Positions 1 to 64,000 of a DNA stretch of 64,000 nt are shown piece by piece; positions within the stretch are counted from its first letter, which is position 1, and each line of letters starts with the position of its first letter. A program made the position numbers and the translations under genes. The DNA comes from Spirochaetota bacterium (GTDB taxonomy: Bacteria; Spirochaetota; UBA4802; UBA5550): assembly GCA_963664815.2 (NCBI GenBank), contig CAXXHB010000003.1, positions 1,344,001 through 1,408,000 on the forward strand, given 5' to 3'. The notes beneath the pieces are model-generated. The model had not been told where the DNA came from. It saw nothing but the letters and a program-made list of their open reading frames with translations, and made no database searches.

Positions 1-306
1 GCAGAATACTTCGGAACACGGGTAGAGGAGGTAAACAGCATATCCATGGAGGATCTGAGCAAAAATGAGGAGCTGCAGAGAGATGCAGCAAAGGTTCTCC
101 AGAGTTCGGATGAACTTAAAATTTCAATGGAGGGTGTAAAGATCGCAATCGAGGAGATCAATAAATCGATAAGCATAATTAATCTCTCCACGCAGGACCT
201 TGCTTCGGGCGCTGAAGATATCAGCAGCACAGCGAAGAAGGTGGCTAATTCAACAGAGAAACTCAGGGATGTCCTCTCAATGAAAATGAACCTGGCGGGG
301 GCATAG
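1..306 (+). CDS. C-terminal end of a methyl-accepting chemotaxis-like coiled-coil protein (5' part outside window)
   Basis: Heptad-rich 'IEEINKSISIINLSTQDLASGAEDISSTA' typical of MCP tails. Confidence 0.6.
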   Translation, partial: AEYFGTRVEEVNSISMEDLSKNEELQRDAAKVLQSSDELKISMEGVKIAIEEINKSISIINLSTQDLASGAEDISSTAKKVANSTEKLRDVLSMKMNLAGA

Positions 307-316
307 TCTTTTTTCG

Positions 317-1948
317 TCACCCCCGTTTTTTTATAAGCAGATAATTAATGCCGTCGGCAATGGCAAGCAGTGATGCCTCTGTAATATTCCCGGATACTCC
401 GATAGTGTTCCAGCTGTCGGATGTATCGCTCCATCCGGTAATTACCCTTATTCCGGATGCTGCACCATCAGCGGCATCCAGCACATGAACCCTGCAGCCA
501 GTCATCCGCAGATATTCAGTTTCCGGATAAATCCCCGTTAATACCCTTCTGAGCGAGTTTTCAACAGCATCTGCCGGCCCGGTTCCCTCAGCTGCGGTTC
601 TATATACCATGTTGTCAATAACTACCTCAAGCATCGCTTCAGCTGAAACCTCACCCCTGTCATTTTTATTCAAAACGACCCTGAACTCTTTTACCGTGAA
701 AAAAGAATGTTTTTTTCCGGACGCTCTCCGCAGAAGCAGCTCCAGAGAGGCATCGGCTCCTTCAAAACTGTATCCGCGGTTTTCCAGCTCCTTTATTTCC
801 CTTACGGCAGAGACGGCTGCTGTATCATTGCCGCTTATATCAATATTCATCTCCCCCGCCCTGCAGATGATGTTTGATATGCCGGAGAGTTCGGAGACCA
901 GTACCCTCCGTCTGTTTCCTACATCTTCAGGGGAAATATGCTCATAGGTAAGGGAATTCTTTAAAAGGGCGGATACATGGATACCGGCCTTGTGGGTAAA
1001 GGCCCCTTTTCCCGTGTAGGGCTGGTTGCTGCAGGGCGGCATGTTTGCAATTCCGTTTACGCAGTCAGCTATACCCTTCAGCTTTTTCAGGTTCCCCGCC
1101 GGGAGAACCCTCTGTCCGAGTTTAAGTTCCAGTCCCGGTATTACCACGCAGAGATCCGCGTTGCCGCACCGTTCGCCATAGCCGTTGATTGTTCCCTGCA
1201 CCTGTATGCAGCCGTTTCTGACTGCTGTCAGGCTACCTGCTGCCGCGCAGCCTGAGTCATTGTGCATGTGGATACCCATTGGCGTTGTAATTAATTGCCG
1301 TGCCTGCTGCACTGTACTGCCTATCTCCCATGGCATTGTCCCGCCGTTGGTATCGCAAAGTACAATCCAGTCCGCGCCTGCATCAGTTGCAGCCTGCAGA
1401 ACGCTCAGGGCATAGCCGCGGTTATTCCTGTAACCGTCAAAGAAATGTTCGGCATCAAATATTACCTCCAGCCCATGTTCTTTGAGCAGCATAATGCTTT
1501 CCCTGACCATGGCAAGGTTTTCTTCGAGGGTTGTTTCAAGCGCGCGCAGTACATGAAAATCCCAGCTTTTGCCGAACAGCGCTGCTGCAGTTACGCCGGA
1601 TTCAATTATGGATTTCAGATTGCTGTCCCTCTCTGCCGGGATCCCCGGTTTGCGGGTTGATCCAAATGCTGTTATGCGTGCATATTCGAGTTTATAATCA
1701 CCGATACGCTGAAAAAACTCCATATCCTTTGGGTTACTCCCCGGCCATCCCCCTTCAATATAGGAAATCCCCAGTGAGTCAAGGGCGAGAGCAATTTTAA
1801 TTTTATCTTCAATGGTGAATGAAATACCTTCACCCTGCGAACCGTCTCTCAGCGTTGTGTCATAGGCAAATACATCCGCATTAAACGTATTGTTTCTGAA
1901 AACTCTCCCGCTTATGCCGGGATGAAGTTCTGACTTATAATCCCCAAC
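317..1948 (-). CDS. cimA: Citramalate synthase (LeuA/CimA DRE-TIM family); true start is upstream of the ORF-track start
   Basis: Frame is open upstream of 1723 and reads DVFAYDTTLRDGSQGEGISF...IEGGWPGSNPKD; also GKSWDFHV, HxHND, NGYGERCGNADL, AFTHKAGIH. No in-frame ATG/GTG/TTG upstream of 1723 (see findings). Confidence 0.88.
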   Translation of the reverse strand, partial: VGDYKSELHPGISGRVFRNNTFNADVFAYDTTLRDGSQGEGISFTIEDKIKIALALDSLGISYIEGGWPGSNPKDMEFFQRIGDYKLEYARITAFGSTRKPGIPAERDSNLKSIIESGVTAAALFGKSWDFHVLRALETTLEENLAMVRESIMLLKEHGLEVIFDAEHFFDGYRNNRGYALSVLQAATDAGADWIVLCDTNGGTMPWEIGSTVQQARQLITTPMGIHMHNDSGCAAAGSLTAVRNGCIQVQGTINGYGERCGNADLCVVIPGLELKLGQRVLPAGNLKKLKGIADCVNGIANMPPCSNQPYTGKGAFTHKAGIHVSALLKNSLTYEHISPEDVGNRRRVLVSELSGISNIICRAGEMNIDISGNDTAAVSAVREIKELENRGYSFEGADASLELLLRRASGKKHSFFTVKEFRVVLNKNDRGEVSAEAMLEVVIDNMVYRTAAEGTGPADAVENSLRRVLTGIYPETEYLRMTGCRVHVLDAADGAASGIRVITGWSDTSDSWNTIGVSGNITEASLLAIADGINYLLIKKRG

Positions 1949-2007
1949 TCCTGTTCCTCCTGTCAGTCTGTTTTATTTTTATTAAGTCATGAAACGGGGA
2001 AATCATA

Positions 2008-2514
2008 CTACATTAAATACCTCTTCAGAAACATAATATCCCTGCCGTCGTCGCAGGCATGATTATTTATGACAGTGGGAATAAAGTCATTTCTGATAAG
2101 CAGTGAAAGCATCGGCTTATTATTGGTGAATACACCTCCATGCAGAGCATGGAAACCTCCGTCTGAGGCAGCATCGACAGAATACTGCAGCAGCTGTTTT
2201 CCCGCCCCTCTGTTCTTAAAACCCGGCCTGACGGCAAACCCGGAAATTTCAAATCCCTCGACAGGGGATTCTTTTACCACTGCAATCCCTGTAATCAGTT
2301 CATTGACATCAGTCGTTACGAAATATCTCCCCCCCATTTCCTGATGATGTGAAAACCAGAAGCTTACAATATCAGCACTGAACTCTTTCAGCGTAAAACT
2401 GAGGTATTTAAGGTTCTCACGGTCATTCCATATTTCAAGATAGGCCGGAAGAAGCTTTCCGAAATCCTCGCTGCATCTCTGTGGTACAAATTCACGTATT
2501 GTAAATTCAGACAT
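2008..2514 (-). CDS. GNAT family N-acetyltransferase
   Basis: AcCoA-binding-like 'FAVRPGFKNRGAGKQLL' and 'VFTNNKPMLSL'. Confidence 0.8.
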   Translation of the reverse strand: MSEFTIREFVPQRCSEDFGKLLPAYLEIWNDRENLKYLSFTLKEFSADIVSFWFSHHQEMGGRYFVTTDVNELITGIAVVKESPVEGFEISGFAVRPGFKNRGAGKQLLQYSVDAASDGGFHALHGGVFTNNKPMLSLLIRNDFIPTVINNHACDDGRDIMFLKRYLM

Positions 2515-2541
2515 ATATTGCCCCCTGATGATTATATATAT

Positions 2542-2581
2542 AAAAAAAGCCCCTGCGGTTTTGCCGGCAGGGGCTTTTTTT
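2542..2581 (-). terminator. Intrinsic terminator of attenuator upstream of GNAT-cimA
   Basis: Minus strand GCCCCTGC-CGGCAAAACC-GCAGGGGC followed by a T run. Confidence 0.85.
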
Positions 2582-2603
2582 ATTGCATATGTATTACTGA
2601 TCC

Positions 2604-2672
2604 CTACGGCATGGATAATATGTCGGCACCGTTAATAATAATTATCGCAGAGATTGTTTTTACGGTTTTCAT
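2604..2672 (-). promoter_or_regulatory. Ile-rich attenuation leader peptide MKTVKTISAIIIINGADILSMP
   Basis: 22-aa ORF with ATA ATT ATT ATT run immediately upstream of a terminator; 3' end TGCCGTAGGG can pair with CCCTGCCGGCA of the terminator 5' arm (antiterminator). Confidence 0.8.
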
Positions 2673-3241
2673 TATGCTTAAAAGAATCCTTGTTTAATAT
2701 AAATTCTCACTGGTCACAATAAACATAATATATGATTAACGGTCAATAATATTTTAAGAGGGGGATTAATTAATATTAAAAAAAAGAGTAATTCAAAGAC
2801 ATTTTTTCAAATGTTTATAACCGTTAATTAAATATAAGCTATCCTGTACCTGGTAAAACAAAATTGACATATTTTTACAGGGTTATATATCTGAGGCTGT
2901 GTAATATACCGGTTTGAAAAACTGAAATTGTAAAATAAAACCTTATCACGATTACATGATTGCGGGATTTGCTTACTGCGGATAAGATCGATATGCTTGT
3001 TGATGATCTGAAGAAAATGACGATCTGAAGAAAATTCGCGCCTCATTGTAAAAGAATTGACTAATTCCGTAAAAGATATTAATTTCTGAAAGTAGTAATT
3101 CCTTAACATGCATTTTATCTTATAAAAAGATTAAGGAATAATTTTTTGAATTTTTGTTATATCATAGCACTCTTGAATTATCATATTTCGTTTTAAAAAT
3201 GCAGAGATTTGTTTAATCCGGTTATTTCATGGGAGGTTTAT

Positions 3242-4045
3242 ATGTTTAAACGTTATTTTTATGCCTTTGTGCTGATTTTTTTTGTAATTCTGAAGATGAA
3301 TGTTTCTGCCGCAATTCCCGTGGCTGTAATGCCCTTTGAAGGGGAAAAAGCCTCCCAGGATGCCGAAAAAAAAGTCAGGGAGCTGCTCGGCAAATCGAGC
3401 GGGATAACTGTTGTTGCCCAGAAAATGATGGGGGAGATTATCAAGGTTCATCAGAACGCACAGGTTGTCGGTTCAGAAAATCTTGATCTGTCCAAAATAA
3501 AAGCCGCTGAGTTTCTTATAACAGGGAGCGTATCTGAGGGGAAACTGGTGCTCAAGGCTGTTGATGTTAACGAGGGGACAGAGGTGTATAATGAAACAAT
3601 TGAACTGACCGGAGACAGCAAGCGACTTGTCGCGAAGGCCGTAAAGGATATGAGCGACAAAATTCTTTTCAAGAACTCCTCGAAGAGCGGGGATGTTCCG
3701 TCAGAAGCCAAACCGTACATGGATGTCCTTAACAAGCTTGCAGCCTCCATGGGCGGAGACGATGCTTCCTCCTATCCCTATATAGCAATTTATTTAAGCG
3801 GAGCTTATAATCATCCGGACGGCGGGAATAAAAAGGCTGTAGAAAATGCAAAACTTATGCTCAGGGTAATGAGGCCCTATCTTCTCAGGTCAAAGCTTTA
3901 CTATATCAGCATGAAAGGTGAAAATGTATGGGTATATCTTGAGGTTGTGGCTGAAAAGACCGGCAAGAAGACCAAGCTAAAAATAGGTGTAATCGAACTT
4001 GCTGACGGCTCTCTCGGCGTGGGATTATTTGAGGAGATTAAATAG
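3242..4045 (+). CDS. Exported hypothetical protein with CsgG/TolB-N-like alpha/beta N-terminal domain
   Basis: GGAGG RBS before ATG 3242; signal peptide; 'VAVMPFEG...AEFLITGSV'. Confidence 0.55.
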   Translation: MFKRYFYAFVLIFFVILKMNVSAAIPVAVMPFEGEKASQDAEKKVRELLGKSSGITVVAQKMMGEIIKVHQNAQVVGSENLDLSKIKAAEFLITGSVSEGKLVLKAVDVNEGTEVYNETIELTGDSKRLVAKAVKDMSDKILFKNSSKSGDVPSEAKPYMDVLNKLAASMGGDDASSYPYIAIYLSGAYNHPDGGNKKAVENAKLMLRVMRPYLLRSKLYYISMKGENVWVYLEVVAEKTGKKTKLKIGVIELADGSLGVGLFEEIK

Positions 4046-4052
4046 CCGGTTT

Positions 4053-4757
4053 TCAGATTAACCGCCCGAGAATGAACGGGAGAGCGGTTTCCACCCGGAG
4101 AACCCTCTCCCCGAGCGAAACAGGAATAAAGCCCCCCGCTTTCAGCATGTCAATTTCGTAAGGAATAAAACCACCCTCCGGCCCTATGGCAAGAGTGACC
4201 GGGGTTTCTGCACTGCGGGGGCACAGGGTATCTGCCTCGGGGTGTGCTGCAAGAGCCAGGCTCCCGTCAATGATTGCGGGGAGTTCATCCTCCGCGAATG
4301 GTTTAAAGCGTTTTCTGATTTTAACAGAGGGCAGAATGGTATCCTTCCCCTGCTCAAGGCCGGTTATCAGCTGGTTATGTATACTCTCCTCTTCAAGAAC
4401 AGGGCTTTCCCAGTAGCTTTTTTCCACCCGCCATGTTTTTATAATGTATATATCCTTAATGCCCATTGATGCGGCGTGCTGAAGTACCCTGTTTAAGACC
4501 TTTGGCCTGGGCATGGCCAGTATCAGTTTAACATGAATCGGGTCCGGCGGGGGATACTGCATGTTCAGTGTAAGGACAAGTTTCCGGTCACTTATATCTG
4601 TAACAATCCCTTCCCCCATCAATCCGTTGAGGATGCCGGTTTTAAGCGTATCACCAGCGGAGGGTTTTATGAAAGAGAGAATATGCTCAAGCTTTCTCCC
4701 GGTAATTTCAACTTTACCCTCCTGTATGTCGTTTTCCATAAGTAATATTATGTTCAT
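4053..4757 (-). CDS. rsmE: 16S rRNA m3U1498 methyltransferase
   Basis: SPOUT motifs 'IGPEGGF' and 'SLGERVLRVETA'. Confidence 0.92.
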   Translation of the reverse strand: MNIILLMENDIQEGKVEITGRKLEHILSFIKPSAGDTLKTGILNGLMGEGIVTDISDRKLVLTLNMQYPPPDPIHVKLILAMPRPKVLNRVLQHAASMGIKDIYIIKTWRVEKSYWESPVLEEESIHNQLITGLEQGKDTILPSVKIRKRFKPFAEDELPAIIDGSLALAAHPEADTLCPRSAETPVTLAIGPEGGFIPYEIDMLKAGGFIPVSLGERVLRVETALPFILGRLI

Positions 4758-4813
4758 TGTTTTAAACTGTATTTTTTAATGTTAATTCCCTGACATATAT
4801 TTCAGTAAAAAAT

Positions 4814-4860
4814 AACCTGTTATATCCCGCCGCCGTTTTGGCGGCGGGATATAACAGGTT
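4814..4860. terminator. Perfect 21-bp inverted repeat, probable terminator
   Basis: AACCTGTTATATCCCGCCGCC-gtttt-GGCGGCGGGATATAACAGGTT. Confidence 0.7.
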
Positions 4861-4883
4861 TCTGTTAAAAAGTTCAGTAATGA

Positions 4884-5516
4884 CTATAATTTTTTCCCTG
4901 TTATAAGAAATATTGAAAAGGTGTTGTTCTTTCCGTCAATGCCAGGTTTTTCCATCTTTGCGGCTGTGACATCAGACACTTCATCAAACCCGGCATCCCT
5001 GAAATATTTTTTCATATCATCCCTCTGGAATCCATTATGAAAAACACCATCATTGTTTTCGTGGAATTTACCCTCATCCGGATCGAGGTCCGCAATACAG
5101 AGGTATCCGCCGCTTTTTAAAACTCCGCAGAACTCCTTTATGAGCGGAGCGGGGTATTCTATATGGTGCATGGTCATGCTGCAGGTGACAAGGTCGTACA
5201 AACCTGTGAGTTTGTCTCCACCTGCAGAATTGAGATGAAATGTTTTTATACGCTGAATCTGCTGCCCGGAGATCTTTGAGTTAAGGACATCAAGCATCCC
5301 GGACGAACTGTCAAATCCCGTTACTGAATTTACATGCGGGAGTATATTCAGCGACAGAAGACCTGTTCCGCAGCCGAAATCCATTACATCCATATCCCCG
5401 GAGAGTCTTATGTTGCCGCTTATTGCCTCAAAAACCGAGCGGGCCATTTTTAAACGTCCCGGGTTTTCATCCCATGTTGCCGCAGCTTGATCGAAATCTC
5501 TTTTTTCTGTTGTCAT
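4884..5516 (-). CDS. Class I SAM-dependent methyltransferase
   Basis: 'VMDFGCGTG', 'FDSSSGML', 'YDLVTCSMTMHH'. Confidence 0.88.
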   Translation of the reverse strand: MTTEKRDFDQAAATWDENPGRLKMARSVFEAISGNIRLSGDMDVMDFGCGTGLLSLNILPHVNSVTGFDSSSGMLDVLNSKISGQQIQRIKTFHLNSAGGDKLTGLYDLVTCSMTMHHIEYPAPLIKEFCGVLKSGGYLCIADLDPDEGKFHENNDGVFHNGFQRDDMKKYFRDAGFDEVSDVTAAKMEKPGIDGKNNTFSIFLITGKKL

Positions 5517-5543
5517 AACTTATTCCTCTTTATAATAGGCAGA

Positions 5544-6188
5544 TTAATCTGCAAGGTATATCTCTATACGCTCCCTGCCGCCGCCAGGGTTGTTTCTCTT
5601 AAGCCTTAATGCCCCGACCTCGCCGGTTTTTCTTAAATGCGTCCCTCCGCAGGGTACCCTGGCGAAGCCTGGAATCTCCCAGTATCTTCTCTCTTTTTCA
5701 GGGTCGCTGAACTTGCTGAAAATATCATGGTCTGCATCAACTAACTCTTTAATGAGTTTCTCAAGGAGCGGAAATGTTTCTGATATATTGCCGTTCCAAA
5801 TAAAGTCAACCCTTGCTTTTTCACAGGTAATGTTTGCCCCGGTTTTTTCAGGCCTGCTGAAATTGGTGTAAACCAGCTCAAGGACAAGTTCGGCGGCAAA
5901 GTGAAGCCTCATTATCTTATATCTCCTTTCCCGGTCTATCTTTACTTTAACTCTGTCCCCCTCTTTCAGGGAATGACCTTCGTCGATGGTGTAGAATATC
6001 TCCAGGCCATCTTTCCTGGCATCAAGAATTTCATATCCGCCTATTGTCCCGGAATCTGACTGCTGACCCCCGGAAAAGGGGTAGGCAACAGTCTGGTTCA
6101 GCGTTATTATATTTTTGTCTGCCGAGACAATCACTGCATCAATTTCAGATAGATATGGGTCTTCCCAGAAAACCTTTTTTACCGGCAT
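5544..6188 (-). CDS. Alanyl-tRNA editing protein (AlaX-M type)
   Basis: 'YPFSGGQQSDSG', 'MRLHFAAEL', 'CGGTH'. Confidence 0.88.
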   Translation of the reverse strand: MPVKKVFWEDPYLSEIDAVIVSADKNIITLNQTVAYPFSGGQQSDSGTIGGYEILDARKDGLEIFYTIDEGHSLKEGDRVKVKIDRERRYKIMRLHFAAELVLELVYTNFSRPEKTGANITCEKARVDFIWNGNISETFPLLEKLIKELVDADHDIFSKFSDPEKERRYWEIPGFARVPCGGTHLRKTGEVGALRLKRNNPGGGRERIEIYLAD

Positions 6189-6430
6189 GTTTTTTATCCA
6201 TGAAATAGAATATGTTCAGGAATTATCACTGTTTTAATTTATCAAACAGTTTTTTTATATTAAGCATCAGCAATATATTTTTTATAATAAAAATGCTCTG
6301 TTTTCTTCGCCGCCGGAAGGGGGCGGGGTGATATTATGTATTTTTATTTTTGTGGATAATTTTCATTGCATGGTGAATCATGGATTTCTTAATGGTTTAA
6401 AATTTATAATACATCTGATGACGGAAAATA

Positions 6431-7258
6431 ATGTTTGAGTTTACTTATTCAATATCTTCAAAGCTTGAAGATCAGTATTCAGAGCTGCTTATGAGCGCCG
6501 GGATAGCCTCCTTCTGCTTTGAGAAAATTTCCGGCAGACTCTTTCTCAAGGTATATCTGGATATTCCTGAACCGGTACCTGGAATCAGCCCGGCCTCACT
6601 TGTAAATGTTGCGGAGATTCATGATTCAGACTGGAAGAATAAATGGGCGGAGGGGTATACTGGGCATGAACTTACAGAGAATATCTATGTAATCCCACCC
6701 GGGATCGTACCCCCGGAAAAGAGCTACCACCTTGTTATACAGATCGACCCCGAGGATTCTTTTGGAGATGGCCACCATCCGACAACAAGGCTATGCGGTA
6801 CATTGCTTGAACAGGTAATTGAAATGTACCCATATCCCGGGGAGCTTTCCCTTATTGACATAGGAACAGGTTCAGGAGTGCTTGCAATCCTGGGTGCTCT
6901 TATGGGGATAAGTGATGTTGAACTTTTTGATTATGACAGGGATTCGGTAATCAAGGCGGATAAAAATTTATGCCTTAACGGAATATCCGGTATAAGAGCC
7001 TCACTTGATGATCTTTATACCTTCACCAGCAGTAAAAAATACGACATTATAACGGCTAATCTTCTCTCAAGAATAATAGAAGAGAACATCGGGAGGCTGA
7101 AAGCGCTTTTAAAGCCTGACGGTTTTATGATACTCAGCGGAATAAGCTCAATATGGAGTGAGGATATGAAAATGTTGTTTAAAATCTCAGGATTAACAGC
7201 AGTTTTTCATAAAAAGCTTGAAGAGTGGGAGGGTTTTGTGCTAAAATTGAATTCTTAG
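6431..7258 (+). CDS. prmA: Ribosomal protein L11 methyltransferase
   Basis: 'SFGDGHHPTT', 'DIGTGSGVLAI', 'YDIITANL', 'MILSGI'. Confidence 0.88.
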   Translation: MFEFTYSISSKLEDQYSELLMSAGIASFCFEKISGRLFLKVYLDIPEPVPGISPASLVNVAEIHDSDWKNKWAEGYTGHELTENIYVIPPGIVPPEKSYHLVIQIDPEDSFGDGHHPTTRLCGTLLEQVIEMYPYPGELSLIDIGTGSGVLAILGALMGISDVELFDYDRDSVIKADKNLCLNGISGIRASLDDLYTFTSSKKYDIITANLLSRIIEENIGRLKALLKPDGFMILSGISSIWSEDMKMLFKISGLTAVFHKKLEEWEGFVLKLNS

Positions 7259-7306
7259 TCACCGGTTAAAACTGAACCGGAAAGGAAATCTGAAGGAGAG
7301 TAAAAG

Positions 7307-8395
7307 ATGTCTGAAAGCATAATCTTTTTCGGTGCATGCCTCTGTTTCCTCTCCGCTGTTTCACAGCTTGTACTTAAAATTAAAAAAAGGGAAAATTATA
7401 ATCTTGCACTGATCTTTACTCTCCTGGGGATAATACTTTTACAGTTCCATTCAGTAGTTGACTCTTCTGTTTTTACGCACCCTTTATATATGGCTTTTCA
7501 TCCGACAATACTCTATATATTCTGTCCGCTGCTGTATTATGCCTATTATGTTGTCTCCTTTCCCGATGCGGATATTCCGCAAAAATATGCTCTGTTCTTT
7601 ATTCCGGCTTTTATATCTGCCGCTGCAGACAGCTGGCTTTTTATTTTCAGGCACAATTCATCCCATGATTTTGTAAGGATGCTCTTTAACGGGGAGAATT
7701 CTCTCGAGGTTGTAATATTCAAGGTATTGGCAATAGGCGCCATCGGGCAGATACTTATATACCACATAAAGCTTATAAAGGTACTTGTACCATCCATGAA
7801 GGATAATCATGAGAATAATATTATATATGTTACCTTTATAGTATCCATTGCATCGGCAATATCCCCGGCGGCGCTGATCCCTGGATATGTGCTGGGGGAT
7901 GTAAACTACATAAAATACGGCGCCATCCTTATTACAGCGAGCTTTATCCTGACAAATCTTGCCGGTGTAAGGTATCCCGGTTTTCTGCAGATGCTGTCGT
8001 TCAAGGTGAAAAGGGGGATATACTCACGCTCACTCCTTAAAGGTCTTGATGTGGACAGGCTTATGCTGGAGCTTGAAAGGCTGATGACGGTTAAGAAGGT
8101 GTACCGTGATGATTCAATAAATCTTGCGGATACGGCAGCAAGCCTTAAAATAACACATCATCAGCTCTCACAGCTCCTTAATGAAAGGCTGAGCATGAAC
8201 TTCAACACATATATAAACTCATACAGAATTGAAGATGCAAAAAACCTTTTAATTGCCAACCCTGACAGAACAGTTCTCACAATAGCCTACGAAGTCGGAT
8301 TTAACTCAAAATCCTCATTTTATGAATCATTTACAAAAATTACGGGGGTCACCCCCGTTGAATACCGCAAGACATATCATTTTATAATCAAGTGA
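7307..8395 (+). CDS. Membrane-anchored AraC family regulator
   Basis: Multiple N-terminal TM segments; C-terminal 'IAYEVGFNSKSSFYESFTKITGVTPVEYR'. Confidence 0.88.
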   Translation: MSESIIFFGACLCFLSAVSQLVLKIKKRENYNLALIFTLLGIILLQFHSVVDSSVFTHPLYMAFHPTILYIFCPLLYYAYYVVSFPDADIPQKYALFFIPAFISAAADSWLFIFRHNSSHDFVRMLFNGENSLEVVIFKVLAIGAIGQILIYHIKLIKVLVPSMKDNHENNIIYVTFIVSIASAISPAALIPGYVLGDVNYIKYGAILITASFILTNLAGVRYPGFLQMLSFKVKRGIYSRSLLKGLDVDRLMLELERLMTVKKVYRDDSINLADTAASLKITHHQLSQLLNERLSMNFNTYINSYRIEDAKNLLIANPDRTVLTIAYEVGFNSKSSFYESFTKITGVTPVEYRKTYHFIIK

Positions 8396-8410
8396 CATGA
8401 ATAAATCACC

Positions 8411-8741
8411 CCGGCAGCAGCCCCCTGAATCCTCCGGAGGATCCATAATCTTCCGGCGGCAGCCCCCTGAATCCCCCGGAGGATCCATAATCTTCAGGCA
8501 ACAGCCCCCTGAATCCTCTGAAGGATCCATAATCTTCAGGCAACAGCTCCCTAAATCCCCCGGAGGATCCATAATCTTCCGGCAACAGCCCCCTGAATCC
8601 CGCGGAGGATCCATAATCTTCCGGCAGCAGCCCCCTGAATCCCCCGGAGGATCCATAATCTTCAGGCAACAGCCCCCTGAATCCTCTGAAGGATCCATAA
8701 TCTTCCGGCAACAGCCCCCTAAATCCCCCGGAGGGGGACTT
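8411..8741. repeat. 42-bp tandem array (7 full units plus a partial unit running into an inverted-repeat end)
   Basis: Unit CCGGCARCAGCCCCCTGAATCCYCCGGAGGATCCATAATCTT at 8411, 8453 ... 8705. Confidence 0.95.
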
Positions 8742-8947
8742 GAAGATACTGTTATGAAATTATTTGTGTTAAATATTTTCTTATTTCAGACAGAACATAA
8801 TCAATTTCTGCTGCAGGCTTTTTCTCATGGCAGTAAAAAATCAGGTATTTATCTGTATATTAGATGCTGAACTCATAAATTTACTATTAAACTTGATATT
8901 TATTTGTAAAGCAGTCTTTAAGTCCTCCGCCGGGGGATTTAGGGGGC
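8714..8947 (-). mobile_element. IR-bounded element with heavily deleted DUF559-like endonuclease remnant
   Basis: IRs GCCCCCTAAATCCCCC..GGGGACTT (8714-8741) and AAGTCC..GGGGGATTTAGGGGGC (8920-8947); minus strand reads FYCHEKKPAAEIDYVL. Confidence 0.6.
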
Positions 8948-9191
8948 TTCCGGTACAAGTGAATTTACCGGATGATGTGCCTTCCAAACCGTGAGTGCGT
9001 GAGCCGGGGGCTTATAGTTGCTGGTTCCGGCGGCAGTTATATATATTGAAAAAAGCTGTTTATGATAAAAAAACTGTCCGGATATATCTTTCCGGTCGAA
9101 TAACTTCCTTTTTAAGTTAATTATACAGATGTAATAAAATCACGTACATTATGAATGCTTAAAAAATAAAAAGCGGCAGCGGGAGAGTACT

Positions 9192-10364
9192 ATGAATATA
9201 CCCGATTATTTTGAATTCTATAACAAAACAAAGATCAGTGCGGGGAATAAGGCGCTGGAAAATATCCCCTTTGAGCTTGAAAGCATGAGTGCTGTCAAAC
9301 CATTTGTGATTACCGACAAAAGGTCTTCACAGATCGGAATCGTCAGTGCGCTGGTGAAGTCATTTTACGATTCGGGGGTAACCATCGGTGCGGTATATGA
9401 TGAAGTGCCCGGATATCTTTCCGATCCTCTTTTAAAGGAACTATCTGAACTTTTCCGGGAAAGAGGGTGTGATTCAATTATTGCCCTCGGCGGTGATGCT
9501 GCGGCATCCGCGGCAAAATGCCTTAATGTTCTTGTGTCAGACAAATCAGGTGATCTTGCCGGTAATATGGAGAAAAACGCTCCGTTAAAACCATTTGTTT
9601 TTGTTCCGTCAATACGGGCATGCGGTTCAGAAACATCCAATGAACTGGTAACAGAGTCATGCATCTATAAATCTGATGAACTCTTCCCCGATCTTGTGAT
9701 AGTTGACAAAAGGATGCTTGAAAAGAGTGATAAAAAAATAACAGCCTCCTCTGCAATGCTTGCCCTTACGCAGGCAATAGAGGCATGTACATCGGGTGAA
9801 TCGAATCCGTTAAACGATTCTTTCGCATATGCGTCGATAGAGCTTGTCTACGGAAATATGGCGGATGCGCTTAAATGCTGCGGCAGGGCAAAAGAGAAAA
9901 CCGGTTTCATGAACGGCGTGGCAATATCGGGAATAGTCTATTCCAATGCTCCAGAGGGGCTGGCCCGGGCGATAGGTTTTGAAATGGAGAAGATGACGGG
10001 ACATGCTGCAGGGCTCTGCGCGGGGCTTGTTCTTCCATATGCCCTCGACTATAAATTGCGCTTTGAAAAAAGCGGGGTAAGGGGTGAACTGCTTCTTCCG
10101 CTTGCGGGGATTGATAATTACTGCTCTGTAAAAGAGAGTGAAAGGGCCGCTAAAAGCATTGAGCTGCTTTATCTGATGATAGATAATCTTGAAGATGTAA
10201 TTCCCGGAAGAATAAGGGATCTGAATATACCGGTGTATATGATCAAAAAGATAGCAGAAGCGGCTGAAGAGCGGGCGGGTATAAAATACGGCAAAGGGGC
10301 TGCACTTAAAATTCTTGAACATGCCTACGAGGGGATACCATTTAAAAAGGAGGGTTCCAGATGA
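9192..10364 (+). CDS. Iron-containing alcohol dehydrogenase-like protein, metal and NAD motifs degenerate
   Basis: Collinear with 10968-12236 but GGGS->GGDA and metal ligands D/H/H/H replaced. Confidence 0.75.
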   Translation: MNIPDYFEFYNKTKISAGNKALENIPFELESMSAVKPFVITDKRSSQIGIVSALVKSFYDSGVTIGAVYDEVPGYLSDPLLKELSELFRERGCDSIIALGGDAAASAAKCLNVLVSDKSGDLAGNMEKNAPLKPFVFVPSIRACGSETSNELVTESCIYKSDELFPDLVIVDKRMLEKSDKKITASSAMLALTQAIEACTSGESNPLNDSFAYASIELVYGNMADALKCCGRAKEKTGFMNGVAISGIVYSNAPEGLARAIGFEMEKMTGHAAGLCAGLVLPYALDYKLRFEKSGVRGELLLPLAGIDNYCSVKESERAAKSIELLYLMIDNLEDVIPGRIRDLNIPVYMIKKIAEAAEERAGIKYGKGAALKILEHAYEGIPFKKEGSR

Positions 10365-10903
10365 ATAAAAACAAGTTCCCGGAAATAAAACCGAAGGGCA
10401 AACTGGTGAAAAAAATATATGTCGCGGTAATGCTCTGGATAGTGGGGAGGGCAATACAGGCGGCTGCAAAGGTTGACAAAGAGGTAAAGGGTGAGTTTGC
10501 CTCACTGCGGGATGATTTTGCCGTAAGGCTCTGGGTTGGCCCGTCCGGTCCGGCAATGATTGTGGGTAAAAACAGTAAGGGCGTTGTGAAATACATGGGC
10601 TGGAGGTCTGAAGGTAAAAAGATCACCATAGATATGAAGATAAAGAATATTGAGAGTGCAATCCTTGTATTCACATTCCAGGAAAGCACATGCCAGGCTT
10701 TCTGCAGTGACCGTTTTGTTGTTTCAGGCGATCTTCCCGATGCCCTGACATTTGTAAGGATTCTTAATTTAATAGAGGTATATCTTCTTCCTAAAGTAAT
10801 TGCATCGCTTGCAGTAAAGAGATATCCAAAGTGGTCACAGATGAATCCCTTCAGAAAACACCTGGGGAGAGTGCTTGTGTATATCAGGGCTTTTACTTTT
10901 TAA
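10361..10903 (+). CDS. Conserved hypothetical protein, SCP2/sterol-carrier-like fold suspected
   Basis: ATGA overlap with upstream gene; 'DRFVVSGDLPDALTF' resembles SCP2 C-terminus. Confidence 0.5.
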   Translation: MNKNKFPEIKPKGKLVKKIYVAVMLWIVGRAIQAAAKVDKEVKGEFASLRDDFAVRLWVGPSGPAMIVGKNSKGVVKYMGWRSEGKKITIDMKIKNIESAILVFTFQESTCQAFCSDRFVVSGDLPDALTFVRILNLIEVYLLPKVIASLAVKRYPKWSQMNPFRKHLGRVLVYIRAFTF

Positions 10904-10967
10904 AAGAGAGTTAAGCCGTTAAAATCCCGGTGATGGGACTGATTAAAATAGTGAAAAGGAGTAATAT

Positions 10968-12236
10968 ATGTATATACCTGGATATTATGAATTCTGCAAC
11001 AGAGTGAAGGTGGTTTCCGGACACAAGGCCCTTGACAGGCTTCCGGAGATGCTGAAGAGCCTTAAATCATCAAGGCCGATGATAGTAACGGACAAGGGTG
11101 TAATGGGTGCGGGGCTTATTGTGCCGGTTAAAAAATCCCTGGGAACAAAACTTAATGCCGGCGCGTACTATGACAATGTACCGGCGGATTCCGATGTGAA
11201 GACAGTGCTTGAAATAGCTAAACTATACAGATCGTCAAAATGCGATTCAATAATTGCCGTGGGCGGGGGGTCGGTACTCGACACTGCCAAGGGTGTAAAC
11301 ATTCTTGTCTCGGAGAACTCCGACAACCTTATGGACTTTGCCGGGTCGGGGGCCTTAAAGCGTAAACTTAAGCCTTTAATCGCTGTCCCCACAACATCGG
11401 GAACAGGCTCCGAGATGACGCTTGTCGCTGTTATCGCGGACCATTCGAAAAATGTCAAGATGGCTTTCCCGTCTCTTTTTCTTCTGCCGGATATGGCTAT
11501 ACTCGATTCCCGCATGACCGCAACGCTCCCCCCGTTTCTTACAGCTCCGACGGGGATGGATGCAATGACTCATGCCGTTGAGGCATATACCTGCCTTGCT
11601 AAAAATCCGCTCAGCGATTCAACTGCCATTACAGCAATTCAGCTTATAAGCCGTAATGTCCTTGCATCAGTTTTAAAGCCGGGTGACCTGAAGGCAAGGC
11701 TTGCACTTGCAAACGGTTCGGCCCTTGCCGGGATGAGCTTTTCAAATTCAATGGTGGGGATGGTTCACCAGATAGGGCATTCCATAGGGGCTGTTGCCCA
11801 TGTTGCCCATGGCACATGTATGAGCATTCTGCTCCCCTACGGACTTGAATATAATCTTCACAAAACGGGGCATCTTACAGCGGAACTTCTTTTCCCCCTG
11901 GCCGGCGAGGAGGTTTATAACAGCACCCCGGTTTCCGAAAGGGCATTAAAAACAATTGCCTATATACGCAACCTGAACAGCGAACTCCGCAAGGCGGCTA
12001 AAGACAAACACTTCACATGCCTGAAACAGGTTGTGGATAAAGACGGGAAGATGATGGTTCCCAGGGAGATGCTGCCTGAAATAGCAAAGCTGTCCCTTAA
12101 TGACGGATCGCTGGTACAGAATCCCGAGGAACTTGACTATAATGATGCACTTATGGTACTTGAACATGCATGGGAGGGGACTCCCCTTGACCTTAAAAAG
12201 ATCAAGAAGGGGAAGAAGACCAGCAAGATCAAGTGA
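10968..12236 (+). CDS. Iron-containing alcohol dehydrogenase
   Basis: 'AVGGGSVLDTAK', 'PTTSGTGSE', 'MDAMTHAVEA', 'GMVHQIGH', 'AHG'. Confidence 0.92.
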   Translation: MYIPGYYEFCNRVKVVSGHKALDRLPEMLKSLKSSRPMIVTDKGVMGAGLIVPVKKSLGTKLNAGAYYDNVPADSDVKTVLEIAKLYRSSKCDSIIAVGGGSVLDTAKGVNILVSENSDNLMDFAGSGALKRKLKPLIAVPTTSGTGSEMTLVAVIADHSKNVKMAFPSLFLLPDMAILDSRMTATLPPFLTAPTGMDAMTHAVEAYTCLAKNPLSDSTAITAIQLISRNVLASVLKPGDLKARLALANGSALAGMSFSNSMVGMVHQIGHSIGAVAHVAHGTCMSILLPYGLEYNLHKTGHLTAELLFPLAGEEVYNSTPVSERALKTIAYIRNLNSELRKAAKDKHFTCLKQVVDKDGKMMVPREMLPEIAKLSLNDGSLVQNPEELDYNDALMVLEHAWEGTPLDLKKIKKGKKTSKIK

Positions 12237-12390
12237 TTGTCAGTGCTGGATTGAACATGGTGCAACATAGACAGAAATCCCCCGGCCTGCTTCGGCAGGT
12301 CCGGCCTGTGCATATTAGGGCTTGTGCCCGAATATTTTGTAGAAACTAATATCATCCGGCGAGATCCGGCCTCCTGGATCACAGGCTGGT

Positions 12391-12773
12391 CCATAATCTT
12401 CCGGCAATAGCCCCCTAAGTCTCACAAAGGATCTATAATCTTCCGGCAACAGCCCCCTAAATCCCACAAAGGATCCATAATCTTCCGGCAACAGCCCCCT
12501 AAATCCCACAAAGGATCCATAATCTTTCAGCAACAGCCCCCTAAATCTCGCAAAGGATCTATAATCTTCCGGCAACAGCCCCCTAAATCCCACAAAGGAT
12601 CCATAATCTTTCAGCAATAGCCCCCTAAATCTCACAAAGGATCCATAATCTTCCGGCAACAGCCCCCTAAATCCCACAAAGGATCCATAATCTTTCAGCA
12701 ATAGCCCCCTAAATCTCACAAAGGATCCATAATCTTCCGGCAACAGCCCCCTAAATCCCCCGGCGGGGGACTT
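12391..12773. repeat. Second 42-bp tandem array (8 full units plus a partial unit)
   Basis: Unit YCRGCAAYAGCCCCCTAAATCYCACAAAGGATCYATAATCTT at 12401, 12443 ... 12737. Confidence 0.95.
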
Positions 12774-13069
12774 GAGGATACTGTTATGAAATTATTTGTG
12801 TTAAATATTTTTTATTTCAGGCAGAACATAATCCATATTGTTAATCACATCTTCATTTTTAAATCGTAAAGTGGTTATTCCGGCACTCTTAAGATATTAA
12901 TCCGTATAATTGTTATAATCCTTTCTGAGTTTATGAACATCTTCATTAATTTCTACAACAGGCTTTTTATCATGACAGTAAACCTCTTGTATGTGTCTGT
13001 GTATTATTTAACTAAGAATATTTATCTGTACAGCCGTCTTTAAGTCCCCTGCCGGGGGATTTAGGGGGC
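12746..13069 (-). pseudogene. DUF559 (Vsr-like endonuclease) gene remnant inside inverted repeats
   Basis: Minus strand FYCHDKKPVVEINEDVHKLRKDYNNYTD*YLKSAGITTLRFKNEDVINNMDYVL; IRs 12746-12773 and 13042-13069. Confidence 0.7.
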
Positions 13070-13154
13070 TTATAGTACAGGTAAATTTACCGGATGATGT
13101 GCCTGTCAGTCCGGGGGGAACAGAAATAAAGTACCCCCGGTTTACAAAGACTCC

Positions 13155-14927
13155 CTAGAATGTCTTTCGCTGGCTGACTATCTCTTCATATATTTCTCCG
13201 GTTAATGGCACATAACAGCTTTTGCCGGTATCCAGAAAGTACAGAGGATCGCTTACAAGGGCGGGATTAAACCCCTCCTGCTTCAGCTTACCCTTGAGCT
13301 GCTTGAAACTGTTTGTAGCATCAATCTCAGGCCTGAGGCGTACAAAATATGGCCTGGCATAGGACGGCAGATGCTGCCGGACATATTCGGCAAGCCCCTG
13401 AGGTTCAAACTTTTTGCCTTCAAGAAGCTTCAGCGCCGCCATACCGCAGCGCCCTTCACTGCCGGGAACCTCAACGCCGTAGACATTGGCATCCTCGAAA
13501 GTTCCGAAGGCGTTGAGCACATCCCCGACCTGGTTGGTCGATACGTTTTCGCTCTTCCAGCGATAGGTGTCTCCAAGGCGGTCAACGAATGACATGTAGT
13601 CGTTTTCATGGAGCTGCAGCAGGTCCCCGCTGTTGAAATACTCATCCCCCGGTCTGAATACATTGCGCAGCAGCTTTGCCTCGGTTGCTTTCGGATTGTT
13701 TACATACCCGGCAAAACGGTTCAATTCGTTGATTGTGCACAGAAGAAGTCCGGTTTCACCGACACTGCATTTAACTGCATATCCATCTTTGTCACGGACG
13801 ATTTCATCATTTTCCACATCGTAGCGGACAATCTCACCCTGCCTCTGGCCGTTAAGCACCATACTTCCGCACATGCCGGGCACCTCAGCCATATTTATAA
13901 ATGATCCCACACCTTCAGTGGCCCCGTACACCTCAATGAGCCGCTCAAGGTTGAAACGTTTTTTGAACGGTTCCATCAGGTCTCCGCGCATGCCGTTGCC
14001 CATGATAAATCTCAGCGGATTATCGGCATCATCATCGCGCGGGGGCTGATTATAGATATATCTGCACAGCTCGCCGACATATATAAAATGGCTTGAATTA
14101 TATTTATGTATATCTTCCCAGAAGGTACGGGCTGAAAACCTGCGGCGAAGCGCCATGGAGCTTCCGCTGACAATGGCCGATGAAAACCCGATATCGAATC
14201 CGCTGTTATGATACAGCGGCAGCACCATATACTGTGATGTGGCCGGGTTCATCTGCCCTATCATGGCGGCTATATGACCCAGAACAAGCCAGCGTCTCTG
14301 GGCAACAGCGGTTGCCTTCGGAAGCCCGGTAGTACCGGAGGTGTATATGTATACAATTACATCGTCACTGGTGACAGTGCCGGTTTCAGCGGGATTTTCC
14401 GATGTGCATGCATCAAGGAGTGGGTTTAAATGTTTAAACCCGGCCTTGCGGGCTGTCTCGCTCCATACGGCCCCCTCCATGTAAAAAACTGCCGGGGACT
14501 CCAGATTCACCTTGCCGTTCACTTCAGCATAGGCTTCAATCAGTTCCTGGCCGACGATAAGGGCCCCGGCCTGGCATATATTCAGTGCATGGGCCAGCAC
14601 ATCTCCCCGAACTCCGTTATTTACAAGTGAAACAATTATCCCCAGTTTACTTAAGCCGCTTGCCGCGATGAGGTACTCAGGGCGGTTTTCCATCAGTAAG
14701 GCGACCACATCCCCCTTTTTAAAACCGAGTTCCCTGAAATGGGAGGCATACTGGTTTGCCCTGCGGTTAAATTCTCCGAAGCTGATGATTTTATCCTCGA
14801 AAATAATAAAGGGAGCCTGCTCCTGAAGTGAGGCCTGCCTTTCCAGTTCAGAGCCAAGGGATTTGGCCTGTTTCTGTCCCAGCGATATCATCTCCTGCAG
14901 ATGATTTCTTGGTGCAATGTCGTTCAT
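13155..14927 (-). CDS. Long-chain acyl-CoA synthetase (FATP/VLACS type)
   Basis: 'IYTSGTTGLPK', 'YGATEG', 'FVDRLGDTYRWKSENVST'; GGAGG RBS before ATG 14927. Confidence 0.92.
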   Translation of the reverse strand: MNDIAPRNHLQEMISLGQKQAKSLGSELERQASLQEQAPFIIFEDKIISFGEFNRRANQYASHFRELGFKKGDVVALLMENRPEYLIAASGLSKLGIIVSLVNNGVRGDVLAHALNICQAGALIVGQELIEAYAEVNGKVNLESPAVFYMEGAVWSETARKAGFKHLNPLLDACTSENPAETGTVTSDDVIVYIYTSGTTGLPKATAVAQRRWLVLGHIAAMIGQMNPATSQYMVLPLYHNSGFDIGFSSAIVSGSSMALRRRFSARTFWEDIHKYNSSHFIYVGELCRYIYNQPPRDDDADNPLRFIMGNGMRGDLMEPFKKRFNLERLIEVYGATEGVGSFINMAEVPGMCGSMVLNGQRQGEIVRYDVENDEIVRDKDGYAVKCSVGETGLLLCTINELNRFAGYVNNPKATEAKLLRNVFRPGDEYFNSGDLLQLHENDYMSFVDRLGDTYRWKSENVSTNQVGDVLNAFGTFEDANVYGVEVPGSEGRCGMAALKLLEGKKFEPQGLAEYVRQHLPSYARPYFVRLRPEIDATNSFKQLKGKLKQEGFNPALVSDPLYFLDTGKSCYVPLTGEIYEEIVSQRKTF

Positions 14928-15046
14928 CTTGTAACCTCCAGCTGATTTTTGTTTAATCTTTTTTACAGGGCGTACGGAGATTGTTTTATGCTGAATTCCC
15001 CATAACAGGCCCAGGGTCATATAAAACTAAAGATAATTGATTATAG

Positions 15047-15092
15047 TTGAACATGTTCAATTATGTCAAATATATTATTTGACCGCGTTCAA
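15047..15092. promoter_or_regulatory. Putative TetR operator pair in divergent promoter
   Basis: TTGAACATGTTCAA (15047-15060) and TTGACCGCGTTCAA (15079-15092). Confidence 0.6.
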
Positions 15093-15216
15093 AAAATACT
15101 ATAGCTGCGGTCTGATTAATCACTTGGCAAAAATCAGTTATTATTATTTTTTTGAATCCGGATCAGCATGAATCTGATTATATTTCATAAAAGCATTAAA
15201 AATCCAGGAGAAGCAA

Positions 15217-15864
15217 TTGAGCAGGGAAGAGAAAACAAGGGATATTAAAAACAGGATCCTCAGTATCGCGTACGATCTGTTTATTGCCCAGGGGTATAAA
15301 AAGACCACAGTAAGGCAGATTATTGAAAAGGCGGACATCCTGACCGGATCACTTTACCACTTTTACAGCAGCAAGGAGGACATTCTTCTCCAGATTGTCA
15401 TAGATGTGTACAACACAATGATGGAAAAAGCCGGCGTTATAATAGAGAGTGAAACCGATCCCATACTGCGGTATGCACTGATATATGTTTTCGAAATGAA
15501 GTTTGTTGAGAAATATGACAGCGTCGCTGAACTCTACTATGAGGCATACAACTCATGGAGAATAACACAGATAATGCTTGATATGAATACCAGGAGAAAC
15601 ATTGAGTTTTTCCATAAATACAACAAGGGCTTTACAGAGAATGATTATTACATCAGGACACTGGCTTTAAGGGGGATGAGGCTGAGCTTTATCTCCGAGA
15701 GATTTTTCAGCAAAAAGCTGGTTTTTGAATCAAAATGCCCCTTTTTAATAGAGACCGGGCTTTTAATGTTCAATGTGCCCCCCGGAAGGATTAAGTCGGC
15801 GATAGAGAAGGCCATGAACACGGCTAAGGAAGACAGTTTTACTTTCCGGGGGTTCAGAATTTAG
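15217..15864 (+). CDS. TetR/AcrR family regulator
   Basis: 'LFIAQGYKKTTVRQI...GSLYHFYSSKEDIL'. Confidence 0.9.
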   Translation: MSREEKTRDIKNRILSIAYDLFIAQGYKKTTVRQIIEKADILTGSLYHFYSSKEDILLQIVIDVYNTMMEKAGVIIESETDPILRYALIYVFEMKFVEKYDSVAELYYEAYNSWRITQIMLDMNTRRNIEFFHKYNKGFTENDYYIRTLALRGMRLSFISERFFSKKLVFESKCPFLIETGLLMFNVPPGRIKSAIEKAMNTAKEDSFTFRGFRI

Positions 15865-15930
15865 GGTGTAGCATGGAGAAGAGTTTATCCCCGGCCTGAC
15901 GGCCAATACCCTGAATCCCGCAGGTGGCAA

Positions 15931-16222
15931 GGACTCCTCGGACCCCGCACCTACCCCAAGGGTACTTTGTCGCTACGCTCGGGCGCCCGGAAGGGGGCAA
16001 AGCTGAAATGTCTGTATAAGTATACCTTCGGCAGCATGGACTTATCGGACCCCGCACCCCTGAAAGGGGCAAGGCAGTATACAAATTTTATAAACCTGGT
16101 TTTAACCATTATTTTTTGAGCACACTCTGTCTATATAGTATACTTTCAGCAACCTGGACTTATCAGCCCCCGCACCCCCGGAGGTGGCAAAGCAGTATGC
16201 AAATTTGATAAACCTGTTTTAT
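15931..16222. repeat. Degenerate ~118-bp tandem repeat with GC hairpins
   Basis: GGACTTATC..CCCCGCACCCC..G.GGCAA.GCAGTAT.CAAATTT.ATAAACCTG at 16038 and 16156, partial copy at 15931. Confidence 0.65.
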
Positions 16223-16345
16223 TAACATATAAAATTTTTAAAAATTCTGCTTGCGCCATGTCATTTGTTTTTTTGCACTGGTTATATAGAGACATAAGCT
16301 TCAATATAACGACAAATAATGATAATAAACAAGGAGTGTATATCT

Positions 16346-16891
16346 ATGGCAAAAGTTAAGCTTCATCCCTATTTAAGAACTGCGCATGGTGGTCTGGATG
16401 GTCTTGTGTTTTACAGGCGTTATGGTAAAATCTACATTAAAGCGCGTACAATTCCTGCTAATCCGCGTACTGAACCGCAGGTGAAGTGCAGGGGTAATTT
16501 CGGCGGCGGTGTTAAGGCATGGCAGGTTCTTCCGGAGGAGGAGAAGAACCTTTACAGAGTAAGGGCAAAGAGGAAGAAAAAATCAGGGTATAATCTTTTT
16601 ATGTCTGAATACCTTCGCGGGATTGCTCCAGGTTCACCTGTTACTCCATCGGAAATCGGCGGAACAGGGGATGCAGTGGTTGTATCCGCCTCAGGTGAAA
16701 TTACGGAATATGCCGGTTACTATTCAGCAAACAGCAGATCAGCAGATGGACAGAGTAATATTAATGCAGTAAAAGACAGAGGTGAAGCTGTTAAAACAGG
16801 ACTTAAGCAGTATGTAGACCCTGTTAAAAACCGTTTCAATACCGTTTCAACACCGTTACTGACAGAGAAAAACGCGCGTTTAAAGCTGTAG
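16346..16891 (+). CDS. Basic hypothetical protein
   Basis: AAGGAG RBS; 'GLVFYRRYGKIY...PANPRTEPQ...W..L...K..Y...GYNLF' N-domain, low-complexity tail. Confidence 0.65.
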   Translation: MAKVKLHPYLRTAHGGLDGLVFYRRYGKIYIKARTIPANPRTEPQVKCRGNFGGGVKAWQVLPEEEKNLYRVRAKRKKKSGYNLFMSEYLRGIAPGSPVTPSEIGGTGDAVVVSASGEITEYAGYYSANSRSADGQSNINAVKDRGEAVKTGLKQYVDPVKNRFNTVSTPLLTEKNARLKL

Positions 16892-17059
16892 GTAGCGTGT
16901 TTGAGGCGTAATTGAAGCGAAATGTAAGCGAAACTGAATACTCTGTAAACAGAGTCGGGATTTTGTCATAAATCTGCAGTGAATTTGAATCTGAACCAGC
17001 TGATGCACGATGCAGACCTCATCCCCGGACCCTCTCCAAATGGCGAGGGGTGACTATAG

Positions 17060-17997
17060 CATTTCCGGTTTCAATTAAAAAACCAGGGGAGCGGTGTGGT
17101 TAAAGAAAAGGGAAGGTGCGGTTCCATCGCTGACACGGGTATATTGATAATATTAATATGTTTTAAGAAAACAGCTTTCCTGTAGTGGTCCCCTCGATAC
17201 ATTTCCAGTTTCACTGGAAACACTCGGGGAGCGGTGTGGTTTAAGAAACCGGGAGGAGCTGTTCCGGAATTAATCCTGATATATTGATAATATTAATAAG
17301 TTTTAAGAAAACAGTTTTCCAGTAGTGATCCCCTCGATACATTTCCAGTTTTACTTAAAAACACTCGGGGAGCGGTGTGGTTTAAGAAACCGGGAGGAGC
17401 TGTTCCGGAATTAATCCTGATATATTGATAATATTAATAAGTTTTAAGAAAACAGTTTTCCAGTAGTGATCCCCTCGATACATTTCCAGTTTCACTTAAA
17501 AACACTCGGGGAGCGGTGTGGTTTAAGAAACCGGGAGGAGCTGTTCCGGAATTAATCCTGATATATTGATAATATTAATAAGTTTTAAGAAAACAGTTTT
17601 CCAGTAGTGGTCCCCTCGATACGTTTCCAGTTTCACTGGAAACACTCGGGGAGCGGTGTGGTTAAAGAAAAGGGAAAAGGCGGTTCCGGAGCTGACACGG
17701 GTATATCGATAATATTAATATGTTTTAAGAAAACAGCTTTCCTGTAGTGGTCCCCTCGATACATTTCCAGTTTCACTGGAAACACTCGGGGAGCGGTGTG
17801 GTTTAAGAAACCGGGAGGAGCTGTTCCGGAATTAATCCTGATATATTGATAATATTAATAAGTTTTAAGAAAACAGTTTTCCAGTAGTGATCCCCTCGAT
17901 ACATTTCCAGTTTTACTTAAAAACACTCGGGGAACGGTGTGGTTTAAGAAACCGTAAAAGGTGGTTCCGGAGCTGATACGGGCATATTGATAATATT
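17060..17997. repeat. 140/141-bp tandem array (~6.7 units) with REP-like hairpin
   Basis: GGGGAGCGGTGTGG at 17086, 17226, 17367, 17508, 17648, 17788 and a variant at 17929. Confidence 0.95.
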
Positions 17998-18208
17998 CCA
18001 TTACGAATAGTAAAAAAACGATGTGCAGAGAGCACATGACCCAATGTCTGTTCACTATGCAGAAAATCCCGCCAATCTCTTAATCCTGTAATCGTGTTCA
18101 GACTATTGAGGTATATTCTGATGTAACGTTGATTTCAATTATATATACTTGACAGATGATCAATATTTTGTAAAATATATATATAAAGAGATTCCGGGGC
18201 ATAATATT

Positions 18209-18493
18209 ATGCATAAAAATGAAATCATTGTATTTTTAAGAAATAATAAAACATTTTTAAGGGAAAGATATAATGTTACCAGGATTGGTTTGTTCGGGTC
18301 ATATGCTGCAGGGAATCAGAGAGAGGAAAGTGATATTGATATTATAGTTTCAATGCCGTCAGAGTTTGATAATTACTATGATCTTAAAGAATACCTCGAA
18401 TCGAATTTAAAACATAAAATTGATCTTGCCCTTGAAAAAAACATACGTGAACTTATTAAAGGGAGTATTGAAAAAGAGGTTATTTATGCCTGA
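18209..18493 (+). CDS. mntA: MNT-family nucleotidyltransferase antitoxin
   Basis: 'GLFGSYA....EESDIDII'. Confidence 0.88.
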   Translation: MHKNEIIVFLRNNKTFLRERYNVTRIGLFGSYAAGNQREESDIDIIVSMPSEFDNYYDLKEYLESNLKHKIDLALEKNIRELIKGSIEKEVIYA

Positions 18494-18914
18494 ACGTGAA
18501 ATATCTCTTTATATAATTGATATACTGATAGCAATAGACCGGATTAAAAGGTATACAGAAAATATTAATAACGCGTCTGATTTCATGAATAGTGAACTTG
18601 AATGGGACGCAACTATACGCGAGCTTCAAATCATCGGTGATGCGGCGAATATGCTTTTAAAGTATCAGATGATTGATCAATCTTACAGGAGAATTGTTGA
18701 CTTCAGAAATCAGATTACACATGCTTATTTTGGTATTGATAAAGATATTGTCTGGGAAGTAATAACTGAAAAGCTTCAGATATTTAATGATGATTTGATT
18801 GCTGTTGTAAAAACGAAAAAAATTGATTTAACAAAAGGTTTAGAAGCAGCTTTGAAAGAAAACAGCTCTAATCAGAAAGTTATAAGTTTTTTAAAATTCT
18901 TAAAAGAGATATAA
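18486..18914 (+). CDS. hepT: HEPN (DUF86) RNase toxin
   Basis: 'FRNQITHAYFGID' Rx4H motif; overlaps the MNT gene. Confidence 0.88.
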   Translation: MPEREISLYIIDILIAIDRIKRYTENINNASDFMNSELEWDATIRELQIIGDAANMLLKYQMIDQSYRRIVDFRNQITHAYFGIDKDIVWEVITEKLQIFNDDLIAVVKTKKIDLTKGLEAALKENSSNQKVISFLKFLKEI

Positions 18915-19036
18915 GTCTGGTAAAAATAATGCAGATCAAAGCAGGTGTCCAATTCAGATAGTGATAGTTTTGTTTCAAAAAAGTTTGGTATTGCCGATTC
19001 TGCACATGTAGTGTTTTCTGAAATGGAGAACTTAAA

Positions 19037-19237
19037 ATGAAAACATTAAAGTATATGAATGAAGAAGAAATACTTAATAAGGGAATTAACATTTTAATGA
19101 AAGAGCTGGGTCCGGTTGAAACGGCAAGGTTTCTGAATATACCCCGGAATAAAAGAATTGAATCTGTTAAACGGCATAGAGACTGGCAGAAGACTTTGAA
19201 TAAAGATGAATTTCTTAATAGTATATTCGGTGAATAA
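19037..19237 (+). CDS. Small antitoxin-like protein preceded by a deleted PIN toxin remnant
   Basis: 'KGINILMKELGPVETARFL'; upstream frame 'FGIADSAHVVFSE' ends in an ATGA overlap. Confidence 0.55.
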   Translation: MKTLKYMNEEEILNKGINILMKELGPVETARFLNIPRNKRIESVKRHRDWQKTLNKDEFLNSIFGE

Positions 19238-20019
19238 TCAATATGATTATATTTGTTTCCAACTTACTTTAAAAAGTATACGTGAACTTATTAAAGGGAG
19301 TATTGAAAAAGAGGTTATCTATGCCTGACCGTGATGATTGCTGTTGTAAAAACAAAAAGATTTCTCTTCATGATACAGCCTTGAGTTTAATTAAAGCCTC
19401 ATATATTGTCCTGCCCCTGTAGTCTGTCAAAGCTTGAGATGGTTATTTAACAGCGCCTTATAACGCCCCCCCGGCATCCCTGCTTGACATTAATACGTCA
19501 AAAACAGGGAAATTTAAAAATTTTCCGGGAAAAACAAAAAAAATTCTGATGTTGCTTCGCCGGATAGATGGCGAATACGTGGCGGATAAAAGGCATATAC
19601 ATGGCGACAGATGAGTATAATCACTGCAGCGTAATGCAGTTTTCGGCACGATTTGTGCATATAACACATAATATGTTTTTATTTCGCGGCAGCCAATTCA
19701 ACAAAGTGATTACCGGTTTTTTAAACAGGGGCAACTTTTTTGCAGGGTATAAGGGACGAAGCCACTTAAAAAAACCACTAAAGGTTTCCTGAGTGCTGCA
19801 AATGCCAATCTGGAAACAAGCCAGATATTTATTTGAATATTTGAAAAAAAGTATTGAAATAACTGCTGTTTAATGAAGGAATAAATTAAATGCATACAGA
19901 CCAATCCGGCAGGGATCATCATGGAAACCGTTTATTAAAAGATAAGGAGAAGGGGAGTTGCAACAGGGAATATTAGTGCGGACTGGTTTCAACGGGATGT
20001 TGTAAATGCCGGGACGGAA

Positions 20020-20187
20020 AACAGTTAAAGATAACTCATCAAGGGATAAATTTACTACACAACTGCCTGAATAAGATAACGAAAAATACAGAAACTATCA
20101 GGACGGTAAAGTCCTGATACAATTATGATTTATACACATGTATGTACGGGGAAATCCGGGATTATTAAGAGTCCACTGGAGATATAG
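20020..20187 (+). pseudogene. intI: Eroded integron-integrase (tyrosine recombinase) C-terminus, co-oriented with cassettes
   Basis: Manual translation NSSRDKFTTQLPE* ... IQKLSGR*SPDTIMIYTHVCTGKSGIIKSPLEI*, matching HxLRHSFATHLLE / IQELLGH / TTMIYTHV...SPLD. Confidence 0.7.
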
Positions 20188-20233
20188 GGGTTACTGTACG
20201 TAACTTCTTTCGCTTTTTTCCGGATTTTTCCTG

Positions 20234-20270
20234 TGTTGTGCGAAAGATTTTGGATAGGACAAGTTATATG
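20234..20270 (+). other. Putative attI site, crossover G|TT at 20263
   Basis: GGATAGGACAA-GTTATAT 75 nt downstream of the intI stop; no attC hairpin to its left; right side complementary to the end of cassette 1. Confidence 0.55.
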
Positions 20271-20322
20271 CAATTGCCCCCCTTTATGTTTATTAAGGGA
20301 TCGTTTATATAGAAGGATTTTT

Positions 20323-21933
20323 ATGTATAGTGTAAACAATGAAATTGTCAAGAAAGCCATTAAATTTTTAAAAAAAGATATCTATGATGACTGGTTTTGT
20401 GACATTCAAAACTTTGATGACATTTTTAATGACATCAATAATATAACCAATATAATAAATGATAAGATTAGAAGTGGAAAAGGTATTTATTTAGCAGATA
20501 ATCCAATACTATTTAATATCCCAAAAGAAAATGGTGCGTTCAGATATACATTAGAGCTATGTCCATTAGACAGATTAGCATATCATATATTTGGAATTCA
20601 ATTGATTCATTATTTAGATCGCTCCCTTCCATTCAATGTTTTAGGTCATCGAAAAAATTTAGATGATAAAATGTTATTCAAACCAATGATTGAGCAATGG
20701 AATAAATTTGAAAATTATACAAGGATTTCTGGAATAAATAAACATATAATCCAAACAGATATTTCAAATTATTTCGATTATATAAATATTAACAGACTCA
20801 GAATCGAATTAATCAACTCGGCATCTGATGCAAATCTATCTTCTGAAGACTTTGTAAATTGTATTTATGCAATAGAGTCGATATTTTCAATATTAAAACA
20901 AATATCATTCGATGGAGAAAGAGGCTTACCTCAAAATAAAGATATATCTTCATTTTTAGCAAATATATACATGAGACCACTTGATAAATGCTTAAAGGAT
21001 GCAATTTATTTTAGATATATGGATGATATACGAATTATAGCTGATACTAGAGCAGATGCTAACCGCTATATGCTTTGCATAATTGAAGAATTAAGAAAAT
21101 GTGGCTTATCATTAAATAGTAGCAAAACAAAAATTTTAATTCCGAACAGTCAAGAGCACTCACATTTTTGTTTTGAAATGGATTTAGAGGCAAAAAAAAC
21201 TGATTCACTGTTTAACAGTGGAAAAAGAAAATACGTAATGGAGTCATTTAATATAATTTATTCCAATGTTCTTAAATATCTTGATGAAAGTAAAGTTAAT
21301 GAAAGAAAATTTCGTTTTTACTCCAATAGATTAATTACATTTTTAAATGCAAAAGATGTTAAAGTACCAAATAAATTTAAAAAAGAGATTTCTAGCAAAT
21401 TAATTGGAGTTATTACGGCAAAACCAGATTCAGCTGATAAAATATGTGCTTTAGTAAAAGCCATTGGACCTTTTAAAAAGCTACAAGATGATCTCGTCAA
21501 GTGGGCAGTAACACCTGATAATTTAACATATGAATGGGCAGTATATACAATTATAAAAACACTTATAATACAATCCTATAAATCAAAAACTTTGGATAAT
21601 TATTGTAAAGCTTGTTTAAATGATATTAACACTCCTGATAATATTAGGGGTATCTCAGCTGTATATTTAAATAAAAAAGCAAAAAAATCTATCATTAACT
21701 TACTATCAAGAAATAATTCACATTTTTTCCAAAGACATTTAATAATCGCACTGTCAGAAATGAAACCAGATATTCTTTTACAAAATGATATTTCAGAAAA
21801 AATAATACCGGACTTTAAAGGGCAACACCAGAATCTATATAAACTTTCTTTGAATGCTAACTTTTTATATGTAAAAGAACATGAACGAATCACACAAAGA
21901 GAATTGATTCAAGAGTTGAAAAATTATGCTTAA
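20323..21933 (+). CDS. Reverse transcriptase, UG/Abi (defence-associated)-like, with alpha-helical C-terminal extension
   Basis: IPKENGAFR, QTDISNYFDYI, GLPQNKDISSFLANIYM, YFRYMDDIRI, GLSLNSSKTKI; AGAAGGA RBS before ATG 20323. Confidence 0.92.
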   Translation: MYSVNNEIVKKAIKFLKKDIYDDWFCDIQNFDDIFNDINNITNIINDKIRSGKGIYLADNPILFNIPKENGAFRYTLELCPLDRLAYHIFGIQLIHYLDRSLPFNVLGHRKNLDDKMLFKPMIEQWNKFENYTRISGINKHIIQTDISNYFDYININRLRIELINSASDANLSSEDFVNCIYAIESIFSILKQISFDGERGLPQNKDISSFLANIYMRPLDKCLKDAIYFRYMDDIRIIADTRADANRYMLCIIEELRKCGLSLNSSKTKILIPNSQEHSHFCFEMDLEAKKTDSLFNSGKRKYVMESFNIIYSNVLKYLDESKVNERKFRFYSNRLITFLNAKDVKVPNKFKKEISSKLIGVITAKPDSADKICALVKAIGPFKKLQDDLVKWAVTPDNLTYEWAVYTIIKTLIIQSYKSKTLDNYCKACLNDINTPDNIRGISAVYLNKKAKKSIINLLSRNNSHFFQRHLIIALSEMKPDILLQNDISEKIIPDFKGQHQNLYKLSLNANFLYVKEHERITQRELIQELKNYA

Positions 21934-23494
21934 TATTGCAATATTTTTTAATAACTCTCTTGAGTCGATTCCATTTGCATTAACTTTAATTAATAATAAA
22001 GTTAGAATTATTAGAGATTTTAGACGCATAAGTTTCCCAGATAATATTATTACATTAGGATACACTGACACTATTGATTCATTTAGAAATCAAAATATTC
22101 CATTTAATGCAACTCAAAGAAGAATTGAAATTTTATATGCTTTAACAATATACTATTCTAAGGGTGACCAGTCGAAAAAATGGAAATTTCGTAAACCTGA
22201 AATCATAGGAAAATTTATAGAACCTTCTTTAATCACCAGGCTGAAACAATATGAAAATAATGAAATATCATGGAATGAATTTAGTAAAATTCTTTTTAAT
22301 CAAAAGACAAATTTATTAACTGCAGTTGATAACGTATATAATCAACTTATTACCGAATATACAAAAAATTCACTAATTAAACTGGCTTGGCTTGAAACAG
22401 AATTTTTTATTGATAATTATTTTTTAATTAATCAATATAATGGAATCATGGTTGATAAAAATAAAATTGAAAAACAGCTATATGATATGAACTTTCAAAA
22501 ATATTCTGCATTATTGTATTTAGAAAAGAATTATAATATGGATATTTCAAGTTCATATTTATCTGATGAAAAAATAGACGAACTTATACTTTCTGAGTAT
22601 AAAGATTTCGAACAAACAGAAGAAATTACTAATTTAATTCAAGTGGTTAATACTTCTGATAAAAGAATTGAATCAATAACTACAGTTAAAGAATGTCGTA
22701 TTGATTACGCAAATCTGATCAAACATTATTCTGCCGATGATATCCCATATGTATACCCACAATATGATGTCATTGGCAGTAGTAGTGGTAGAATCTTTAT
22801 TGCAAGCCCAGGTACACAATACTTAAAAAAATCAAGAAGAGACATATTTTCAGCACAAAAGAATCATACCCTTACATATTTTGATTTTAGAAATTATGAA
22901 CCTGGCATCGTTGCAGGTCTATCAAATGATAAAGATTTTATAAAATATTACAATTCAGGAGATATGTATTCAAAAATTGCATCTGAAGTTTATAATGACC
23001 CCGAAAAAAGAAAAGATGTAAAAATTTCAATTCTTATGTTATTATATGGTATGTCTACAGAATCCTTGCATAACTTTTTTAAAAATAATAGTAATTTTAA
23101 TCCTGATGGTGTTATTCATATTTTAAATGGTTTTATACAACTACAAGAATGGAAAAAAAGCATTTTGGACGATGTATTGAATAAATATGCTGTTATTGAT
23201 AAAACATATACAAGAAAGTTTTTACCAAATAGTGATTGGAAAATTAAAACATCCGCAGTTAACCATATAATACAATCAACTGGTTCTCGGATTCTAAAGC
23301 GTTGCATTAAAGAAATTGTTAATATTGAAGGAATTAAAATACTAATACCAATGCACGATGCACTTCTATGTGAAATTATTGATAACAAATATGTTGAGAT
23401 TAAAGAACAAGTAATTCATAAAATGGAGAGCATCTTTACTGATGAAGTAACGCATACTTCCTCCAAAGTAATCGTAACGGATTTTTCATCGTAA
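21926..23494 (+). CDS. Stand-alone family A DNA polymerase lacking the 5'-3' exonuclease
   Basis: SSGRIFIASPGTQ (motif 2), FDFRNYEP (A), RKDVK...LLYG (B), AVNHIIQ (6), PMHDAL (C); 8-nt overlap with RT stop. Confidence 0.88.
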   Translation: MLNIAIFFNNSLESIPFALTLINNKVRIIRDFRRISFPDNIITLGYTDTIDSFRNQNIPFNATQRRIEILYALTIYYSKGDQSKKWKFRKPEIIGKFIEPSLITRLKQYENNEISWNEFSKILFNQKTNLLTAVDNVYNQLITEYTKNSLIKLAWLETEFFIDNYFLINQYNGIMVDKNKIEKQLYDMNFQKYSALLYLEKNYNMDISSSYLSDEKIDELILSEYKDFEQTEEITNLIQVVNTSDKRIESITTVKECRIDYANLIKHYSADDIPYVYPQYDVIGSSSGRIFIASPGTQYLKKSRRDIFSAQKNHTLTYFDFRNYEPGIVAGLSNDKDFIKYYNSGDMYSKIASEVYNDPEKRKDVKISILMLLYGMSTESLHNFFKNNSNFNPDGVIHILNGFIQLQEWKKSILDDVLNKYAVIDKTYTRKFLPNSDWKIKTSAVNHIIQSTGSRILKRCIKEIVNIEGIKILIPMHDALLCEIIDNKYVEIKEQVIHKMESIFTDEVTHTSSKVIVTDFSS

Positions 23495-23562
23495 ATTCAC
23501 GGTTCTGTAAAAATTATTAGTATATAAATAAATATATGCTAATGTTTAACTCGGGGGCAACT

Positions 23563-23689
23563 GCATATAACTTATAGAAGTCTTAACGATGTTGCCTCAA
23601 AAAAACCGCTAATCTTTATTAGCGGTATAAAAACATTAAACAGATAATTTCAATCTTCAGACAACAGCTATGTTAAGACTCTGTTGGAC
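23563..23689 (+). repeat. attC family A, copy 1
   Basis: GCATATAAC..GTCTTAAC / GTTAAGAC..GTTGGAC. Confidence 0.8.
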
Positions 23690-23700
23690 GAAACCACTGG

Positions 23701-23800
23701 GATCGAACAGTATATATAGGAATTTGAATGGGGGGAGAGGAGAGAATAGAAGAGGGCATCTTTGATCGAACAGTATATATAGGAATTTGAATCCGTTTTC
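23701..23800 (-). mobile_element. IS91-like oriIS end, duplicated
   Basis: Minus strand ATTCAAATTCCTATATATACT-GTTC twice (29-bp direct repeat 23701-23729 and 23764-23792). Confidence 0.6.
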
Positions 23801-24004
23801 TCCCGATCTTTGAAAGAACATACAGTAATAATCCGGTGATTTTACCGGAAAAAATAATAATCCCGTAAAATAATTATTTCTATAGTTATCTGATAGACTG
23901 TGAATGGCGATTTTATGCAAAATCTCAAAAGCTCCGGGCATACTTATCCTCTCTATGAAACAGTTTTTTAAATTTGTGAAGTATAGCTATACTCTTTATA
24001 ACAG

Positions 24005-24592
24005 CTAACCGTAAGTCGACAGGCCATGGATATAATGAATGTGTCCCTTTTCGCACTCCCTGCAGAGAGTTATATCAATCCTGAAATATTTCCAGAACAG
24101 AAATGCCGTATCCTCAAGAAGCTCTTTGCTTCGCTCATCCTGCTCCGCCAGGGGCTGACCAAGAAACATCCGGCAAAGGGCAAGATTGTTTGCCCTGTTA
24201 CGGTTTTCCATAAAACCGAAGAACCGGACTTTTTTAAATCCTTTAGGAAGAATATGCAGTACCAGACGTTTCATAAATTGAATCTCTGTAACAACCTCCA
24301 TTTTACTCTGCTTCCTTTTTCTATTGTAATAGCGGATGTAAACATTTCCATTCTCCGCTTTCTGTATCCGTTTATCACTGACTGCACTTTTAGCAACGTA
24401 TCTTGAAAGATAGCGGACTATGTTTTCCGGTTTCCTTTTATCTTTGCCGGGAAGCTGGGAGTTTACAACCCATGGAATATGCGCAAGCTGATTAAAAAGC
24501 TTTGCAATATCTTCAATACCGTCAGGTGTCTTTAAAGAACCGTTTTTAAGTTCTTTGCCGAGGTGGAATAAAAGCATTTTTCTGAATGTCAA
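24005..24592 (-). pseudogene. IS91-family Y2 transposase, C-terminal fragment
   Basis: 'YLSRYV' Y2 motif, 'FMKRLVLHILPKGFKKVRFFGF', C-terminal CxxC; 5' end cut by intron fragment. Confidence 0.85.
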
Positions 24593-24980
24593 AGGAAGCC
24601 TTTAAAAATCCCGATACTGTTCTTATTCAGGCTCTATGGAGATGGGGCAGATTCAGACACTCGATGAAAAATTCTTTATGGCTTAAAAACCTGTACTGGA
24701 AACGCATAGGAAACAGGGACTTAAACTTTCTGCTCTGATGAGGAGATTCTTATTACTGCAGGACACAATAAAATTGTACGGCACAGAATGATAAGTCTTG
24801 ACAGGAACCCATTTTTAAAAGAATATTCTGATTATTTCTACTATAGGAAAATGGGAATACAAACAGATAACAGCGGCTGGTTGTATAGAGAGCTTAAGAC
24901 GGCTTGAGCCGTATGAAGGGAAAGTTTCACGTACGGTTCTTATGGGGGGAAGGGGGTGCGAGCTTCCTGACCTACCAGAC
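24587..24980 (+). mobile_element. Group II intron 3' fragment (maturase tail remnant, D5, D6)
   Basis: D5 GAGCCGTATGAAGGGAAAGTTTCACGTACGGTTC (24906-24939), D6 ending CCTACCAGAC; upstream KIVRHRMISLDRNPFL. Confidence 0.88.
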
Positions 24981-25030
24981 TTTTCACCTGAATGCCGGAG
25001 ACATCGGTAACTCATAAAAGGATCGTATTT

Positions 25031-26104
25031 ATGAATTTTAATGTTACAATACTAACTGCTCCAGATCCAGAAATAACACTTAAGAAAGAAATCAACCTTT
25101 TGAAAGTCGCATTATTGTATTCTGATAAAATAACACTTATAAGTCCAACAGCATCAATGTTGCTATCAGTAATGCAAATGCATTTATTGGATGACGATAG
25201 TAAATTTGAGTTAGTAAAAACATATATGTTAGCTACTGGACAAGGAAATTATGACGAAATCGTTAATTTATATTCGACATATAAAAATCTGAAAACAAAG
25301 AAGCGTCTTTCAAGAGAAGAGTTATTATTAAAAATAAAACTGCGCGAAGGATTTGAAAAATTTACTAAATCACTTTCTGAAATCGGTGAAAAATTTTATA
25401 ATAATTCAAATTTCGATAAACTTGTACCTTTAATCGAAAAAGGATTTATTGAATTTAAACATTTCAATTATGGTATTGATGATGTTCAAGAATTTTTCAT
25501 GAATGAAATATTGGACGTTTTGAATGATGTCTATAAATATCCTTTATTTGATAACATGATTGAAGGAATCACTCATGCATATTCGATTGAAAATAATTTA
25601 TCAATTGCTAACAATAATCCAAAAGAAATTAAAATGGGAAAAGAAGTTCTTTTTAAACTTCCTAATATTGAAGAGTTAGATTTTATAGAAATAATTGAAT
25701 TAAAAAACAATTTAAATATAGAACTATCTAGATTTAAAGGAGCTTTATTAAATTATTCAAACAGTTTGATTTCATTACCATATTCAGAAAAAGACGATGT
25801 TGAAATATTTAAAAAATATGAATATTATATAAAACCAGAACTCGCTGATTTAAAAAATCAAATATCTCAAAATAAATTTATTAAGAAAATAAGAAATGAA
25901 TTGCTGAGCAATTCTACTAAATATGCAACTCAAACAATGGTGTGTATTGGATTATGTGAATTGATGGAATTTAATAAACTTATTTCAACTGTTGGTTTTT
26001 TAGGTGAATCAATGTATAAAACATTTAAAACAAAAGCTGATGAAAGTAAAAAAATAAAAAAACATCCTTTATTTTTCTATCATTCGATGGAGAAATTAAA
26101 ATAA
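25031..26104 (+). CDS. Hypothetical cassette protein
   Basis: AT-rich ORF followed 12 nt later by attC-A; no family recognised. Confidence 0.75.
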   Translation: MNFNVTILTAPDPEITLKKEINLLKVALLYSDKITLISPTASMLLSVMQMHLLDDDSKFELVKTYMLATGQGNYDEIVNLYSTYKNLKTKKRLSREELLLKIKLREGFEKFTKSLSEIGEKFYNNSNFDKLVPLIEKGFIEFKHFNYGIDDVQEFFMNEILDVLNDVYKYPLFDNMIEGITHAYSIENNLSIANNNPKEIKMGKEVLFKLPNIEELDFIEIIELKNNLNIELSRFKGALLNYSNSLISLPYSEKDDVEIFKKYEYYIKPELADLKNQISQNKFIKKIRNELLSNSTKYATQTMVCIGLCELMEFNKLISTVGFLGESMYKTFKTKADESKKIKKHPLFFYHSMEKLK

Positions 26105-26116
26105 AAAGTGAAAACT

Positions 26117-26226
26117 GCACACAACTTATAGAAGTCTTAACGTAGTTGCCTCAAAAAAACCGCTAATCTTTATTAGCGATATAAAAACATTAAACAGATA
26201 ATTTCAATCTTCAGACAGCAGCTATG
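26117..26226 (+). repeat. attC family A, copy 2 (3'-truncated)
   Basis: GCACACAAC-TTATAGAAGTCTTAACG...CAGCTATG then diverges. Confidence 0.75.
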
Positions 26227-26414
26227 ACCGTGAATAGCGATTTTGTGGATAGTGTCGCATTGTATAAAATAACTGTCTTGATTATTTATGAAAAGAATAG
26301 TATAAAGGTATATAAAGTACTGTAGAGTATTACTTATATCCGAAGATTTTATCTGTCAAACATTTAAAAAATCACTCTTTCGTACGCGGTAATGATTTAA
26401 ACGAGGGAATATTT

Positions 26415-27236
26415 GTGTTAATATATAAAGACAAATTTACTACTTTTCAGAAAGAAAATACGAAAACATCATATCAATCAACAATTGAAAATTTTGAATA
26501 CTTTTTGTGTAAGACATATAATTCTGAAATTAATGAAAACAATATAACAAGGACACAGATGATAAGTTATAATCAGTATCTAGTTAATATTTTTAATGAG
26601 GAAAGAACAATTTCAACACATATTTATGGGATAAGATCTTATTTTAAATTTTTATACAGGAAAGGTTATATTGAAAGTGATCCATCGACAATTCTTGAAT
26701 CACCACAGATTAAAAGAAAATCACCAATAATAATTACTCCCGAAGATCTTGAACAAATGCTAGATTTTCGATTAAATTCATTAGAAGATTACAGATTAAG
26801 AGTAATCATATTAATACTGTATTATACAGGATTAAAAGTCTCAGAATTAGTAGAATTAGAAATTGATGATGTTAAAGAGAATACATTAGTAGTTAAAAAT
26901 CAATTCAGTGGTTTTAGAGAACTACCATTGAATGGTGTTACGATCCAGTCAATAAATCAATATCTACTTCAAAGAGATGAGTTAAATGTATATTCACAAT
27001 ATTTAATTCACAGCAAGAAAGGAAGCATGCTAAATAGAAAATCATTATGGAGAATTTTAAATAGATTTACTGATAAAGAAAAATTTGGAAGCGATATAAA
27101 TCCAAATACTTTTAGAGAAAATTATATTATAAATAAACTTTGTGAACTACAGTATTTTTTAGGTTATGATAATTTGGGTAGCTTAATGAATTATATTCAT
27201 GAACATATAAAATATCAAAAGACTAGTGAAGACTAG
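26415..27236 (+). CDS. XerC/D-like tyrosine recombinase with degenerate catalytic residues
   Basis: SAM-like N-domain; YYTGLKVSEL (R->K), NPNTFR (H->N), LGY (H->Y). Confidence 0.75.
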   Translation: MLIYKDKFTTFQKENTKTSYQSTIENFEYFLCKTYNSEINENNITRTQMISYNQYLVNIFNEERTISTHIYGIRSYFKFLYRKGYIESDPSTILESPQIKRKSPIIITPEDLEQMLDFRLNSLEDYRLRVIILILYYTGLKVSELVELEIDDVKENTLVVKNQFSGFRELPLNGVTIQSINQYLLQRDELNVYSQYLIHSKKGSMLNRKSLWRILNRFTDKEKFGSDINPNTFRENYIINKLCELQYFLGYDNLGSLMNYIHEHIKYQKTSED

Positions 27237-27398
27237 ATCAGTTGAGAGTGACTCATACGTTTTGTATTCGCTTATTTTCATTTTTCATGGTTGCTTTATA
27301 TAACAAAGGAGTCTGTCTGAAAAAAATGTTTTAAACCGGATTATCTTCCGTCATTATTGATACCCAGACTTTTAATTGTTTTTAGGAATATGTATTCT

Positions 27399-27601
27399 TA
27401 TTTATTCAAATTTCTACATACGAATTATTCTTGCAATTATAAATCCGGTAATCTAAAATCCATTAATATTGTATTGGGCTACTGCTCAGGTGATTATGTC
27501 AAGCAAACAGGACGTTTGCACTTCGGCTGGCTCAGTTACCAGCTGCCGGCATATAACAGGTGATGCACTGATCGGCGTCGAAGTGATGTTATAAAAAAGC
27601 C
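27399..27601. repeat. ~200-bp dispersed repeat (second copy 50553-50772)
   Basis: TATTTATTCAAATTTCTACATACGAATTATTCTTG...ACAGGACGT...CTCAGTT...GCCGGCATATAACAGG shared. Confidence 0.75.
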
Positions 27602-27664
27602 GGCCAACTTGAAGAGTATCTCAATCAGTGAAGATTGATTAAGATACTCTTCTTAACGTTATCT
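27602..27664 (+). repeat. attC family B, copy 1
   Basis: GGCCAAC-GAAGAGTATC-TCAATC..GATTGA-GATACTCTTC-TTAAC-GTTATCT. Confidence 0.8.
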
Positions 27665-27727
27665 GAAATCGCCTTTTTTGGATTAAAGGCGAGCCGCCAT
27701 CCGTGGCGGTAAATATTAAAATGAAGA

Positions 27728-28312
27728 TTGACTTGGACGAATACTTATATGATGAAATATGATATAAACAATAACCCTCCTAAGAAAAGACATGATATTT
27801 TCTTTAAATGGTATATATCTACAATTAGATATTACTTACATGATGCATATAACCATTTTGAAAAAAATTATGACAAAACAGATAAAGAATTGATTACAAA
27901 GGAAGGCCTTCTTAATGATAATGAATTAATACATTGGTCAAAAGATTTAGTAATTGAATCAACTATACTGTTGTTAAATAATTTAATTGAGACTATAATT
28001 CAATCGATAGCTATTAAAATAGGAGAATATGACTTAGATACAATTAAAAATATAAATAGATTCGAACAGATTTCAATAATTGAGAGTAAATGTAACATAA
28101 AATTAAATACTATTTCTGGTTGGACTCATGTTGAAAAAATTAGAAAAGATGCAAACTTATTAAAGCATAACACAGGTTTTAAAATAATCCCTAGTTCTAA
28201 TGGCGTCATGGAGATTCAAAAGGTTAAAAGATCGGTTGAAGAATTGGATAAAAGCATTTCCATTATTGAAAAGTGGTTTATTAAATTCATTGATTTAACA
28301 AATGACATATAA
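27728..28312 (+). CDS. Hypothetical cassette protein, possible HEPN-like domain
   Basis: 'EKIRKDANLLKHNTG' resembles the HEPN R..N...H motif; start uncertain. Confidence 0.55.
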   Translation: MTWTNTYMMKYDINNNPPKKRHDIFFKWYISTIRYYLHDAYNHFEKNYDKTDKELITKEGLLNDNELIHWSKDLVIESTILLLNNLIETIIQSIAIKIGEYDLDTIKNINRFEQISIIESKCNIKLNTISGWTHVEKIRKDANLLKHNTGFKIIPSSNGVMEIQKVKRSVEELDKSISIIEKWFIKFIDLTNDI

Positions 28313-28386
28313 AGAATATCTATTTTAACCAGATGTATGTATTCCGGCCCAAACCTGCCACCCATTCCGGTTTTAGTCTGCCTCAC

Positions 28387-28808
28387 TGTCAAATGAAGCC
28401 TTTTAAAAATACCGATACTGTTCTTTTTCAGGCTCTATGGAGATGGCGCAGATTCAGGCACCCGATGAAAAAATATTTTATAGCTTAAAAAACGATGCTT
28501 TCAAACACATATGAAAAATGGACTTAAACTTTCTGTACTGATGATGAGATTCTTATATCTGCAGGACAGACACATTAAAATTGTACGGCACAGAATGATA
28601 ATTCTTGACAGGAACCCATTTTTAAAAGAAGATTCTGATTATTTCTGCTATAGAAAAATTGGAATACAAATGCTAACAGCGACTGGTATAGAGAGCTTAT
28701 GACAGCTTGAGCCGTATGAAAGGCGACCGGGGGAAGTGCCTGTGGTAAAAACTTTCACGAACGGTTCTTATGGGGGAAAGGGAGTGTAAACTCCCTGACC
28801 TACCAGAC
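28387..28808 (+). mobile_element. Group II intron 3' fragment, copy 2
   Basis: Same 5' boundary TGTCAAA.GAAGCC; D5 with insertion; ends CCTACCAGAC. Confidence 0.88.
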
Positions 28809-28849
28809 TTTTCGGGTGTATGAAACGGATTAGGCAAAAAGGAAAACTA

Positions 28850-29947
28850 ATGAATGACAAGTGGATGAAATTACTACTACGTTGGAAAAATATTCCAAAA
28901 GTGGAATTAAGTCGCACATCTTTTGAGATTGCGGGGTATCCTCATTTAGAAAATGTTAGTAGTAATATTTTAGCATTCTATTTTTGTGATGAAAACGAAC
29001 ATAATCTTGGAGACCTTTTTTTAAAATCAATACTCGAAATTATTTCAAGTTCAAACCATGATTCTTTTTCATTTGAGAACATTACTGTCCAAAAAGAAAT
29101 TACTACTGACGAAGGGAAAAGAATTGATTTGATAATAGAAACACCTGAATACTTAATTGGTATTGAAAATAAACTTTTTAGCTGGCTTCATAACGACCTA
29201 ACAAACTACCGAAAGCATCTAGAAAACTCAAAAAAATATGATAAGCAAAAAATATTTGCTGTAGTTTTATCGTTAAATCGACTTGATGACGATTTTTCAA
29301 GAAATAAAATCAATTCTAATGAATTTATTAATATTACTTATGACGATTTATTTTCTCGAGTAAGAAAAAATATTGGTGATTACATAAATAATTCAAATGA
29401 AAGATATTCACGAATACTACTTGAGTACATTGAAACAATAGAAAATTTAAAAGGAAGAAATATGGAAAATAAAGAAATGGAATTATTCTTTCAAGAACAT
29501 AAAGAGGATTTGAATGAACTAACACATAAATACAACGAATATTTACAACGTATCAGCAATAAAATATATGACTTGAAAAACATTATGTCAGAATTGGAAT
29601 TTTTTCGAACATTCAATAGAGAATGGATTTATGATAAATGTTGCTTGGTTTATGATTATTTAATAGATAATAATAGTGTTTCTATAGATACATACATTGG
29701 TACCGATGGCTGGTCTGTGGAACTCTTTGGAAGAAATACAAAATCTTCCTCTTATATTAATACAGAATTGATTTCAAATCATGAGCTATTAAGTATTGTA
29801 AATAATAATATAAAGAAAAGTGGCCGTAATGGAATAATAATATATGAAAATAGAGACATAAATGCTATTGAATCAACGAGTAAGAAACTATTAGAATTGA
29901 TAATTTTTCTTGAAAAAATAAAATCAGATAAAGGAAGTAATGCCTAA
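28850..29947 (+). CDS. PD-(D/E)XK nuclease family protein (PDDEXK_4-like)
   Basis: 'ENVSSNILAF', 'KRIDLII...IGIENK'. Confidence 0.85.
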   Translation: MNDKWMKLLLRWKNIPKVELSRTSFEIAGYPHLENVSSNILAFYFCDENEHNLGDLFLKSILEIISSSNHDSFSFENITVQKEITTDEGKRIDLIIETPEYLIGIENKLFSWLHNDLTNYRKHLENSKKYDKQKIFAVVLSLNRLDDDFSRNKINSNEFINITYDDLFSRVRKNIGDYINNSNERYSRILLEYIETIENLKGRNMENKEMELFFQEHKEDLNELTHKYNEYLQRISNKIYDLKNIMSELEFFRTFNREWIYDKCCLVYDYLIDNNSVSIDTYIGTDGWSVELFGRNTKSSSYINTELISNHELLSIVNNNIKKSGRNGIIIYENRDINAIESTSKKLLELIIFLEKIKSDKGSNA

Positions 29948-29986
29948 GCTGTATTAAGAGAGAATTATATATACACCCGAATAAGA

Positions 29987-30172
29987 TCGCACAACGTATA
30001 GAAGTCTTAACGTAGCTGCCTCAAAAAAACTGCTGGTCTTTATCAGCGGTATAAAAATATTAAGCAAATAATTTTAATTTCAGAGAGCAGCTATGTTAAG
30101 ACTTTTGTTGGACGAAACAACTGATATCTCAATCGGAGAAGATTGATTAAGATACTCTTCTTAACGTTATGT
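29987..30172 (+). repeat. Composite attC-A + linker + attC-B right half
   Basis: TCGCACAAC...GTTGGAC(30107)...TATCTCAATC...TTAAC-GTTATGT(30166). Confidence 0.8.
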
Positions 30173-30200
30173 GAAAGTTTTGAAATAAAATACAAAAAAA

Positions 30201-31358
30201 ATGAGTCAAAAAATTATGAATGAAATAAATATATTATTAGAAAAAATAAAACTCATTATCAAGTATAACGCAAATTTTTTTGAAAATGAGAATACTAATT
30301 TTAACATATTTCATGTTTGCGGTGTGAATCATTATGAAAATACTCATTCATCAATAATTGCTGAGTTTTTTAAAACTGATGGAACACATGGTTTTAAAGA
30401 AAAGTTTTTAAAGGCGTTTTTAGACGTTCTTTTATCTGAGAAAATAATAGATAATAATTTTAATTTTTCATTTTCTAATGTAAAAGTTAAAACTGAATTT
30501 ATTATTAATAATGGACGTATTGATATTATAATTACTAACACTGAAAAACAGGCTATAATAATTGAAAATAAAATTTATGCAGAAGATCAATTCAAACAGT
30601 TAAAACGTTATTCAGATTATGGTAAACAAGAATTCAAACAAAATTTTATTCTACTGTATCTTACATTGTTTGGTGATGAAGCATCTGAACAAAGCAGACA
30701 GAATGTAGAATATAAACAAATATCTTACAATCATATTGTAATCGAATGGTTGGAAAGATGTGTTGAAATATCAGCTCGTAATGCAGTAGTTAGAGAAACA
30801 TTAATTCAATATATCAATTATATAAAAAAACTAACAGGTCAAGATATGAAAACTCGAAGCAATAATGAATTGATTGAATTTTTAAGTAAAAAAGAAAATA
30901 TACAAGCCGCATTATTAATTGGGCAGAACATTAATGCTGTTATAAATAATATTGTTAATAATATATTCATCCCACAACTTACAAATCTTTGTAATGAATT
31001 AAATCTAATTAATATGTCATCAGAATGTGATTGGTTTAATGAATCATGGGCTGGATTTCAAATTAAAAATCCTAATTGGAAGTATTTTAAAATAGCATTA
31101 GAATTTGAAGCAAAAGGATTAAGAAATTGTATTATCGGATTTAATCATATTGATATTAAAGAAAGAAATGACATAACATTTAATGAACTTAAAAATCTTA
31201 TGAAAAGAAATAATACTAATTGGGCGTGGAATGATTTTCCTGTCTATCAGAGTTGGAATAATGATGCAATTATTGCAATTTTAAATGGAGAAATGGCTGA
31301 AATTTTTAAAACAGAAATAAAAAAATTACTTGATATTACGAATAATTTGACAATGTAA
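30201..31358 (+). CDS. PD-(D/E)XK nuclease family protein (PDDEXK_4-like)
   Basis: 'ENTHSSIIAEF', 'GRIDIII...IIIENKIYAEDQFKQLKRY'. Confidence 0.88.
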   Translation: MSQKIMNEINILLEKIKLIIKYNANFFENENTNFNIFHVCGVNHYENTHSSIIAEFFKTDGTHGFKEKFLKAFLDVLLSEKIIDNNFNFSFSNVKVKTEFIINNGRIDIIITNTEKQAIIIENKIYAEDQFKQLKRYSDYGKQEFKQNFILLYLTLFGDEASEQSRQNVEYKQISYNHIVIEWLERCVEISARNAVVRETLIQYINYIKKLTGQDMKTRSNNELIEFLSKKENIQAALLIGQNINAVINNIVNNIFIPQLTNLCNELNLINMSSECDWFNESWAGFQIKNPNWKYFKIALEFEAKGLRNCIIGFNHIDIKERNDITFNELKNLMKRNNTNWAWNDFPVYQSWNNDAIIAILNGEMAEIFKTEIKKLLDITNNLTM

Positions 31359-31380
31359 AAAATAAATTTAAAAAAAACCA

Positions 31381-31566
31381 GCATTTAACTTATAGAAGTC
31401 TTAACGTAGTTGCCTCAAAAAAACCGCTAATCTTTATTAGCGGTATAAAAACATTAAACAGATAATTTCAATCTTCAGACAGCAGCTATGTTAAGACTCT
31501 GTTGGACGAAACCACTGATATCTCAATCGGAGAAGATTGATTAAGATACTCTTCTTAACGTTATAC
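31381..31566 (+). repeat. Composite attC-A + linker + attC-B right half
   Basis: Same 186-bp layout as 29987-30172. Confidence 0.8.
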
Positions 31567-31686
31567 AAAACCGCTGGATGGGTGTCCTGCCCGCTTTTTG
31601 AAAAGAAAAAATGTTTGCATTATTATAAATTTTAATACAATTATTTAAAGCCAGCGAGAAGACAAATTATATGTTGAAGGTTTATC

Positions 31687-32040
31687 ATGAAAAAGTGGTA
31701 TGATGAGGAGTATCAATGGGAGATTGAGGTAATAGGGTTTCTACGGGGTGACCACACAGAGCGTTATTGCCGAAATGGCGAAGAAGTTGGAGATAAATAT
31801 ACCTGCACCTATGGCTGTCCTGTAAATACAGAAGGTCAAGGTATTTGTTCCAAAGCAATGATGATTATGTTTCCAGTTATGGAGGCTGTCAGAAGTGGTG
31901 GAGATTTACAGAATATTGGTGGTACCAGCCAATATAGCAAAGATATTGTATGTCCAGATGGTTGCGTTATGTTCAGACTGACAGCAAAGAAGCTTGGGAA
32001 TGAGAATTTTTATAAAGGGAAATTTTTTGATTCGCTTTAA
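31687..32040 (+). CDS. Cys-rich small protein (TIGR04076-like)
   Basis: 'CRNGEEVGDKY', 'ICSKAM', 'VCPDG.VMF'. Confidence 0.65.
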   Translation: MKKWYDEEYQWEIEVIGFLRGDHTERYCRNGEEVGDKYTCTYGCPVNTEGQGICSKAMMIMFPVMEAVRSGGDLQNIGGTSQYSKDIVCPDGCVMFRLTAKKLGNENFYKGKFFDSL

Positions 32041-32076
32041 ATTTAATTGCTGATCTTCACCGGGTATAGTGGACAT

Positions 32077-32493
32077 ATGCTAACACCGATTAGAATTTGC
32101 CGCTTTTCACCGATATAACTTTGCCGGTTTTGTGTCAGGAATCAGTCGAAGCTGACAACTCCCTATGTGCAGTAACTCTGGAGTATATGGGAGTAACCAG
32201 AAAGCAGGTTCGTCTGATTATGAAAAAAGCCGGTTTACGGGCGATTTATCCCGGAAAACGATTGTCAGTGCCATCTAAATATAATAAGAAATATCCGTAT
32301 CTTCTCAAAGATAAAGAGATATGGTTTCCGGATCGTATATTGCAAAAGGACTTAGTTCATACTGGTATCTACGCTATCTGTTTGAAAAATTACCCGCATG
32401 TAAATGTGATGATGTAATCAGGCTTATTATGCCGAACAGAATTAATTCTGATGTTATCGATAAATTCAGAGGTGGGGTTGCTTTAATGCTTAC
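32077..32493 (+). mobile_element. Patchwork of IS21-like end, IS3 orfB fragment and IS66 C-terminus with right end
   Basis: TGCTAACACCGATTAGAATTTGCCG..; 'RKQVRLIMKKAGLRAIYP...KYPYLL'; 'YWYLRYLFEKLP'; terminal GCTTAC at 32488-32493. Confidence 0.65.
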
Positions 32494-32518
32494 GATTCAA
32501 TAGAAGGAGTTTGGAATA

Positions 32519-33469
32519 ATGAGTTATATAAAAACAATAATGATTCTAACTACAATTTTATTTACTTTGCTCGGATGTAAAGAAATTGATATAAGTAAAA
32601 AAAAGTACATCAGCCTCTTTTTAAAACCTAAAATTCGGATTTTAAATATTTCTTATGTGAAGATTTATTCACTTACTGATGATAAAATAATTGCATCAAA
32701 AATAATTAACAATGATATTATTAAAATGTCATGGCATCCATCAAAACCAAGGCTATTATTATGTTGTAGTAATAAGCCTAAAAATTTAAAACGATTATTT
32801 TTTATTTTTGATTTAAAATTAAATACTATTTCTGAATTGCAATTAGAAAATGCTTATGATGCAATATATGGAGATGATGGGAATATAGTTTATTTAAAAA
32901 AGAATGAATTTGATAAATTATATAGTGGAAATTATGAAATAATCAAATATAATATTACTAATAATACTTTTGATCATCTTTTTTCGGAAAATAGTACATA
33001 TCCAGAAATAATCACATGCTACAATAACAATGTGTATTTAAAATATAAAAAGTTATCGGATGTTTCAATTAAGATTTTATCTATTGAAGGTCATCGTCAA
33101 TTATTAAAAACTGTTTTTCACAAAAGGATTACCCCGAATCTTGGAGATTTATACTTAAATCGTTATGGTAATAAATATATTATTTTAGGTGAAAATAATT
33201 CTAATGGTGTTCATGTATATGATATTGTTAATCCAGGATTATCAAAAAAGCTACATTTTCCGTTTATGTTGGAAGATGAGGATTATAAAATTTCATGGTC
33301 ATATGATGATACAAAAATATGTTTATTATCTTTTGACATAATGAATTTGCCACAGGCAGCATATCCTAAACTCTATTTATATGATATTATTAATGAAAAA
33401 AAAGACCGAGAAATTAGTCCAGTTCTTAATAATATTTTATTAGCTGAATGGAGTCCAATATACCAATAG
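32519..33469 (+). CDS. Putative lipoprotein, beta-propeller-like
   Basis: Lipobox LLGC; repeated SWHP/SWSYD/EWSP blades. Confidence 0.6.
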   Translation: MSYIKTIMILTTILFTLLGCKEIDISKKKYISLFLKPKIRILNISYVKIYSLTDDKIIASKIINNDIIKMSWHPSKPRLLLCCSNKPKNLKRLFFIFDLKLNTISELQLENAYDAIYGDDGNIVYLKKNEFDKLYSGNYEIIKYNITNNTFDHLFSENSTYPEIITCYNNNVYLKYKKLSDVSIKILSIEGHRQLLKTVFHKRITPNLGDLYLNRYGNKYIILGENNSNGVHVYDIVNPGLSKKLHFPFMLEDEDYKISWSYDDTKICLLSFDIMNLPQAAYPKLYLYDIINEKKDREISPVLNNILLAEWSPIYQ

Positions 33470-33662
33470 CTATATCTGTAATTTATAAACGTTACGGAGC
33501 ATTCTCGGTACTCAGCAACCCCGCTCATTTGGGGATTGATTTTCGCGCATTGCTTCGTAACATTTTGAGTGCAAGCTCGGAAGACGCATACGAAATATCG
33601 CATAGCGGTGTTCGTTGTACTCAAAAAGAACAAAAATGCTTTAACAAATATTGGAGGTTCTT

Positions 33663-33965
33663 ATGATACGAGTATTAGTTCTTTATCCTAGAAAAGATAA
33701 TAGCAAATTTGATTTTAATTATTATAAAAATAATCATATGACATTGGTTAAAAAGAAATTAGAACCTATAAAAATAGAAATTGATCAAGGTTTAGATAGT
33801 AATAATAAACCATCTCCGTTTTATGTAGTGAGCCATATGTTATTTAATTCAAGAGAAGAACTTGCATTAAAATATGCCAAATTTGGAAAAGAATTAAATC
33901 TTGATAAAGAAAAATTTACAAACATAGAAATAATTACGCAAGTCAGCGAAATAATTGAAATATAA
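33663..33965 (+). CDS. EthD family protein
   Basis: 'VLYP....FDFNYY..NH..LV', 'D...FTNI....QVSE'. Confidence 0.8.
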   Translation: MIRVLVLYPRKDNSKFDFNYYKNNHMTLVKKKLEPIKIEIDQGLDSNNKPSPFYVVSHMLFNSREELALKYAKFGKELNLDKEKFTNIEIITQVSEIIEI

Positions 33966-34101
33966 TAAATATTGTTGTGCTTTCAGCGCACAACACGATA
34001 TATGACTACACATAGTGGGGGTGCCAATGGACAGGTATAAATACTATTCGTATAAGCAGTGAGTAATGATGCCTGTAAATTTCAACACACATAAAAAAGC
34101 C

Positions 34102-34164
34102 GGCCAACCAGAATAGTATCTCAATCGGAGAAGATTGATTAAGATACTATTCTTAACGTTATCT
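34102..34164 (+). repeat. attC family B, copy 2
   Basis: Compensatory pair GAATAGTATC/GATACTATTC versus GAAGAGTATC/GATACTCTTC in copy 1. Confidence 0.82.
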
Positions 34165-34266
34165 GCAATTCCCCCCGACTTGTGCTTGATAACTTTTTGT
34201 TTTTATTCATTATTAAAATATAAGAAAACTTCTTGACTACTAACCATATAATGATTACTTTGATTT

Positions 34267-34530
34267 ATGTACAATATAATCATTAAAAAAAGCATAATGA
34301 AAAATGTCCTGAAGATGCCGAAAGATATTCAATTTCATTTTGAATCTCTTGTTAATGATTTAAGAGAAAAAGGACCAGTTAGAAAAGAATGGCCGAACTT
34401 TAGCAGGTTAGGGAAAAATGAATACCATTGCCACTTATCACATAAATGGGTCGCATGTTGGTATTATGAAAATGATTCAGTAGTTATAGAGGTATATTAT
34501 GCAGGCAGTCGTGAAAACGCCCCGTATTGA
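34267..34530 (+). CDS. RelE/HigB-like toxin
   Basis: 87 aa basic protein upstream of and overlapping an HTH gene. Confidence 0.65.
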   Translation: MYNIIIKKSIMKNVLKMPKDIQFHFESLVNDLREKGPVRKEWPNFSRLGKNEYHCHLSHKWVACWYYENDSVVIEVYYAGSRENAPY

Positions 34531-34867
34531 AATAAACATTAAAGGTGATATTCCGCAGAAGATCATCACTTTATTGAAAGAAGAGTACGGAAAGAAAGTT
34601 CATTTAACAAAAGATGAAGACGATGAATATGTGGATATCTTCGAAACTGATTGGTATAAAAAAATCAGTGCAGAAAAAACTCCGGGCGACAATATGAAGA
34701 TTTACAGAAAGATTCATAAGTTAACTCAGAAAAAACTTGGTGAAATGCTTGGAGAAATTCCGGCGCAACACATTTCAAACATGGAAAACGGATCAAGACC
34801 AATTAGTAAAATTACAGCTAAGAAATTAGCAAAAATATTTGATGTATCAGTAGAACGGTTTATATAA
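34499..34867 (+). CDS. XRE-HTH antitoxin (HigA-like)
   Basis: 'LTQKKLGEMLG...HISNMENGSRPIS'. Confidence 0.8.
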   Translation: MQAVVKTPRIEINIKGDIPQKIITLLKEEYGKKVHLTKDEDDEYVDIFETDWYKKISAEKTPGDNMKIYRKIHKLTQKKLGEMLGEIPAQHISNMENGSRPISKITAKKLAKIFDVSVERFI

Positions 34868-34891
34868 TCAAACCGAACGGCGGGGGGAACA

Positions 34892-35019
34892 GCAGATAAC
34901 TTATAGAAGTCTTAACGTAGCTGCCCCAAAAAAACCGCTGGTCTTTATCAGCGATATAAAAATATTAAGCAGATAATTTTAATCTTCAGGCAGCAGCTAT
35001 GTTAAGACTTTTGTTGGAC
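34892..35019 (+). repeat. attC family A
   Basis: GCAGATAAC...GTTGGAC; GGGGGGAACAGCAGATAAC complements cassette start GTTATCTGCAATTCCCCCC (34158). Confidence 0.82.
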
Positions 35020-35064
35020 AAAACCACTGACATCGGGCATTTATTATAAAACATGGAGTGAAAA

Positions 35065-35709
35065 ATGGATTGTTGCAAAAAAGTAATTCAATATTCATTG
35101 TTAAGCGGTTTTATTTCAGCTGTAATCTATCCATTGACTGATATTATAGCCGGGAATATGTATAGAGGATATAGCTTTAATGAGCAAGCTGTAAGTGAAT
35201 TATTCGCGATTAATTCACCCGTTGCTCCATTAGTCGTTTTTCTTTTCTCAATATCGAGTGTTTTTTTAATTCTCTTTTCTGCAAGTGTCTTCATGTTTTC
35301 AAAGAATAAAAAAATTATGCGTTTTTTAGCCCTGATGTTATCAGGAAATGCAATCAATAGTCTGATTTTATGGAATTTCTTTCCAATGCATATGCGCAAT
35401 GTTCAGCCTGCATTTACTGATAAAATGCATGCAATTCTGGCAATAAATCCCTTTGTACTCATCAGTATCATCATCGGAGTTTTTATGTATAAAAACTGGT
35501 TCCGTTATTATTCTCTTTTAACCATATTGATATTATTCATTCCGGCATTTTTATCTTTTTCATATATCCCACTGTTATTATCACATCAGCCAACACCATG
35601 GATGGGGTTCACTGAACGTGTATCTCAGTATGGTCATTTGTCATGGCTCGCGGTGTTATCAATTATGTTATTCAATAAAAACAGAGCATTTCAGAAGGGT
35701 AGCCTTTAA
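35065..35709 (+). CDS. DUF998-like membrane protein, copy 1
   Basis: 'GYSFNEQAVSEL', 'FFPMH', 'GFTERV'; multi-TM. Confidence 0.75.
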   Translation: MDCCKKVIQYSLLSGFISAVIYPLTDIIAGNMYRGYSFNEQAVSELFAINSPVAPLVVFLFSISSVFLILFSASVFMFSKNKKIMRFLALMLSGNAINSLILWNFFPMHMRNVQPAFTDKMHAILAINPFVLISIIIGVFMYKNWFRYYSLLTILILFIPAFLSFSYIPLLLSHQPTPWMGFTERVSQYGHLSWLAVLSIMLFNKNRAFQKGSL

Positions 35710-36108
35710 AAATTCTGATACTGTTCTTTTTCAGGCTCTATAGAGATGGGGCAGATTCAGACACCCGATGAAAAATTCTTTATGGCTTAAAAACCGATGC
35801 TTTCAAACACATATGAAAAAGAGACTTAAACTTTCTGTTCTAATGATGAAATTCTTATATCTGCAGGACAAATTAAAATTGTACGGCACAGAATGATAAT
35901 TTTTGACAGGAACCCATTTTTAAAAGAAGATACTGATTATTTCTGCTATAAAAAACTGGAATTAAAACAGCTAACAGCCGCTGGTTGTATAGAGAGCTTA
36001 AGACGGCTTGAGCCGTATTAAAGGCGACCGGAGGAAGTGCCTGTGGTAAAACTTTCACGCACGGTTCTTATGGGGGAAAGGGGGTGTAAACTCCATGACC
36101 TGCCAGAC
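35691..36108 (+). mobile_element. Group II intron 3' fragment, copy 3
   Basis: Collinear with copies 1 and 2; D5 with insertion; ends CCTGCCAGAC. Confidence 0.85.
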
Positions 36109-36256
36109 TGTCGCTTCGAGGCTATAACTTTGGGACTGCTGTCCATGGCGGCGTTAATTGGGTAGAGTATATCATGAAATTTGACTATTAATGAAATGCT
36201 TACTATCATATAAACGAGGTGTAATTTTTTAAGTATTATGAATAAAACCATTCGGG

Positions 36257-37297
36257 ATGAAGGAGCAAGATGGGGAAATGATAAAAAAATCAATCATAGC
36301 GACGCTCATCGCAGGTTTGCTTTTCATTATTCTGACAGAGGATAATTTTGGCCATATGAATACGGTAAAACGTGCTTTTCTGATTTTTACAGCATTTATT
36401 GTACTTTGTACCTGCATTTACTGCTTTGTCCTTGCATTCTTTTCCTTCATCAGCGGGTGGAGAGTTCTGAGTCTCAAGTTTCCTTTACCGGAAACAGTCC
36501 AATCCGACTCTCTCCTTTTTTATACCCAAAGCGTTGGGATGGGTTATATGTACTACTCCATGAGTGTGGATATCAGGTTCATCGACGCAGGCCTGATTTT
36601 TTCCCAGTCCCGCTTTTTTACTTTTATGCACAGGCCATTCATTGTGCCATATGAAAAAGTCGAACATCCCGGGAAAATTAATTCATCCGATTCGGATCTT
36701 GAATTCACAGTTGAAGGGATCAAAATGAGGATGTCAGGTGAATCAGCGGAAGCCCTTATTAAGAAAAAAATGAATCCATCTCTCCCAATCGTTTCACTCA
36801 GGAGTGGTAAGGATGATCCCGACAGATCTATGAAAAAGGGGGGAGAGAAGTTCATCACGAGAAAATGCCGGTTCGAAGAACTTCAGCCCGGTTTCATTTC
36901 ACAGGTACGTGATTTTATTAAACATAAAAAAATAGACGGCCTTCAAGATGCGATGGTGCATTGCTGCGAAACAGCATACATGAAAAAGGGATTTTTCCTC
37001 GGGACAGTCTATCACCAGTACACGGACCTGCTATTAACCGGTGAGTGGTTTTTCTGGGGAGTCTGCGACGGCGATGGCTGCTCATCCGGGTGCGCAAAAA
37101 TAAAGGATATTACCGAAATCCATGATCCAGAGGAAATCCTCACCTTGAACCCGCTGGAAATCAGAGGTATCAATATAACCGGCTTCCACTACGACGAATC
37201 AGATCTCACCTCATGGCGCTTAAATGTGGGAAATGATGAGGAGAGCACATCATTCAGGAGGAAATTCGCGGAATTGGTCAGTAAATATCGCAAATAG
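36257..37297 (+). CDS. Hypothetical membrane protein
   Basis: Two N-terminal TM segments, 346 aa ORF. Confidence 0.65.
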   Translation: MKEQDGEMIKKSIIATLIAGLLFIILTEDNFGHMNTVKRAFLIFTAFIVLCTCIYCFVLAFFSFISGWRVLSLKFPLPETVQSDSLLFYTQSVGMGYMYYSMSVDIRFIDAGLIFSQSRFFTFMHRPFIVPYEKVEHPGKINSSDSDLEFTVEGIKMRMSGESAEALIKKKMNPSLPIVSLRSGKDDPDRSMKKGGEKFITRKCRFEELQPGFISQVRDFIKHKKIDGLQDAMVHCCETAYMKKGFFLGTVYHQYTDLLLTGEWFFWGVCDGDGCSSGCAKIKDITEIHDPEEILTLNPLEIRGINITGFHYDESDLTSWRLNVGNDEESTSFRRKFAELVSKYRK

Positions 37298-37340
37298 TTA
37301 AGTTCACTTGATCAGGCCTATTTGTGCTAAACGAACGGAG

Positions 37341-37522
37341 GCCTTCGAGGTAAGAAGACGATACAGAAAATAGCCCAAATGTATGGAGTACACCCGAATC
37401 AGGTAACGCTTTGGAAAAAGCAGCTGATAGATAATGCAACATCAGCCTTTGATAAAGATGTCAAAGACAAAGACCTGGAAGAATCAGAAAAGAAGCAGGA
37501 TGAGCTATACAGCCAGGTAGGA
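37341..37522 (+). pseudogene. IS3-family orfA fragment
   Basis: LRGKKTIQKIAQMYGVHPNQVTLWKKQL...ELYSQVG. Confidence 0.75.
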
Positions 37523-37529
37523 GCTTCCC

Positions 37530-37592
37530 GTTTAACCTGAATAGTATCTCAATCGGAGAAGATTGATTAAGGCACTACCCTTAACTTTATAT
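37530..37592 (+). repeat. attC family B, copy 3 (core G mutated to T)
   Basis: GTTTAAC..GAATAGTATCTCAATC..TTAAC-TTTATAT. Confidence 0.65.
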
Positions 37593-37668
37593 GCAATGCC
37601 CGTCATTCATGAAAAATGCTTGACTTTTCATGAAACTTGATTATGTTACCCATAATGGAGGTGATATT

Positions 37669-37947
37669 ATGGCAATCCTGCAGGTTCGCGATATTGATGA
37701 TAGATTGTATGCTTCACTAAAAGCAATTGCAAAAAGTCAAAACAGATCTATCAGCCAGGAAGTAATTTCTATTATAGAAAAGTATCTTTCAAATCCGTCG
37801 GTTTATAAAAGTAATCCAACAAGAGAATTCATAGCTCTTTCCGGTGCATGGGATGACGATCGAGGTGCAGATGAAATAATTGATTCGATAAAAAAATCTC
37901 GTAAAAACTCTGAAAGATTTAAAAAAGAAAATGTCCTATTTGATTGA
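37669..37947 (+). CDS. vapB: FitA/VapB-like RHH antitoxin
   Basis: 'MAILQVRDIDDRLYASLKAIA...RSISQEV'. Confidence 0.8.
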   Translation: MAILQVRDIDDRLYASLKAIAKSQNRSISQEVISIIEKYLSNPSVYKSNPTREFIALSGAWDDDRGADEIIDSIKKSRKNSERFKKENVLFD

Positions 37948-38332
37948 TACAAATATAATAATTTATAGCATCAAAGGTGATTCTGTTGTTCATGAACATT
38001 TATTGAAAAATGAAAACATACCAAAATCAATATCCGTAGTCACATATGGAGAGTTGCTGTTTGGTGCTAAAAAATCTCAAAATTATGAAAAGAATTTAGC
38101 TATAGTTTATCGGATAAAAGAATTATTTCCTGTCATTGATATAGATAAAGCCATTATTGAAACCTTCAGTGAATTAAAAGCAAATCTGCAAAAATCAGGT
38201 TACCCAATAGATGATTTTGATTTGTTGATAGCGTCAACAGCTCTGACCATGAATTCAATTTTAGTCACAAATAATGAAAAACATTTTAATAGAATAAAAG
38301 GATTAAAAATAGAAAACTGGTCAAAGAAATAA
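37931..38332 (+). CDS. vapC: PIN-domain toxin
   Basis: 'YLIDTNII', 'FDLLIASTAL', 'LVTNNEKHF'. Confidence 0.92.
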   Translation: MSYLIDTNIIIYSIKGDSVVHEHLLKNENIPKSISVVTYGELLFGAKKSQNYEKNLAIVYRIKELFPVIDIDKAIIETFSELKANLQKSGYPIDDFDLLIASTALTMNSILVTNNEKHFNRIKGLKIENWSKK

Positions 38333-38344
38333 ATAACGGGCACT

Positions 38345-38446
38345 GCATATAATGCTTACAACGCTGCGCTCGCGAAAAAATTCGTCTGGCCCTGCGGCAC
38401 ATTAAGGCAAAAGGCCGCCGCAAAGTCGGTAAGCAATGCGTTTAAC
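38345..38446 (+). repeat. attC-like site of a third type
   Basis: GCATATAAT-GCTTAC...GTAAGC..GTTTAAC; ACGGGCACTGCATATAA complements cassette start TTATATGCAATGCCCGT. Confidence 0.6.
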
Positions 38447-38729
38447 AAAACCGCCTGCCTGATGAATGCCGGAGACATGGGCAACATGCTTTAATTTATT
38501 AGTTCTCAAATATTTCGAATTAAATCATTGGAGTGTAATATGATAAATATTGCTTACCTCAGTTAAATACTTGCTATTTCTGTTACTGGTATTAGTTTTT
38601 TAGCCATATGAGTTTTTGAAATACTATTCACAATGGGGTTAAAAATTAATACTCTTTTTTGCCCCATTGATTTTTTCTTTAAAAAATTTGCCTAACTAAA
38701 GTAATTATAAAAATCAAGGAGCAAGTATC

Positions 38730-39500
38730 ATGAAAAAATTTTCAACAATATCATTCATATCTTTTTTTATTATACTTCTATTTACAATTTCCGGTTACAG
38801 CAGAGAAAAACAAATTAAATCCATAAGCCTTTATAAAGGTGGAGTAAAAGTAATTTTAACTGAAAATGATCAAGGAACAAATAAAGGGGAACTTTTTTAT
38901 CATTTATTCTACACAGTTGATTGGGTTAAAGTTAATAGTGAGTTAATTGCATTTACTGTGACTTATTCAAATTGTAATGAAACAAAAACTAAAGAAATAA
39001 ACTGTAAGAAAGATGAATGTTTTGATAAAGACTTTTTTTATGCCACTTGTAAACAGCAACCAAATTTTAGTGCTATTGAAATGATGAATTCAAGTTCAGA
39101 CGCGGGAACCATTCATGGAGGTAAAGCTGGGGATTGGTCCAAAGCAAAAAAGAAAACATGTATTGAGATAGATGAAACCGTTCGAGAAGAAATATTAAAT
39201 TGTATTGGAAAAGATGAATATGGTAATGTTCCAGTAGATAATTTTCCAAATAGAAAAATATTCAATTGCGGTAATTATGTTATAATAAATATTTATAAGA
39301 GGGATCGTGCTGGATCCGCAGATAATCCTAGACAGGAAGTTTTAGAATTTAGAAAAAAAATAAATAAAACATGTGAAGATGAGGCAAGAGAAATACTGAT
39401 AAACTCATATAATTTATCGAAAGATCAGTGTGGTACAACTATTAGAGCAACTTATTCAGAGGATGGTGACGTTTGGATATTGTATGCTATGCCAAAATAA
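38730..39500 (+). CDS. Secreted Cys-rich hypothetical protein
   Basis: AAGGAG RBS, signal peptide. Confidence 0.7.
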   Translation: MKKFSTISFISFFIILLFTISGYSREKQIKSISLYKGGVKVILTENDQGTNKGELFYHLFYTVDWVKVNSELIAFTVTYSNCNETKTKEINCKKDECFDKDFFYATCKQQPNFSAIEMMNSSSDAGTIHGGKAGDWSKAKKKTCIEIDETVREEILNCIGKDEYGNVPVDNFPNRKIFNCGNYVIINIYKRDRAGSADNPRQEVLEFRKKINKTCEDEAREILINSYNLSKDQCGTTIRATYSEDGDVWILYAMPK

Positions 39501-39735
39501 TAATTATTAGGGTATACGGTGAGCACAAAATTTAATTTAGACAGGACATTATTGAGGAATTACTGTTAAGGAAGATGCTTTAAGTACCTTCTGATAATTA
39601 AACTTTCTATAGTATATTGTCGTTTTCAATATAGATAAAAAGAGAAGAAGAATTTGATTGTTAGTATAACAAATATGTCGTGAACTTTTCGGCGTCTTTG
39701 CCTCAAAGTTTAAAACATTTAGTAATGTGGCTGCA

Positions 39736-39861
39736 TCGCATAATTTATGGAAGCATTAACGTAGCCGTCTAAAAACCGCTGGTCTTTATCAGCGGTATAA
39801 AAATATTAGAATAGATAATTTTAATCTTCAGGCAGCAGCTATGTTAAGACTTTTGTTGGAC
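39736..39861 (+). repeat. attC family A (degenerate left end)
   Basis: TCGCATAAT...CCGCTGGTCTTTATCAGCGG...GTTGGAC. Confidence 0.7.
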
Positions 39862-39906
39862 AAAACCACTGACATCGGGCATTTATTATAAAACATGGAG
39901 TGAAAA

Positions 39907-40551
39907 ATGAATTGTTGCAAAAAAGTAATTCAATATTCATTGTTAAGCGGTTTTATTTCAGCTGTAATCTATCCATTGACTGATATTATAGCCGGGAATA
40001 TGTATAGAGGATATAGCTTTAATGAGCAAGCTGTAAGTGAATTATTCGCGATTAATTCACCCGTTGCCCCATTAGTCGTTTTTCTTTTCTCAATATCGAG
40101 TGTTTTTTTAATTCTCTTTTCTGCAAGTGTCTTCATGTTTTCAAAGAATATAAAAATTATGCGTTTTTTAGCCATGATGTTATCAGGAAATGCAATCAAT
40201 AGTCTGATTTTATGGAATTTCTTTCCAATGCATATGCGCAATGTTCAGCCTGAATTTACTGATAAAATGCATGCAATTTTGGCAATAAATCCCTTTGTAC
40301 TCATCAGTATCATCATCGGAGTTTTTATGTATAAAAACTGGTTCCGTTATTATTCTCTTTTAACCATATTGATATTATTCATTCCGGCATTTTTATCTTT
40401 TTCATATATCCCACTGTTATTATCACATCAGCCAACACCATGGATGGGGTTCACTGAACGTGTATCTCAGTATGGTCATTTGTCATGGCTCGCGGTGTTA
40501 TCAATTATGTTATTCAATAAAAACAGAGCATTTCAGAAGGGTAGCCTTTAA
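39907..40551 (+). CDS. DUF998-like membrane protein, copy 2
   Basis: Four aa differences from 35065-35709. Confidence 0.75.
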   Translation: MNCCKKVIQYSLLSGFISAVIYPLTDIIAGNMYRGYSFNEQAVSELFAINSPVAPLVVFLFSISSVFLILFSASVFMFSKNIKIMRFLAMMLSGNAINSLILWNFFPMHMRNVQPEFTDKMHAILAINPFVLISIIIGVFMYKNWFRYYSLLTILILFIPAFLSFSYIPLLLSHQPTPWMGFTERVSQYGHLSWLAVLSIMLFNKNRAFQKGSL

Positions 40552-40737
40552 AAATTCTGATACTGTTCTTTTTCAAGCTCTATAGAGATGGGGCAGATTC
40601 AGACACCCGATGGAAAATTCTTTATGGCTTAAAAACCGGTACTTGAAAACGCACAGGAAACAGGGACTTAAACCTTTTGTTCTGATGATGAGATTCTTAT
40701 ATCTGCAGGACACGCTAAAATTATATGGTACAGAATT
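40533..40737 (+). mobile_element. Group II intron fragment, copy 4 (D5/D6 missing)
   Basis: Matches the first ~200 nt of copies 1-3. Confidence 0.75.
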
Positions 40738-40928
40738 ATCATATTGCATTCCAAACATAACTTGGTAATTCCATGGAAAGTAACCATTCTAAAATGATAT
40801 AATTCAAATGAAATTATTTACTGTTAGAATATCAATCGCAGATTTCTATAATGAACATGGAATTAGCACTGTGTCTCTGGTTTTCCAGAGCATAGATTTC
40901 GAATTTATTAAATAATAATAGAGGTTTT

Positions 40929-41312
40929 ATGAATAATTTATCTATCATATTTTATATTACAACATTCGTAGTTATTATTATTAGCAGATTCTTGTATGAT
41001 ATTGAAATCAAAAAAATGACTGATGAACAAAAGCTTATATTATTAAAAGAATTTAAAATAATTCATTTAATACCTTTGTTTTTAATGCATCTTTTAATAA
41101 TAATAGCAATAAATATAAATTTAAAATTTATTAAATTATTATTCATTGTAATCCTGCTTGAAATTAGCTATTTAATTACTTATGAAAAGTTTAGATATGA
41201 AAGATTAAAAAAGAGCAGTTTTGATAATTCGCATATTAAGAAAAATATAATTTATTCTTCACTGAGTCTCGGTGCATTTATATTTATATTATTTGTATTT
41301 TATTTAATTTGA
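40929..41312 (+). CDS. Small membrane hypothetical protein (cassette)
   Basis: GAGG RBS, ~4 TM segments, followed by GCATAAC. Confidence 0.65.
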   Translation: MNNLSIIFYITTFVVIIISRFLYDIEIKKMTDEQKLILLKEFKIIHLIPLFLMHLLIIIAININLKFIKLLFIVILLEISYLITYEKFRYERLKKSSFDNSHIKKNIIYSSLSLGAFIFILFVFYLI

Positions 41313-41554
41313 AAACATAATTGATAAATCACTACGCATAACGAGACTGTAGAGAAAGTATAAATTGATTTAAATTTAACAGTAGTTATGTGTTAATATG
41401 TCCATTGGAGGCTGCCAATGGACAGGTATAAATACCATTCGTATGAGCATGGAGTAATGATGCCTGTAAATTCAACACACAGATACTTTCCGGGGCAATT
41501 GAACATACTCTTTTTAACGTTATGCAAAAGCCTGAAAATTTTTTGAGGTAGTTA

Positions 41555-42001
41555 ATGGAATCTTTTGAATTAAAAGGAAACAACGGTTTTATCAAATTTA
41601 CTATAATAGAATTACCCGAATTTCCGAATCGCACACATTTTACTGGTGGCTATGATTGTAAAATCAATATTGAAATCAAAGCTGGAATATTCACAGGAAA
41701 TGGTGAGTTATGGAGTTCTACTGGAGAACTATTTCAATTTTATTCATCATTGAAAAAATCTTATGAAACTCTTGAAGGTGAAATAAACTATTATAATTAT
41801 GAATCAAATATATCTATTCACTTAAATTTTGATTTCTCTGGTCATTGTATAATTACTGGCGAGTACTATAATTATTCTGATTCGGCGAATGTATTAAATT
41901 TCAGAATTGAAAGTGATCAATCATATATTAAAGAAAGTTTGTTTGAATTAGAAAAAATATCGAATAAATATGGCGGGATGCTAGGTGTAAAACAAAAATA
42001 A
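41555..42001 (+). CDS. Hypothetical cassette protein, WapI-like immunity fold suspected
   Basis: 'GHCIITG...LNFRIESDQSYI'; bounded by GTTATGCAAAAGCCTGA (41519) and TCAGGCTATTGCATAAC (42030). Confidence 0.6.
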   Translation: MESFELKGNNGFIKFTIIELPEFPNRTHFTGGYDCKINIEIKAGIFTGNGELWSSTGELFQFYSSLKKSYETLEGEINYYNYESNISIHLNFDFSGHCIITGEYYNYSDSANVLNFRIESDQSYIKESLFELEKISNKYGGMLGVKQK

Positions 42002-42021
42002 ATGTATTAATTGTCAGGCTA

Positions 42022-42276
42022 TTGCATAACTTATAGAAGTCATAAAGTAGCTGCCCAAAAGAATAGTTATCAATTACGGTGGTATATAAATATTATGCAG
42101 ATAGTTTTAAGTTTCAGACAACAGCAATGCTAAGACATTTGTTGGACGAAACCACTGGCATCGGGCAGAACATACTTCGTTTTTAAGCTCATAACAATCA
42201 TGGGAATTTGAATCCTGTTTTCTACTGGTATCTCAATCAGTGAAGATTGACTGAGATACTCTTCTTAACGTTATAT
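42022..42276 (+). repeat. attC-A + longer linker + attC-B right half
   Basis: GTTGGAC at 42141, GTTATAT at 42270. Confidence 0.78.
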
Positions 42277-42431
42277 GAAAGTGAGCCCCATTCAATAGTA
42301 CGCCAAAATCTTATCTCCGTATAAATATTTTGCTCGTGTTTCTATGTTGGATTCCAGCTTTTCATCCAAATTTTCAGTTGCAATTAATTATAAAGATTAT
42401 TACTTTGTAATTACATAAAAGAGGTGCTGTT

Positions 42432-42677
42432 ATGATAGCAAAAATAATTCAAATAGGAAATTCAAAAGGAATACGGATTCCAAATCAGGTTTTAAAAGAA
42501 ATGAATATTGAAAATCAGATAGAACTTATAATAAGTGATAAAAAAGATGAAATAATCCTTAAACCAATTCATAAAGCCCGGGAAGGGTGGAATGAATCAT
42601 TTAAGAAAATGAGAACTGCTTATGATGATAAACTTATCATTGATGATTCATTAGATTTGAATGATTGGGAATGGTGA
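42432..42677 (+). CDS. mazE: AbrB/MazE antitoxin
   Basis: 'KIIQIGNSKGIRIP'. Confidence 0.9.
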   Translation: MIAKIIQIGNSKGIRIPNQVLKEMNIENQIELIISDKKDEIILKPIHKAREGWNESFKKMRTAYDDKLIIDDSLDLNDWEW

Positions 42678-42680
42678 GAA

Positions 42681-43004
42681 ATGGAGATTTTACAATATAG
42701 CATATATCTGGTGAATCTAGATCCGACAATAGGGCATGAAATTAAAAAAACCCGTCCATGCCTTGTTATATCACCAGATGAAATGAATCTGAATATTCAA
42801 ACAGTTATAATTGCTCCAATGACAACTAAGTCTCATAAATATCCAACCAGAGTTCAGGTGACTGTTCAGGATAAAAAAGGATGGATAGTGTTAGATCAAA
42901 TAAGAACAATAGATAATCAGCGGCTCATCAAAAAAATCGGTAAAATTAATAATGAAACAATAAAACAAGTCAAGGGTGTCATCAAAGAGATGCTTGTTGA
43001 TTAA
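42681..43004 (+). CDS. mazF: PemK/MazF toxin
   Basis: 'LDPTIGHEIKKTRPCLVIS', 'DQIRTID..RL'. Confidence 0.92.
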   Translation: MEILQYSIYLVNLDPTIGHEIKKTRPCLVISPDEMNLNIQTVIIAPMTTKSHKYPTRVQVTVQDKKGWIVLDQIRTIDNQRLIKKIGKINNETIKQVKGVIKEMLVD

Positions 43005-43055
43005 CTTCACGTAGAAATATATTATTCAATTTGTTGTTCGCATTGGGCTTCAACT

Positions 43056-43170
43056 TCATATAACTTATAGAAATCTTAATGCAGCAGCCCAAAAAAACCG
43101 CTGGTCTTTATCAGCGGTATGTCAACACCAATTAGAACTTGCCGCTTTTCACCGATATAATTTTGCCGGT
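43056..43170 (+). repeat. Truncated attC-A fused to an IS21-like terminal repeat
   Basis: TCATATAAC...CAGCGGTA|TGTCAACACCAATTAGAACTTGCCG; similar ends at 32077 and ~52900. Confidence 0.65.
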
Positions 43171-43178
43171 ATATAAAA

Positions 43179-43850
43179 TTACCATAAATAAGGTAAAAGT
43201 CTATACCTGGTTTTATAAATATAATCAGAATAACCTTTGAGTTCATTCTTCAGGGTTTTATCCTCCAGGTATGTTCTTACTATATTAAGAATTATTAACA
43301 TACCTGCAGGTATTATACTCCATAAAGAACCAAATAACAATGGGAATCCAAGTGTCTGGATAATTATTCCCATATAGCCGGGATGTCTTACAGATTTATA
43401 CAGGCCGGTATCACAGACCACATGTCCTCTGTCTTTCTGAATCCTGACAGTACTTGAAAAAAATCTGTTCTGCTTTTGCGCGACCAGAAATAAAAGTTGT
43501 CCTGTCACAGTGAGCAATATGCCCGCCACTGACAGGCTCCAATGAAAAACAGGGGACCATTGGAAGCGGCCGGAATCGAGTCCGGCTGTAATATACATGC
43601 ATATTGTAGCTGAGAATGATAATAGTAAAACGACCTTATCCCAGCTTTTAATTCCTTCTCCCGGTTTTGAACGTTCTTTCATCAGATCGGGTTCCGGCTT
43701 CAAAGCCGTGTAGTTTAAAATCAGCATAACAAGTCCTAAAGATGCATAAATCAGTCCCTGCATATATTTCAGGCGGCCTGCACTGACAAAAATAAGAGTA
43801 AAAAATATTAAAGTACCAACAACCTGCTTAATAAAAAGATTTGCCTTCAT
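43179..43850 (-). CDS. Isoprenylcysteine carboxyl methyltransferase-family membrane protein
   Basis: 'VCDTGLYKSVRHPGYMG', 'EDKTL..EL.GY..Y....YRLLP'. Confidence 0.88.
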   Translation of the reverse strand: MKANLFIKQVVGTLIFFTLIFVSAGRLKYMQGLIYASLGLVMLILNYTALKPEPDLMKERSKPGEGIKSWDKVVLLLSFSATICMYITAGLDSGRFQWSPVFHWSLSVAGILLTVTGQLLFLVAQKQNRFFSSTVRIQKDRGHVVCDTGLYKSVRHPGYMGIIIQTLGFPLLFGSLWSIIPAGMLIILNIVRTYLEDKTLKNELKGYSDYIYKTRYRLLPYLW

Positions 43851-43953
43851 ATTAACACCTTATAAAATTAGTTTGTGAATAAACAATTATCATAAAAAAG
43901 AGAGACAGTAAAGGGCCAATTTCCAGGTATTTTACTCAGCCAATTTAAATAAT

Positions 43954-45420
43954 ATGATACTTACAGTTGATAAAAATTTAAAGATTCCGGTGTTTGAACA
44001 GATTCTCAGGCAAATAACCGGTATGATAAATAACGGCACATTAAAAGCCGGTGACAGACTCCTGTCAACACGTGAGCTGGCTGAATTGTCGGGAGTAAGC
44101 AGGTCGACTGTCAGCCGTGTATATGAAGAACTGTGGGCACAGGGGTATATTGAAAGCACTCCCGGATCATATACAACTGTAAGAAAAAGAAAAATTACAC
44201 AGTCAAATGGAGAAGAATACAGCAAATATAATAATCCGGAAATAAATTTTTTCAGAGACACACATGGTCTGCCATACGACCCGATGATGTATTACCTTGA
44301 AAACGGTAAAAATATAGAAAAAGGGAAGATAAATTTTTTACAGTTATCTCCGGACACACGGCTGCTTAACTGGAATAAAGTAAAAGCATGTATGAGAGAT
44401 GCCCTCAATGAAACAGAAATTGATCCCTTTGATTTCGCCCCTGCGAGAGGATTCCCGCCGCTGAGACAGGAAATTGCCAGACATATGAAGCTTCACAATA
44501 TTCCGGTGGATGACAAAAACATACTTGTTACAAATAGTTCACTTCAGTCGCTGCAACTGATCTTTCAGACATTCTCCAGGCCTGGAGATTGTATTGTTAT
44601 TGAAAAGCCGACCTATTCGATTATCCTGTTATTTATAAAAATATTCCAGCTTCAGGCTGTTGAGATACCGATTACCGGCGAAGGAATGGATCTGAAAATA
44701 CTGGAAAAGGTATTAAATGAGAAATCTGTAAAATTTATCTACACAATGCCTGCATACCAGAATCCAACAGGGATATCTATGCCTCAGGACAAAAAAGAAG
44801 CGCTTCTTAATTTATGCAGAAACAGGGATTGTATAATCATTGAAGATGGTTTTGAAGAAGAAATTAAATATAAAGGAGAGGCACATAAACCACTCAAATC
44901 AATGGATATAAGCGGGCAGGTAATTTATCTTGGCGCTTTTACAAAAATACTGGCTCCGGGATTAAGGATGGGCTGGTTAATTGCCACGGCGGAGTGTATA
45001 AAAAAACTGACAGTATTAAAATCGATATTCGAAATATCATCCGGTTCAATAAATCAGATATTCCTCAATAATTTCATTCAAAACGGTGCTTTTGAATTGT
45101 ATCTCAGGAAAACCAGGAATGTCTTTAAAAAAAGAATGGAAATTGCTGTTAATTCGATAAAAAAATATGTCCCTCCCGAAAAGATCGAATGGACAGAACC
45201 AGATGGAGGTTATATGATATGGATAAAGCTGTTGACCCGGTTAATGGATAATATAGAAAATCATTTTACAGACTACGGAGTAATGGTTCATAACGGCAAA
45301 TACTTTTTTTTAAACGAGCCGTGCTTTAATTATATCCGTTTATGCATAGCGCAGACAAATGAGAGTGAAATAGAAGAGGGTATAAAAAGAATAGGAGAAG
45401 CCATCAAAGCCCTTGAATAA
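43954..45420 (+). CDS. MocR/GabR GntR-family PLP-dependent regulator
   Basis: GntR wHTH plus aminotransferase domain 'YQNPTG', 'FTKILAPGLRMGW'. Confidence 0.9.
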   Translation: MILTVDKNLKIPVFEQILRQITGMINNGTLKAGDRLLSTRELAELSGVSRSTVSRVYEELWAQGYIESTPGSYTTVRKRKITQSNGEEYSKYNNPEINFFRDTHGLPYDPMMYYLENGKNIEKGKINFLQLSPDTRLLNWNKVKACMRDALNETEIDPFDFAPARGFPPLRQEIARHMKLHNIPVDDKNILVTNSSLQSLQLIFQTFSRPGDCIVIEKPTYSIILLFIKIFQLQAVEIPITGEGMDLKILEKVLNEKSVKFIYTMPAYQNPTGISMPQDKKEALLNLCRNRDCIIIEDGFEEEIKYKGEAHKPLKSMDISGQVIYLGAFTKILAPGLRMGWLIATAECIKKLTVLKSIFEISSGSINQIFLNNFIQNGAFELYLRKTRNVFKKRMEIAVNSIKKYVPPEKIEWTEPDGGYMIWIKLLTRLMDNIENHFTDYGVMVHNGKYFFLNEPCFNYIRLCIAQTNESEIEEGIKRIGEAIKALE

Positions 45421-45446
45421 CATCGGGATTTTTTAATAACATGTAG

Positions 45447-45570
45447 TAATAATCCGGTGATTTTACCGGGGAGAATAAACCCGTAAATAATTATTTCTTC
45501 AGTCGTCGTACAGACCTTGAACAGCGATCTCATACAAGGTCTCAAAACCACGGACATACCGCTATGTGCC
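45447..45570 (-). mobile_element. Diverged copy of the IS91-like non-coding 3' region
   Basis: TAATAATCCGGTGATTTTACCGG...CCCGTAAA.TAATTATTTCT shared with 23826-23940. Confidence 0.55.
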
Positions 45571-45656
45571 AAAATAATCCATTACTTCTGAAATCATTTA
45601 AATTTGATTGACTTTCATGCCGAATGTATTACTGTTTGTATTACGGGGGCTTTAAA

Positions 45657-45905
45657 ATGATTTCATTAAGATTATCTGATGATTTAGATGAAAAATTAAA
45701 CCAAGTAGCAAAAAACGAGAAAATTTCAAAATCTGAAGTTGTTAAAAGAGCACTCGTTCTGTATTTCGAAGATTATCAGAGAACACACTCACCATATGAT
45801 TTAGGTGCTGATCTTTTTGGAAAGTTCGGTAGTGGTGACGGAGATCTGTCACAAAATTATAAAGAAATTTTGAAAGGCAAACTCCGTGAAAAACATTCTC
45901 GTTGA
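45657..45905 (+). CDS. CopG/RHH antitoxin
   Basis: 'ISLRLSDDLDEKL...ISKSEVVKRAL'. Confidence 0.82.
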   Translation: MISLRLSDDLDEKLNQVAKNEKISKSEVVKRALVLYFEDYQRTHSPYDLGADLFGKFGSGDGDLSQNYKEILKGKLREKHSR

Positions 45906-46311
45906 TGCAGGCCCGTTAATTGCTTTATTTGATAAAGATGATAAATATCATATTCCTGTGATAAAATTCCTGAAACAATTCAATGGAAATCTGATTACTA
46001 CATGGCCGGTAATTACAGAAGTTACACATCTATTGAGTTTCAACATTAATGTTCAGATTGATTTCCTGGAATGGCTGAAACGTGAAGCTATTACTATAAT
46101 AAATTTAGAAAACATCCATTTAGACAGGATAATACAATTATCAAAGAAATACTCTGATGTTCCAATGGATCTTGCAGATTCATCATTGATCATAGTTGCC
46201 GAGTTAACAAACATTCATGACATAATAACGATTGATTCAGATTACTATATTTACAAAATAAAAAACAAAAAATCATTGAATAATTTACTTTTGCCTTTTC
46301 TCAATAATTGA
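45886..46311 (+). CDS. vapC: PIN-domain toxin
   Basis: 'ILVDAGPLIAL', 'MDLADSSL', 'TIDSDY'. Confidence 0.88.
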   Translation: MKNILVDAGPLIALFDKDDKYHIPVIKFLKQFNGNLITTWPVITEVTHLLSFNINVQIDFLEWLKREAITIINLENIHLDRIIQLSKKYSDVPMDLADSSLIIVAELTNIHDIITIDSDYYIYKIKNKKSLNNLLLPFLNN

Positions 46312-46468
46312 TGTAATACAAAAAGAGAGCGGCACCTTTGTGCCGGGATAGTTGTCGCCTGATAACGGTCACGAATCTTAAGATCGGCACGTCCTGTGCG
46401 GTTAAGAAATAAAAACGTAATTATCAAATGTAATTGTTCTTGACATTTTTATATTACTCAAATATATG

Positions 46469-46484
46469 ACTACCGAACGGTAGT
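46469..46484. promoter_or_regulatory. Putative TetR operator
   Basis: ACTACCG-AA-CGGTAGT upstream of tetR. Confidence 0.55.
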
Positions 46485-46508
46485 TAGTTAAATTGAGGGT
46501 TAATAAAT

Positions 46509-47099
46509 TTGTCGACAAAAGAAAAAATAAAAACAGCTGCATTTTCTTTATTCGCAAAGAACGGTTATGCCGGAACATCCATGAATGATATAGCTGGGGC
46601 AGTTGGTATAAACAAAGCATCTCTTTATTCTCACTTCAGCAGCAAAGAGGAAATTTTTCTGAACATATATGAAAGTGTTGCAAAAGACTATGAAACGCTT
46701 TATGAAAGAATAATTGAAGATTCAAAACAATTTAATGTTGAAAAACGGTTACAATACATTTTTCATAATTATATTCTGCATTTTTATCAAAATCCTGATA
46801 TCCAGTCTTTCTGGAACCAGTTGAACTTCTATACACCTCCGGAGATCCATGAAAAGTATTATAACGACATCTCTGTACGTAATAAAAAGTATTCAGGTAA
46901 AATGATAAAGATATTTGAAGATGCCATGAAGCAGGGTGCTTTAAGGAGGGGTGATGCCGAAAAAATGTATGTTTCATTCTGGGCTATGTGCGAGGGAGCA
47001 TTATCAGTAATGCTTGCGATAAAAAAAACTGATGAGATCCGGATCGATAATTTCTGGGTTGATCTCTGGTCCGGTTTCAGGGGAGGAAAACTGAAATGA
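46509..47099 (+). CDS. TetR/AcrR family regulator
   Basis: 'FAKNGYAGTSMNDIAGAVGINKASLYSHFSSKEEIF'. Confidence 0.92.
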   Translation: MSTKEKIKTAAFSLFAKNGYAGTSMNDIAGAVGINKASLYSHFSSKEEIFLNIYESVAKDYETLYERIIEDSKQFNVEKRLQYIFHNYILHFYQNPDIQSFWNQLNFYTPPEIHEKYYNDISVRNKKYSGKMIKIFEDAMKQGALRRGDAEKMYVSFWAMCEGALSVMLAIKKTDEIRIDNFWVDLWSGFRGGKLK

Positions 47100-48520
47100 C
47101 AGACAGAACAGTAGTTAATGAATTGTGGCGCATGAGCGCATTTGATTTAGCCGGGGGTATCCGCAGAAAAGATTTTTCATGCAGTGAGGTAGTTAAGGCG
47201 CATTTGACAAGGATTGACCAGGTTAATCCTCTTGTTAATGCCGTAACTGTTAAACTTGAAGAGCGGGCACTTTCAATGGCAAAGGCGGCAGATAACAAGC
47301 CGTCAGGGAATAAGCCTGCGGGCAGGCTTCATGGAGTACCATTTACTGTAAAAGAAAATCTTGATCTTTCGGGTTCCGCGACAACCTCGGGGATGGTGGT
47401 GTGTAAAGATGCGTTAAGTCCGGTTGATGCACCGCATATAGCCCAGCTTATTGATGCCGGCGCAATACCAATCGCGCGTACAAATCTGTCAGAAATGTCG
47501 TTACGGCCGCATACCGACAATGAGCTTAACGGCCCTACGCTGAACCCGTGGAACCGTGAACTGACGCCAGGCGGGTCAAGCGGCGGTGACGCAGTTGCTG
47601 TTGCGACAGGGATGACACCGCTTGGCATGGGTAACGATTATGGCGGATCTCTGAGGGCCCCTGCTCAATTCTGCGGTGTTACGTCCATTAAACCGACAAG
47701 CGGCCGGATTGCGAGCCATTCTGCGCTTGTACCGGCAGATCCGATGCTTACCCTGCAGCTTTTCTTCTCGAATGGACCAATTGCAAGGAGAGTCCGTGAT
47801 CTCCGGATTGCTCTTTATTCCATGAGCGGTTATGATGCAAGAGATCCTCAATGGATACCGGCACGGCTGGGTGACAGCAGCAGAAAAAAACCTTTAAAAA
47901 TTGCACTTGTTAAAGATCCTTCAGGCATTGGAGTTGATGAAGTAACTGCAATGAGCATCAAAAAGGTGGCAGAATATCTTGAAGATTCTGGCTACATAGT
48001 AGAAGAGGCGGAACCCCCTTCAATAATAGAGGGGGGAAGGCTTTTTATTCAGCTGATTGCGACAGAGATGCGTACAATGTTTATGCCGGTTGCCGGTCAG
48101 TTTATGAGTGAAAAGATGAAAAAATTTTTACAATACTGGTTTGACATGTTTCCTGAAGATTCACTTGCAGGTTATATGAACGCCTTTGCGCTAAGGAATG
48201 GTATAGCAAGAGAGTGGAATATCTTTTTTGAAAAATATCCTGTAATTATAGGCCCAGGCTTTACATATTCTACTCCCGTGATCGATTTTGATATAAAAAG
48301 TGAAGAGAGCTTTTTATCTTTTATGAAAGGTTCAAGGCTGATATTTATGGCAAATCTGCTGGGCATCCCGGCTTTGAGTTTACCTGTGGGAACACATAAT
48401 GGGCTCCCGATGTCAGTACAATTGATCAGCGGAAGATTTTCTGAGGATACCTGTCTGGATGTTGCAGAGGATATTGAAAAGTATGTTGGAGAGATTACAC
48501 CAATTGACCCTGTTAAATGA
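47096..48520 (+). CDS. Amidase signature family enzyme
   Basis: 'GVPFTVKE', 'PGGSSGG', 'GNDYGGSLRAPA'. Confidence 0.92.
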   Translation: MTDRTVVNELWRMSAFDLAGGIRRKDFSCSEVVKAHLTRIDQVNPLVNAVTVKLEERALSMAKAADNKPSGNKPAGRLHGVPFTVKENLDLSGSATTSGMVVCKDALSPVDAPHIAQLIDAGAIPIARTNLSEMSLRPHTDNELNGPTLNPWNRELTPGGSSGGDAVAVATGMTPLGMGNDYGGSLRAPAQFCGVTSIKPTSGRIASHSALVPADPMLTLQLFFSNGPIARRVRDLRIALYSMSGYDARDPQWIPARLGDSSRKKPLKIALVKDPSGIGVDEVTAMSIKKVAEYLEDSGYIVEEAEPPSIIEGGRLFIQLIATEMRTMFMPVAGQFMSEKMKKFLQYWFDMFPEDSLAGYMNAFALRNGIAREWNIFFEKYPVIIGPGFTYSTPVIDFDIKSEESFLSFMKGSRLIFMANLLGIPALSLPVGTHNGLPMSVQLISGRFSEDTCLDVAEDIEKYVGEITPIDPVK

Positions 48521-48551
48521 CAGGGTTATAAAAAATTGGAGGTAAAAATAA

Positions 48552-48971
48552 ATGATTGCTAATGATGTAATTGATGAATTTTGTTCCCAAACACAAGCAG
48601 ATGAATTTAAAGAAATTGTTCATAATCTGTCTTCTATAATTTTATCAATAGATTCGGCGATATGTGTCTCGGTTAAATGGAAGAAACTTACATTTGCTTT
48701 AAATGATGATTTTCACCATTGGATTTGTGCAATTAATTTCACTAAAAAGGGTACAGTATTATATTTTCATTTTGGTGGACTTTTAAATGATGAATATAAT
48801 GTTCTTATTTCAGGAGAAAGCAGTTTCTTAAGAAAGATTGAATTTAAAACAGCGCAAGAGATTGATAAAAAAATTATAAAAAGCTATGTAAAGCAGGCAA
48901 TTTTAAGATTAGATTACTTCAGAGATAACTGGAAAGAGATCAATGCAAAAAATAAGTTGAATAAAAAATGA
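48552..48971 (+). CDS. DUF1801-like protein
   Basis: 'VKWKKLTF', 'LYFHFGGLLND', 'IKSYVKQA'. Confidence 0.65.
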   Translation: MIANDVIDEFCSQTQADEFKEIVHNLSSIILSIDSAICVSVKWKKLTFALNDDFHHWICAINFTKKGTVLYFHFGGLLNDEYNVLISGESSFLRKIEFKTAQEIDKKIIKSYVKQAILRLDYFRDNWKEINAKNKLNKK

Positions 48972-49300
48972 TAAATATCTGAACACTGCAAACAACAGAG
49001 GAGCATGCCGTAAAAGTATTCACATCCTGACGATAAAAGTCCGTCCAAAGATTTTTGAAAAATTAAATTTAACCGATTCTGATAAAAACAGGTTTGTAAA
49101 ATCATAAAAACATTTGGTTTCTGATAAGATTAGATCTCCTGAATCAGTGGTGGTTCATGATACTGAGGGTGCTTTAATACCCGGAAATTCCCGGATTAAA
49201 AAAAATAGTAATTGACAGGGCAGACCGGGAAATCAACTTTTTTAAAAAATACCGCATTCGTGATATTTAATGACAAACATCCTTCAGCAGAGGTTTAATT

Positions 49301-49915
49301 ATGTTTTCTATCCGATATAAATACATCAGTTATTTCTTTATTCTGCTGACAATTACTTGTTCCTTTTATTCCTGCACAACACTTCCGGAATTGCCTGAAT
49401 CTCCAAAAAAATATGATCCGGCTGATATGGCGCAAATTAAACTGATAAACGCAGATACAAATGGTTTTACCGAGCGTTTTGGTGGTGATGAATTTGAACT
49501 TTCATGCTGTTTCATTCCTGTAATACCGATCAGGAGGCATTTGGGCGCTATAGCCTTTAATGAAGACTTTATAGTATATGTAGATGAAAGCTGGGAAACA
49601 TACAACGGCAAATTTCTGGATAGAAAATATAAATTTAATGATAATGCTGTTTTTAATATACCTGCAGGAGAATATACAGTCTGTGCCTATAAACTGGCAA
49701 CTTATCCCAGTAAAAAGATCATAAAAAAATGTGTTGAAAACAAAACTTTCAAGTTTGAGCCGGGCGATAAGTATGAGATGTATATAACTTATTATACATC
49801 ATCTAAAACTGTAAATAACGGTAGAGGTTATACTACAACTTATACGTGGTTGTTGAATATTGCTGATATACGGAAAGTTGAAAATTTTAAACCCGCACAG
49901 CTTAATTTTAAATAA
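49301..49915 (+). CDS. Putative lipoprotein
   Basis: Hydrophobic leader ending FYSC. Confidence 0.65.
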   Translation: MFSIRYKYISYFFILLTITCSFYSCTTLPELPESPKKYDPADMAQIKLINADTNGFTERFGGDEFELSCCFIPVIPIRRHLGAIAFNEDFIVYVDESWETYNGKFLDRKYKFNDNAVFNIPAGEYTVCAYKLATYPSKKIIKKCVENKTFKFEPGDKYEMYITYYTSSKTVNNGRGYTTTYTWLLNIADIRKVENFKPAQLNFK

Positions 49916-50043
49916 GTATGAAAATAAATGTTCCGATTTTTGCTGATATATTAATCGCTTCGGTTTATAATAATTTTCGCACATTTGTTTAATGAGAAAG
50001 TCCTCGGACTGATGAAAAGTAAGTGACCGGGAAACTTTTAATA

Positions 50044-50180
50044 AGAGGAGAAATTTCATAAATAGTAAGATTATCGGGATAAATGAGTAAAAAAGTCATG
50101 GAACATTAAGCTGAATATATAAGGGTAACAGTGGAAGAAACTTTGAATGCCTGGCCGGATGCTGGAGCGGATAAATCCTG
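50044..50180 (+). pseudogene. IS256-family transposase N-terminal remnant
   Basis: KIIGINE...EYIRVTVEETLNAWPDAGADKSC resembles 'VRGTVEETLNALLDAEAD.LC'. Confidence 0.55.
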
Positions 50181-50289
50181 TATGTTTGTAAATTAATATT
50201 TATTTTTGAGTTTTTTATATTTGTTCCAAAAAATGGATTTTCGCGCAATTGCAGGTAAACTTATTCAACAATTTTATACTTCCCCTTTT

Positions 50290-50499
50290 TTACATCCTCC
50301 AGTCCTTTTTTATTCCTGAAACAAGTTTAGCATCTTTCATTATTTCAGCCATTTCATAATCAGATACACAGATCTCATTGGTAAGATATGACAGAGAGGC
50401 ATTTTCTATAAAATTTGATATAGTACGACGTTCTCCATCGGCAGCTTTTTTCAGAATATTATAAACATTCTCATCAACGCGAACTGTAATTGTTTTCAT
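50290..50499 (-). CDS. RHH antitoxin-like protein, orphan and probably truncated
   Basis: 'MKTITVRVDENVYNILKKAADGERRTISNFI'. Confidence 0.7.
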   Translation of the reverse strand: MKTITVRVDENVYNILKKAADGERRTISNFIENASLSYLTNEICVSDYEMAEIMKDAKLVSGIKKDWRM

Positions 50500-50809
50500 T
50501 TTATCAGCTCTTCAATAATTGCAGTATATTCAATAATATTCAAAGTTTCAAATATTTATTCAAATTTCTACATACGAATTATTCTTGAAAATATAAATCC
50601 AGTTGATTAAAACGCCATTAATATTGTGTCGGGCTGTTGTTCCGGGGGTTATGTCGGGCAGACAGGACGTCAGCATTCCGGCAGACTCAGTTGCCGCCTG
50701 CCGGCATATAACAGGCAGTACAATGTTTGTATTGATATTTCAGGAGAAGTGATGATGTAAAAAATCCAGCCATTATGAATATAATTCTGATTATGAATAG
50801 AGGGTTTAT

Positions 50810-51892
50810 ATGAATAAAATTATCAGAGTGCTGATTCTGTCAGTTCTTATATGTAACTGTTCAACCCAAAAACCGGGTGTAAAAAATGATGATAAGTATA
50901 TTGTGACCGCAAAAAAAGGGATTAACCTGCGGAAGACCCCTGACCGGAAAGGTGAGTATTTGGCGGTAATACCACCAGATGAGCAGTTGATTGTGCTTAA
51001 ATCAACGGATGAAGCTGATGATATAGATGGTATCAGGTCTCCATGGTATCTTGTGAAATATAAAATGTATGATGGATGGGTTTTCGGTGGTTATTTAAAA
51101 AAGATAAGTGATAATAAAAAAGATAACGCTGACAGGGTCAGTAAAGCAATAACCGGCAGTTCTTCAGTCTATGGCATAACCAGAGGGAAGGAGATTCACT
51201 TCAGGCGTTCACCTTACGGGATAACAATGAAAGATCTGAAGGAGGGTGAGGTTGTTTTTATTATTAAAAAGGAAAACTATAATAAGAAACATGGGAAGGA
51301 AGACTACTGGTATCAGGTTAAGAATTTTAACGGAATAACAGGCTGGCTGAAGGATAATTGTGTTTATACACTTGATCCTGAAAAAATACCTGATAAATAT
51401 TATATTCAATTAATACCGCATGAAACAGATAAAGACCCGGACACTACCTGGTACGGCATTAAATTTGAGTTTATGAAAGACCAGAATCTGATTGTATTCA
51501 GATCATGTGACACTGATACCTATTCAGGCAGGATAGTGATGCGTCTGTATGAGGTAATAGATGAAAAAGCGGTTAATGTTTCTTATTGTCTTGATTACTA
51601 TTCTAAAATTCTGGCTGATAACAGGTATATTTTTGTTATAGAGGGTCGCGAAGTTGAGGTTTTTGACAGAAAAATATCCTCCGGATCAGAGGGTTATAAG
51701 TGTTTAGACAGAATCAGTTTTTTAAAACAGGAAGGTATACTGGAAGATGATACTGTTCTGAGTTTTGACAAAAAAGAAAACTGTTTTTATCTGAAACTGA
51801 AAATCCGTAATTATTATACAAAACAGGACTACGAAAAGACTTTCAAATTCGATGGAGAAAAATTCGTAAAAAACGGTACCGGAAATTCATAA
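50810..51892 (+). CDS. SH3b-domain lipoprotein
   Basis: 'GINLRKTPD', 'WYLVKY...GWVFGGYL', second repeat 'WYQVK...GWL'. Confidence 0.8.
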   Translation: MNKIIRVLILSVLICNCSTQKPGVKNDDKYIVTAKKGINLRKTPDRKGEYLAVIPPDEQLIVLKSTDEADDIDGIRSPWYLVKYKMYDGWVFGGYLKKISDNKKDNADRVSKAITGSSSVYGITRGKEIHFRRSPYGITMKDLKEGEVVFIIKKENYNKKHGKEDYWYQVKNFNGITGWLKDNCVYTLDPEKIPDKYYIQLIPHETDKDPDTTWYGIKFEFMKDQNLIVFRSCDTDTYSGRIVMRLYEVIDEKAVNVSYCLDYYSKILADNRYIFVIEGREVEVFDRKISSGSEGYKCLDRISFLKQEGILEDDTVLSFDKKENCFYLKLKIRNYYTKQDYEKTFKFDGEKFVKNGTGNS

Positions 51893-51900
51893 GAAACATG

Positions 51901-52006
51901 GACTGGTTGTATAATAAGTTTCAGACGGCCCGAGTTGTACGATGGGAGACTTTCACGTATGGTTCTTATGCGGGACGGGGAGTGAATGCTCCATGACCTG
52001 CCGGAC
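51901..52006 (+). mobile_element. Group II intron D5-D6 remnant, copy 5
   Basis: GAGTTGTACGATGGGAGACTTTCACGTATGGTTC...CCTGCCGGAC. Confidence 0.7.
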
Positions 52007-52222
52007 TTGCATATTTATTATTTAAGGAGGAATTACAAAATGCATGATAATCCTGACTATAATTCAGCTCTTGAGTTATTTAAAAAACAAAATATTTTTT
52101 TAGTTTGATGGAATCAATAAAATAGAATAAAATGGCTTATCTTATCCGGGAATAATCTGTTTTATTTAAGGCACAATGGAAAAGGCGGAATGTGATTTGA
52201 AAATGAATAAAGGCTGGTAAAC

Positions 52223-52744
52223 ATGAAAATGAAAAATATGTTAAAAATAATAGTGATACTGACAGTTTTTGTATTCTCTTCATGTGGTCGTAGTGAGAAT
52301 ACAGACAGGTCCTCTGAGACAAAGGCACCACAGGTGTCCGGAGTAAAGACAGAGGCCAGAGTAAAAAATGCTCTGGCATTTATAAATGGATATGTTGAAA
52401 ATGCTGATAAAATGGAAAAAGCTGCAGGTATAACTGACTGGGTTAATTCGAATAATTTATCAACGAAGAGATTTAAAAAGGAGTTGAAAAGATTGATGGA
52501 TGAAGCTTACAGGAAAGGCCCGGAATCAGGAATTGATGCAGACCCGATATTTGATGCTCAGGACTATCCGGACAGGGGTTTTAAGCTTGAATCATTTGAT
52601 GAAAAGACAAATTATATGACTGTAAGCGGAATAAACTGGCCTGAGTTCAAATTGACGATGAAAATTATAAATGAGAATGGAAAATGGCTGGTTGATGGAT
52701 GCGGAATGATCAACATCCCGGAAGATAAAAGAGCTAAGAGATAA
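52223..52744 (+). CDS. Putative lipoprotein
   Basis: FSSC lipobox; 'DADPIFDAQDYP', 'ENGKWLVD'. Confidence 0.7.
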   Translation: MKMKNMLKIIVILTVFVFSSCGRSENTDRSSETKAPQVSGVKTEARVKNALAFINGYVENADKMEKAAGITDWVNSNNLSTKRFKKELKRLMDEAYRKGPESGIDADPIFDAQDYPDRGFKLESFDEKTNYMTVSGINWPEFKLTMKIINENGKWLVDGCGMINIPEDKRAKR

Positions 52745-53240
52745 AAACTGCACACAGTTGAAGATGTACTGCCTGCATTAAGCTGCAGGTACGTTCTTTT
52801 CAATCTATACCTCGCGGAAGTTTTAAATTACATAACTGTTGATTCGGATGAAATAAGATCAACAGTTATGTAATTTTAATACCGGAATAATTAAATTTAA
52901 TATCAACACCGGTTGGAAATTGCCGTTTTTTTCAAACGTAATCTCTTTGCCGGTTATAATGTTGACATAAAGGAAGATAAAAGAGAATTGTAAAAAATAC
53001 TTTGCTGATTCTTATAGTTCGCATCAGACAGGAACAGATTAAAATACAGGCAGATTAATCCGGCAGTATTTTCCTGAAGATTCAGACTTTAAAAATTATC
53101 CGGCGGTGATATCCGATCTGCTGTTAAAATTTAAATAAAAGAACAGGAATACGGATGGGATATTATATGCAAAATGATGTTTTGTAAAGTATTGCACTTG
53201 ATCATTGTATTCATGATATCAATTCAGGAGGATTTTATTT

Positions 53241-54893
53241 ATGAATAGTGACAGAATAAAGAAAGGTTTTGATAAGACCGGACAATGTGCGCTAATTTAT
53301 GCAACAGGCGTATCTCCTCAGTCAATTGACCGGCCATTTGTCGGAATCGCCAGTTCATTCAGCGATCTGGTTCCGGGACATATCGATATGAGATCGCTTG
53401 AGAGACAGATTGAAAAGGGAATTCATTCCGGTGGAGGAAATGCATTCATTTTCGGGTTACCGGCAATATGCGACGGCATCACAATGGGGCATAAAGGGAT
53501 GCATTACTCTCTTCCATCAAGGGAATTGATTGCGGATAGTATAGAATCGGTTGCAACTGCGCATGCTCTGGACGGACTGGTTCTTTTAACCAACTGCGAT
53601 AAAATAACTCCCGGAATGTTGATGGGGGCATTACGGTTGAATATTCCTTTTATTGTTGTTACAGCGGGTCCCATGCTTACAGGTCGATATAGAGGTGAAA
53701 AGCTGACACTTGTAAAGAACGCATTCGAAGCAGTCGGAAGTTATAAAGCAGGTTTTATTAATGATGAAGAACTTCATAATTTTCAACTCGAAGCCTGCCC
53801 CGGAGCCGGATCCTGCCAGGGACTATACACCGCAAACACGATGGCATGCATTTGTGAAGCTATGGGATTGTCGTTGCCGGGTTGCGCGACGGCTTTGGCT
53901 GTTTCTTCAAGAAAGAAACGCATCGCATTTGACAGCGGATTTCAGATTGTTGAATTGATAAAAAATAATATAAATCCTCAAACCATAGTAACTAAAAACG
54001 CTTTTGAAAATGCCATTTTTGTTGATATGGCTCTGGGCGGGTCAACCAATACAGTTTTACATTTACCTGCTATTGCACATGAAGCAAATATAAGTATTGG
54101 CTATCCTGATTTCATTGAAATTGCAGAAAAAGCTGTTTATATTTCCGCGATCCAGCCATCGGGCGACTATGCAATGGAAGATCTGGAGTATGCCGGAGGC
54201 ATACCGGCAGTATTGAAGGCTGTTATGCCGATGTTGAAAAACAATCCGACCGTTTCAGGTATGGATATTATTGAAATAGCTGAACGGGGGGAAATTGTGG
54301 ATACTGATGTCATTCATTCATCAGATAATCCGATTAAAAAAGGTGGAGGGATAGCTATTCTTTTCGGAAACATAGCGCCAGATGGTGCAGTTGTCAAAAC
54401 AGCAGCAATGACTCCGAATATGCGCAGATTCAGGGGTGTTGCCAGACCATTTGATTCAGAGGATGATGCTATGAAAGCGATTCTTGGTGAAACTGTTAAA
54501 CCTGGTGACTGTGTAATAATCAGGTATGAAGGCCCGAAGGGTGGACCGGGGATGCGGGAGATGCTGTCGCCAACCTCTGCTTTGTTCGGGTTGGGACTGG
54601 GAGATAAAGTTGCTCTTTTAACGGATGGACGTTTTTCCGGTGGTACAAGAGGAAATTGTATTGGCCATGTCTCACCTGAAGCATATGAATGTGGTACCAT
54701 TGCCCTGGTTGAAGATGGTGATATTATAGAATATGATGTTGATGCCGGAACTATAAATCTGAATGTTGACCAGATAATTTTAGACAAAAGAAAAAAATCC
54801 TGGCAGGCCCGTTCTCCTAAAGTTACTGCCGGATATTTATCAAAGTATATCAAACAGGTTTCTTCATGTCATCTTGGAGCAGTATGCTCCTGA
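53241..54893 (+). CDS. ilvD: Dihydroxy-acid dehydratase
   Basis: 'CDG', 'NCDKITPG', 'GGSTN.VLH', '[14 protein letters not shown]', 'TDGRFSGG'. Confidence 0.96.
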
Positions 54894-55034
54894 GTTATGT
54901 TATTTGTTAAGGTGTAATCAATATATTATCGCTTAATTTTCTTTTAAATTTATTAATTGCAATAATATATCGATACACTTTGATAACAGATGACGCAGGA
55001 TTGCATCAGAATATATTTATTCATGGAGGATATA

Positions 55035-55844
55035 ATGACTGACAGAACAGGTATTCTCTGTTTCTCTGCGACTAATACAACAAAAATAATATGTAATGCT
55101 GTTGCTTCCGGAATGGGATCTGTTAATCCGCTGATTCTGGATATGACTCTTCCGGATAAAAGGGGAGAAATTATTGCTGATGTAAAAACACTGCTGGACC
55201 GGATAGATTATTTAATTGTAGGTGCACCTGTTTATTCCGGCAAACTGCCGCCTGATGTTATAGAGTGTCTCAAAGCTTTTAATGGTTCCGGTAAAAAAGC
55301 TGCAGCGATTGTTGTATATGGCAATAGGGACTATGGAGTTTCACTTTATAATATGGTTGAAATACTTTCTCAAAATGATTTTAATGTTGTTGCCGCAGCT
55401 GCATTTGTTGCCCAGCATTCATATTCGGATATTGTACCTGTTGCAATGGGGCGTCCGGATAAATCAGATATAGAGAAGGCACAAAAGTTTGGAGCACAGA
55501 TATTGTCTGCTTCCGGGCCCCTTAGCCTTAAAGATATTCCGCTTCAGATTGACCAGCATTCAAAGTCGGAAAAATATTCATCTCTAAAACCATCTTATAA
55601 TGAAAAACTATGCATTAAATGCGGAAGGTGCGGTAAGACCTGCCCGGCCGGTATACTGTCATCTGATACGGGCAGATATTTAAACCGATCTGTCAGGAAG
55701 AACTGTATAGGATGTATGGCCTGTGTTAAAAATTGTAAACCTGGAGCAAGGTTTTTAAAAGTGAATCCGGCAGTAAAAATGGTTATGAATAAAATTCTCA
55801 GGCAGGCATCTGCTGAAAGAAAGGAGCCGTTTATAATTATCTGA
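55035..55844 (+). CDS. Flavodoxin-fold / 4Fe-4S dicluster protein (EFR1-like)
   Basis: 'FSATNTT', 'VYGNRDY', two CxxCxxCxxxC motifs. Confidence 0.85.
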   Translation: MTDRTGILCFSATNTTKIICNAVASGMGSVNPLILDMTLPDKRGEIIADVKTLLDRIDYLIVGAPVYSGKLPPDVIECLKAFNGSGKKAAAIVVYGNRDYGVSLYNMVEILSQNDFNVVAAAAFVAQHSYSDIVPVAMGRPDKSDIEKAQKFGAQILSASGPLSLKDIPLQIDQHSKSEKYSSLKPSYNEKLCIKCGRCGKTCPAGILSSDTGRYLNRSVRKNCIGCMACVKNCKPGARFLKVNPAVKMVMNKILRQASAERKEPFIII

Positions 55845-56028
55845 CTGGAAAATCAGCCGTATTAAGTATGTTTAAAACAACACAAAAATACGGCTGAAAT
55901 CCGCCGCCAAAGTATCGGCCCGGACATTGCCGCATTGCATCAATAGGCCGTGAAGCTTCAGACGGCCTGAGCCGGGAGATGAAATCAGTACCCTTATTTG
56001 CAGAAGTAGCGGCTGGAGGTTTAAAATA

Positions 56029-56394
56029 ATGAAGATATATCAGATTGATGCTTTTACCAGTGAATGCTTCAAAGGAAATCCGTCAGGGGTATGTATATTA
56101 ACCGATACCGGTAATGTTAATGAAGATCCTGTAACCGGTTCAGCTCATTCATATTTAGCACCGTATTGGTACGGGAAATTAAATAAAAAAGTATTAAATG
56201 CATATCAGGCATCAAAACACGGCGGTGAAATTCAATATGAATTGACAACAGATAAGAGAGTATTGCTTAGATGGAAGGGGGTAACAATTTTTGAAATTGA
56301 AATTGAAAAAAAATCCGGCCAGCCTGAAGAGTATCTGCACCGGAGAAAACTGTTTAAGATACCCTTCTTGAGGGTATGCAGAAATGCAGTTTAA
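56029..56394 (+). pseudogene. PhzF-family epimerase with large internal deletion
   Basis: N-terminal 'QIDAFT...GNPSGV' joined directly to C-terminal 'EDPVTGSAH..LAPYW'. Confidence 0.8.
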
Positions 56395-56423
56395 AATGCA
56401 ATAACCTTTTATATCGGAGGAAT

Positions 56424-57188
56424 ATGACACAGATTAAAACAATCGGAACTTTTAAGGTAATACTGCTTTATGCAATTACTTCATCGCTGATATATTCAGG
56501 ATTATATTTTGTAATTCCTGTTTTATTAAAATCAGGACTTTTATTTTTTCCCTCATATTTAATTACATTTTATCCTGCTTTTATTTTAATGTTTATTCTG
56601 ACTTTTATACTTTTAAAACGGGATGGATACAGTTTACGGTATAATGTTTTATCAGAAAGGCTGAGATTAAAAAAACTGACAAAGAAAGATCTTTGGATAA
56701 CATTACTCCTTTTCATTATATGCATTGGCACATATTTTTTATTATCATTTTCCGGTTCTGTACTTGCAAATATCCCTGTGTTCGCACCGCCCGATTTTTT
56801 CCCCCCTGAGATAAACCCGTTAAAACATAAACTTGTTAATGGAACATTTATGAATTATCCTCTGCTCGGTAACTGGTGGATTCCATTAATATATTTTATC
56901 TGCTGGATTTTTAATATTCTGGGTGAAGAACTGTTATGGAGGGGATATCTCATTCCGCGAATGGAATTGAAATGGAAAAATAATGCCTGGATTGTCAATG
57001 GCCTGCTCTGGTGGGTATGGCATTTTTACTGGAAGTGGAATCTGCTGATTCTTTTACCGACAAATTTATTAATTCCATTCGTTGTTCAAAAAAGAAAAAA
57101 TACATGGATAGGGATAATTGTTCACGGAACTATGAATTTTCTGCCTGTTATTTATTTAATTCTTGGAGTAACCGGTGTTGTAAAATAA
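56424..57188 (+). CDS. CPBP (CAAX/Abi) intramembrane metalloprotease
   Basis: 'GEELLWRGY', 'W..WH', 'IIVHG..N'. Confidence 0.88.
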   Translation: MTQIKTIGTFKVILLYAITSSLIYSGLYFVIPVLLKSGLLFFPSYLITFYPAFILMFILTFILLKRDGYSLRYNVLSERLRLKKLTKKDLWITLLLFIICIGTYFLLSFSGSVLANIPVFAPPDFFPPEINPLKHKLVNGTFMNYPLLGNWWIPLIYFICWIFNILGEELLWRGYLIPRMELKWKNNAWIVNGLLWWVWHFYWKWNLLILLPTNLLIPFVVQKRKNTWIGIIVHGTMNFLPVIYLILGVTGVVK

Positions 57189-57625
57189 ACAGCATTCAGC
57201 ATAGCAGATGTGTATTTATTAAATAATTCCATTTGTATTCCCCGTGATCAACTGATTCATAAATCCGGTTGTCTGTTGTTATGAACCTGCTTTGCTCTCG
57301 TCTGCAGGGAAAGCCGCTGCACCAAAAACCATGATCAATGCCGCAATTAAACCTGCCGGTTTTACATTGTATTTCATGTTATTCTCCTTTGAAATTATAT
57401 TTTAATGGAAGAATGCAATTACCTGATTAATGATCTTTAAAAACACTTTTGTAAATAGACTTTTTTGATCTCAATTCTCATCAGTCTTATCACCCGGATT
57501 TGAATATATTTATTCATTTGTGTCTCAGATTATGATCATCCTGCCACGGAGTATAATAAGGTCATAGGAGAGCTATTCCTTAAGAACTCCTGTTGCAGGT
57601 GTCTATCATTGATATTGAGTATATT

Positions 57626-60600
57626 TCAAATATTCGCGGGAGCTTCATCCCTTACAAGGATACGACCTTCAGTCGCTTCCCGGAATTTTTCTATATATTC
57701 AAATACAGCAGGTACAACAACCAGAGTTATCAATGTCGAAACAATAACACCGCCAATGATTGAAATTCCCATTGACTGTCGTATCTTTCCGACCTCGCCG
57801 AGTCCGAAGGCAAGAGGGAGCATCCCTGCTATCATGGCAAATGTAGTCATCAGAATCGGTCTTAAACGTCTCTGCCCGGCCTGTAGTATCGCTTCTTTTA
57901 CAGCAAGTCCGGATTTAATACCATGTACGGCGTTATCCACAAGAAGAATCGAATTCTTCGTTACAAGGCCCATGAGCATTATTATACCGATCATGCTGTA
58001 TAGATCAAGCATTGTGTTTGTAATAAACAGTGCAAGTATGGCTCCGGTTAATGCAGGTGGTACTGCGAGAAGAATAGTAACCGGAGTTACAAATGATTCA
58101 TACAGACTGGCCAGAACAAGATACATGAAGACAAAAGCCATAATTAATGCCAAAAGAACACTCGTGCCTGTATCTGAAAAATCTTCTGCTTCTCCGCTGA
58201 AACTGTAATGTATGTCAGAAGGGAGTTTAACCTGATCTTTTATTATAGATTCAGCCTGTTTCATGGCGTTTCCAATTGCGCCGTTACCTTTGAGGTTGGC
58301 TGTAACTTTTACGATGTAGGCTTTATCAAGCCTGCTTATTTTTGAAGAACCTGTGACAAGTTCACTGCCGGCAATCAGGTTCAGAGGAATCATGCGGTTG
58401 TCACTGTTGGGTACTTTAATATTATTGAAGCTTTTCTCAAGATAACGCTGTTCCGGTTTTACACGGATACGTATGTCATAGTTGATCCCTTTATCACGGA
58501 ATTTACCCGCTTCAGTGCCTGCTATACTGTATCTCAATTCAGTTCCGGCTGTGTTAGTTGAGACGCCAAGAGACTTCATCTTTACCGGATCAAATTTAAT
58601 CCGGTACTCGGGATTCCCTTTTTTACAGGTTGTATCAAAATCTGTGAGATCAGGAATAACCTTTATCTTTTCAGCTATTTCACCAGCCCATTTTTCAACA
58701 GACGCACGATCGCTCCCGGAGATAACCATGGTAAATGCATCGTCTTCCGGACCACCTGCTATTGTGGCTATTTTTGGATGTGCATATTCAAACCCTGCAA
58801 GCATTAAGCGGATGATTTCCTTGTTTTCATCTGTAGTTTTATCCCGTTTATGCTTTAAGAAACAGTCAATCTGACCTTTTGTAACCTCCCCTTCGGCTGA
58901 ACCGACAGTAATACCGAAATGATCTATATCTTTATTACTTTTAATTTTGCTGATAATATTATTAACCATATCCTCTGTGCCATTCAGGCTTGTTCCTGAC
59001 TGCATCTCTATTTTTATTGCAAATTCTCCGTTATCCTCTGAAGGGAAAAATGTCTGTTTCACAAACGCCAACAAGCCGAGGCTTCCGAGAAATATGACCG
59101 TTGCTGCAATTATAACTATAAGCTGATGCCGGAGACATATCTTCATAATCCTGGTATAAAGTTTTTCTGCTTTATCCTGCAGTTTTTCAAAATATAGCAA
59201 GATAAAATTATCCGATTTTTTACCTTTACCTGCGAAATAAGCGCTCAAAAACGGCGCAACTGTAAGTGCATCAAATAAACTTACAAGCATAGCAAATGCG
59301 ACTGTAAAGCCGAATTGTCTGAAAAGCTTTCCTATCATCCCGCTGAGCATCCCTATAGGAAGAAATACAGATAGTATAACAAGTGTTGTGGCTATTACTG
59401 CGAGCATAACCTCTTTAGTCCCGATTTCCGCAGCCCTGAATGGATTCATCCCTTCTTCGATCTTTCTGAATATATTCTCTCTGACGACTATTGCATCATC
59501 AACAAGAAGTCCGATAACCAGTGACAGGGCCATCAGTGACATTACATTGAATGTATATCCCAATAAATTAATCATAATAACAGCGCCGAGTAAACTGTTC
59601 GGGATGGCAATTGCGGTTATGAGTGTTGAGCGGGCATTGCCAAGGAACAGGAAAACAACCAGGACAGCCAATAATATGCCAAGTTCAATGGAAGTTACAG
59701 TCTCGTCTATAGCCGCAATTATCTCTCTCGATGAGTCATAGGCTACAATAAGATGAGTATTTCCATTGTCTTTTTTCAGACTATCATTAATATTATTTAA
59801 TTGTTCTTTAATACGTTTCACAACTTCAACAGTATTTTTTCCTGACTGTTTTACTATATCGAGATAGATACATGAATTCAGTTTACCAGGATCTGCTGTC
59901 GTTTTTTTTGAGTTTTTATCATCTGATTTTTTAATATCAGAAAAGTAACATCTGCTTTCAATATCCTTTAAACCATCTTTAACCTCACCCAGAGTATTAA
60001 TACTGACAGCGTTGCCTATTTCTCCGGAAAAAGATATCATGGTGTTTGTAATCTGATCAAAATCATTGAATTCCCCCATAGCCCTGTAGATTGTCTGGTT
60101 AGCACCGTGATCCTTTTTACCAACCGGAATGTTCGAACCGGCATTTTTAATCTGTTCAACAACTCTGGTTAAAGGAATCATATATTCATTCAGTTTGTTC
60201 CGGTCTATTTCTACCTGGATCTCTCTGCGGCTTCCCCCGGTTATATCAACCTTCCCGACATCTTTAATTCTTTCCAGTTTTGGCTTGATCATCTCTCTTG
60301 CAAGGTCGTATATCTGTCCAGGTGGAAGATCCGAAACAAGTGCGAGCTTGATAACTGAACCTGCATTCGGATCAAATCTGGAAAGTACCGGATCAGATTC
60401 AAGATCATTCGGGAGATTGTTTTTGGCTGAATTAATCTTGTCAAGTATCTCCTGCGATATTTTATCCAGGTTGGAATCCATATTAAATTCAAGGGTTATT
60501 GTGGATAAACCCTCTGAGCTTTCAGAGTTAAGATGAAGCAGGCCTGATATTGATCCGAACTCTTCTTCGAGAGGCTTTGTTATAAGCTGTTCAATGTCAT

Positions 60601-60769
60601 CAGGTGAAACTCCGGGATACGATGTAGTTACACCAAAAGCTGGAAATGAAGAATCCGGAAGAAACTCTTTTCCTGTGTTAAAGTATGAAATACATCCAAA
60701 AACAATAATAAGGATAACAATACATGATATAAATACAGGTCGTTTAATTGCAAGTTCAGCTATATTCAT
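57626..60769 (-). CDS. RND efflux permease (AcrB/AcrD/AcrF family)
   Basis: 'IGLLVDDAIVVREN', 'GLVTKNSILLVD', 'RLRPILMT'. Confidence 0.95.
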   Translation of the reverse strand: MNIAELAIKRPVFISCIVILIIVFGCISYFNTGKEFLPDSSFPAFGVTTSYPGVSPDDIEQLITKPLEEEFGSISGLLHLNSESSEGLSTITLEFNMDSNLDKISQEILDKINSAKNNLPNDLESDPVLSRFDPNAGSVIKLALVSDLPPGQIYDLAREMIKPKLERIKDVGKVDITGGSRREIQVEIDRNKLNEYMIPLTRVVEQIKNAGSNIPVGKKDHGANQTIYRAMGEFNDFDQITNTMISFSGEIGNAVSINTLGEVKDGLKDIESRCYFSDIKKSDDKNSKKTTADPGKLNSCIYLDIVKQSGKNTVEVVKRIKEQLNNINDSLKKDNGNTHLIVAYDSSREIIAAIDETVTSIELGILLAVLVVFLFLGNARSTLITAIAIPNSLLGAVIMINLLGYTFNVMSLMALSLVIGLLVDDAIVVRENIFRKIEEGMNPFRAAEIGTKEVMLAVIATTLVILSVFLPIGMLSGMIGKLFRQFGFTVAFAMLVSLFDALTVAPFLSAYFAGKGKKSDNFILLYFEKLQDKAEKLYTRIMKICLRHQLIVIIAATVIFLGSLGLLAFVKQTFFPSEDNGEFAIKIEMQSGTSLNGTEDMVNNIISKIKSNKDIDHFGITVGSAEGEVTKGQIDCFLKHKRDKTTDENKEIIRLMLAGFEYAHPKIATIAGGPEDDAFTMVISGSDRASVEKWAGEIAEKIKVIPDLTDFDTTCKKGNPEYRIKFDPVKMKSLGVSTNTAGTELRYSIAGTEAGKFRDKGINYDIRIRVKPEQRYLEKSFNNIKVPNSDNRMIPLNLIAGSELVTGSSKISRLDKAYIVKVTANLKGNGAIGNAMKQAESIIKDQVKLPSDIHYSFSGEAEDFSDTGTSVLLALIMAFVFMYLVLASLYESFVTPVTILLAVPPALTGAILALFITNTMLDLYSMIGIIMLMGLVTKNSILLVDNAVHGIKSGLAVKEAILQAGQRRLRPILMTTFAMIAGMLPLAFGLGEVGKIRQSMGISIIGGVIVSTLITLVVVPAVFEYIEKFREATEGRILVRDEAPANI

Positions 60770-60811
60770 TTTTTACTCCGTGATTTTTTAATGTTATAAT
60801 ATTCATAAATA

Positions 60812-62227
60812 TCACCTGATTAAATCCAGGTAATCTATATAACATCCGATCAGCTGATATTTCAGAGCGATGATACCGTTTCTCTCAGAAGTGATGTTAT
60901 TTTCTGTATCAATTACATACGAGAGGTTGAGTCTTGCCTGGCTGTATTTTTTTTTCTCAGTTGTAAGCTTAGATTCAAGCGCTTTAAGTATCCTCTCTTT
61001 TTTTGACAACTGTTCATTCATACCCTTAATTGATTCAATACATGACAGTAATGATTTCATATAGCTGTTTTCAGCGGATTTATATTCATACTCAAGGGAT
61101 TTCATCTGAATTTCAATATCCTTCAAAGCGCTTTCCGCGTTATTATTTTCCAGGTAATATTTAAATTCAAAACCGACATTGTAGTCAGTATCTTTCAATC
61201 CATATGTCTGTGAACCGGAGAGGTTCTTTTTTATTACATCTGAAAAAACATTAAACTGCGGGAGAAGCCTGTTTTCATAAACTCCCGCTGAATAAGCATA
61301 GTTCTTTAATGTCAGGTCCATTATCCTTGCTGCGGTAGTATTTTTAAAATTCAGAATCAGCGGGGAACTCCCGGAAGCTTTTTTGCAGTATTCCTCAAAT
61401 GCCGATACATCCGGATTAATTGCCTGTGTATCTATGTATAAGCTTAGCTGATTCTCAATGTTTTTCAGAATTGTAAGATTTTCAACTCTCTGGTTTTCAT
61501 AATTTAATACTGATGCTGCCGAACTCTGATAATCATCATTATCAGCCAGACCGGAATCTACTTTACGTCTGATCTGTTCACTGAGTATATTGGAATTCCT
61601 TATTGCAGCATCCAGATTTTTAATGGATTTATTATACATGATCCATTGAAAATAGATTTTTTTATATGCATTAAGTATACTTTTATTATTCTCCTCAAAC
61701 TTGTATTTTGAGATTTCAAACTGCATTTTTGCATTGTTCTCCGAGTACATATCAACTTTACCAAGAAAATTGTACAGGAGAGGCTGTGAGATTTTGATAT
61801 TTACAGAAGGTTCATACGATGAATAATCAGGTACTGTGCTGAAGTTGCTGTATTTATCCCTGGAATAGTTGTATGTTGTACTGATAGTTGTCCCGGTCGC
61901 TGCGATTGTTTTATTCAGTCCGGCGTAATAGTTATATCCTTTTAAATCGCCTTTGTCATTTATCCCTGTGTATTCTTTTTTTGAGAAAGCCTTACCACCT
62001 GCATCCAGATATATATCGCTTCCGGCTTTCGCGCTCCGAATTTTATTTTCGGCTGAAATGACATCCATTCCGTTGTTTTTAATTTCCGGAAGTGAATTCT
62101 CGATTGTTTTTATATACTCATCGAATATTATAATTTTCTTTGAATCACTTGTTGTTTGCGAATGAGCAAATTCTGCTAAAAACAGTATAAGCAGAAATGC
62201 ATGTATAAAATTAAGTTTCATTTTCAA
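60812..62227 (-). CDS. TolC-family outer membrane protein
   Basis: Signal peptide, two helical/beta repeats ('ISQPLL', 'LPQFNV'), upstream of RND. Confidence 0.8.
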   Translation of the reverse strand: MKMKLNFIHAFLLILFLAEFAHSQTTSDSKKIIIFDEYIKTIENSLPEIKNNGMDVISAENKIRSAKAGSDIYLDAGGKAFSKKEYTGINDKGDLKGYNYYAGLNKTIAATGTTISTTYNYSRDKYSNFSTVPDYSSYEPSVNIKISQPLLYNFLGKVDMYSENNAKMQFEISKYKFEENNKSILNAYKKIYFQWIMYNKSIKNLDAAIRNSNILSEQIRRKVDSGLADNDDYQSSAASVLNYENQRVENLTILKNIENQLSLYIDTQAINPDVSAFEEYCKKASGSSPLILNFKNTTAARIMDLTLKNYAYSAGVYENRLLPQFNVFSDVIKKNLSGSQTYGLKDTDYNVGFEFKYYLENNNAESALKDIEIQMKSLEYEYKSAENSYMKSLLSCIESIKGMNEQLSKKERILKALESKLTTEKKKYSQARLNLSYVIDTENNITSERNGIIALKYQLIGCYIDYLDLIR

Positions 62228-62264
62228 CCTCCATTGAATTTATTTTTAAATTGATTGTGCCGTT

Positions 62265-63506
62265 TTAAGCAATGTCTCCTGAAGATGTCTGAATTACACG
62301 ATTTACAGAATAGAGTTGCATTATGGTCAGTACCATTATAAACACAACAATCCATCCCAGGATGTCATAATTTCCAATCTGTCCAGAGGGTTTCTCTGTC
62401 ACTATCAGTCCTGCGATGAAAGATGATATACCTCCCGCCAATTGTTGCATGGAACTGCTCATTGACATATAAGCACCTCTGTCATGAGGATCAGGAATGG
62501 CGGTTATTAAAGTCATTGTCGATGACATCCTTCCTGAAATAATCAGTGCAAAAAGGCAATTAGCAGCTATCACCATCCAGAGAGGTGTTGTTGCAAGGCC
62601 GGTGTACCATATTATCCAGACAGAACCGGTAAAGCTTGCCAATATAAACATTCTGAATTTGCCTATGGAGTCAGACAGACGGCCAATATAAGGACCGGCA
62701 ACCATGGCCACGGCACCTGATGACATATACACTATAGGGAGTTTTTCTACAGAGACGCCGAGATTATTAACTGAAAATGCACTTGCAAAGGGTTGGAGCA
62801 TAAATCCTCCTGTTGCAACAAGCATTGTGGCAGTAATGCCCATGAGATACTTCTGGTTTGCTACTATATTGAGAAAATTACGTATTGGATGTTTTTGACG
62901 TGCAGCCTCGACATGTGCGGCCATTGGCTGAAGGTATATAATCATAAATACACCGGCTATGATACCTGTTAATACTATCATAAGAAAGGCTGCATGCCAG
63001 TTGATAGAACTGGCAATTAAGAGGCCGAAAGGTATTCCCAGTATCTGACTGGCCGAAAACGCACTTTGTATTGTTCCCATAACCTGTCCCCTGGATTGTA
63101 TCGGGAATAGATCTGCAACAATTGATAGAATTATTGATCCTATTACACCTCCGAAAAAGCCGGTAATTATACGTGAAACAAGGAGAAACATAAAACATGT
63201 TGAAATTGAGCAAAGAAATGTTCCCCCAAGAAACCCGGCATAGAATACAAGAAGAAACCGCCTTCGATCAAAACGATCTGCAAAACCGGCAGAAATGATG
63301 CCGGAAATACATGCGCTGAATGCATAAGCGGAAACAACCAATCCGAACTGATGTGTGTTTATATTCATGTTTTTAAGTAATATCACTCCGAGGGGAGATA
63401 TAATCATGAAATCAAGCACAACAGTGAATTGCAAAAACGCCAATATCGCTATAACGATCTTTTGATAATTTGTAAAATTCAGTTTTGCATTATCCTGTTT
63501 GTCCAT
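62265..63506 (-). CDS. MFS transporter
   Basis: 'GFADRFDRRR' motif A, 12 TM pattern. Confidence 0.92.
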   Translation of the reverse strand: MDKQDNAKLNFTNYQKIVIAILAFLQFTVVLDFMIISPLGVILLKNMNINTHQFGLVVSAYAFSACISGIISAGFADRFDRRRFLLVFYAGFLGGTFLCSISTCFMFLLVSRIITGFFGGVIGSIILSIVADLFPIQSRGQVMGTIQSAFSASQILGIPFGLLIASSINWHAAFLMIVLTGIIAGVFMIIYLQPMAAHVEAARQKHPIRNFLNIVANQKYLMGITATMLVATGGFMLQPFASAFSVNNLGVSVEKLPIVYMSSGAVAMVAGPYIGRLSDSIGKFRMFILASFTGSVWIIWYTGLATTPLWMVIAANCLFALIISGRMSSTMTLITAIPDPHDRGAYMSMSSSMQQLAGGISSFIAGLIVTEKPSGQIGNYDILGWIVVFIMVLTIMQLYSVNRVIQTSSGDIA

Positions 63507-63597
63507 ATTTTATTAACTCCTAGATTTTGATATAACATTAGCACTCTAATGATTTCATTTCTAATAATTAGAAACCTAACTAAATGACTAAAAAAAA

Positions 63598-63984
63598 TCA
63601 CCTTTTTTCAAAGTTTTTGCTTACCATTCTTAATAATTGCAGAAAATCCTCCTTTTGTTTTTTTGTCATACCTCTGACTATTCTTTCTTCGGTTTCTTCA
63701 AAAACCTTATCAAATACATCCACTAATTCCTGACCTTTTGGAGTGAGAGAAAGATTTTTGACTCTCTCATCGTTTTCATTGGTGTTTCTTGTTATGAAAC
63801 CCTTCTTTTCCAGTCCTTGCACTAGGCTGGTAACTGAAGAGCCTTTTATATTCATCACTGATTCAATATCTTTCTGGCAAATTGGTATCCCCTTTTTTCG
63901 TTTATCATTTATGAAACCAACAATACGTGCCTGTGGAGGAGTAATATCAAATGGCTCAAGATATGTATTGGCACTGTTTTTCAT
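63598..63984 (-). CDS. MarR family regulator (may start beyond the window)
   Basis: 'SSVTSLVQGLEKKGFITR...DERVKNLSLTPKG'. Confidence 0.9.
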   Translation of the reverse strand: MKNSANTYLEPFDITPPQARIVGFINDKRKKGIPICQKDIESVMNIKGSSVTSLVQGLEKKGFITRNTNENDERVKNLSLTPKGQELVDVFDKVFEETEERIVRGMTKKQKEDFLQLLRMVSKNFEKR

Positions 63985-64000
63985 CTTAAATCCTACTTCC

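What the first reader, a model, noticed from the sequence alone, without database searches (positions are those of the whole stretch)
20263..23689. RT + family A DNA polymerase two-gene system carried as the first integron cassette
Seen: a 536-aa YMDD RT with a helical C-terminal tail overlaps by 8 nt a 522-aa PolA-type polymerase with motifs A, B and C recognisable and no 5'-3' exonuclease. The pair is bounded by GTTATATGCAATTGCCCCC (20263) and GGGGGCAACTGCATATAAC (23553-23571), complementary at 18/19 nt, plus a full attC, so it is one mobile unit at the attI-proximal position. Only ~60 nt of non-coding DNA lies at each end, so no retron- or DRT2-type ncRNA fits. Established: UG/Abi RTs with helical repeats (AbiK-like) are anti-phage and can be protein-primed. 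From memory, RT-PolA pairing was noted computationally in UG surveys (UG9-like), but I know of no mechanism. Inference: an ncRNA-free, two-polymerase defence system in which the RT makes a primer or ssDNA and the PolA extends or copies it.
Basis: partly seen in the sequence, partly recalled or inferred. Interest (0 to 1): 0.92.

Follow-up and report, generated by a model that had tools for sequence, protein, structure and literature searches.

The report
UG9 reverse transcriptase–polymerase pair in cassette
This is a known but still uncharacterised candidate anti-phage gene pair, a reverse transcriptase followed by a Pol I-like DNA polymerase, sitting here as one compact cassette at the head of an integron-like gene array that has lost its integrase.

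Summary
The window has a 536-aa YMDD reverse transcriptase (20323-21933) and a 522-aa family A polymerase (21926-23494). They overlap by 8 nt and are flanked by an 18/19 inverted repeat and an attC-like site.

The pair is not new. PADLOC models RT_UG9_small (E 7e-112) and RTasPolA (E 7e-98) both match over their full length, and the UG9-PolA association is in print (PMC9226505). In 75 of 80 related loci the polymerase follows the RT directly; the other five run out of DNA.

The RT folds like Class 1 UG/Abi enzymes (UG15, DRT4, DRT6, AbiK). The polymerase is Klenow-like. It keeps the catalytic Asp residues, has HDA in place of HDE, and has a small N-terminal domain with no conserved exonuclease residues.

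The "first cassette" reading is supported. Five attI-like copies in this genome diverge exactly at GTTA (20263). The integrase here is reduced to a 35-codon remnant, and the intact genomic homologue falls below the IntI cut-off.

The mechanism is inferred only: untemplated, protein-primed ssDNA from the RT, copied or extended by the polymerase, as in DRT7.

Verdict: a new member of a known kind, of moderate interest.

The parts
19443..20262 (+). Integrase-deleted leader with an attI-like end. It holds the region normally upstream of the recombinase gene, joined to the last part of that gene, and then a conserved stretch ending ...GGATAGGACAA.
   Evidence: It is 89-91% identical to C3:2570407-2569568 and C3:3700121-3699342, both of which lie upstream of other arrays. 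The 203-nt end is 94% identical in those two copies. Five copies align up to the GTTA and diverge after it.
20080..20184 (+). Remnant of the tyrosine recombinase gene: the last 35 codons only.
   Evidence: tblastn of the intact 358-codon frame at C3:1972 kb matches residues 324-358 at 69% identity, E 2e-8. A terminator-like hairpin follows at 20186-20208.
20263..20281 (+). Left boundary of the cassette: an R'-type box GTTATAT plus 12 further bases, GTTATATGCAATTGCCCCC. The crossover is inferred between G20263 and T20264.
20323..21933 (+). Reverse transcriptase, 536 aa, UG9-small group (Class 1 UG/Abi). YMDD lies at nt 21016-21027. It has a helical C-terminal domain and an acidic tail ending ...NYA.
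   Evidence: PADLOC RT_UG9_small matches at E 7.4e-112, covering 13-540 of 541. Pfam RVT_1 matches. AlphaFold2 pLDDT is 90.4. The best solved folds are UG15, DRT6, DRT4 and AbiK.
21926..23494 (+). RT-associated family A DNA polymerase, 522 aa. D320 is at nt 22883-22885 and H477-D478-A479 at nt 23354-23362. There is no 5'-3' exonuclease. A small N-terminal exonuclease-like domain has no conserved catalytic residues.
   Evidence: PADLOC RTasPolA matches at E 6.9e-98, covering 6-474 of 475. Pfam DNA_pol_A matches. AlphaFold2 pLDDT is 89.9. Foldseek gives TM 0.72-0.78 (query-normalised) to apicoplast Pol, Aquifex Pol I, Bst large fragment and Pol theta.
23553..23571 (+). Right inverted-repeat arm, GGGGGCAACTGCATATAAC. 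The R''-type box ATATAAC is complementary to the cassette's first bases.
23563..23704 (+). attC-like repeat (type 1). It has an inner imperfect palindrome GTCTTAAC...GTTAAGAC, an internal hairpin and the R' box GTTGGAC (23683-23689). The cassette is inferred to end at G23683.
   Evidence: It has 5 in-register copies in the window (family D2) and 33 nhmmer matches in the genome. Folded as single-stranded DNA it gives z -4.5, and 0 of 200 shuffles fold as well.

Best explanation
The two genes are a UG9-small reverse transcriptase and its dedicated family A polymerase (PADLOC RTasPolA). This is a catalogued candidate defence-associated RT system whose mechanism has not been worked out. Here the pair forms one 3420-nt cassette (20264-23683) at the first position of an integron-like array whose recombinase gene has been deleted.

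Proposed working, all inferred:
1. Like the solved Class 1 UG/Abi enzymes that it resembles in fold, the RT starts DNA synthesis on one of its own tyrosines. It makes single-stranded DNA without a nucleic-acid template, so no ncRNA is needed.
2. The polymerase is translationally coupled to the RT. It is catalytically intact, dNTP-selective and lacks proofreading. It takes over the 3' end or the strand and copies or extends it, for example after snap-back, giving duplex or fold-back DNA.
3. That DNA, held in check in uninfected cells and accumulating on infection, stops the cell or the phage.

My odds are 0.95 for identity, about 0.8 for cassette status, about 0.7 for a defence role and about 0.35 for the two-step mechanism.
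For: Identity:
- Both PADLOC models match over their full length.
- RT catalytic residues are invariant.
- Polymerase residues D320, E325, R362, K366, Y374, G375, H477 and D478 are invariant or at least 90% conserved in 46 sequences.

Linkage:
- The polymerase lies directly downstream on the same strand in 75 of 80 loci from many phyla. The other 5 have at most 1248 nt of downstream DNA.
- The start overlaps the RT stop by exactly 8 nt in 37 of 75 loci. Most of the rest overlap by 4-35 nt.
- The same arrangement is annotated on plasmid pDSHI01.

Class 1 character:
- The best solved folds over about 500 columns are UG15 (9l9s), DRT6 (9wy8), DRT4 (9vdo), AbiK (7r06), AbiA and Abi-P2.
- DRT4, AbiK, AbiA and Abi-P2 are protein-primed, and DRT4 synthesis is template-independent (PMC12783706, passages read).

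No room for a large ncRNA:
- There are 59 and 58 nt of non-coding DNA inside the cassette.
- Rfam finds nothing there.
- No flank is conserved with the three closest loci.
- Median ORF-free flanks are 146 and 127.5 nt across the loci.

Precedent for an RT plus a second polymerase making the other strand:
- DRT7/UG10 (10.64898/2026.02.16.706125, passages read; 10.64898/2026.04.18.719102, abstract read).
- DRT3 (PMC13213688, first of two parts of the text read).

Defence role:
- UG9 is reported as enriched in defence islands (PMC9226505).
- Two other cassettes of this array match PADLOC PDC-S26.
- The RT was found in 0 of 40 relatives searched, which fits horizontal gain.
Against: - No experiment on UG9 was found in four literature searches. 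Protein priming, untemplated synthesis and defence are all carried over from relatives that share about 13-16% identity in the structural alignments.
- At sequence level the RT core scores best against group II intron and CRISPR-associated RTs, which copy RNA. An RNA template is therefore not excluded.
- A family A polymerase needs a primer, and none is shown.
- Motif C is HDA, not the usual HDE, in 95% of 71 sequences from the related loci plus the window. This could lower or change the activity.
- The flank measure uses ORFs of 80 aa or more as a stand-in for genes. Some loci have flanks of several hundred nt.
- Expression of the cassette is unknown. The promoter scan was not above background: 39 sites against 29.9 +/- 5.8 in shuffles. 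A terminator-like hairpin lies just upstream.
- Two PADLOC matches among the 10 array ORFs scanned is a thin basis for calling the array defensive. The other 8 had none.
Confidence: 0.4

Rival explanations
1. RNA-templated model. The RT copies an RNA, such as its own mRNA, a short RNA within the cassette, or a host or phage RNA. The polymerase then makes the second strand, as in classical reverse transcription or DRT2-type second-strand synthesis.
For: - The RT core (residues about 34-282) scores best at sequence level against RNA-copying RTs: Cas6-RT-Cas1 at 6e-19 and group II intron RTs at 1e-17.
- The NCBIfam group II model gives a partial match.
- A template-dependent polymerase as obligate partner fits a need to convert cDNA to duplex.
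Against: - Full-length fold matches go to Class 1 UG/Abi enzymes.
- PADLOC places the RT in UG9, which PMC9226505 files under Class 1.
- Rfam finds nothing in the unit.
- Only 59 and 58 nt are non-coding, and the flanks are not conserved with the closest loci.
Confidence: 0.2
2. The polymerase is the effector or a sensor rather than a copier of the RT product. For example, it might act on phage or host DNA ends once the RT or its DNA product releases it, or it might serve as a decoy for phage factors that target Pol I.
For: - The UG9-large variant adds a protease and an MBL nuclease (PMC9226505; 10.1101/2025.07.28.667249). This shows that the RT-polymerase core can be coupled to a separate killing module.
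- The genome keeps its own 907-codon Pol I-like frame elsewhere.
Against: - Polymerase catalytic residues are invariant across phyla, so synthesis itself is under selection.
- The strict adjacency and overlap with the RT fit a shared substrate better.
Confidence: 0.12
3. The pair is not a defence system. It would be a maintenance or replication module of mobile DNA, for instance making or repairing DNA during plasmid or cassette transfer.
For: - On pDSHI01 the pair sits between the coupling protein and relaxase genes and the type IV secretion genes.
- All 5 plasmid records with a relative are conjugative or mobilisable.
- Here the pair rides a cassette.
Against: - Most of the 80 loci are chromosomal contigs.
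- No match was found in 50,697 phage records.
- UG9 is reported as enriched next to known defence genes (PMC9226505).
- Every characterised Class 1 relative named is antiviral.
Confidence: 0.1
4. The cassette is a silent relic stranded in a decayed array with no integrase and no promoter.
For: - The integrase is reduced to 35 codons.
- A terminator-like hairpin lies directly upstream.
- The neighbouring region carries a truncated Y2-type transposase and group II intron fragments.
Against: - Both ORFs are intact and full length, and every family-invariant residue is present.
- An AAGGA ribosome-binding site lies upstream of the RT start.
- An intact recombinase homologue and four further attI-like copies exist in the same genome.
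Confidence: 0.08

Closest known systems
UG9 RT plus family A polymerase ('family D' of the earlier RT survey cited in PMC9226505; PADLOC models RT_UG9_small and RTasPolA)
   Same: Both proteins match over the full length of the models. The gene order is the same, and the small variant without protease or MBL genes is the commoner form, 60 of 79 in PMC9226505. I file the pair as a member.
   Different: Here it is carried as an integron-type cassette. Cassette-like flanks were not clearly seen in the other 73 loci tested. The best were L015 at 12/12 and L012 at 10/10, both at the level of the shuffles.
DRT7 / UG10 (RT fused to a primase-polymerase)
   Same: It combines a Class 1 RT with a second DNA polymerase activity. 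The published model is protein-primed first-strand synthesis by the RT followed by complementary synthesis by the second enzyme. This is the closest working analogy.
   Different: In DRT7 the second enzyme is a fused primase-polymerase that can start chains. Here it is a separate family A polymerase that needs a 3' end. The window RT scores only 67 bits against RT_UG10_large. It is not a member.
DRT4 (UG15), DRT6, AbiK, Abi-P2, AbiA: single-protein Class 1 UG/Abi polymerases
   Same: They share the overall fold of an RT core plus a helical repeat domain. A conserved tyrosine is a likely primer. Priming sites differ among these enzymes: Y44, Y61, Y298/303 and Y125.
   Different: Those enzymes work alone. 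UG9 always has the polymerase partner. Which tyrosine primes in UG9 is unknown. Candidates from conservation are Y535 and Y75.
Defence genes carried in integron cassettes (10.1101/2024.07.02.601719; 10.64898/2026.03.17.712381)
   Same: A compact defence candidate is bounded by attC-type sites in an array that holds other defence candidates.
   Different: A term search of those two texts found no 'reverse transcriptase' or 'DRT', and 'retron' only as phage escape mutants in the first. Their supplements were not seen. At 3.4 kb and two genes this cassette is large. The recombinase lies in the same orientation as the cassettes and fails the IntI cut-off.

Membership tests
UG9-small + RTasPolA candidate DRT system | RT matches the UG9-small profile over its full length, better than any other UG/Abi group | tested here: met
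   It scores 372.9 bits, E 7.4e-112, covering 13-540 of 541. The next best are UG9_large at 194.8 bits and UG21 at 150.7 bits.
UG9-small + RTasPolA candidate DRT system | A family A polymerase of the RT-associated type lies directly downstream | tested here: met
   RTasPolA scores 326.6 bits, E 6.9e-98, covering 6-474 of 475. The same arrangement is seen in 75 of 80 loci.
UG9-small + RTasPolA candidate DRT system | No N-terminal protease on the RT and no upstream MBL hydrolase (this separates the small variant from the large one) | tested here: met
   The RT starts at model position 13. The upstream DNA is the recombinase remnant and the attI-like region.
UG9-small + RTasPolA candidate DRT system | Anti-phage activity that depends on the RT active site | not testable with these tools
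   PMC9226505 reports only defence-island enrichment for UG9. Searches found no experiment.
Class 1 UG/Abi RT | RT core followed by a C-terminal alpha-helical repeat domain | tested here: met
   The AlphaFold2 model is helical from 277 to 535. Full-length Foldseek matches go to UG15, DRT6, DRT4, AbiK, AbiA and Abi-P2.
Class 1 UG/Abi RT | [quoted passage not shown] | not testable with these tools
   Only candidate priming tyrosines can be named from conservation.
Family A DNA polymerase | Motifs A, B and C with the two catalytic aspartates | tested here: met
   D320 and D478 are invariant, and so are R362, K366 and G375. Motif C reads HDA, not HDE. The fold matches Klenow-type enzymes.
Family A DNA polymerase | Active 3'-5' proofreading site (conserved acidic residues in the N-terminal domain) | tested here: not met
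   No invariant or at-least-90% column falls in residues 1-149 of 46 sequences. The domain is present only as a reduced fold.
Integron | Adjacent integron integrase carrying the IntI-specific extra segment | tested here: not met
   Only 35 terminal codons remain beside the cassette. The intact genomic homologue scores 220.7 bits against the cut-off of 265 on TIGR02249. Model positions 180-234 are unmatched there and are spanned by only 14 codons (my count from the coordinates). It passes NF040815, a XerA/integron integrase model, at 235.3 bits against 220. Its best solved relative is IntI4.
Integron | attI-type junction: conserved on the integrase side and different cassettes after a GTT core | tested here: met
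   Five copies in the genome align up to ...ACAA|GTTA and then diverge.
Integron | attC sites: imperfect palindromes with RYYYAAC and GTTRRRY boxes between same-strand ORFs, with the R'' box complementary to the cassette's own first bases | tested here: inconclusive
   The repeats recur between + strand ORFs. The start/R'' complementarity was found for 4 of 7 type-1 sites and not for 3. No attC covariance model was available, and some boxes depart from the consensus.
Retron or DRT2/DRT9-type ncRNA-dependent RT | Conserved structured ncRNA next to the RT | tested here: not met
   Rfam at gathering thresholds finds only two group II intron fragments, both outside the unit. No flank is conserved with the closest loci. 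Flanks are short. A very short RNA or one within the coding sequence is not excluded.
Group II intron RT/maturase | Passes the maturase family model | tested here: not met
   TIGR04416 gives 70.7 bits against a cut-off of 300, covering the RT core only.

The most novel reading that the evidence does not exclude
UG9 plus PolA would be a two-enzyme, RNA-free DNA-writing machine.

- The near-invariant tyrosine at the penultimate position of the RT's acidic, disordered tail would have one of two roles. It could be the covalent primer for untemplated synthesis. Or it could be a docking peptide for the polymerase, like the acidic C-terminal tails that recruit partners to phage T7 DNA polymerase (recalled).
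- The exonuclease-dead, HDA-type polymerase would then turn the protein-linked strand into fold-back duplex DNA, which would be the toxic or signalling product.
- The cassette would prove that 3.4 kb with under 60 nt of leader is the whole system.
Probability: 0.2. Interest if true: 0.75.

Novelty: new member of a known kind. Interest (0 to 1): 0.45.

Why it matters
UG9 plus PolA is one of the RT-based defence candidates that has been catalogued for years without a mechanism. Its cousins DRT2, DRT3, DRT4, DRT7 and DRT9 each turned out to make an unexpected DNA product.

This instance adds three practical things:
- The cassette boundaries give a natural minimal unit to clone (20264-23683). This argues that no long flanking RNA gene is needed.
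- There are specific residues to mutate: YMDD in the RT; D320, D478 and A479 in the polymerase; and Y535 and Y75 as candidate priming tyrosines.
- It is an example of a two-gene RT system moving as an integron-type cassette. Two papers on defence cassettes do not mention this in their main texts.

It does not change what kind of system this is.

Tried and rejected
- Complex prediction of the polymerase with RT residues 285-536: no verdict, score 0.11 against a mark of 0.32. It says nothing either way. The RT N-terminal half was not tried because of the size limit.
- Sequencing runs: 5 holders are listed and no RNA holder.
- Laying four runs: all were contigs that break at the repeats. The few joints had short sides (22-64 letters) or appear to come from other copies of the repeats. 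I draw nothing from them about excision or expression.
- Promoter scan: 39 sites against 29.9 +/- 5.8 in shuffles, which is not informative in this A+T-rich DNA.
- Search for cassette-type inverted repeats around the pair in 73 other loci. The fixed-length version could not discriminate. The local-score version gave only L015 and L012, at shuffle level.
- Profile search of solved structures to map the priming tyrosine. It aligned only the RT core to group II and Cas-associated RTs and did not resolve the question.
- Folding the attC-like site as single-stranded DNA. It is more stable than shuffles, but the minimum-energy fold shows the internal hairpin and not the long-range R/L pairing that I read by eye.
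- One repeat finder failed on a parameter limit and was not repeated.
- Rejected readings: retron, group II intron and DRT2-type system (see membership tests).
- Also rejected: the 566-aa GTG frame for the RT, because it crosses the cassette boundary and exceeds the homologues.


Full report
**What is there.**
The + strand carries two overlapping ORFs. One runs 20323-21933 (536 aa from the ATG) and the other 21926-23494 (522 aa). They share 8 nt.

- The first matches Pfam RVT_1 and the second Pfam DNA_pol_A.
- Against PADLOC, the first matches RT_UG9_small at E 7.4e-112 over positions 13-540 of 541. The second matches RTasPolA at E 6.9e-98 over 6-474 of 475.
- NCBIfam gives only sub-threshold matches. 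The group II maturase model scores 70.7 bits against a cut-off of 300, and the Pol I models score about 40-46 bits against cut-offs of 389-720.

The pair already has dedicated models in a defence-system database.

**What is in print.**
In PMC9226505 (passages read) UG9 is the former "family D" RT.
- It is split into a large variant (19 of 79, with a protease fusion and an upstream MBL hydrolase) and a small variant (60 of 79).
- It is filed with Class 1 UG/Abi RTs.
- It is listed among groups with strong defence-island enrichment but without experimental validation.

Four full-text searches found no paper on a UG9 mechanism. A 2026 overview lists DRT1-9 with no UG9 entry (PMC13213688, first of two parts read). 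A 2025 preprint mentions the UG9 nuclease-protease variant only in structure predictions.

**Linkage.**
A search of 5.8 billion proteins gave 230 relatives at E <= 1e-10 among the 8000 candidates scored. A scan of one genome per species confirmed 266 relatives, of which 80 loci were kept.
- In 75 of the 80 the polymerase lies directly downstream on the same strand. The other five have 1 to 1248 nt of downstream DNA, too little to hold it.
- The polymerase start overlaps the RT stop by exactly 8 nt in 37 of 75. Most of the rest overlap by 4 to 35 nt, and a few frames are broken or gapped.
- The loci span many phyla. The three closest (63, 57 and 61% RT identity) are from a Methylococcaceae, a Desulfobulbaceae and a Treponemataceae assembly.
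- The RT was found in none of 40 relatives of the window's genome: 7 of the same genus, 17 of the same family and 16 of the same order.
- Five plasmid records (three distinct plasmids) carry a relative. On pDSHI01 the pair is annotated "RNA-directed DNA polymerase" and "DNA polymerase" with the same 8-nt overlap.
- No phage record matched.

**The RT.**
- Y232, D234 and D235 (YMDD) and D146 are invariant in 37 sequences. So is a GLPQN motif at 201-205, and so are the N-terminal acidic residues D19, D22, D27 and D33 (W24 is at least 90% conserved).
- The AlphaFold2 model (pLDDT 90.4) has an RT core followed by helices from 277 to 535. Only the last three residues are disordered.
- Foldseek's best solved matches are UG15, DRT6, DRT4, AbiK, AbiA and Abi-P2 over about 490-650 alignment columns, ahead of group II intron RTs and retrons.
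- At sequence level, however, the core alone scores best against Cas6-RT-Cas1 and group II intron RTs.
- Priming tyrosines lie at different places in the solved Class 1 enzymes (PMC12783706, passages read), so none can be transferred by homology.
- A tyrosine at the penultimate position of an acidic tail, typically ...DEISxY(D/E), is present in 65 of 78 RT C-termini. It is kept in loci where its codon is TAC and so cannot form the polymerase's ATG. The 13 without it include broken frames and a Bacteroidota-type tail ending ...PDFIS.
- Y75 is also at least 90% conserved.

**The polymerase.**
- Y318, D320, E325, R362, K366, G375, Q450, K458, H477 and D478 are invariant in 46 sequences, and Y374 is at least 90% conserved.
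- By the usual Klenow numbering (recalled), these correspond to the two catalytic aspartates, the motif A glutamate that excludes ribonucleotides, and the motif B Arg/Lys/Tyr.
- Motif C reads HDA. A479 is alanine in 95% of the 72 sequences, where most family A enzymes have glutamate (recalled).
- The model (pLDDT 89.9) aligns over its whole length to Klenow-type fragments: apicoplast Pol, Aquifex Pol I, Bst large fragment, Pol theta and Pol nu, at query-normalised TM 0.64-0.78.
- There is therefore no 5'-3' exonuclease. The N-terminal roughly 110-150 residues are a reduced exonuclease-like domain. No column in residues 1-149 reaches 90% conservation, so a proofreading site is not conserved.
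- The genome has a separate 907-codon Pol I-like frame elsewhere.

**The cassette and the array.**
- GTTATATGCAATTGCCCCC at 20263 and its complement at 23553-23571 match at 18/19, with 0.02 matches expected by chance. With two more bases the match is 20/21, a score of 18 against a maximum of 11 in shuffles.
- The right arm runs into a 142-nt repeat (23563-23704). That repeat has 8 copies in the window between 23.5 and 43.2 kb and 33 nhmmer matches in the genome, clustered in about six places.
- The repeat contains an imperfect palindrome GTCTTAAC...GTTAAGAC and ends in GTTGGAC (23683-23689).
- A second, shorter hairpin repeat ends in ...TCTTAAC|GTTATnTG (families D4 and D13).
- For 4 of 7 type-1 sites, the 14 nt before the repeat are complementary (at most 2 mismatches) to a sequence that begins right after the AAC of a preceding repeat or the end of the attI-like region (the ACAA before GTTA). 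That is the pattern expected if R'' and the cassette's first bases come from one attC. For the other 3 sites no partner was found.
- From about 18 to 57 kb most listed ORFs of 100 aa or more are on the + strand, and G+C drops to 25-34% in most of the 1-kb bins between 18 and 43 kb.

**The integrase.**
- No frame in the genome passes the integron-integrase model.
- The best candidate is a 357-aa protein at C3 about 1972 kb. It scores 220.7 bits against a cut-off of 265, and model positions 180-234 are spanned by only 14 codons. It passes NF040815 (site-specific tyrosine recombinase/integron integrase, 235.3 bits against 220). Its best solved relative is IntI4.
- Its last 35 residues match the window at 20080-20184 at 69% identity.
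- Window 19443-20275 is 89-91% identical to two other places that lie upstream of other repeat clusters. In the copy with the intact gene, the matching DNA is split by the gene.
- Five copies align up to ...ACAA|GTTA and diverge from there.
- Only a 38-nt fragment of the attI-like stretch was found in one of 7 genomes of the same genus.

I read this as an integron-like system with the recombinase in the same orientation as the cassettes. It is present in several copies, three of which have lost the gene. The RT-polymerase unit is the first cassette of one such copy. Strictly, the integrase criterion for an integron is not met.

**ncRNA.**
- Inside the cassette there are 59 nt before the RT and 58 nt after the polymerase.
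- Rfam finds only two group II intron fragments in the window, both outside the unit.
- Flanks do not align with those of the three closest loci.
- Using ORFs of 80 aa or more as a rough proxy, the ORF-free flank has a median of 146 nt upstream (at most 100 nt in 23 of 73 loci). Downstream the median is 127.5 nt (at most 100 nt in 29 of 70).
- A long flanking ncRNA of the DRT2, DRT9 or retron kind is unlikely. A short one, or one inside the coding region, is not excluded.

**How it most likely works (inferred).**
- Class 1 relatives start DNA on their own tyrosine and need no template.
- In DRT7/UG10 a fused second polymerase then makes the complementary strand. In DRT3 two RTs make the two strands.
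- By analogy, the UG9 RT would make protein-linked single-stranded DNA. The coupled, proofreading-free, dNTP-selective polymerase would extend or copy it.
- Because a family A enzyme cannot start chains, the 3' end would have to fold back or be handed over.
- The large variant's extra nuclease-protease pair suggests that the RT-polymerase core is the sensing or signal-making part. In the small variant the DNA product itself would be the effector.

None of these steps was tested here.

**Verdict.**
The system is already catalogued, so this is a new member of a known kind in an unusual carrier. Its value lies in the natural delimitation of the unit and in a few concrete residues to test.

Noticed in passing
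window 17062-17997: Seven head-to-tail copies of a 140-141-nt unit, 71-100% identical to the reference copy, lie just upstream of the MNT/HepT pair. The 50-aa ORFs listed there are repeats of one another and are probably not genes. The function is unknown.
   Followed up: no
window 24591-24994, 28392-28822, 35695-36122, 40537-40712, 51895-52020: A repeated segment of about 400 nt ends in group II intron domain V/VI. Rfam RF00029 matches at 24904-24980 (59.9 bits) and 28707-28808 (42.9 bits). The two matches end 11 nt before the start codons at 24992 and 28820. No intron-encoded protein lies beside them. Group II introns that target attC sites are known (recalled). These could be 3' remnants or ORF-less derivatives.
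   Followed up: partly
window 24005-24592 (- strand): A truncated Y2_Tnp-type (IS91-like) transposase fragment of 195 aa matches the last two thirds of the Pfam model. It lies between the RT-polymerase cassette and the next ORF.
   Followed up: no
window 28820-29947 and 30201-31358: Two neighbouring cassettes each encode a PD-(D/E)XK protein that matches the PADLOC candidate defence family PDC-S26, at E 1.6e-88 and 1.1e-87. The other 8 array ORFs scanned had no PADLOC match.
   Followed up: partly
window 18149-18914 and 19271-19334: A nucleotidyltransferase/HepT-like toxin-antitoxin pair lies just upstream of the integrase-deleted leader. A 64-nt piece of its gene junction is repeated at 19271-19334 at 94% identity.
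   Followed up: no
window 26415-27236: A 273-aa XerD-like tyrosine recombinase is encoded inside the array, between a 3'-truncated type-1 repeat and a type-2 repeat, as if it were itself a cassette.
   Followed up: no
G000 C3 at about 1972 kb, 2570 kb, 3590 kb and 3700 kb, plus the window: There are five copies of the attI-like region in one genome: one with an intact recombinase gene, one with a broken one, and three with the same deletion (94% identical over 203 nt). Each lies near clusters of the same 142-nt repeat. This is a multi-copy integron-like system with the recombinase co-oriented with the cassettes.
   Followed up: partly
window 34971-35270 and 39813-40112: A 300-nt stretch is repeated at 99% identity 4842 nt apart. 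It covers the starts of two 214-aa ORFs (35065-35709 and 39907-40551), so a cassette appears to be duplicated within the array.
   Followed up: no
window 23605-23626 (- strand): The hairpin inside the type-1 attC-like repeat is followed by a T-run only on the - strand. It would therefore terminate transcription coming against the cassettes, not along them.
   Followed up: no
RT residues 19-33 (window 20377-20421): D19, D22, D27 and D33 are invariant across 37 UG9 RTs, and W24 is at least 90% conserved (consensus DLxDDWFxDP). The role is unknown and I did not find it discussed.
   Followed up: no

Follow-up and report, generated by a model that had tools for sequence, protein, structure and literature searches.

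Intron remnants and cassettes in the window

The window, a stretch of 64,000 nucleotides from a Spirochaetota genome, contains gene cassettes, the repeats that separate them and five copies of a group II intron remnant (Table 1). All the remnants read in the sense of the strand bearing the cassette ORFs, the orientation already given in the first-pass annotation. Copy 1 aligns to positions 1758-2148 of an intact relative of 2148 nt (L099) and comprises a pseudo-ORF for the C-terminus of the intron-encoded protein (IEP), the 3' side of domain 4, a canonical 34-nt domain 5 (D5) and domain 6 (D6), with a match to RF00029 (group II domains 5-6) at 24904-24980 (59.9 bits). Copy 2 has an insertion of 24-25 nt in the terminal loop of D5, and to its left lies the tail of a cassette (27728-28312) with no inter-cassette repeat in between. 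In copy 3 the remnant is joined to the 3' end of a DUF998 gene (35065-35709), and no match was found between its 3' flank and the cassette ends. Copy 4 is part of a duplication of DUF998 and remnant, 99% identical between copies 3 and 4 and visible as repeat families D6 (34971-35270 against 39813-40112, 99%) and D7. Copy 5 is followed by AAGGAGG and ATG, as had been noticed earlier, and no unit A repeat lies within 9 kb of it.

Table 1. Coordinates of the features in the window
Feature	Position	Strand	Description
Inter-cassette repeat unit A (long hairpin)	23572..23704	+	repeat families D3, D9, D11
IS91-family element fragment	23705..24588	-	PF04986 Y2_Tnp, E 1.8e-24, profile positions 52-180/183
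Intron remnant copy 1	24589..24980	+	3'-terminal ~390 nt of a group II intron
Cassette 1, lacking first 11 nt	24981..26125	+	direct reading; complementarity at offset 11
Unit B, uninvaded reference site	27591..27668	+	repeat family D5
Intron remnant copy 2	28389..28808	+	RF00029 at 28707-28808, 42.9 bits
Cassette 2, lacking first ~11 nt	28809..29995	+	PD-(D/E)XK_4 ORF 28820-29947
Inter-cassette element, complete with units A and B, ~170 nt	29996..30165	+	between cassette 2 and the next
Intact cassette with both arms	34158..34900	+	start and end cores both present
Intron remnant copy 3	35689..36108	+	RF00029 at 36008-36108, 27.9 bits, below the gathering score of 40
Intron remnant copy 4	40531..40739	+	cut at the 3' side, without D5-D6
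Intron remnant copy 5	51895..52006	+	D5-D6 only, canonical 34-nt D5

The uninvaded boundary can be read directly in the same DNA. Unit A, with 32 copies on contig C3, comes after the end core of the RT/PolA cassette (...TGCATATAAC, end 23571), and a complete copy of the inter-cassette repeat gives a folding z of -5.97. Unit B ends ...CTTCTTAAC (27657), and the native start core of 11 nt, GTTATCTGAAA, occupies 27658-27668. On the window's chromosome each of the 13 intact unit B sites runs on into a native core with no 5' intron stump, a count that leaves out an apparently spurious 14th regex match (C3:789232). The cassette after the complete element has the core GTTATGTGAAA at 30166-30176, and the intact cassette starts with core GTTATCTGCAA (34158-34168) and TTCCCCCCG and ends with CGGGGGGAA (34881-34889) and CAGCAGATAAC (34890-34900). 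A second crossover candidate, a canonical-looking GTTGGAC, exists at the end of unit A, and we therefore define the cassette start by the cassettes' own terminal inverted repeats. The arrays are integron-like rather than proven integrons: the neighbouring recombinases reach 220.7 and 164.6 bits against TIGR02249 (cut-off 265), and profile positions 180-234, which mark integron integrases, are unmatched in them.

At the two invaded cassettes the intron end takes the place of the start core. Copy 1 ends ...CCAGAC (24980) and is followed by the left arm TTTTCAC (24981-24987), to which correspond the right arm GTGAAAA (26108-26114) and the end core CTGCACACAAC (26115-26125); the ORF of this cassette (24992-26104) has no Pfam match. 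Copy 2 also ends ...CCAGAC (28808), followed by the left arm TTTTCGGGTGTAT (28809-28821), with the right arm ATACACCCGAATAA at 29971-29984, a fit that includes a one-base slip, and the end core GATCGCACAAC at 29985-29995. In both cases the bases behind the intron are the reverse complement of the cassette's own end, counted from nucleotide 12 of a start that we infer to have been GTTRYRYGNNN. Contigs from public runs span both junctions without differences (record 5 of X1 covers 24930-26149, and the records of X1, X2 and X4 over the copy 2 junction begin at 28630), but these runs may be the assembly's source sample, so that the agreement argues only against a local mis-join.

A fixed junction across the genome

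We compared the 3' flank of every remnant that keeps its 3' end with the reverse complement of the cassette end, taken exactly 11 nt before the inter-cassette repeat. Eight of the 20 such remnants in the whole genome agree with this 11/12 position, which extends to the genome the earlier reading that cassettes lack their first 11 nt and carry the intron 3' end instead; for the other 12 the cassette end is not identifiable or does not match. Among the latter, the remnants at 2548558 and 2539911 have a mismatched nearest cassette end and a 3' flank common to both. A stricter automatic test, which allowed no more than 2 mismatches in a 10-mer immediately behind the intron end, picked out 6 of 32 cassette ends at offset 11 and 0-2 at each of the remaining offsets from 5 to 17. 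Composition-shuffled controls averaged 0.5 and never exceeded 3 in 200 rounds. At least eight different cassettes bear a remnant at exactly the 11/12 position.

Lineage of the introns

The 128-aa IEP remnant is 85% identical to its closest intact counterpart, P0001, a protein of 500 aa with RVT_1, RVT_N and GIIM domains and no endonuclease domain listed. The best solved relative of P0001 is 6me0_C, a chloroplast-like-1 (CL1)/IIB1 maturase (E 7e-154), with E values of 3e-40 against LtrA and 9e-30 against the GsI-IIC RT, and the intron RNA of the relatives matches RF02012. A IIC origin of the remnants was ruled out on this CL1/IIB1-like IEP, in agreement with the proposal that the lineage is other than that of the IIC-attC introns. 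This genome has a single intact intron, which matches RF01999 and encodes a IIC-like IEP of 413 aa. In a quick IQ-TREE search over 60 IEPs, not a finished tree, L081, L082, L099 and P0001, P0002, P0005 and P0006 form one clade (SH-aLRT 98); L069, which lies within the clade of L081, L082 and L099, occupies an unrelated site.

Truncation and reshuffling of the copies

The 5' starts of copies 1-4 fall within ~10 nt of one another, and the common truncation point reported for them is sharper still genome-wide. With L099 as the query, all 20 matches in the genome lie inside 1749-2148, the last 400 nt, and 13 of them start at 1749-1761, in at least five left-hand contexts; intron sequence upstream of ~1749 is absent from all copies in the genome. 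The 5' exon (unit B and the 11-nt core) is lost in every copy, so that invaded cassettes are joined to arbitrary upstream DNA without an intact boundary site. In copy 1 this DNA is the IS91-family fragment, made up of an end segment X (~23770-23935) and the C-terminal half of a transposase (ORF 24005-24592); it adjoins the 5' end of the remnant in the same junction in 4 copies genome-wide, and segment X normally runs on into this transposase.

Such a hard limit, with 0 of 20 matches reaching upstream of 1749, would be expected if the ~400-nt unit were a non-autonomous retroelement moved in trans by a complete intron or by a separate 5' half, as the first-pass annotation suggested. The shared truncation stands, but we think this mode of spread improbable, because the unit lacks domains 1-3 and the EBS sites and keeps almost none of the RT, and neither domains 1-4 of the lineage nor a helper is found in the genome (completeness 96.2%; no match to RF02012 across it). 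Identical left junctions, in 4 copies of type A and 5-6 copies of type B, exclude independent insertions, and ~1 kb of left flank is common, at 92-100% identity, to 4 copies with different right-hand cassettes. Both junction types mix copies with a 34-nt and a 58-nt D5, a mosaic that is a sign of recombination between copies. Recombination between remnants would account for identical left junctions before different cassettes and for both D5 forms within each type, and together these patterns point to later DNA-level recombination rather than to a mobile 400-nt unit. For the common truncation point we infer, weakly and as one possibility only, a break or a reverse-transcription stop in an AU-rich stretch of domain 4, so that insertion would be aborted, the 5' exon lost and the truncated copy joined to upstream DNA.

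Pairing with the cassette boundary

Three intact introns in other bacteria occupy the boundary site in sense orientation: L099, in a genome of the same family as this one and with an IEP 77% identical to P0001, and L081 (Clostridiaceae) and L082 (Halanaerobacter), both Bacillota. Their 5' exons read ...GGAAC GTTGTACACCA in L099, ...GGGAAC GTTATCTGAAA in L081 and ...CAGGAAC GTTATATGAAA in L082, each followed by the intron start GTGCG (splice-site boundaries of the intact relatives, 5' GUGCG ... GAC 3'). The 3' exon is TATTTCTAT in L099, against GTTGTACGCCATGTTTCTAT for the reverse-complemented cassette end, and CTTATTTGT in L081, against GTTATCTGATG CTTATTTGC.

Covariation across 17 relatives gave the positions of the EBS loops; in these relatives own-exon pairs average 4.6 of 6 for EBS1 and 4.3 for EBS2, against 2.7 and 2.4 for non-cognate pairs. 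By the 5-bp IIB1 definition of EBS2 (PMC8643678), EBS2 (AACGU) pairs with ACGUU at -13..-9, spanning the AAC/GTT junction, at 5/5 in L081, L082 and L099. Against the final six bases of the 11-nt core, EBS1 reaches 5/6 in L081, 6/6 in L082 and 4/6 in L099, and the EBS2 pair score is 5 in each. EBS2a pairs with A at -14 in two of the three boundary-homing introns, L082 having C opposite this A. These predicted pairings, read in relatives with 53-77% IEP identity to P0001 and not in the genome's own 85% class, show in intact introns of other bacteria that the family finds the cassette boundary through base pairing. The EBS1/EBS2 check called for earlier, run on the intact relatives, is positive for junction and core; of the proposal that the lineage homes on the top strand just past the core, strand and site stand, and the recognition appears to be mainly pairing with ACGTT and the last six core bases.

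If insertion were instead directed by structure, as it is in IIC introns, the intron would recognise the foot of the hairpin that the inter-cassette repeat forms in its top strand and would insert just 3' of it, base pairing being minor, an idea aired for IIB introns behind attC in the available text of Sonbol and Siam (PMC7923331). The insertion site is indeed the exact limit between the semi-conserved 11-nt core and cassette-specific sequence, and EBS1 of L099 fits its own exon at 4/6 only. We regard this as unlikely: the IEP is CL1-like rather than IIC, and the EBS2 loop of the lineage covaries with the exon, L069 at its different site having AGUUUG opposite CAAACU. IIC introns are not known to have an EBS2. 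Formation of the supposed stem would compete with the pairing, whose partners lie within it, and the minimum-energy fold of a complete site does not join the end core to the next start core.

The remnants lie immediately upstream of cassette ORFs, in sense, and may have been retained because they serve the cassette that follows, acting for instance as promoter or structured leader. Copy 1 contains a TTGACA-18-AATATT match at 24798-24827, and outward promoters are documented for IIC-attC introns in the available part of PMC3001079. We find retention on these grounds just as unlikely, since promoter-like sites are not above shuffles (1 and 2 against 1.1 expected) and the TTGACA falls in conserved coding sequence of the remnant. 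Multiplication of one or a few ancient insertions along with array segments, by duplication or by shuffling of cassettes and without any site-specific homing, could draw on the 99% duplication of copies 3 and 4, the 3' flank common to 2548558 and 2539911 and the shared left-flank families, but is very improbable given at least eight different cassettes whose first bases after the intron complement their own end, and the equal offset, with EBS matching, of intact introns in three other genomes.

We consider it likely that the units are dead remnants of a IIB1-like intron whose lineage homes at 11/12 of the left terminal repeat of cassettes. The ~400-nt units would be 5'-truncated leftovers of an endonuclease-less CL1/IIB1 group II intron, which would insert on the ORF strand between nucleotides 11 and 12 of that repeat, directly 3' of the ...AAC/GTT... 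boundary. Each distinct right junction would represent an old retrohoming by a complete intron now missing from the assembly, and homologous recombination among the remnants would later have rearranged the left flanks.

Comparison with known systems

The IIC-attC introns, according to the available part of PMC3001079, insert in the bottom strand, antisense to the transcription of the cassettes, and separate a gene from the attC that belongs to it. Like these introns (e.g. S.ma.I2), the present lineage is specialised on inter-cassette recombination sites, has no endonuclease and occupies the margin of the site, outside the gene; unlike them, it is sense-oriented, separates the site from the gene that comes next, is CL1/IIB1-like and uses EBS2 besides EBS1.

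Sense-oriented IIB introns adjoining attC sites have been known since 2021 (Sonbol and Siam, PMC7923331). In the portion of that paper available to us, UHB.I2 is a CL1 group IIB1 intron, in single copy on a soda-lake integron contig, oriented as the cassettes and lying 'immediately after an attC site', with boundaries 5' UUGCG..GU 3'; the exons of its homologues are poorly conserved, and the authors found no fixed offset or conserved target there. Our introns resemble it in the CL1 IEP, the IIB1 RNA and the cassette-sense orientation, and are set apart, going by that description, as a clade that shares one offset and pairs with a conserved boundary. The same portion describes H.ha.F1 and H.ha.F2, 5'-truncated IIB fragments in a CALIN of Halorhodospira halochloris, which likewise retain only D5-D6 and part of the IEP, behind attC-like structures, with no integron integrase. 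Unlike the present lineage, they have class E IEPs and two copies, and that portion reports no common truncation point or exact offset for them.

The recognition scheme matches that of the CL1, IIB1 introns Th.e.I3/T.el4h and EcI5, the group that also supplies the closest solved protein, 6me0_C; in the available text of PMC8643678, a 5-bp EBS2-IBS2 lies at -13..-9, EBS2a at -14 and EBS1 at -6..-1. Th.e.I3/T.el4h and EcI5 target ordinary unique or intron-borne sites, whereas the target of this clade is a repeated boundary of recombination type, which would offer it dozens of sites per genome.

An array of cassettes separated by a two-part element

The contig makes up 4.27 Mb of the 5.2-Mb genome (G+C 38%), and between about 18 and 57 kb of the window it carries small co-oriented genes, including toxin-antitoxin pairs, nucleases and many proteins of unknown family, with conserved repeats between them. 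In its complete form the inter-cassette element measures about 170 nt and has two parts, the long and stable hairpin of unit A (fold z -5.97) and unit B, which ends in ...CTTCTTAAC. Each cassette starts with a semi-conserved 11-nt core, GTTRYRYGNAA, and ends with the mirror image of this core, ...YAAC. Co-oriented, mostly single-gene cassettes with imperfect inverted repeats bounded by ...AAC and GTT... give the stretch the organization of an integron array. Beyond the cores the inverted repeat extends over 6-14 cassette-specific bases, in the window as well as in other cassettes and at two intact introns described below (L081 and L099), and the arms are usually mismatched at core positions 10-11 as a regular feature. 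The resulting order of specific arm, core, conserved element, core and specific arm looks inside-out; in the canonical attC geometry complementarity outside the R boxes is not required.

In one complete element the right-hand core site could be either of two, the GTTGGAC that closes unit A (...CTTTTGTTGGACGAAAC) or the GTTAT... after unit B, and the canonical-looking GTTGGAC could be an alternative candidate for the real crossover. A conserved stretch of 21 nt stands right after this GTTGGAC, and some cassettes, such as one carrying a DUF998 gene, begin directly after the GTTGGAC-side site without unit B. The DUF998 cassette is present twice together with an intron remnant, at 99% identity and 4842 nt apart, which points to a recent segmental duplication within the array. 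The array also holds a reverse transcriptase gene and a family A polymerase-like gene that form one cassette-like unit ending in an ...ATAAC core and could be a defence-type pair.

A profile search found no integron integrase in the 64-kb window. The best candidates in the genome stay below the TIGR02249 cut-off of 265 (220.7 and 164.6 bits), leave profile positions 180-234 unmatched and lack the characteristic extra domain of integron integrases; one candidate passes the NF040815 model 'XerA/integron integrase' (235.3 against a cut-off of 220). These candidates adjoin two arrays, one of them is directly followed by an IS91 transposase gene, and recombinases of their type occur also in two genomes of the family. 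The arrays are integron-like, possibly true integrons. A segment of about 160 nt, which follows a XerD-like gene in the window and recurs elsewhere, leads each time into unit B and a cassette, in the manner of an attI-type entry site. The IS91-family element of the window has the same end at one point after unit A (...CACTGGGATC followed by GAACAG...) in at least 20 inter-cassette repeats of the genome, which suggests that it also targets inter-cassette sites.

Features discussed, with positions in the window unless the contig or another locus is named
Feature	Position	Remarks
Two blocks of 42-nt tandem repeats	8285-8836; 12275-12868	adjoin alcohol dehydrogenase genes
Seven tandem copies of a 140-141-nt unit	17062-17997	immediately upstream of the array
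RVT_1 reverse transcriptase (566 aa), then family A polymerase-like gene (522 aa)	20233-23494	
IS91-family element	23705-24592	
Copy 1, domains 5-6	24904-24980	RF00029, 59.9 bits
XerD-like recombinase gene (273 aa)	26415-27236	inside a split inter-cassette element
Segment of about 160 nt	27399-27560; 50553-50715	
Same segment, downstream of a Xer-like recombinase and full IS91 transposase pair	locus L097, 8800-11930	
Copy 2, domains 5-6	28707-28808	RF00029, 42.9 bits
Copy 2, loop insertion in domain 5	28722-28750	
Complete inter-cassette element with two candidate core sites	29996-30165	
Cassette-specific inverted repeat (example)	34158-34177; 34881-34900	
DUF998 cassette with intron remnant	34971-35806; 39813-40648	
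Remnants starting the cassette at nucleotide 12	contig 1368980; 1372808; 1966557; 2545318; 2559229; 2565932; 3691791; 1104481	cassette-end complementarity; 1372808 with a slip
Intact IIC-like intron (L098)	contig 3194618 to about 3196430	minus strand
Excluded 14th hit for unit B	contig 789232	
Left flank, type A		same IS91-family end as type B plus 650 nt of the element; 4 copies, including copy 1
Left flank, type B		185 nt of the IS91-family end; 5-6 copies
Left flank, single copy		diverged, shorter piece of the IS91-family end
Left flank, copy 2		unrelated cassette tail
Left flank, copies 3 and 4		DUF998 gene

Intron remnants joined inside cassette starts

Copies 1 and 2 match the model for group II intron domains 5-6 above its gathering score of 40 and carry the helix with the catalytic AGC triad, as group II introns do. 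Genome-wide, nine matches exceed the cut-off, of which eight belong to the lineage of the remnants and one to a separate IIC-like intron. Only the last 110-128 codons or so of the intron-encoded protein (IEP) are left, at 70-85% identity to full IEPs with RVT_1, RVT_N and GIIM domains, and these pieces are frameshifted in the copies of the window. No complete ribozyme with domains 1-4 was found, as the matches in the genome to L099, an intact relative of 2148 nt, are confined to its positions 1749-2148 and RF02012 has no match in the genome, so that these are remnants and not introns able to splice. A blastn search with copy 1 returned 23 segments at 22 loci, all on the contig of the window, and 20 of these loci keep the 3' end.

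The first-pass annotation had claimed that the intron 3' ends are joined about 11 nt inside cassette starts and in sense orientation. The first claim was borne out at copies 1 and 2 and at six further remnants, i.e., at eight of 20. At copy 1, TTTTCAC follows position 24980 and the cassette ends in GTGAAAA plus CTGCACACAAC; at copy 2, TTTTCGGGTGTAT follows position 28808 and the cassette ends in ATACACCCGAATAA plus GATCGCACAAC; at both copies the intron is followed directly by cassette nucleotide 12. In all eight, the 6-13 bases directly following the intron repeat, in reverse complement, a cassette end situated exactly 11 nt upstream of a unit A; for the other 12 the cassette end was not identifiable or did not match. 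In a stricter automatic count, six of 32 cassette ends fall at offset 11 and 0-2 at each neighbouring offset, against a mean of 0.5 and a maximum of 3 in shuffled controls; this unit-A-anchored test with shuffles replaced a looser complementarity test that 1255 of 3000 random positions had passed. By our own reading, the cassette starts belonging to the 32 ends comprise eight invaded, eight native and 16 unmapped ones, and about half of the mappable starts in the genome thus carry a remnant.

The orientation claim holds as well, with all five copies in the window on the ORF strand and the intact relatives L099 and L081 likewise in sense. Contigs from public runs, which may come from the assembly's own sample, span both junctions of copies 1 and 2 without differences, and no intron-less or full-length allele was found among them, the joints listed there stemming from repeats. 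Promoter-like sites in the remnants show no excess over shuffles. The remnant DNA has no match in seven genomes of the same genus nor in 17 further genomes of the family, and a search at the order level gave only short domain 5-like matches in three genomes.

From the cumulative GC skew, replication starts near 0/4.24 Mb and terminates near 1.88 Mb. At 20 of the 22 loci the sense strand of the intron is the leading-strand sequence, i.e., the template of lagging-strand synthesis, the exceptions being two loci at 1.10 Mb. Endonuclease-less introns prefer the orientation of the lagging-strand template, and the bias fits this preference weakly, because the loci fall in about eight arrays that are themselves co-oriented with replication.

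Lineage of the remnants and intact relatives at the same site

An open IEP remnant of 128 aa finds six longer proteins, the best of which is P0001 (500 aa, 85% identity, with RVT_1, RVT_N and GIIM). Among solved structures its closest relative is 6me0_C (E = 7e-154), with LtrA and two IIC enzymes (9e-30, 3e-28) far behind. The intron of 6me0_C, Th.e.I3/T.el4h, is described in the available part of PMC8643678 as IIB1 with a chloroplast-like 1 (CL1) reverse transcriptase, and our IEP would probably group with CL1, given its strong similarity to this one protein, with the class label taken from that source. The RNA of the remnants' relatives matches RF02012, whereas RF01999 is matched by the separate IIC-like intron of the genome, and the remnant lineage shows neither a class C IEP nor a IIC RNA. 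The remnants are not a IIC-attC intron, in agreement with the earlier suggestion of a different lineage.

The sole intact intron of the genome, L098, is IIC-like, with an IEP of 413 aa and a match to RF01999. Placed behind a small hairpin and 19 nt upstream of a cassette end core, in sense orientation, it represents a second intron lineage within these arrays.

Among 122 genomes from the same class, a protein search identified L099 in a genome of the same family (IEP 486 aa, 77% identical to P0001). Its 5' exon ends in GGAAC GTTGTACACCA and the intron begins with GTGCG; the 3' exon reads TATTTCTAT and the reverse complement of its cassette end GTTGTACGCCATGTTTCTAT, and the insertion lies between cassette nucleotides 11 and 12, in sense. 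L081 (Clostridiaceae), one of 61 relatives whose 5' ends were aligned, is likewise in sense orientation and has the 5' exon GGGAAC GTTATCTGAAA; the 3' exon, CTTATTTGT, agrees with the end of its cassette, whose reverse complement is GTTATCTGATG CTTATTTGC. L082 (Halanaerobacter) has the 5' exon CAGGAAC GTTATATGAAA, on a contig that ends before the 3' exon comparison.

In a quick maximum-likelihood search with 60 IEPs, these three introns form one clade with L069 and the proteins P0001, P0002, P0005 and P0006 (SH-aLRT 98); L069, inside this boundary-homing clade, occupies an unrelated site. Among loci L013-L092, other clades of the intron family carry 5' exons that belong to conserved protein-coding motifs; those of one set end in ...GAYCCNGARNNNGAR and those of another in ...GAYMGNGGNNNNCAR, and these are separate homing specializations. 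The relatives from the genome-collection scan are the best 80 of 550, and the boundary-homing clade may have further members beyond them. A metagenome scan for the 85% class gave, among the matches listed, three loci at 53-59% identity.

Pairing with the cassette boundary

The exon-binding sites EBS1 and EBS2 were located through covariation in 17 relatives; in L020, for example, CUGCCG pairs with CGGCAG and AAGCAG with CUGCUU. Pairs with the intron's own exon average 4.6 (EBS1) and 4.3 (EBS2) of 6, against 2.7 and 2.4 for non-cognate exons. In the boundary-homing introns EBS2 is AACGU and its partner ACGUU, at positions -13 to -9 of the 5' exon, consists of the last two bases of ...AAC and the GTT of the cassette start. 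EBS2 pairs 5/5 in L081, L082 and L099, and the EBS2a position two before it, as described in the available part of PMC8643678, has a U opposite A-14 in L081 and L099 and a C opposite A in L082. EBS1 pairs 6/6 in L082 (UUUCGU with AUGAAA), 5/6 in L081 (UUUCGC) and 4/6 in L099 (UUGCGU with ACACCA); the latter would fit 6/6 with cores like GUGCAA, which are common in the genome of the window. The intact relatives thus display the CL1/IIB1 pairings (EBS1, a 5-bp EBS2 and EBS2a). The proposed pairing of EBS1 and EBS2 with cassette starts was accordingly confirmed in these three relatives and is presumed for the sub-lineage of this genome itself.

A shared truncation point with unlike left flanks

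With L099 as the query, 13 of the 20 matches in the genome begin at positions 1749-1761 and none lies further upstream, and the near-identical 5' truncation point noted in the first-pass annotation is therefore a property of the genome. It falls within an AU-rich part of the maturase domain coding sequence, at the codons ...GMVSKEAFKN. The left flanks are of several kinds, and the expected 5' exon (unit B plus core) is present in no copy; all 13 intact unit B sites on the chromosome of the window lead into native cassettes, after exclusion of one regular-expression hit that looks spurious. Among the four type A copies, about 1 kb of the left flank is 92-100% identical, but the cassettes downstream differ. 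Domain 5 is readable in 18 copies, 14 with an insertion of at least 24 nt in the terminal loop and four (copy 1, copy 5 and two others) with the canonical 34-nt helix, which is also the state of the intact L099. Types A and B each include copies of both forms, and this mosaic within junction types is best explained by recombination between remnants. The sequence of events may thus be that many independent homing events made the right-hand junctions, that the 5' parts were lost at insertion or soon after, and that the left halves were later reshuffled and duplicated by recombination.

A break or stop in the domain 4 RNA could have set the common truncation point, an explanation we regard as plausible but somewhat doubtful. 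Mobilization of the 400-nt unit in trans, akin to the non-autonomous spread suggested earlier, is possible and has little in its favour. A pseudo-recombination site at the truncation point was rejected, as the left flanks are unlike site ends. The roughly 75 nt upstream of the type B copies, considered as further IEP codons, are actually the IS91-family end, found at at least 20 sites and normally continuing into the transposase.

Comparison with known introns at integron sites

To our knowledge, only class C introns are known as specialists on integron recombination sites, where they recognize a folded hairpin on the bottom strand. In the available parts of the sources, IIC-attC introns are described as inserting into the bottom strand, antisense to the cassettes (PMC3001079), and a 2015 review gives attC insertion as a property of class C only (PMC4424553). 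In contrast, the remnants, L099 and L081 all lie in sense. As far as the available text extends, Sonbol and Siam (2021) report a single sense-oriented CL1/IIB1 intron directly after an attC site and 5'-truncated class E fragments in a CALIN, and cite one IIC intron in the top strand (PMC7923331). In the full-text literature, which was surveyed in part, we found no IIB lineage that keeps a fixed offset and pairs with the boundary through its EBS sequences.

We tentatively propose, as a joint reading that is rather more likely to fail in some part than to hold throughout, a dedicated 'IIB-attC' clade of CL1/IIB1 introns in Bacillota and in the window's own lineage, homing by base pairing on the top strand. 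EBS1, EBS2 and EBS2a would target the conserved 3' boundary of integron-type sites, A-ACGTT plus an 8-nt core. Because the target would be the boundary itself, insertion, above all when abortive, would destroy the right half-site and weld neighbouring cassettes, and the intron would act as a fixer of cassettes; this would give a concrete route by which cassettes lose boundary sites and fuse. Remnants of a uniform 400 nt would be the trace of a preferred break in the domain 4 RNA during retrohoming, and their hard limit, an unexplained regularity, could reveal a step of endonuclease-independent retrohoming. Such introns would amount to a programmable IIB1-type system with a target sequence that some genomes contain dozens of times. 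They would be the top-strand mirror image of the IIC-attC introns. Independently of this wider reading, a second, unrelated lineage probably comes to the same sites on the other strand through plain base pairing, which makes cassette boundaries a recurrent niche for retroelements.
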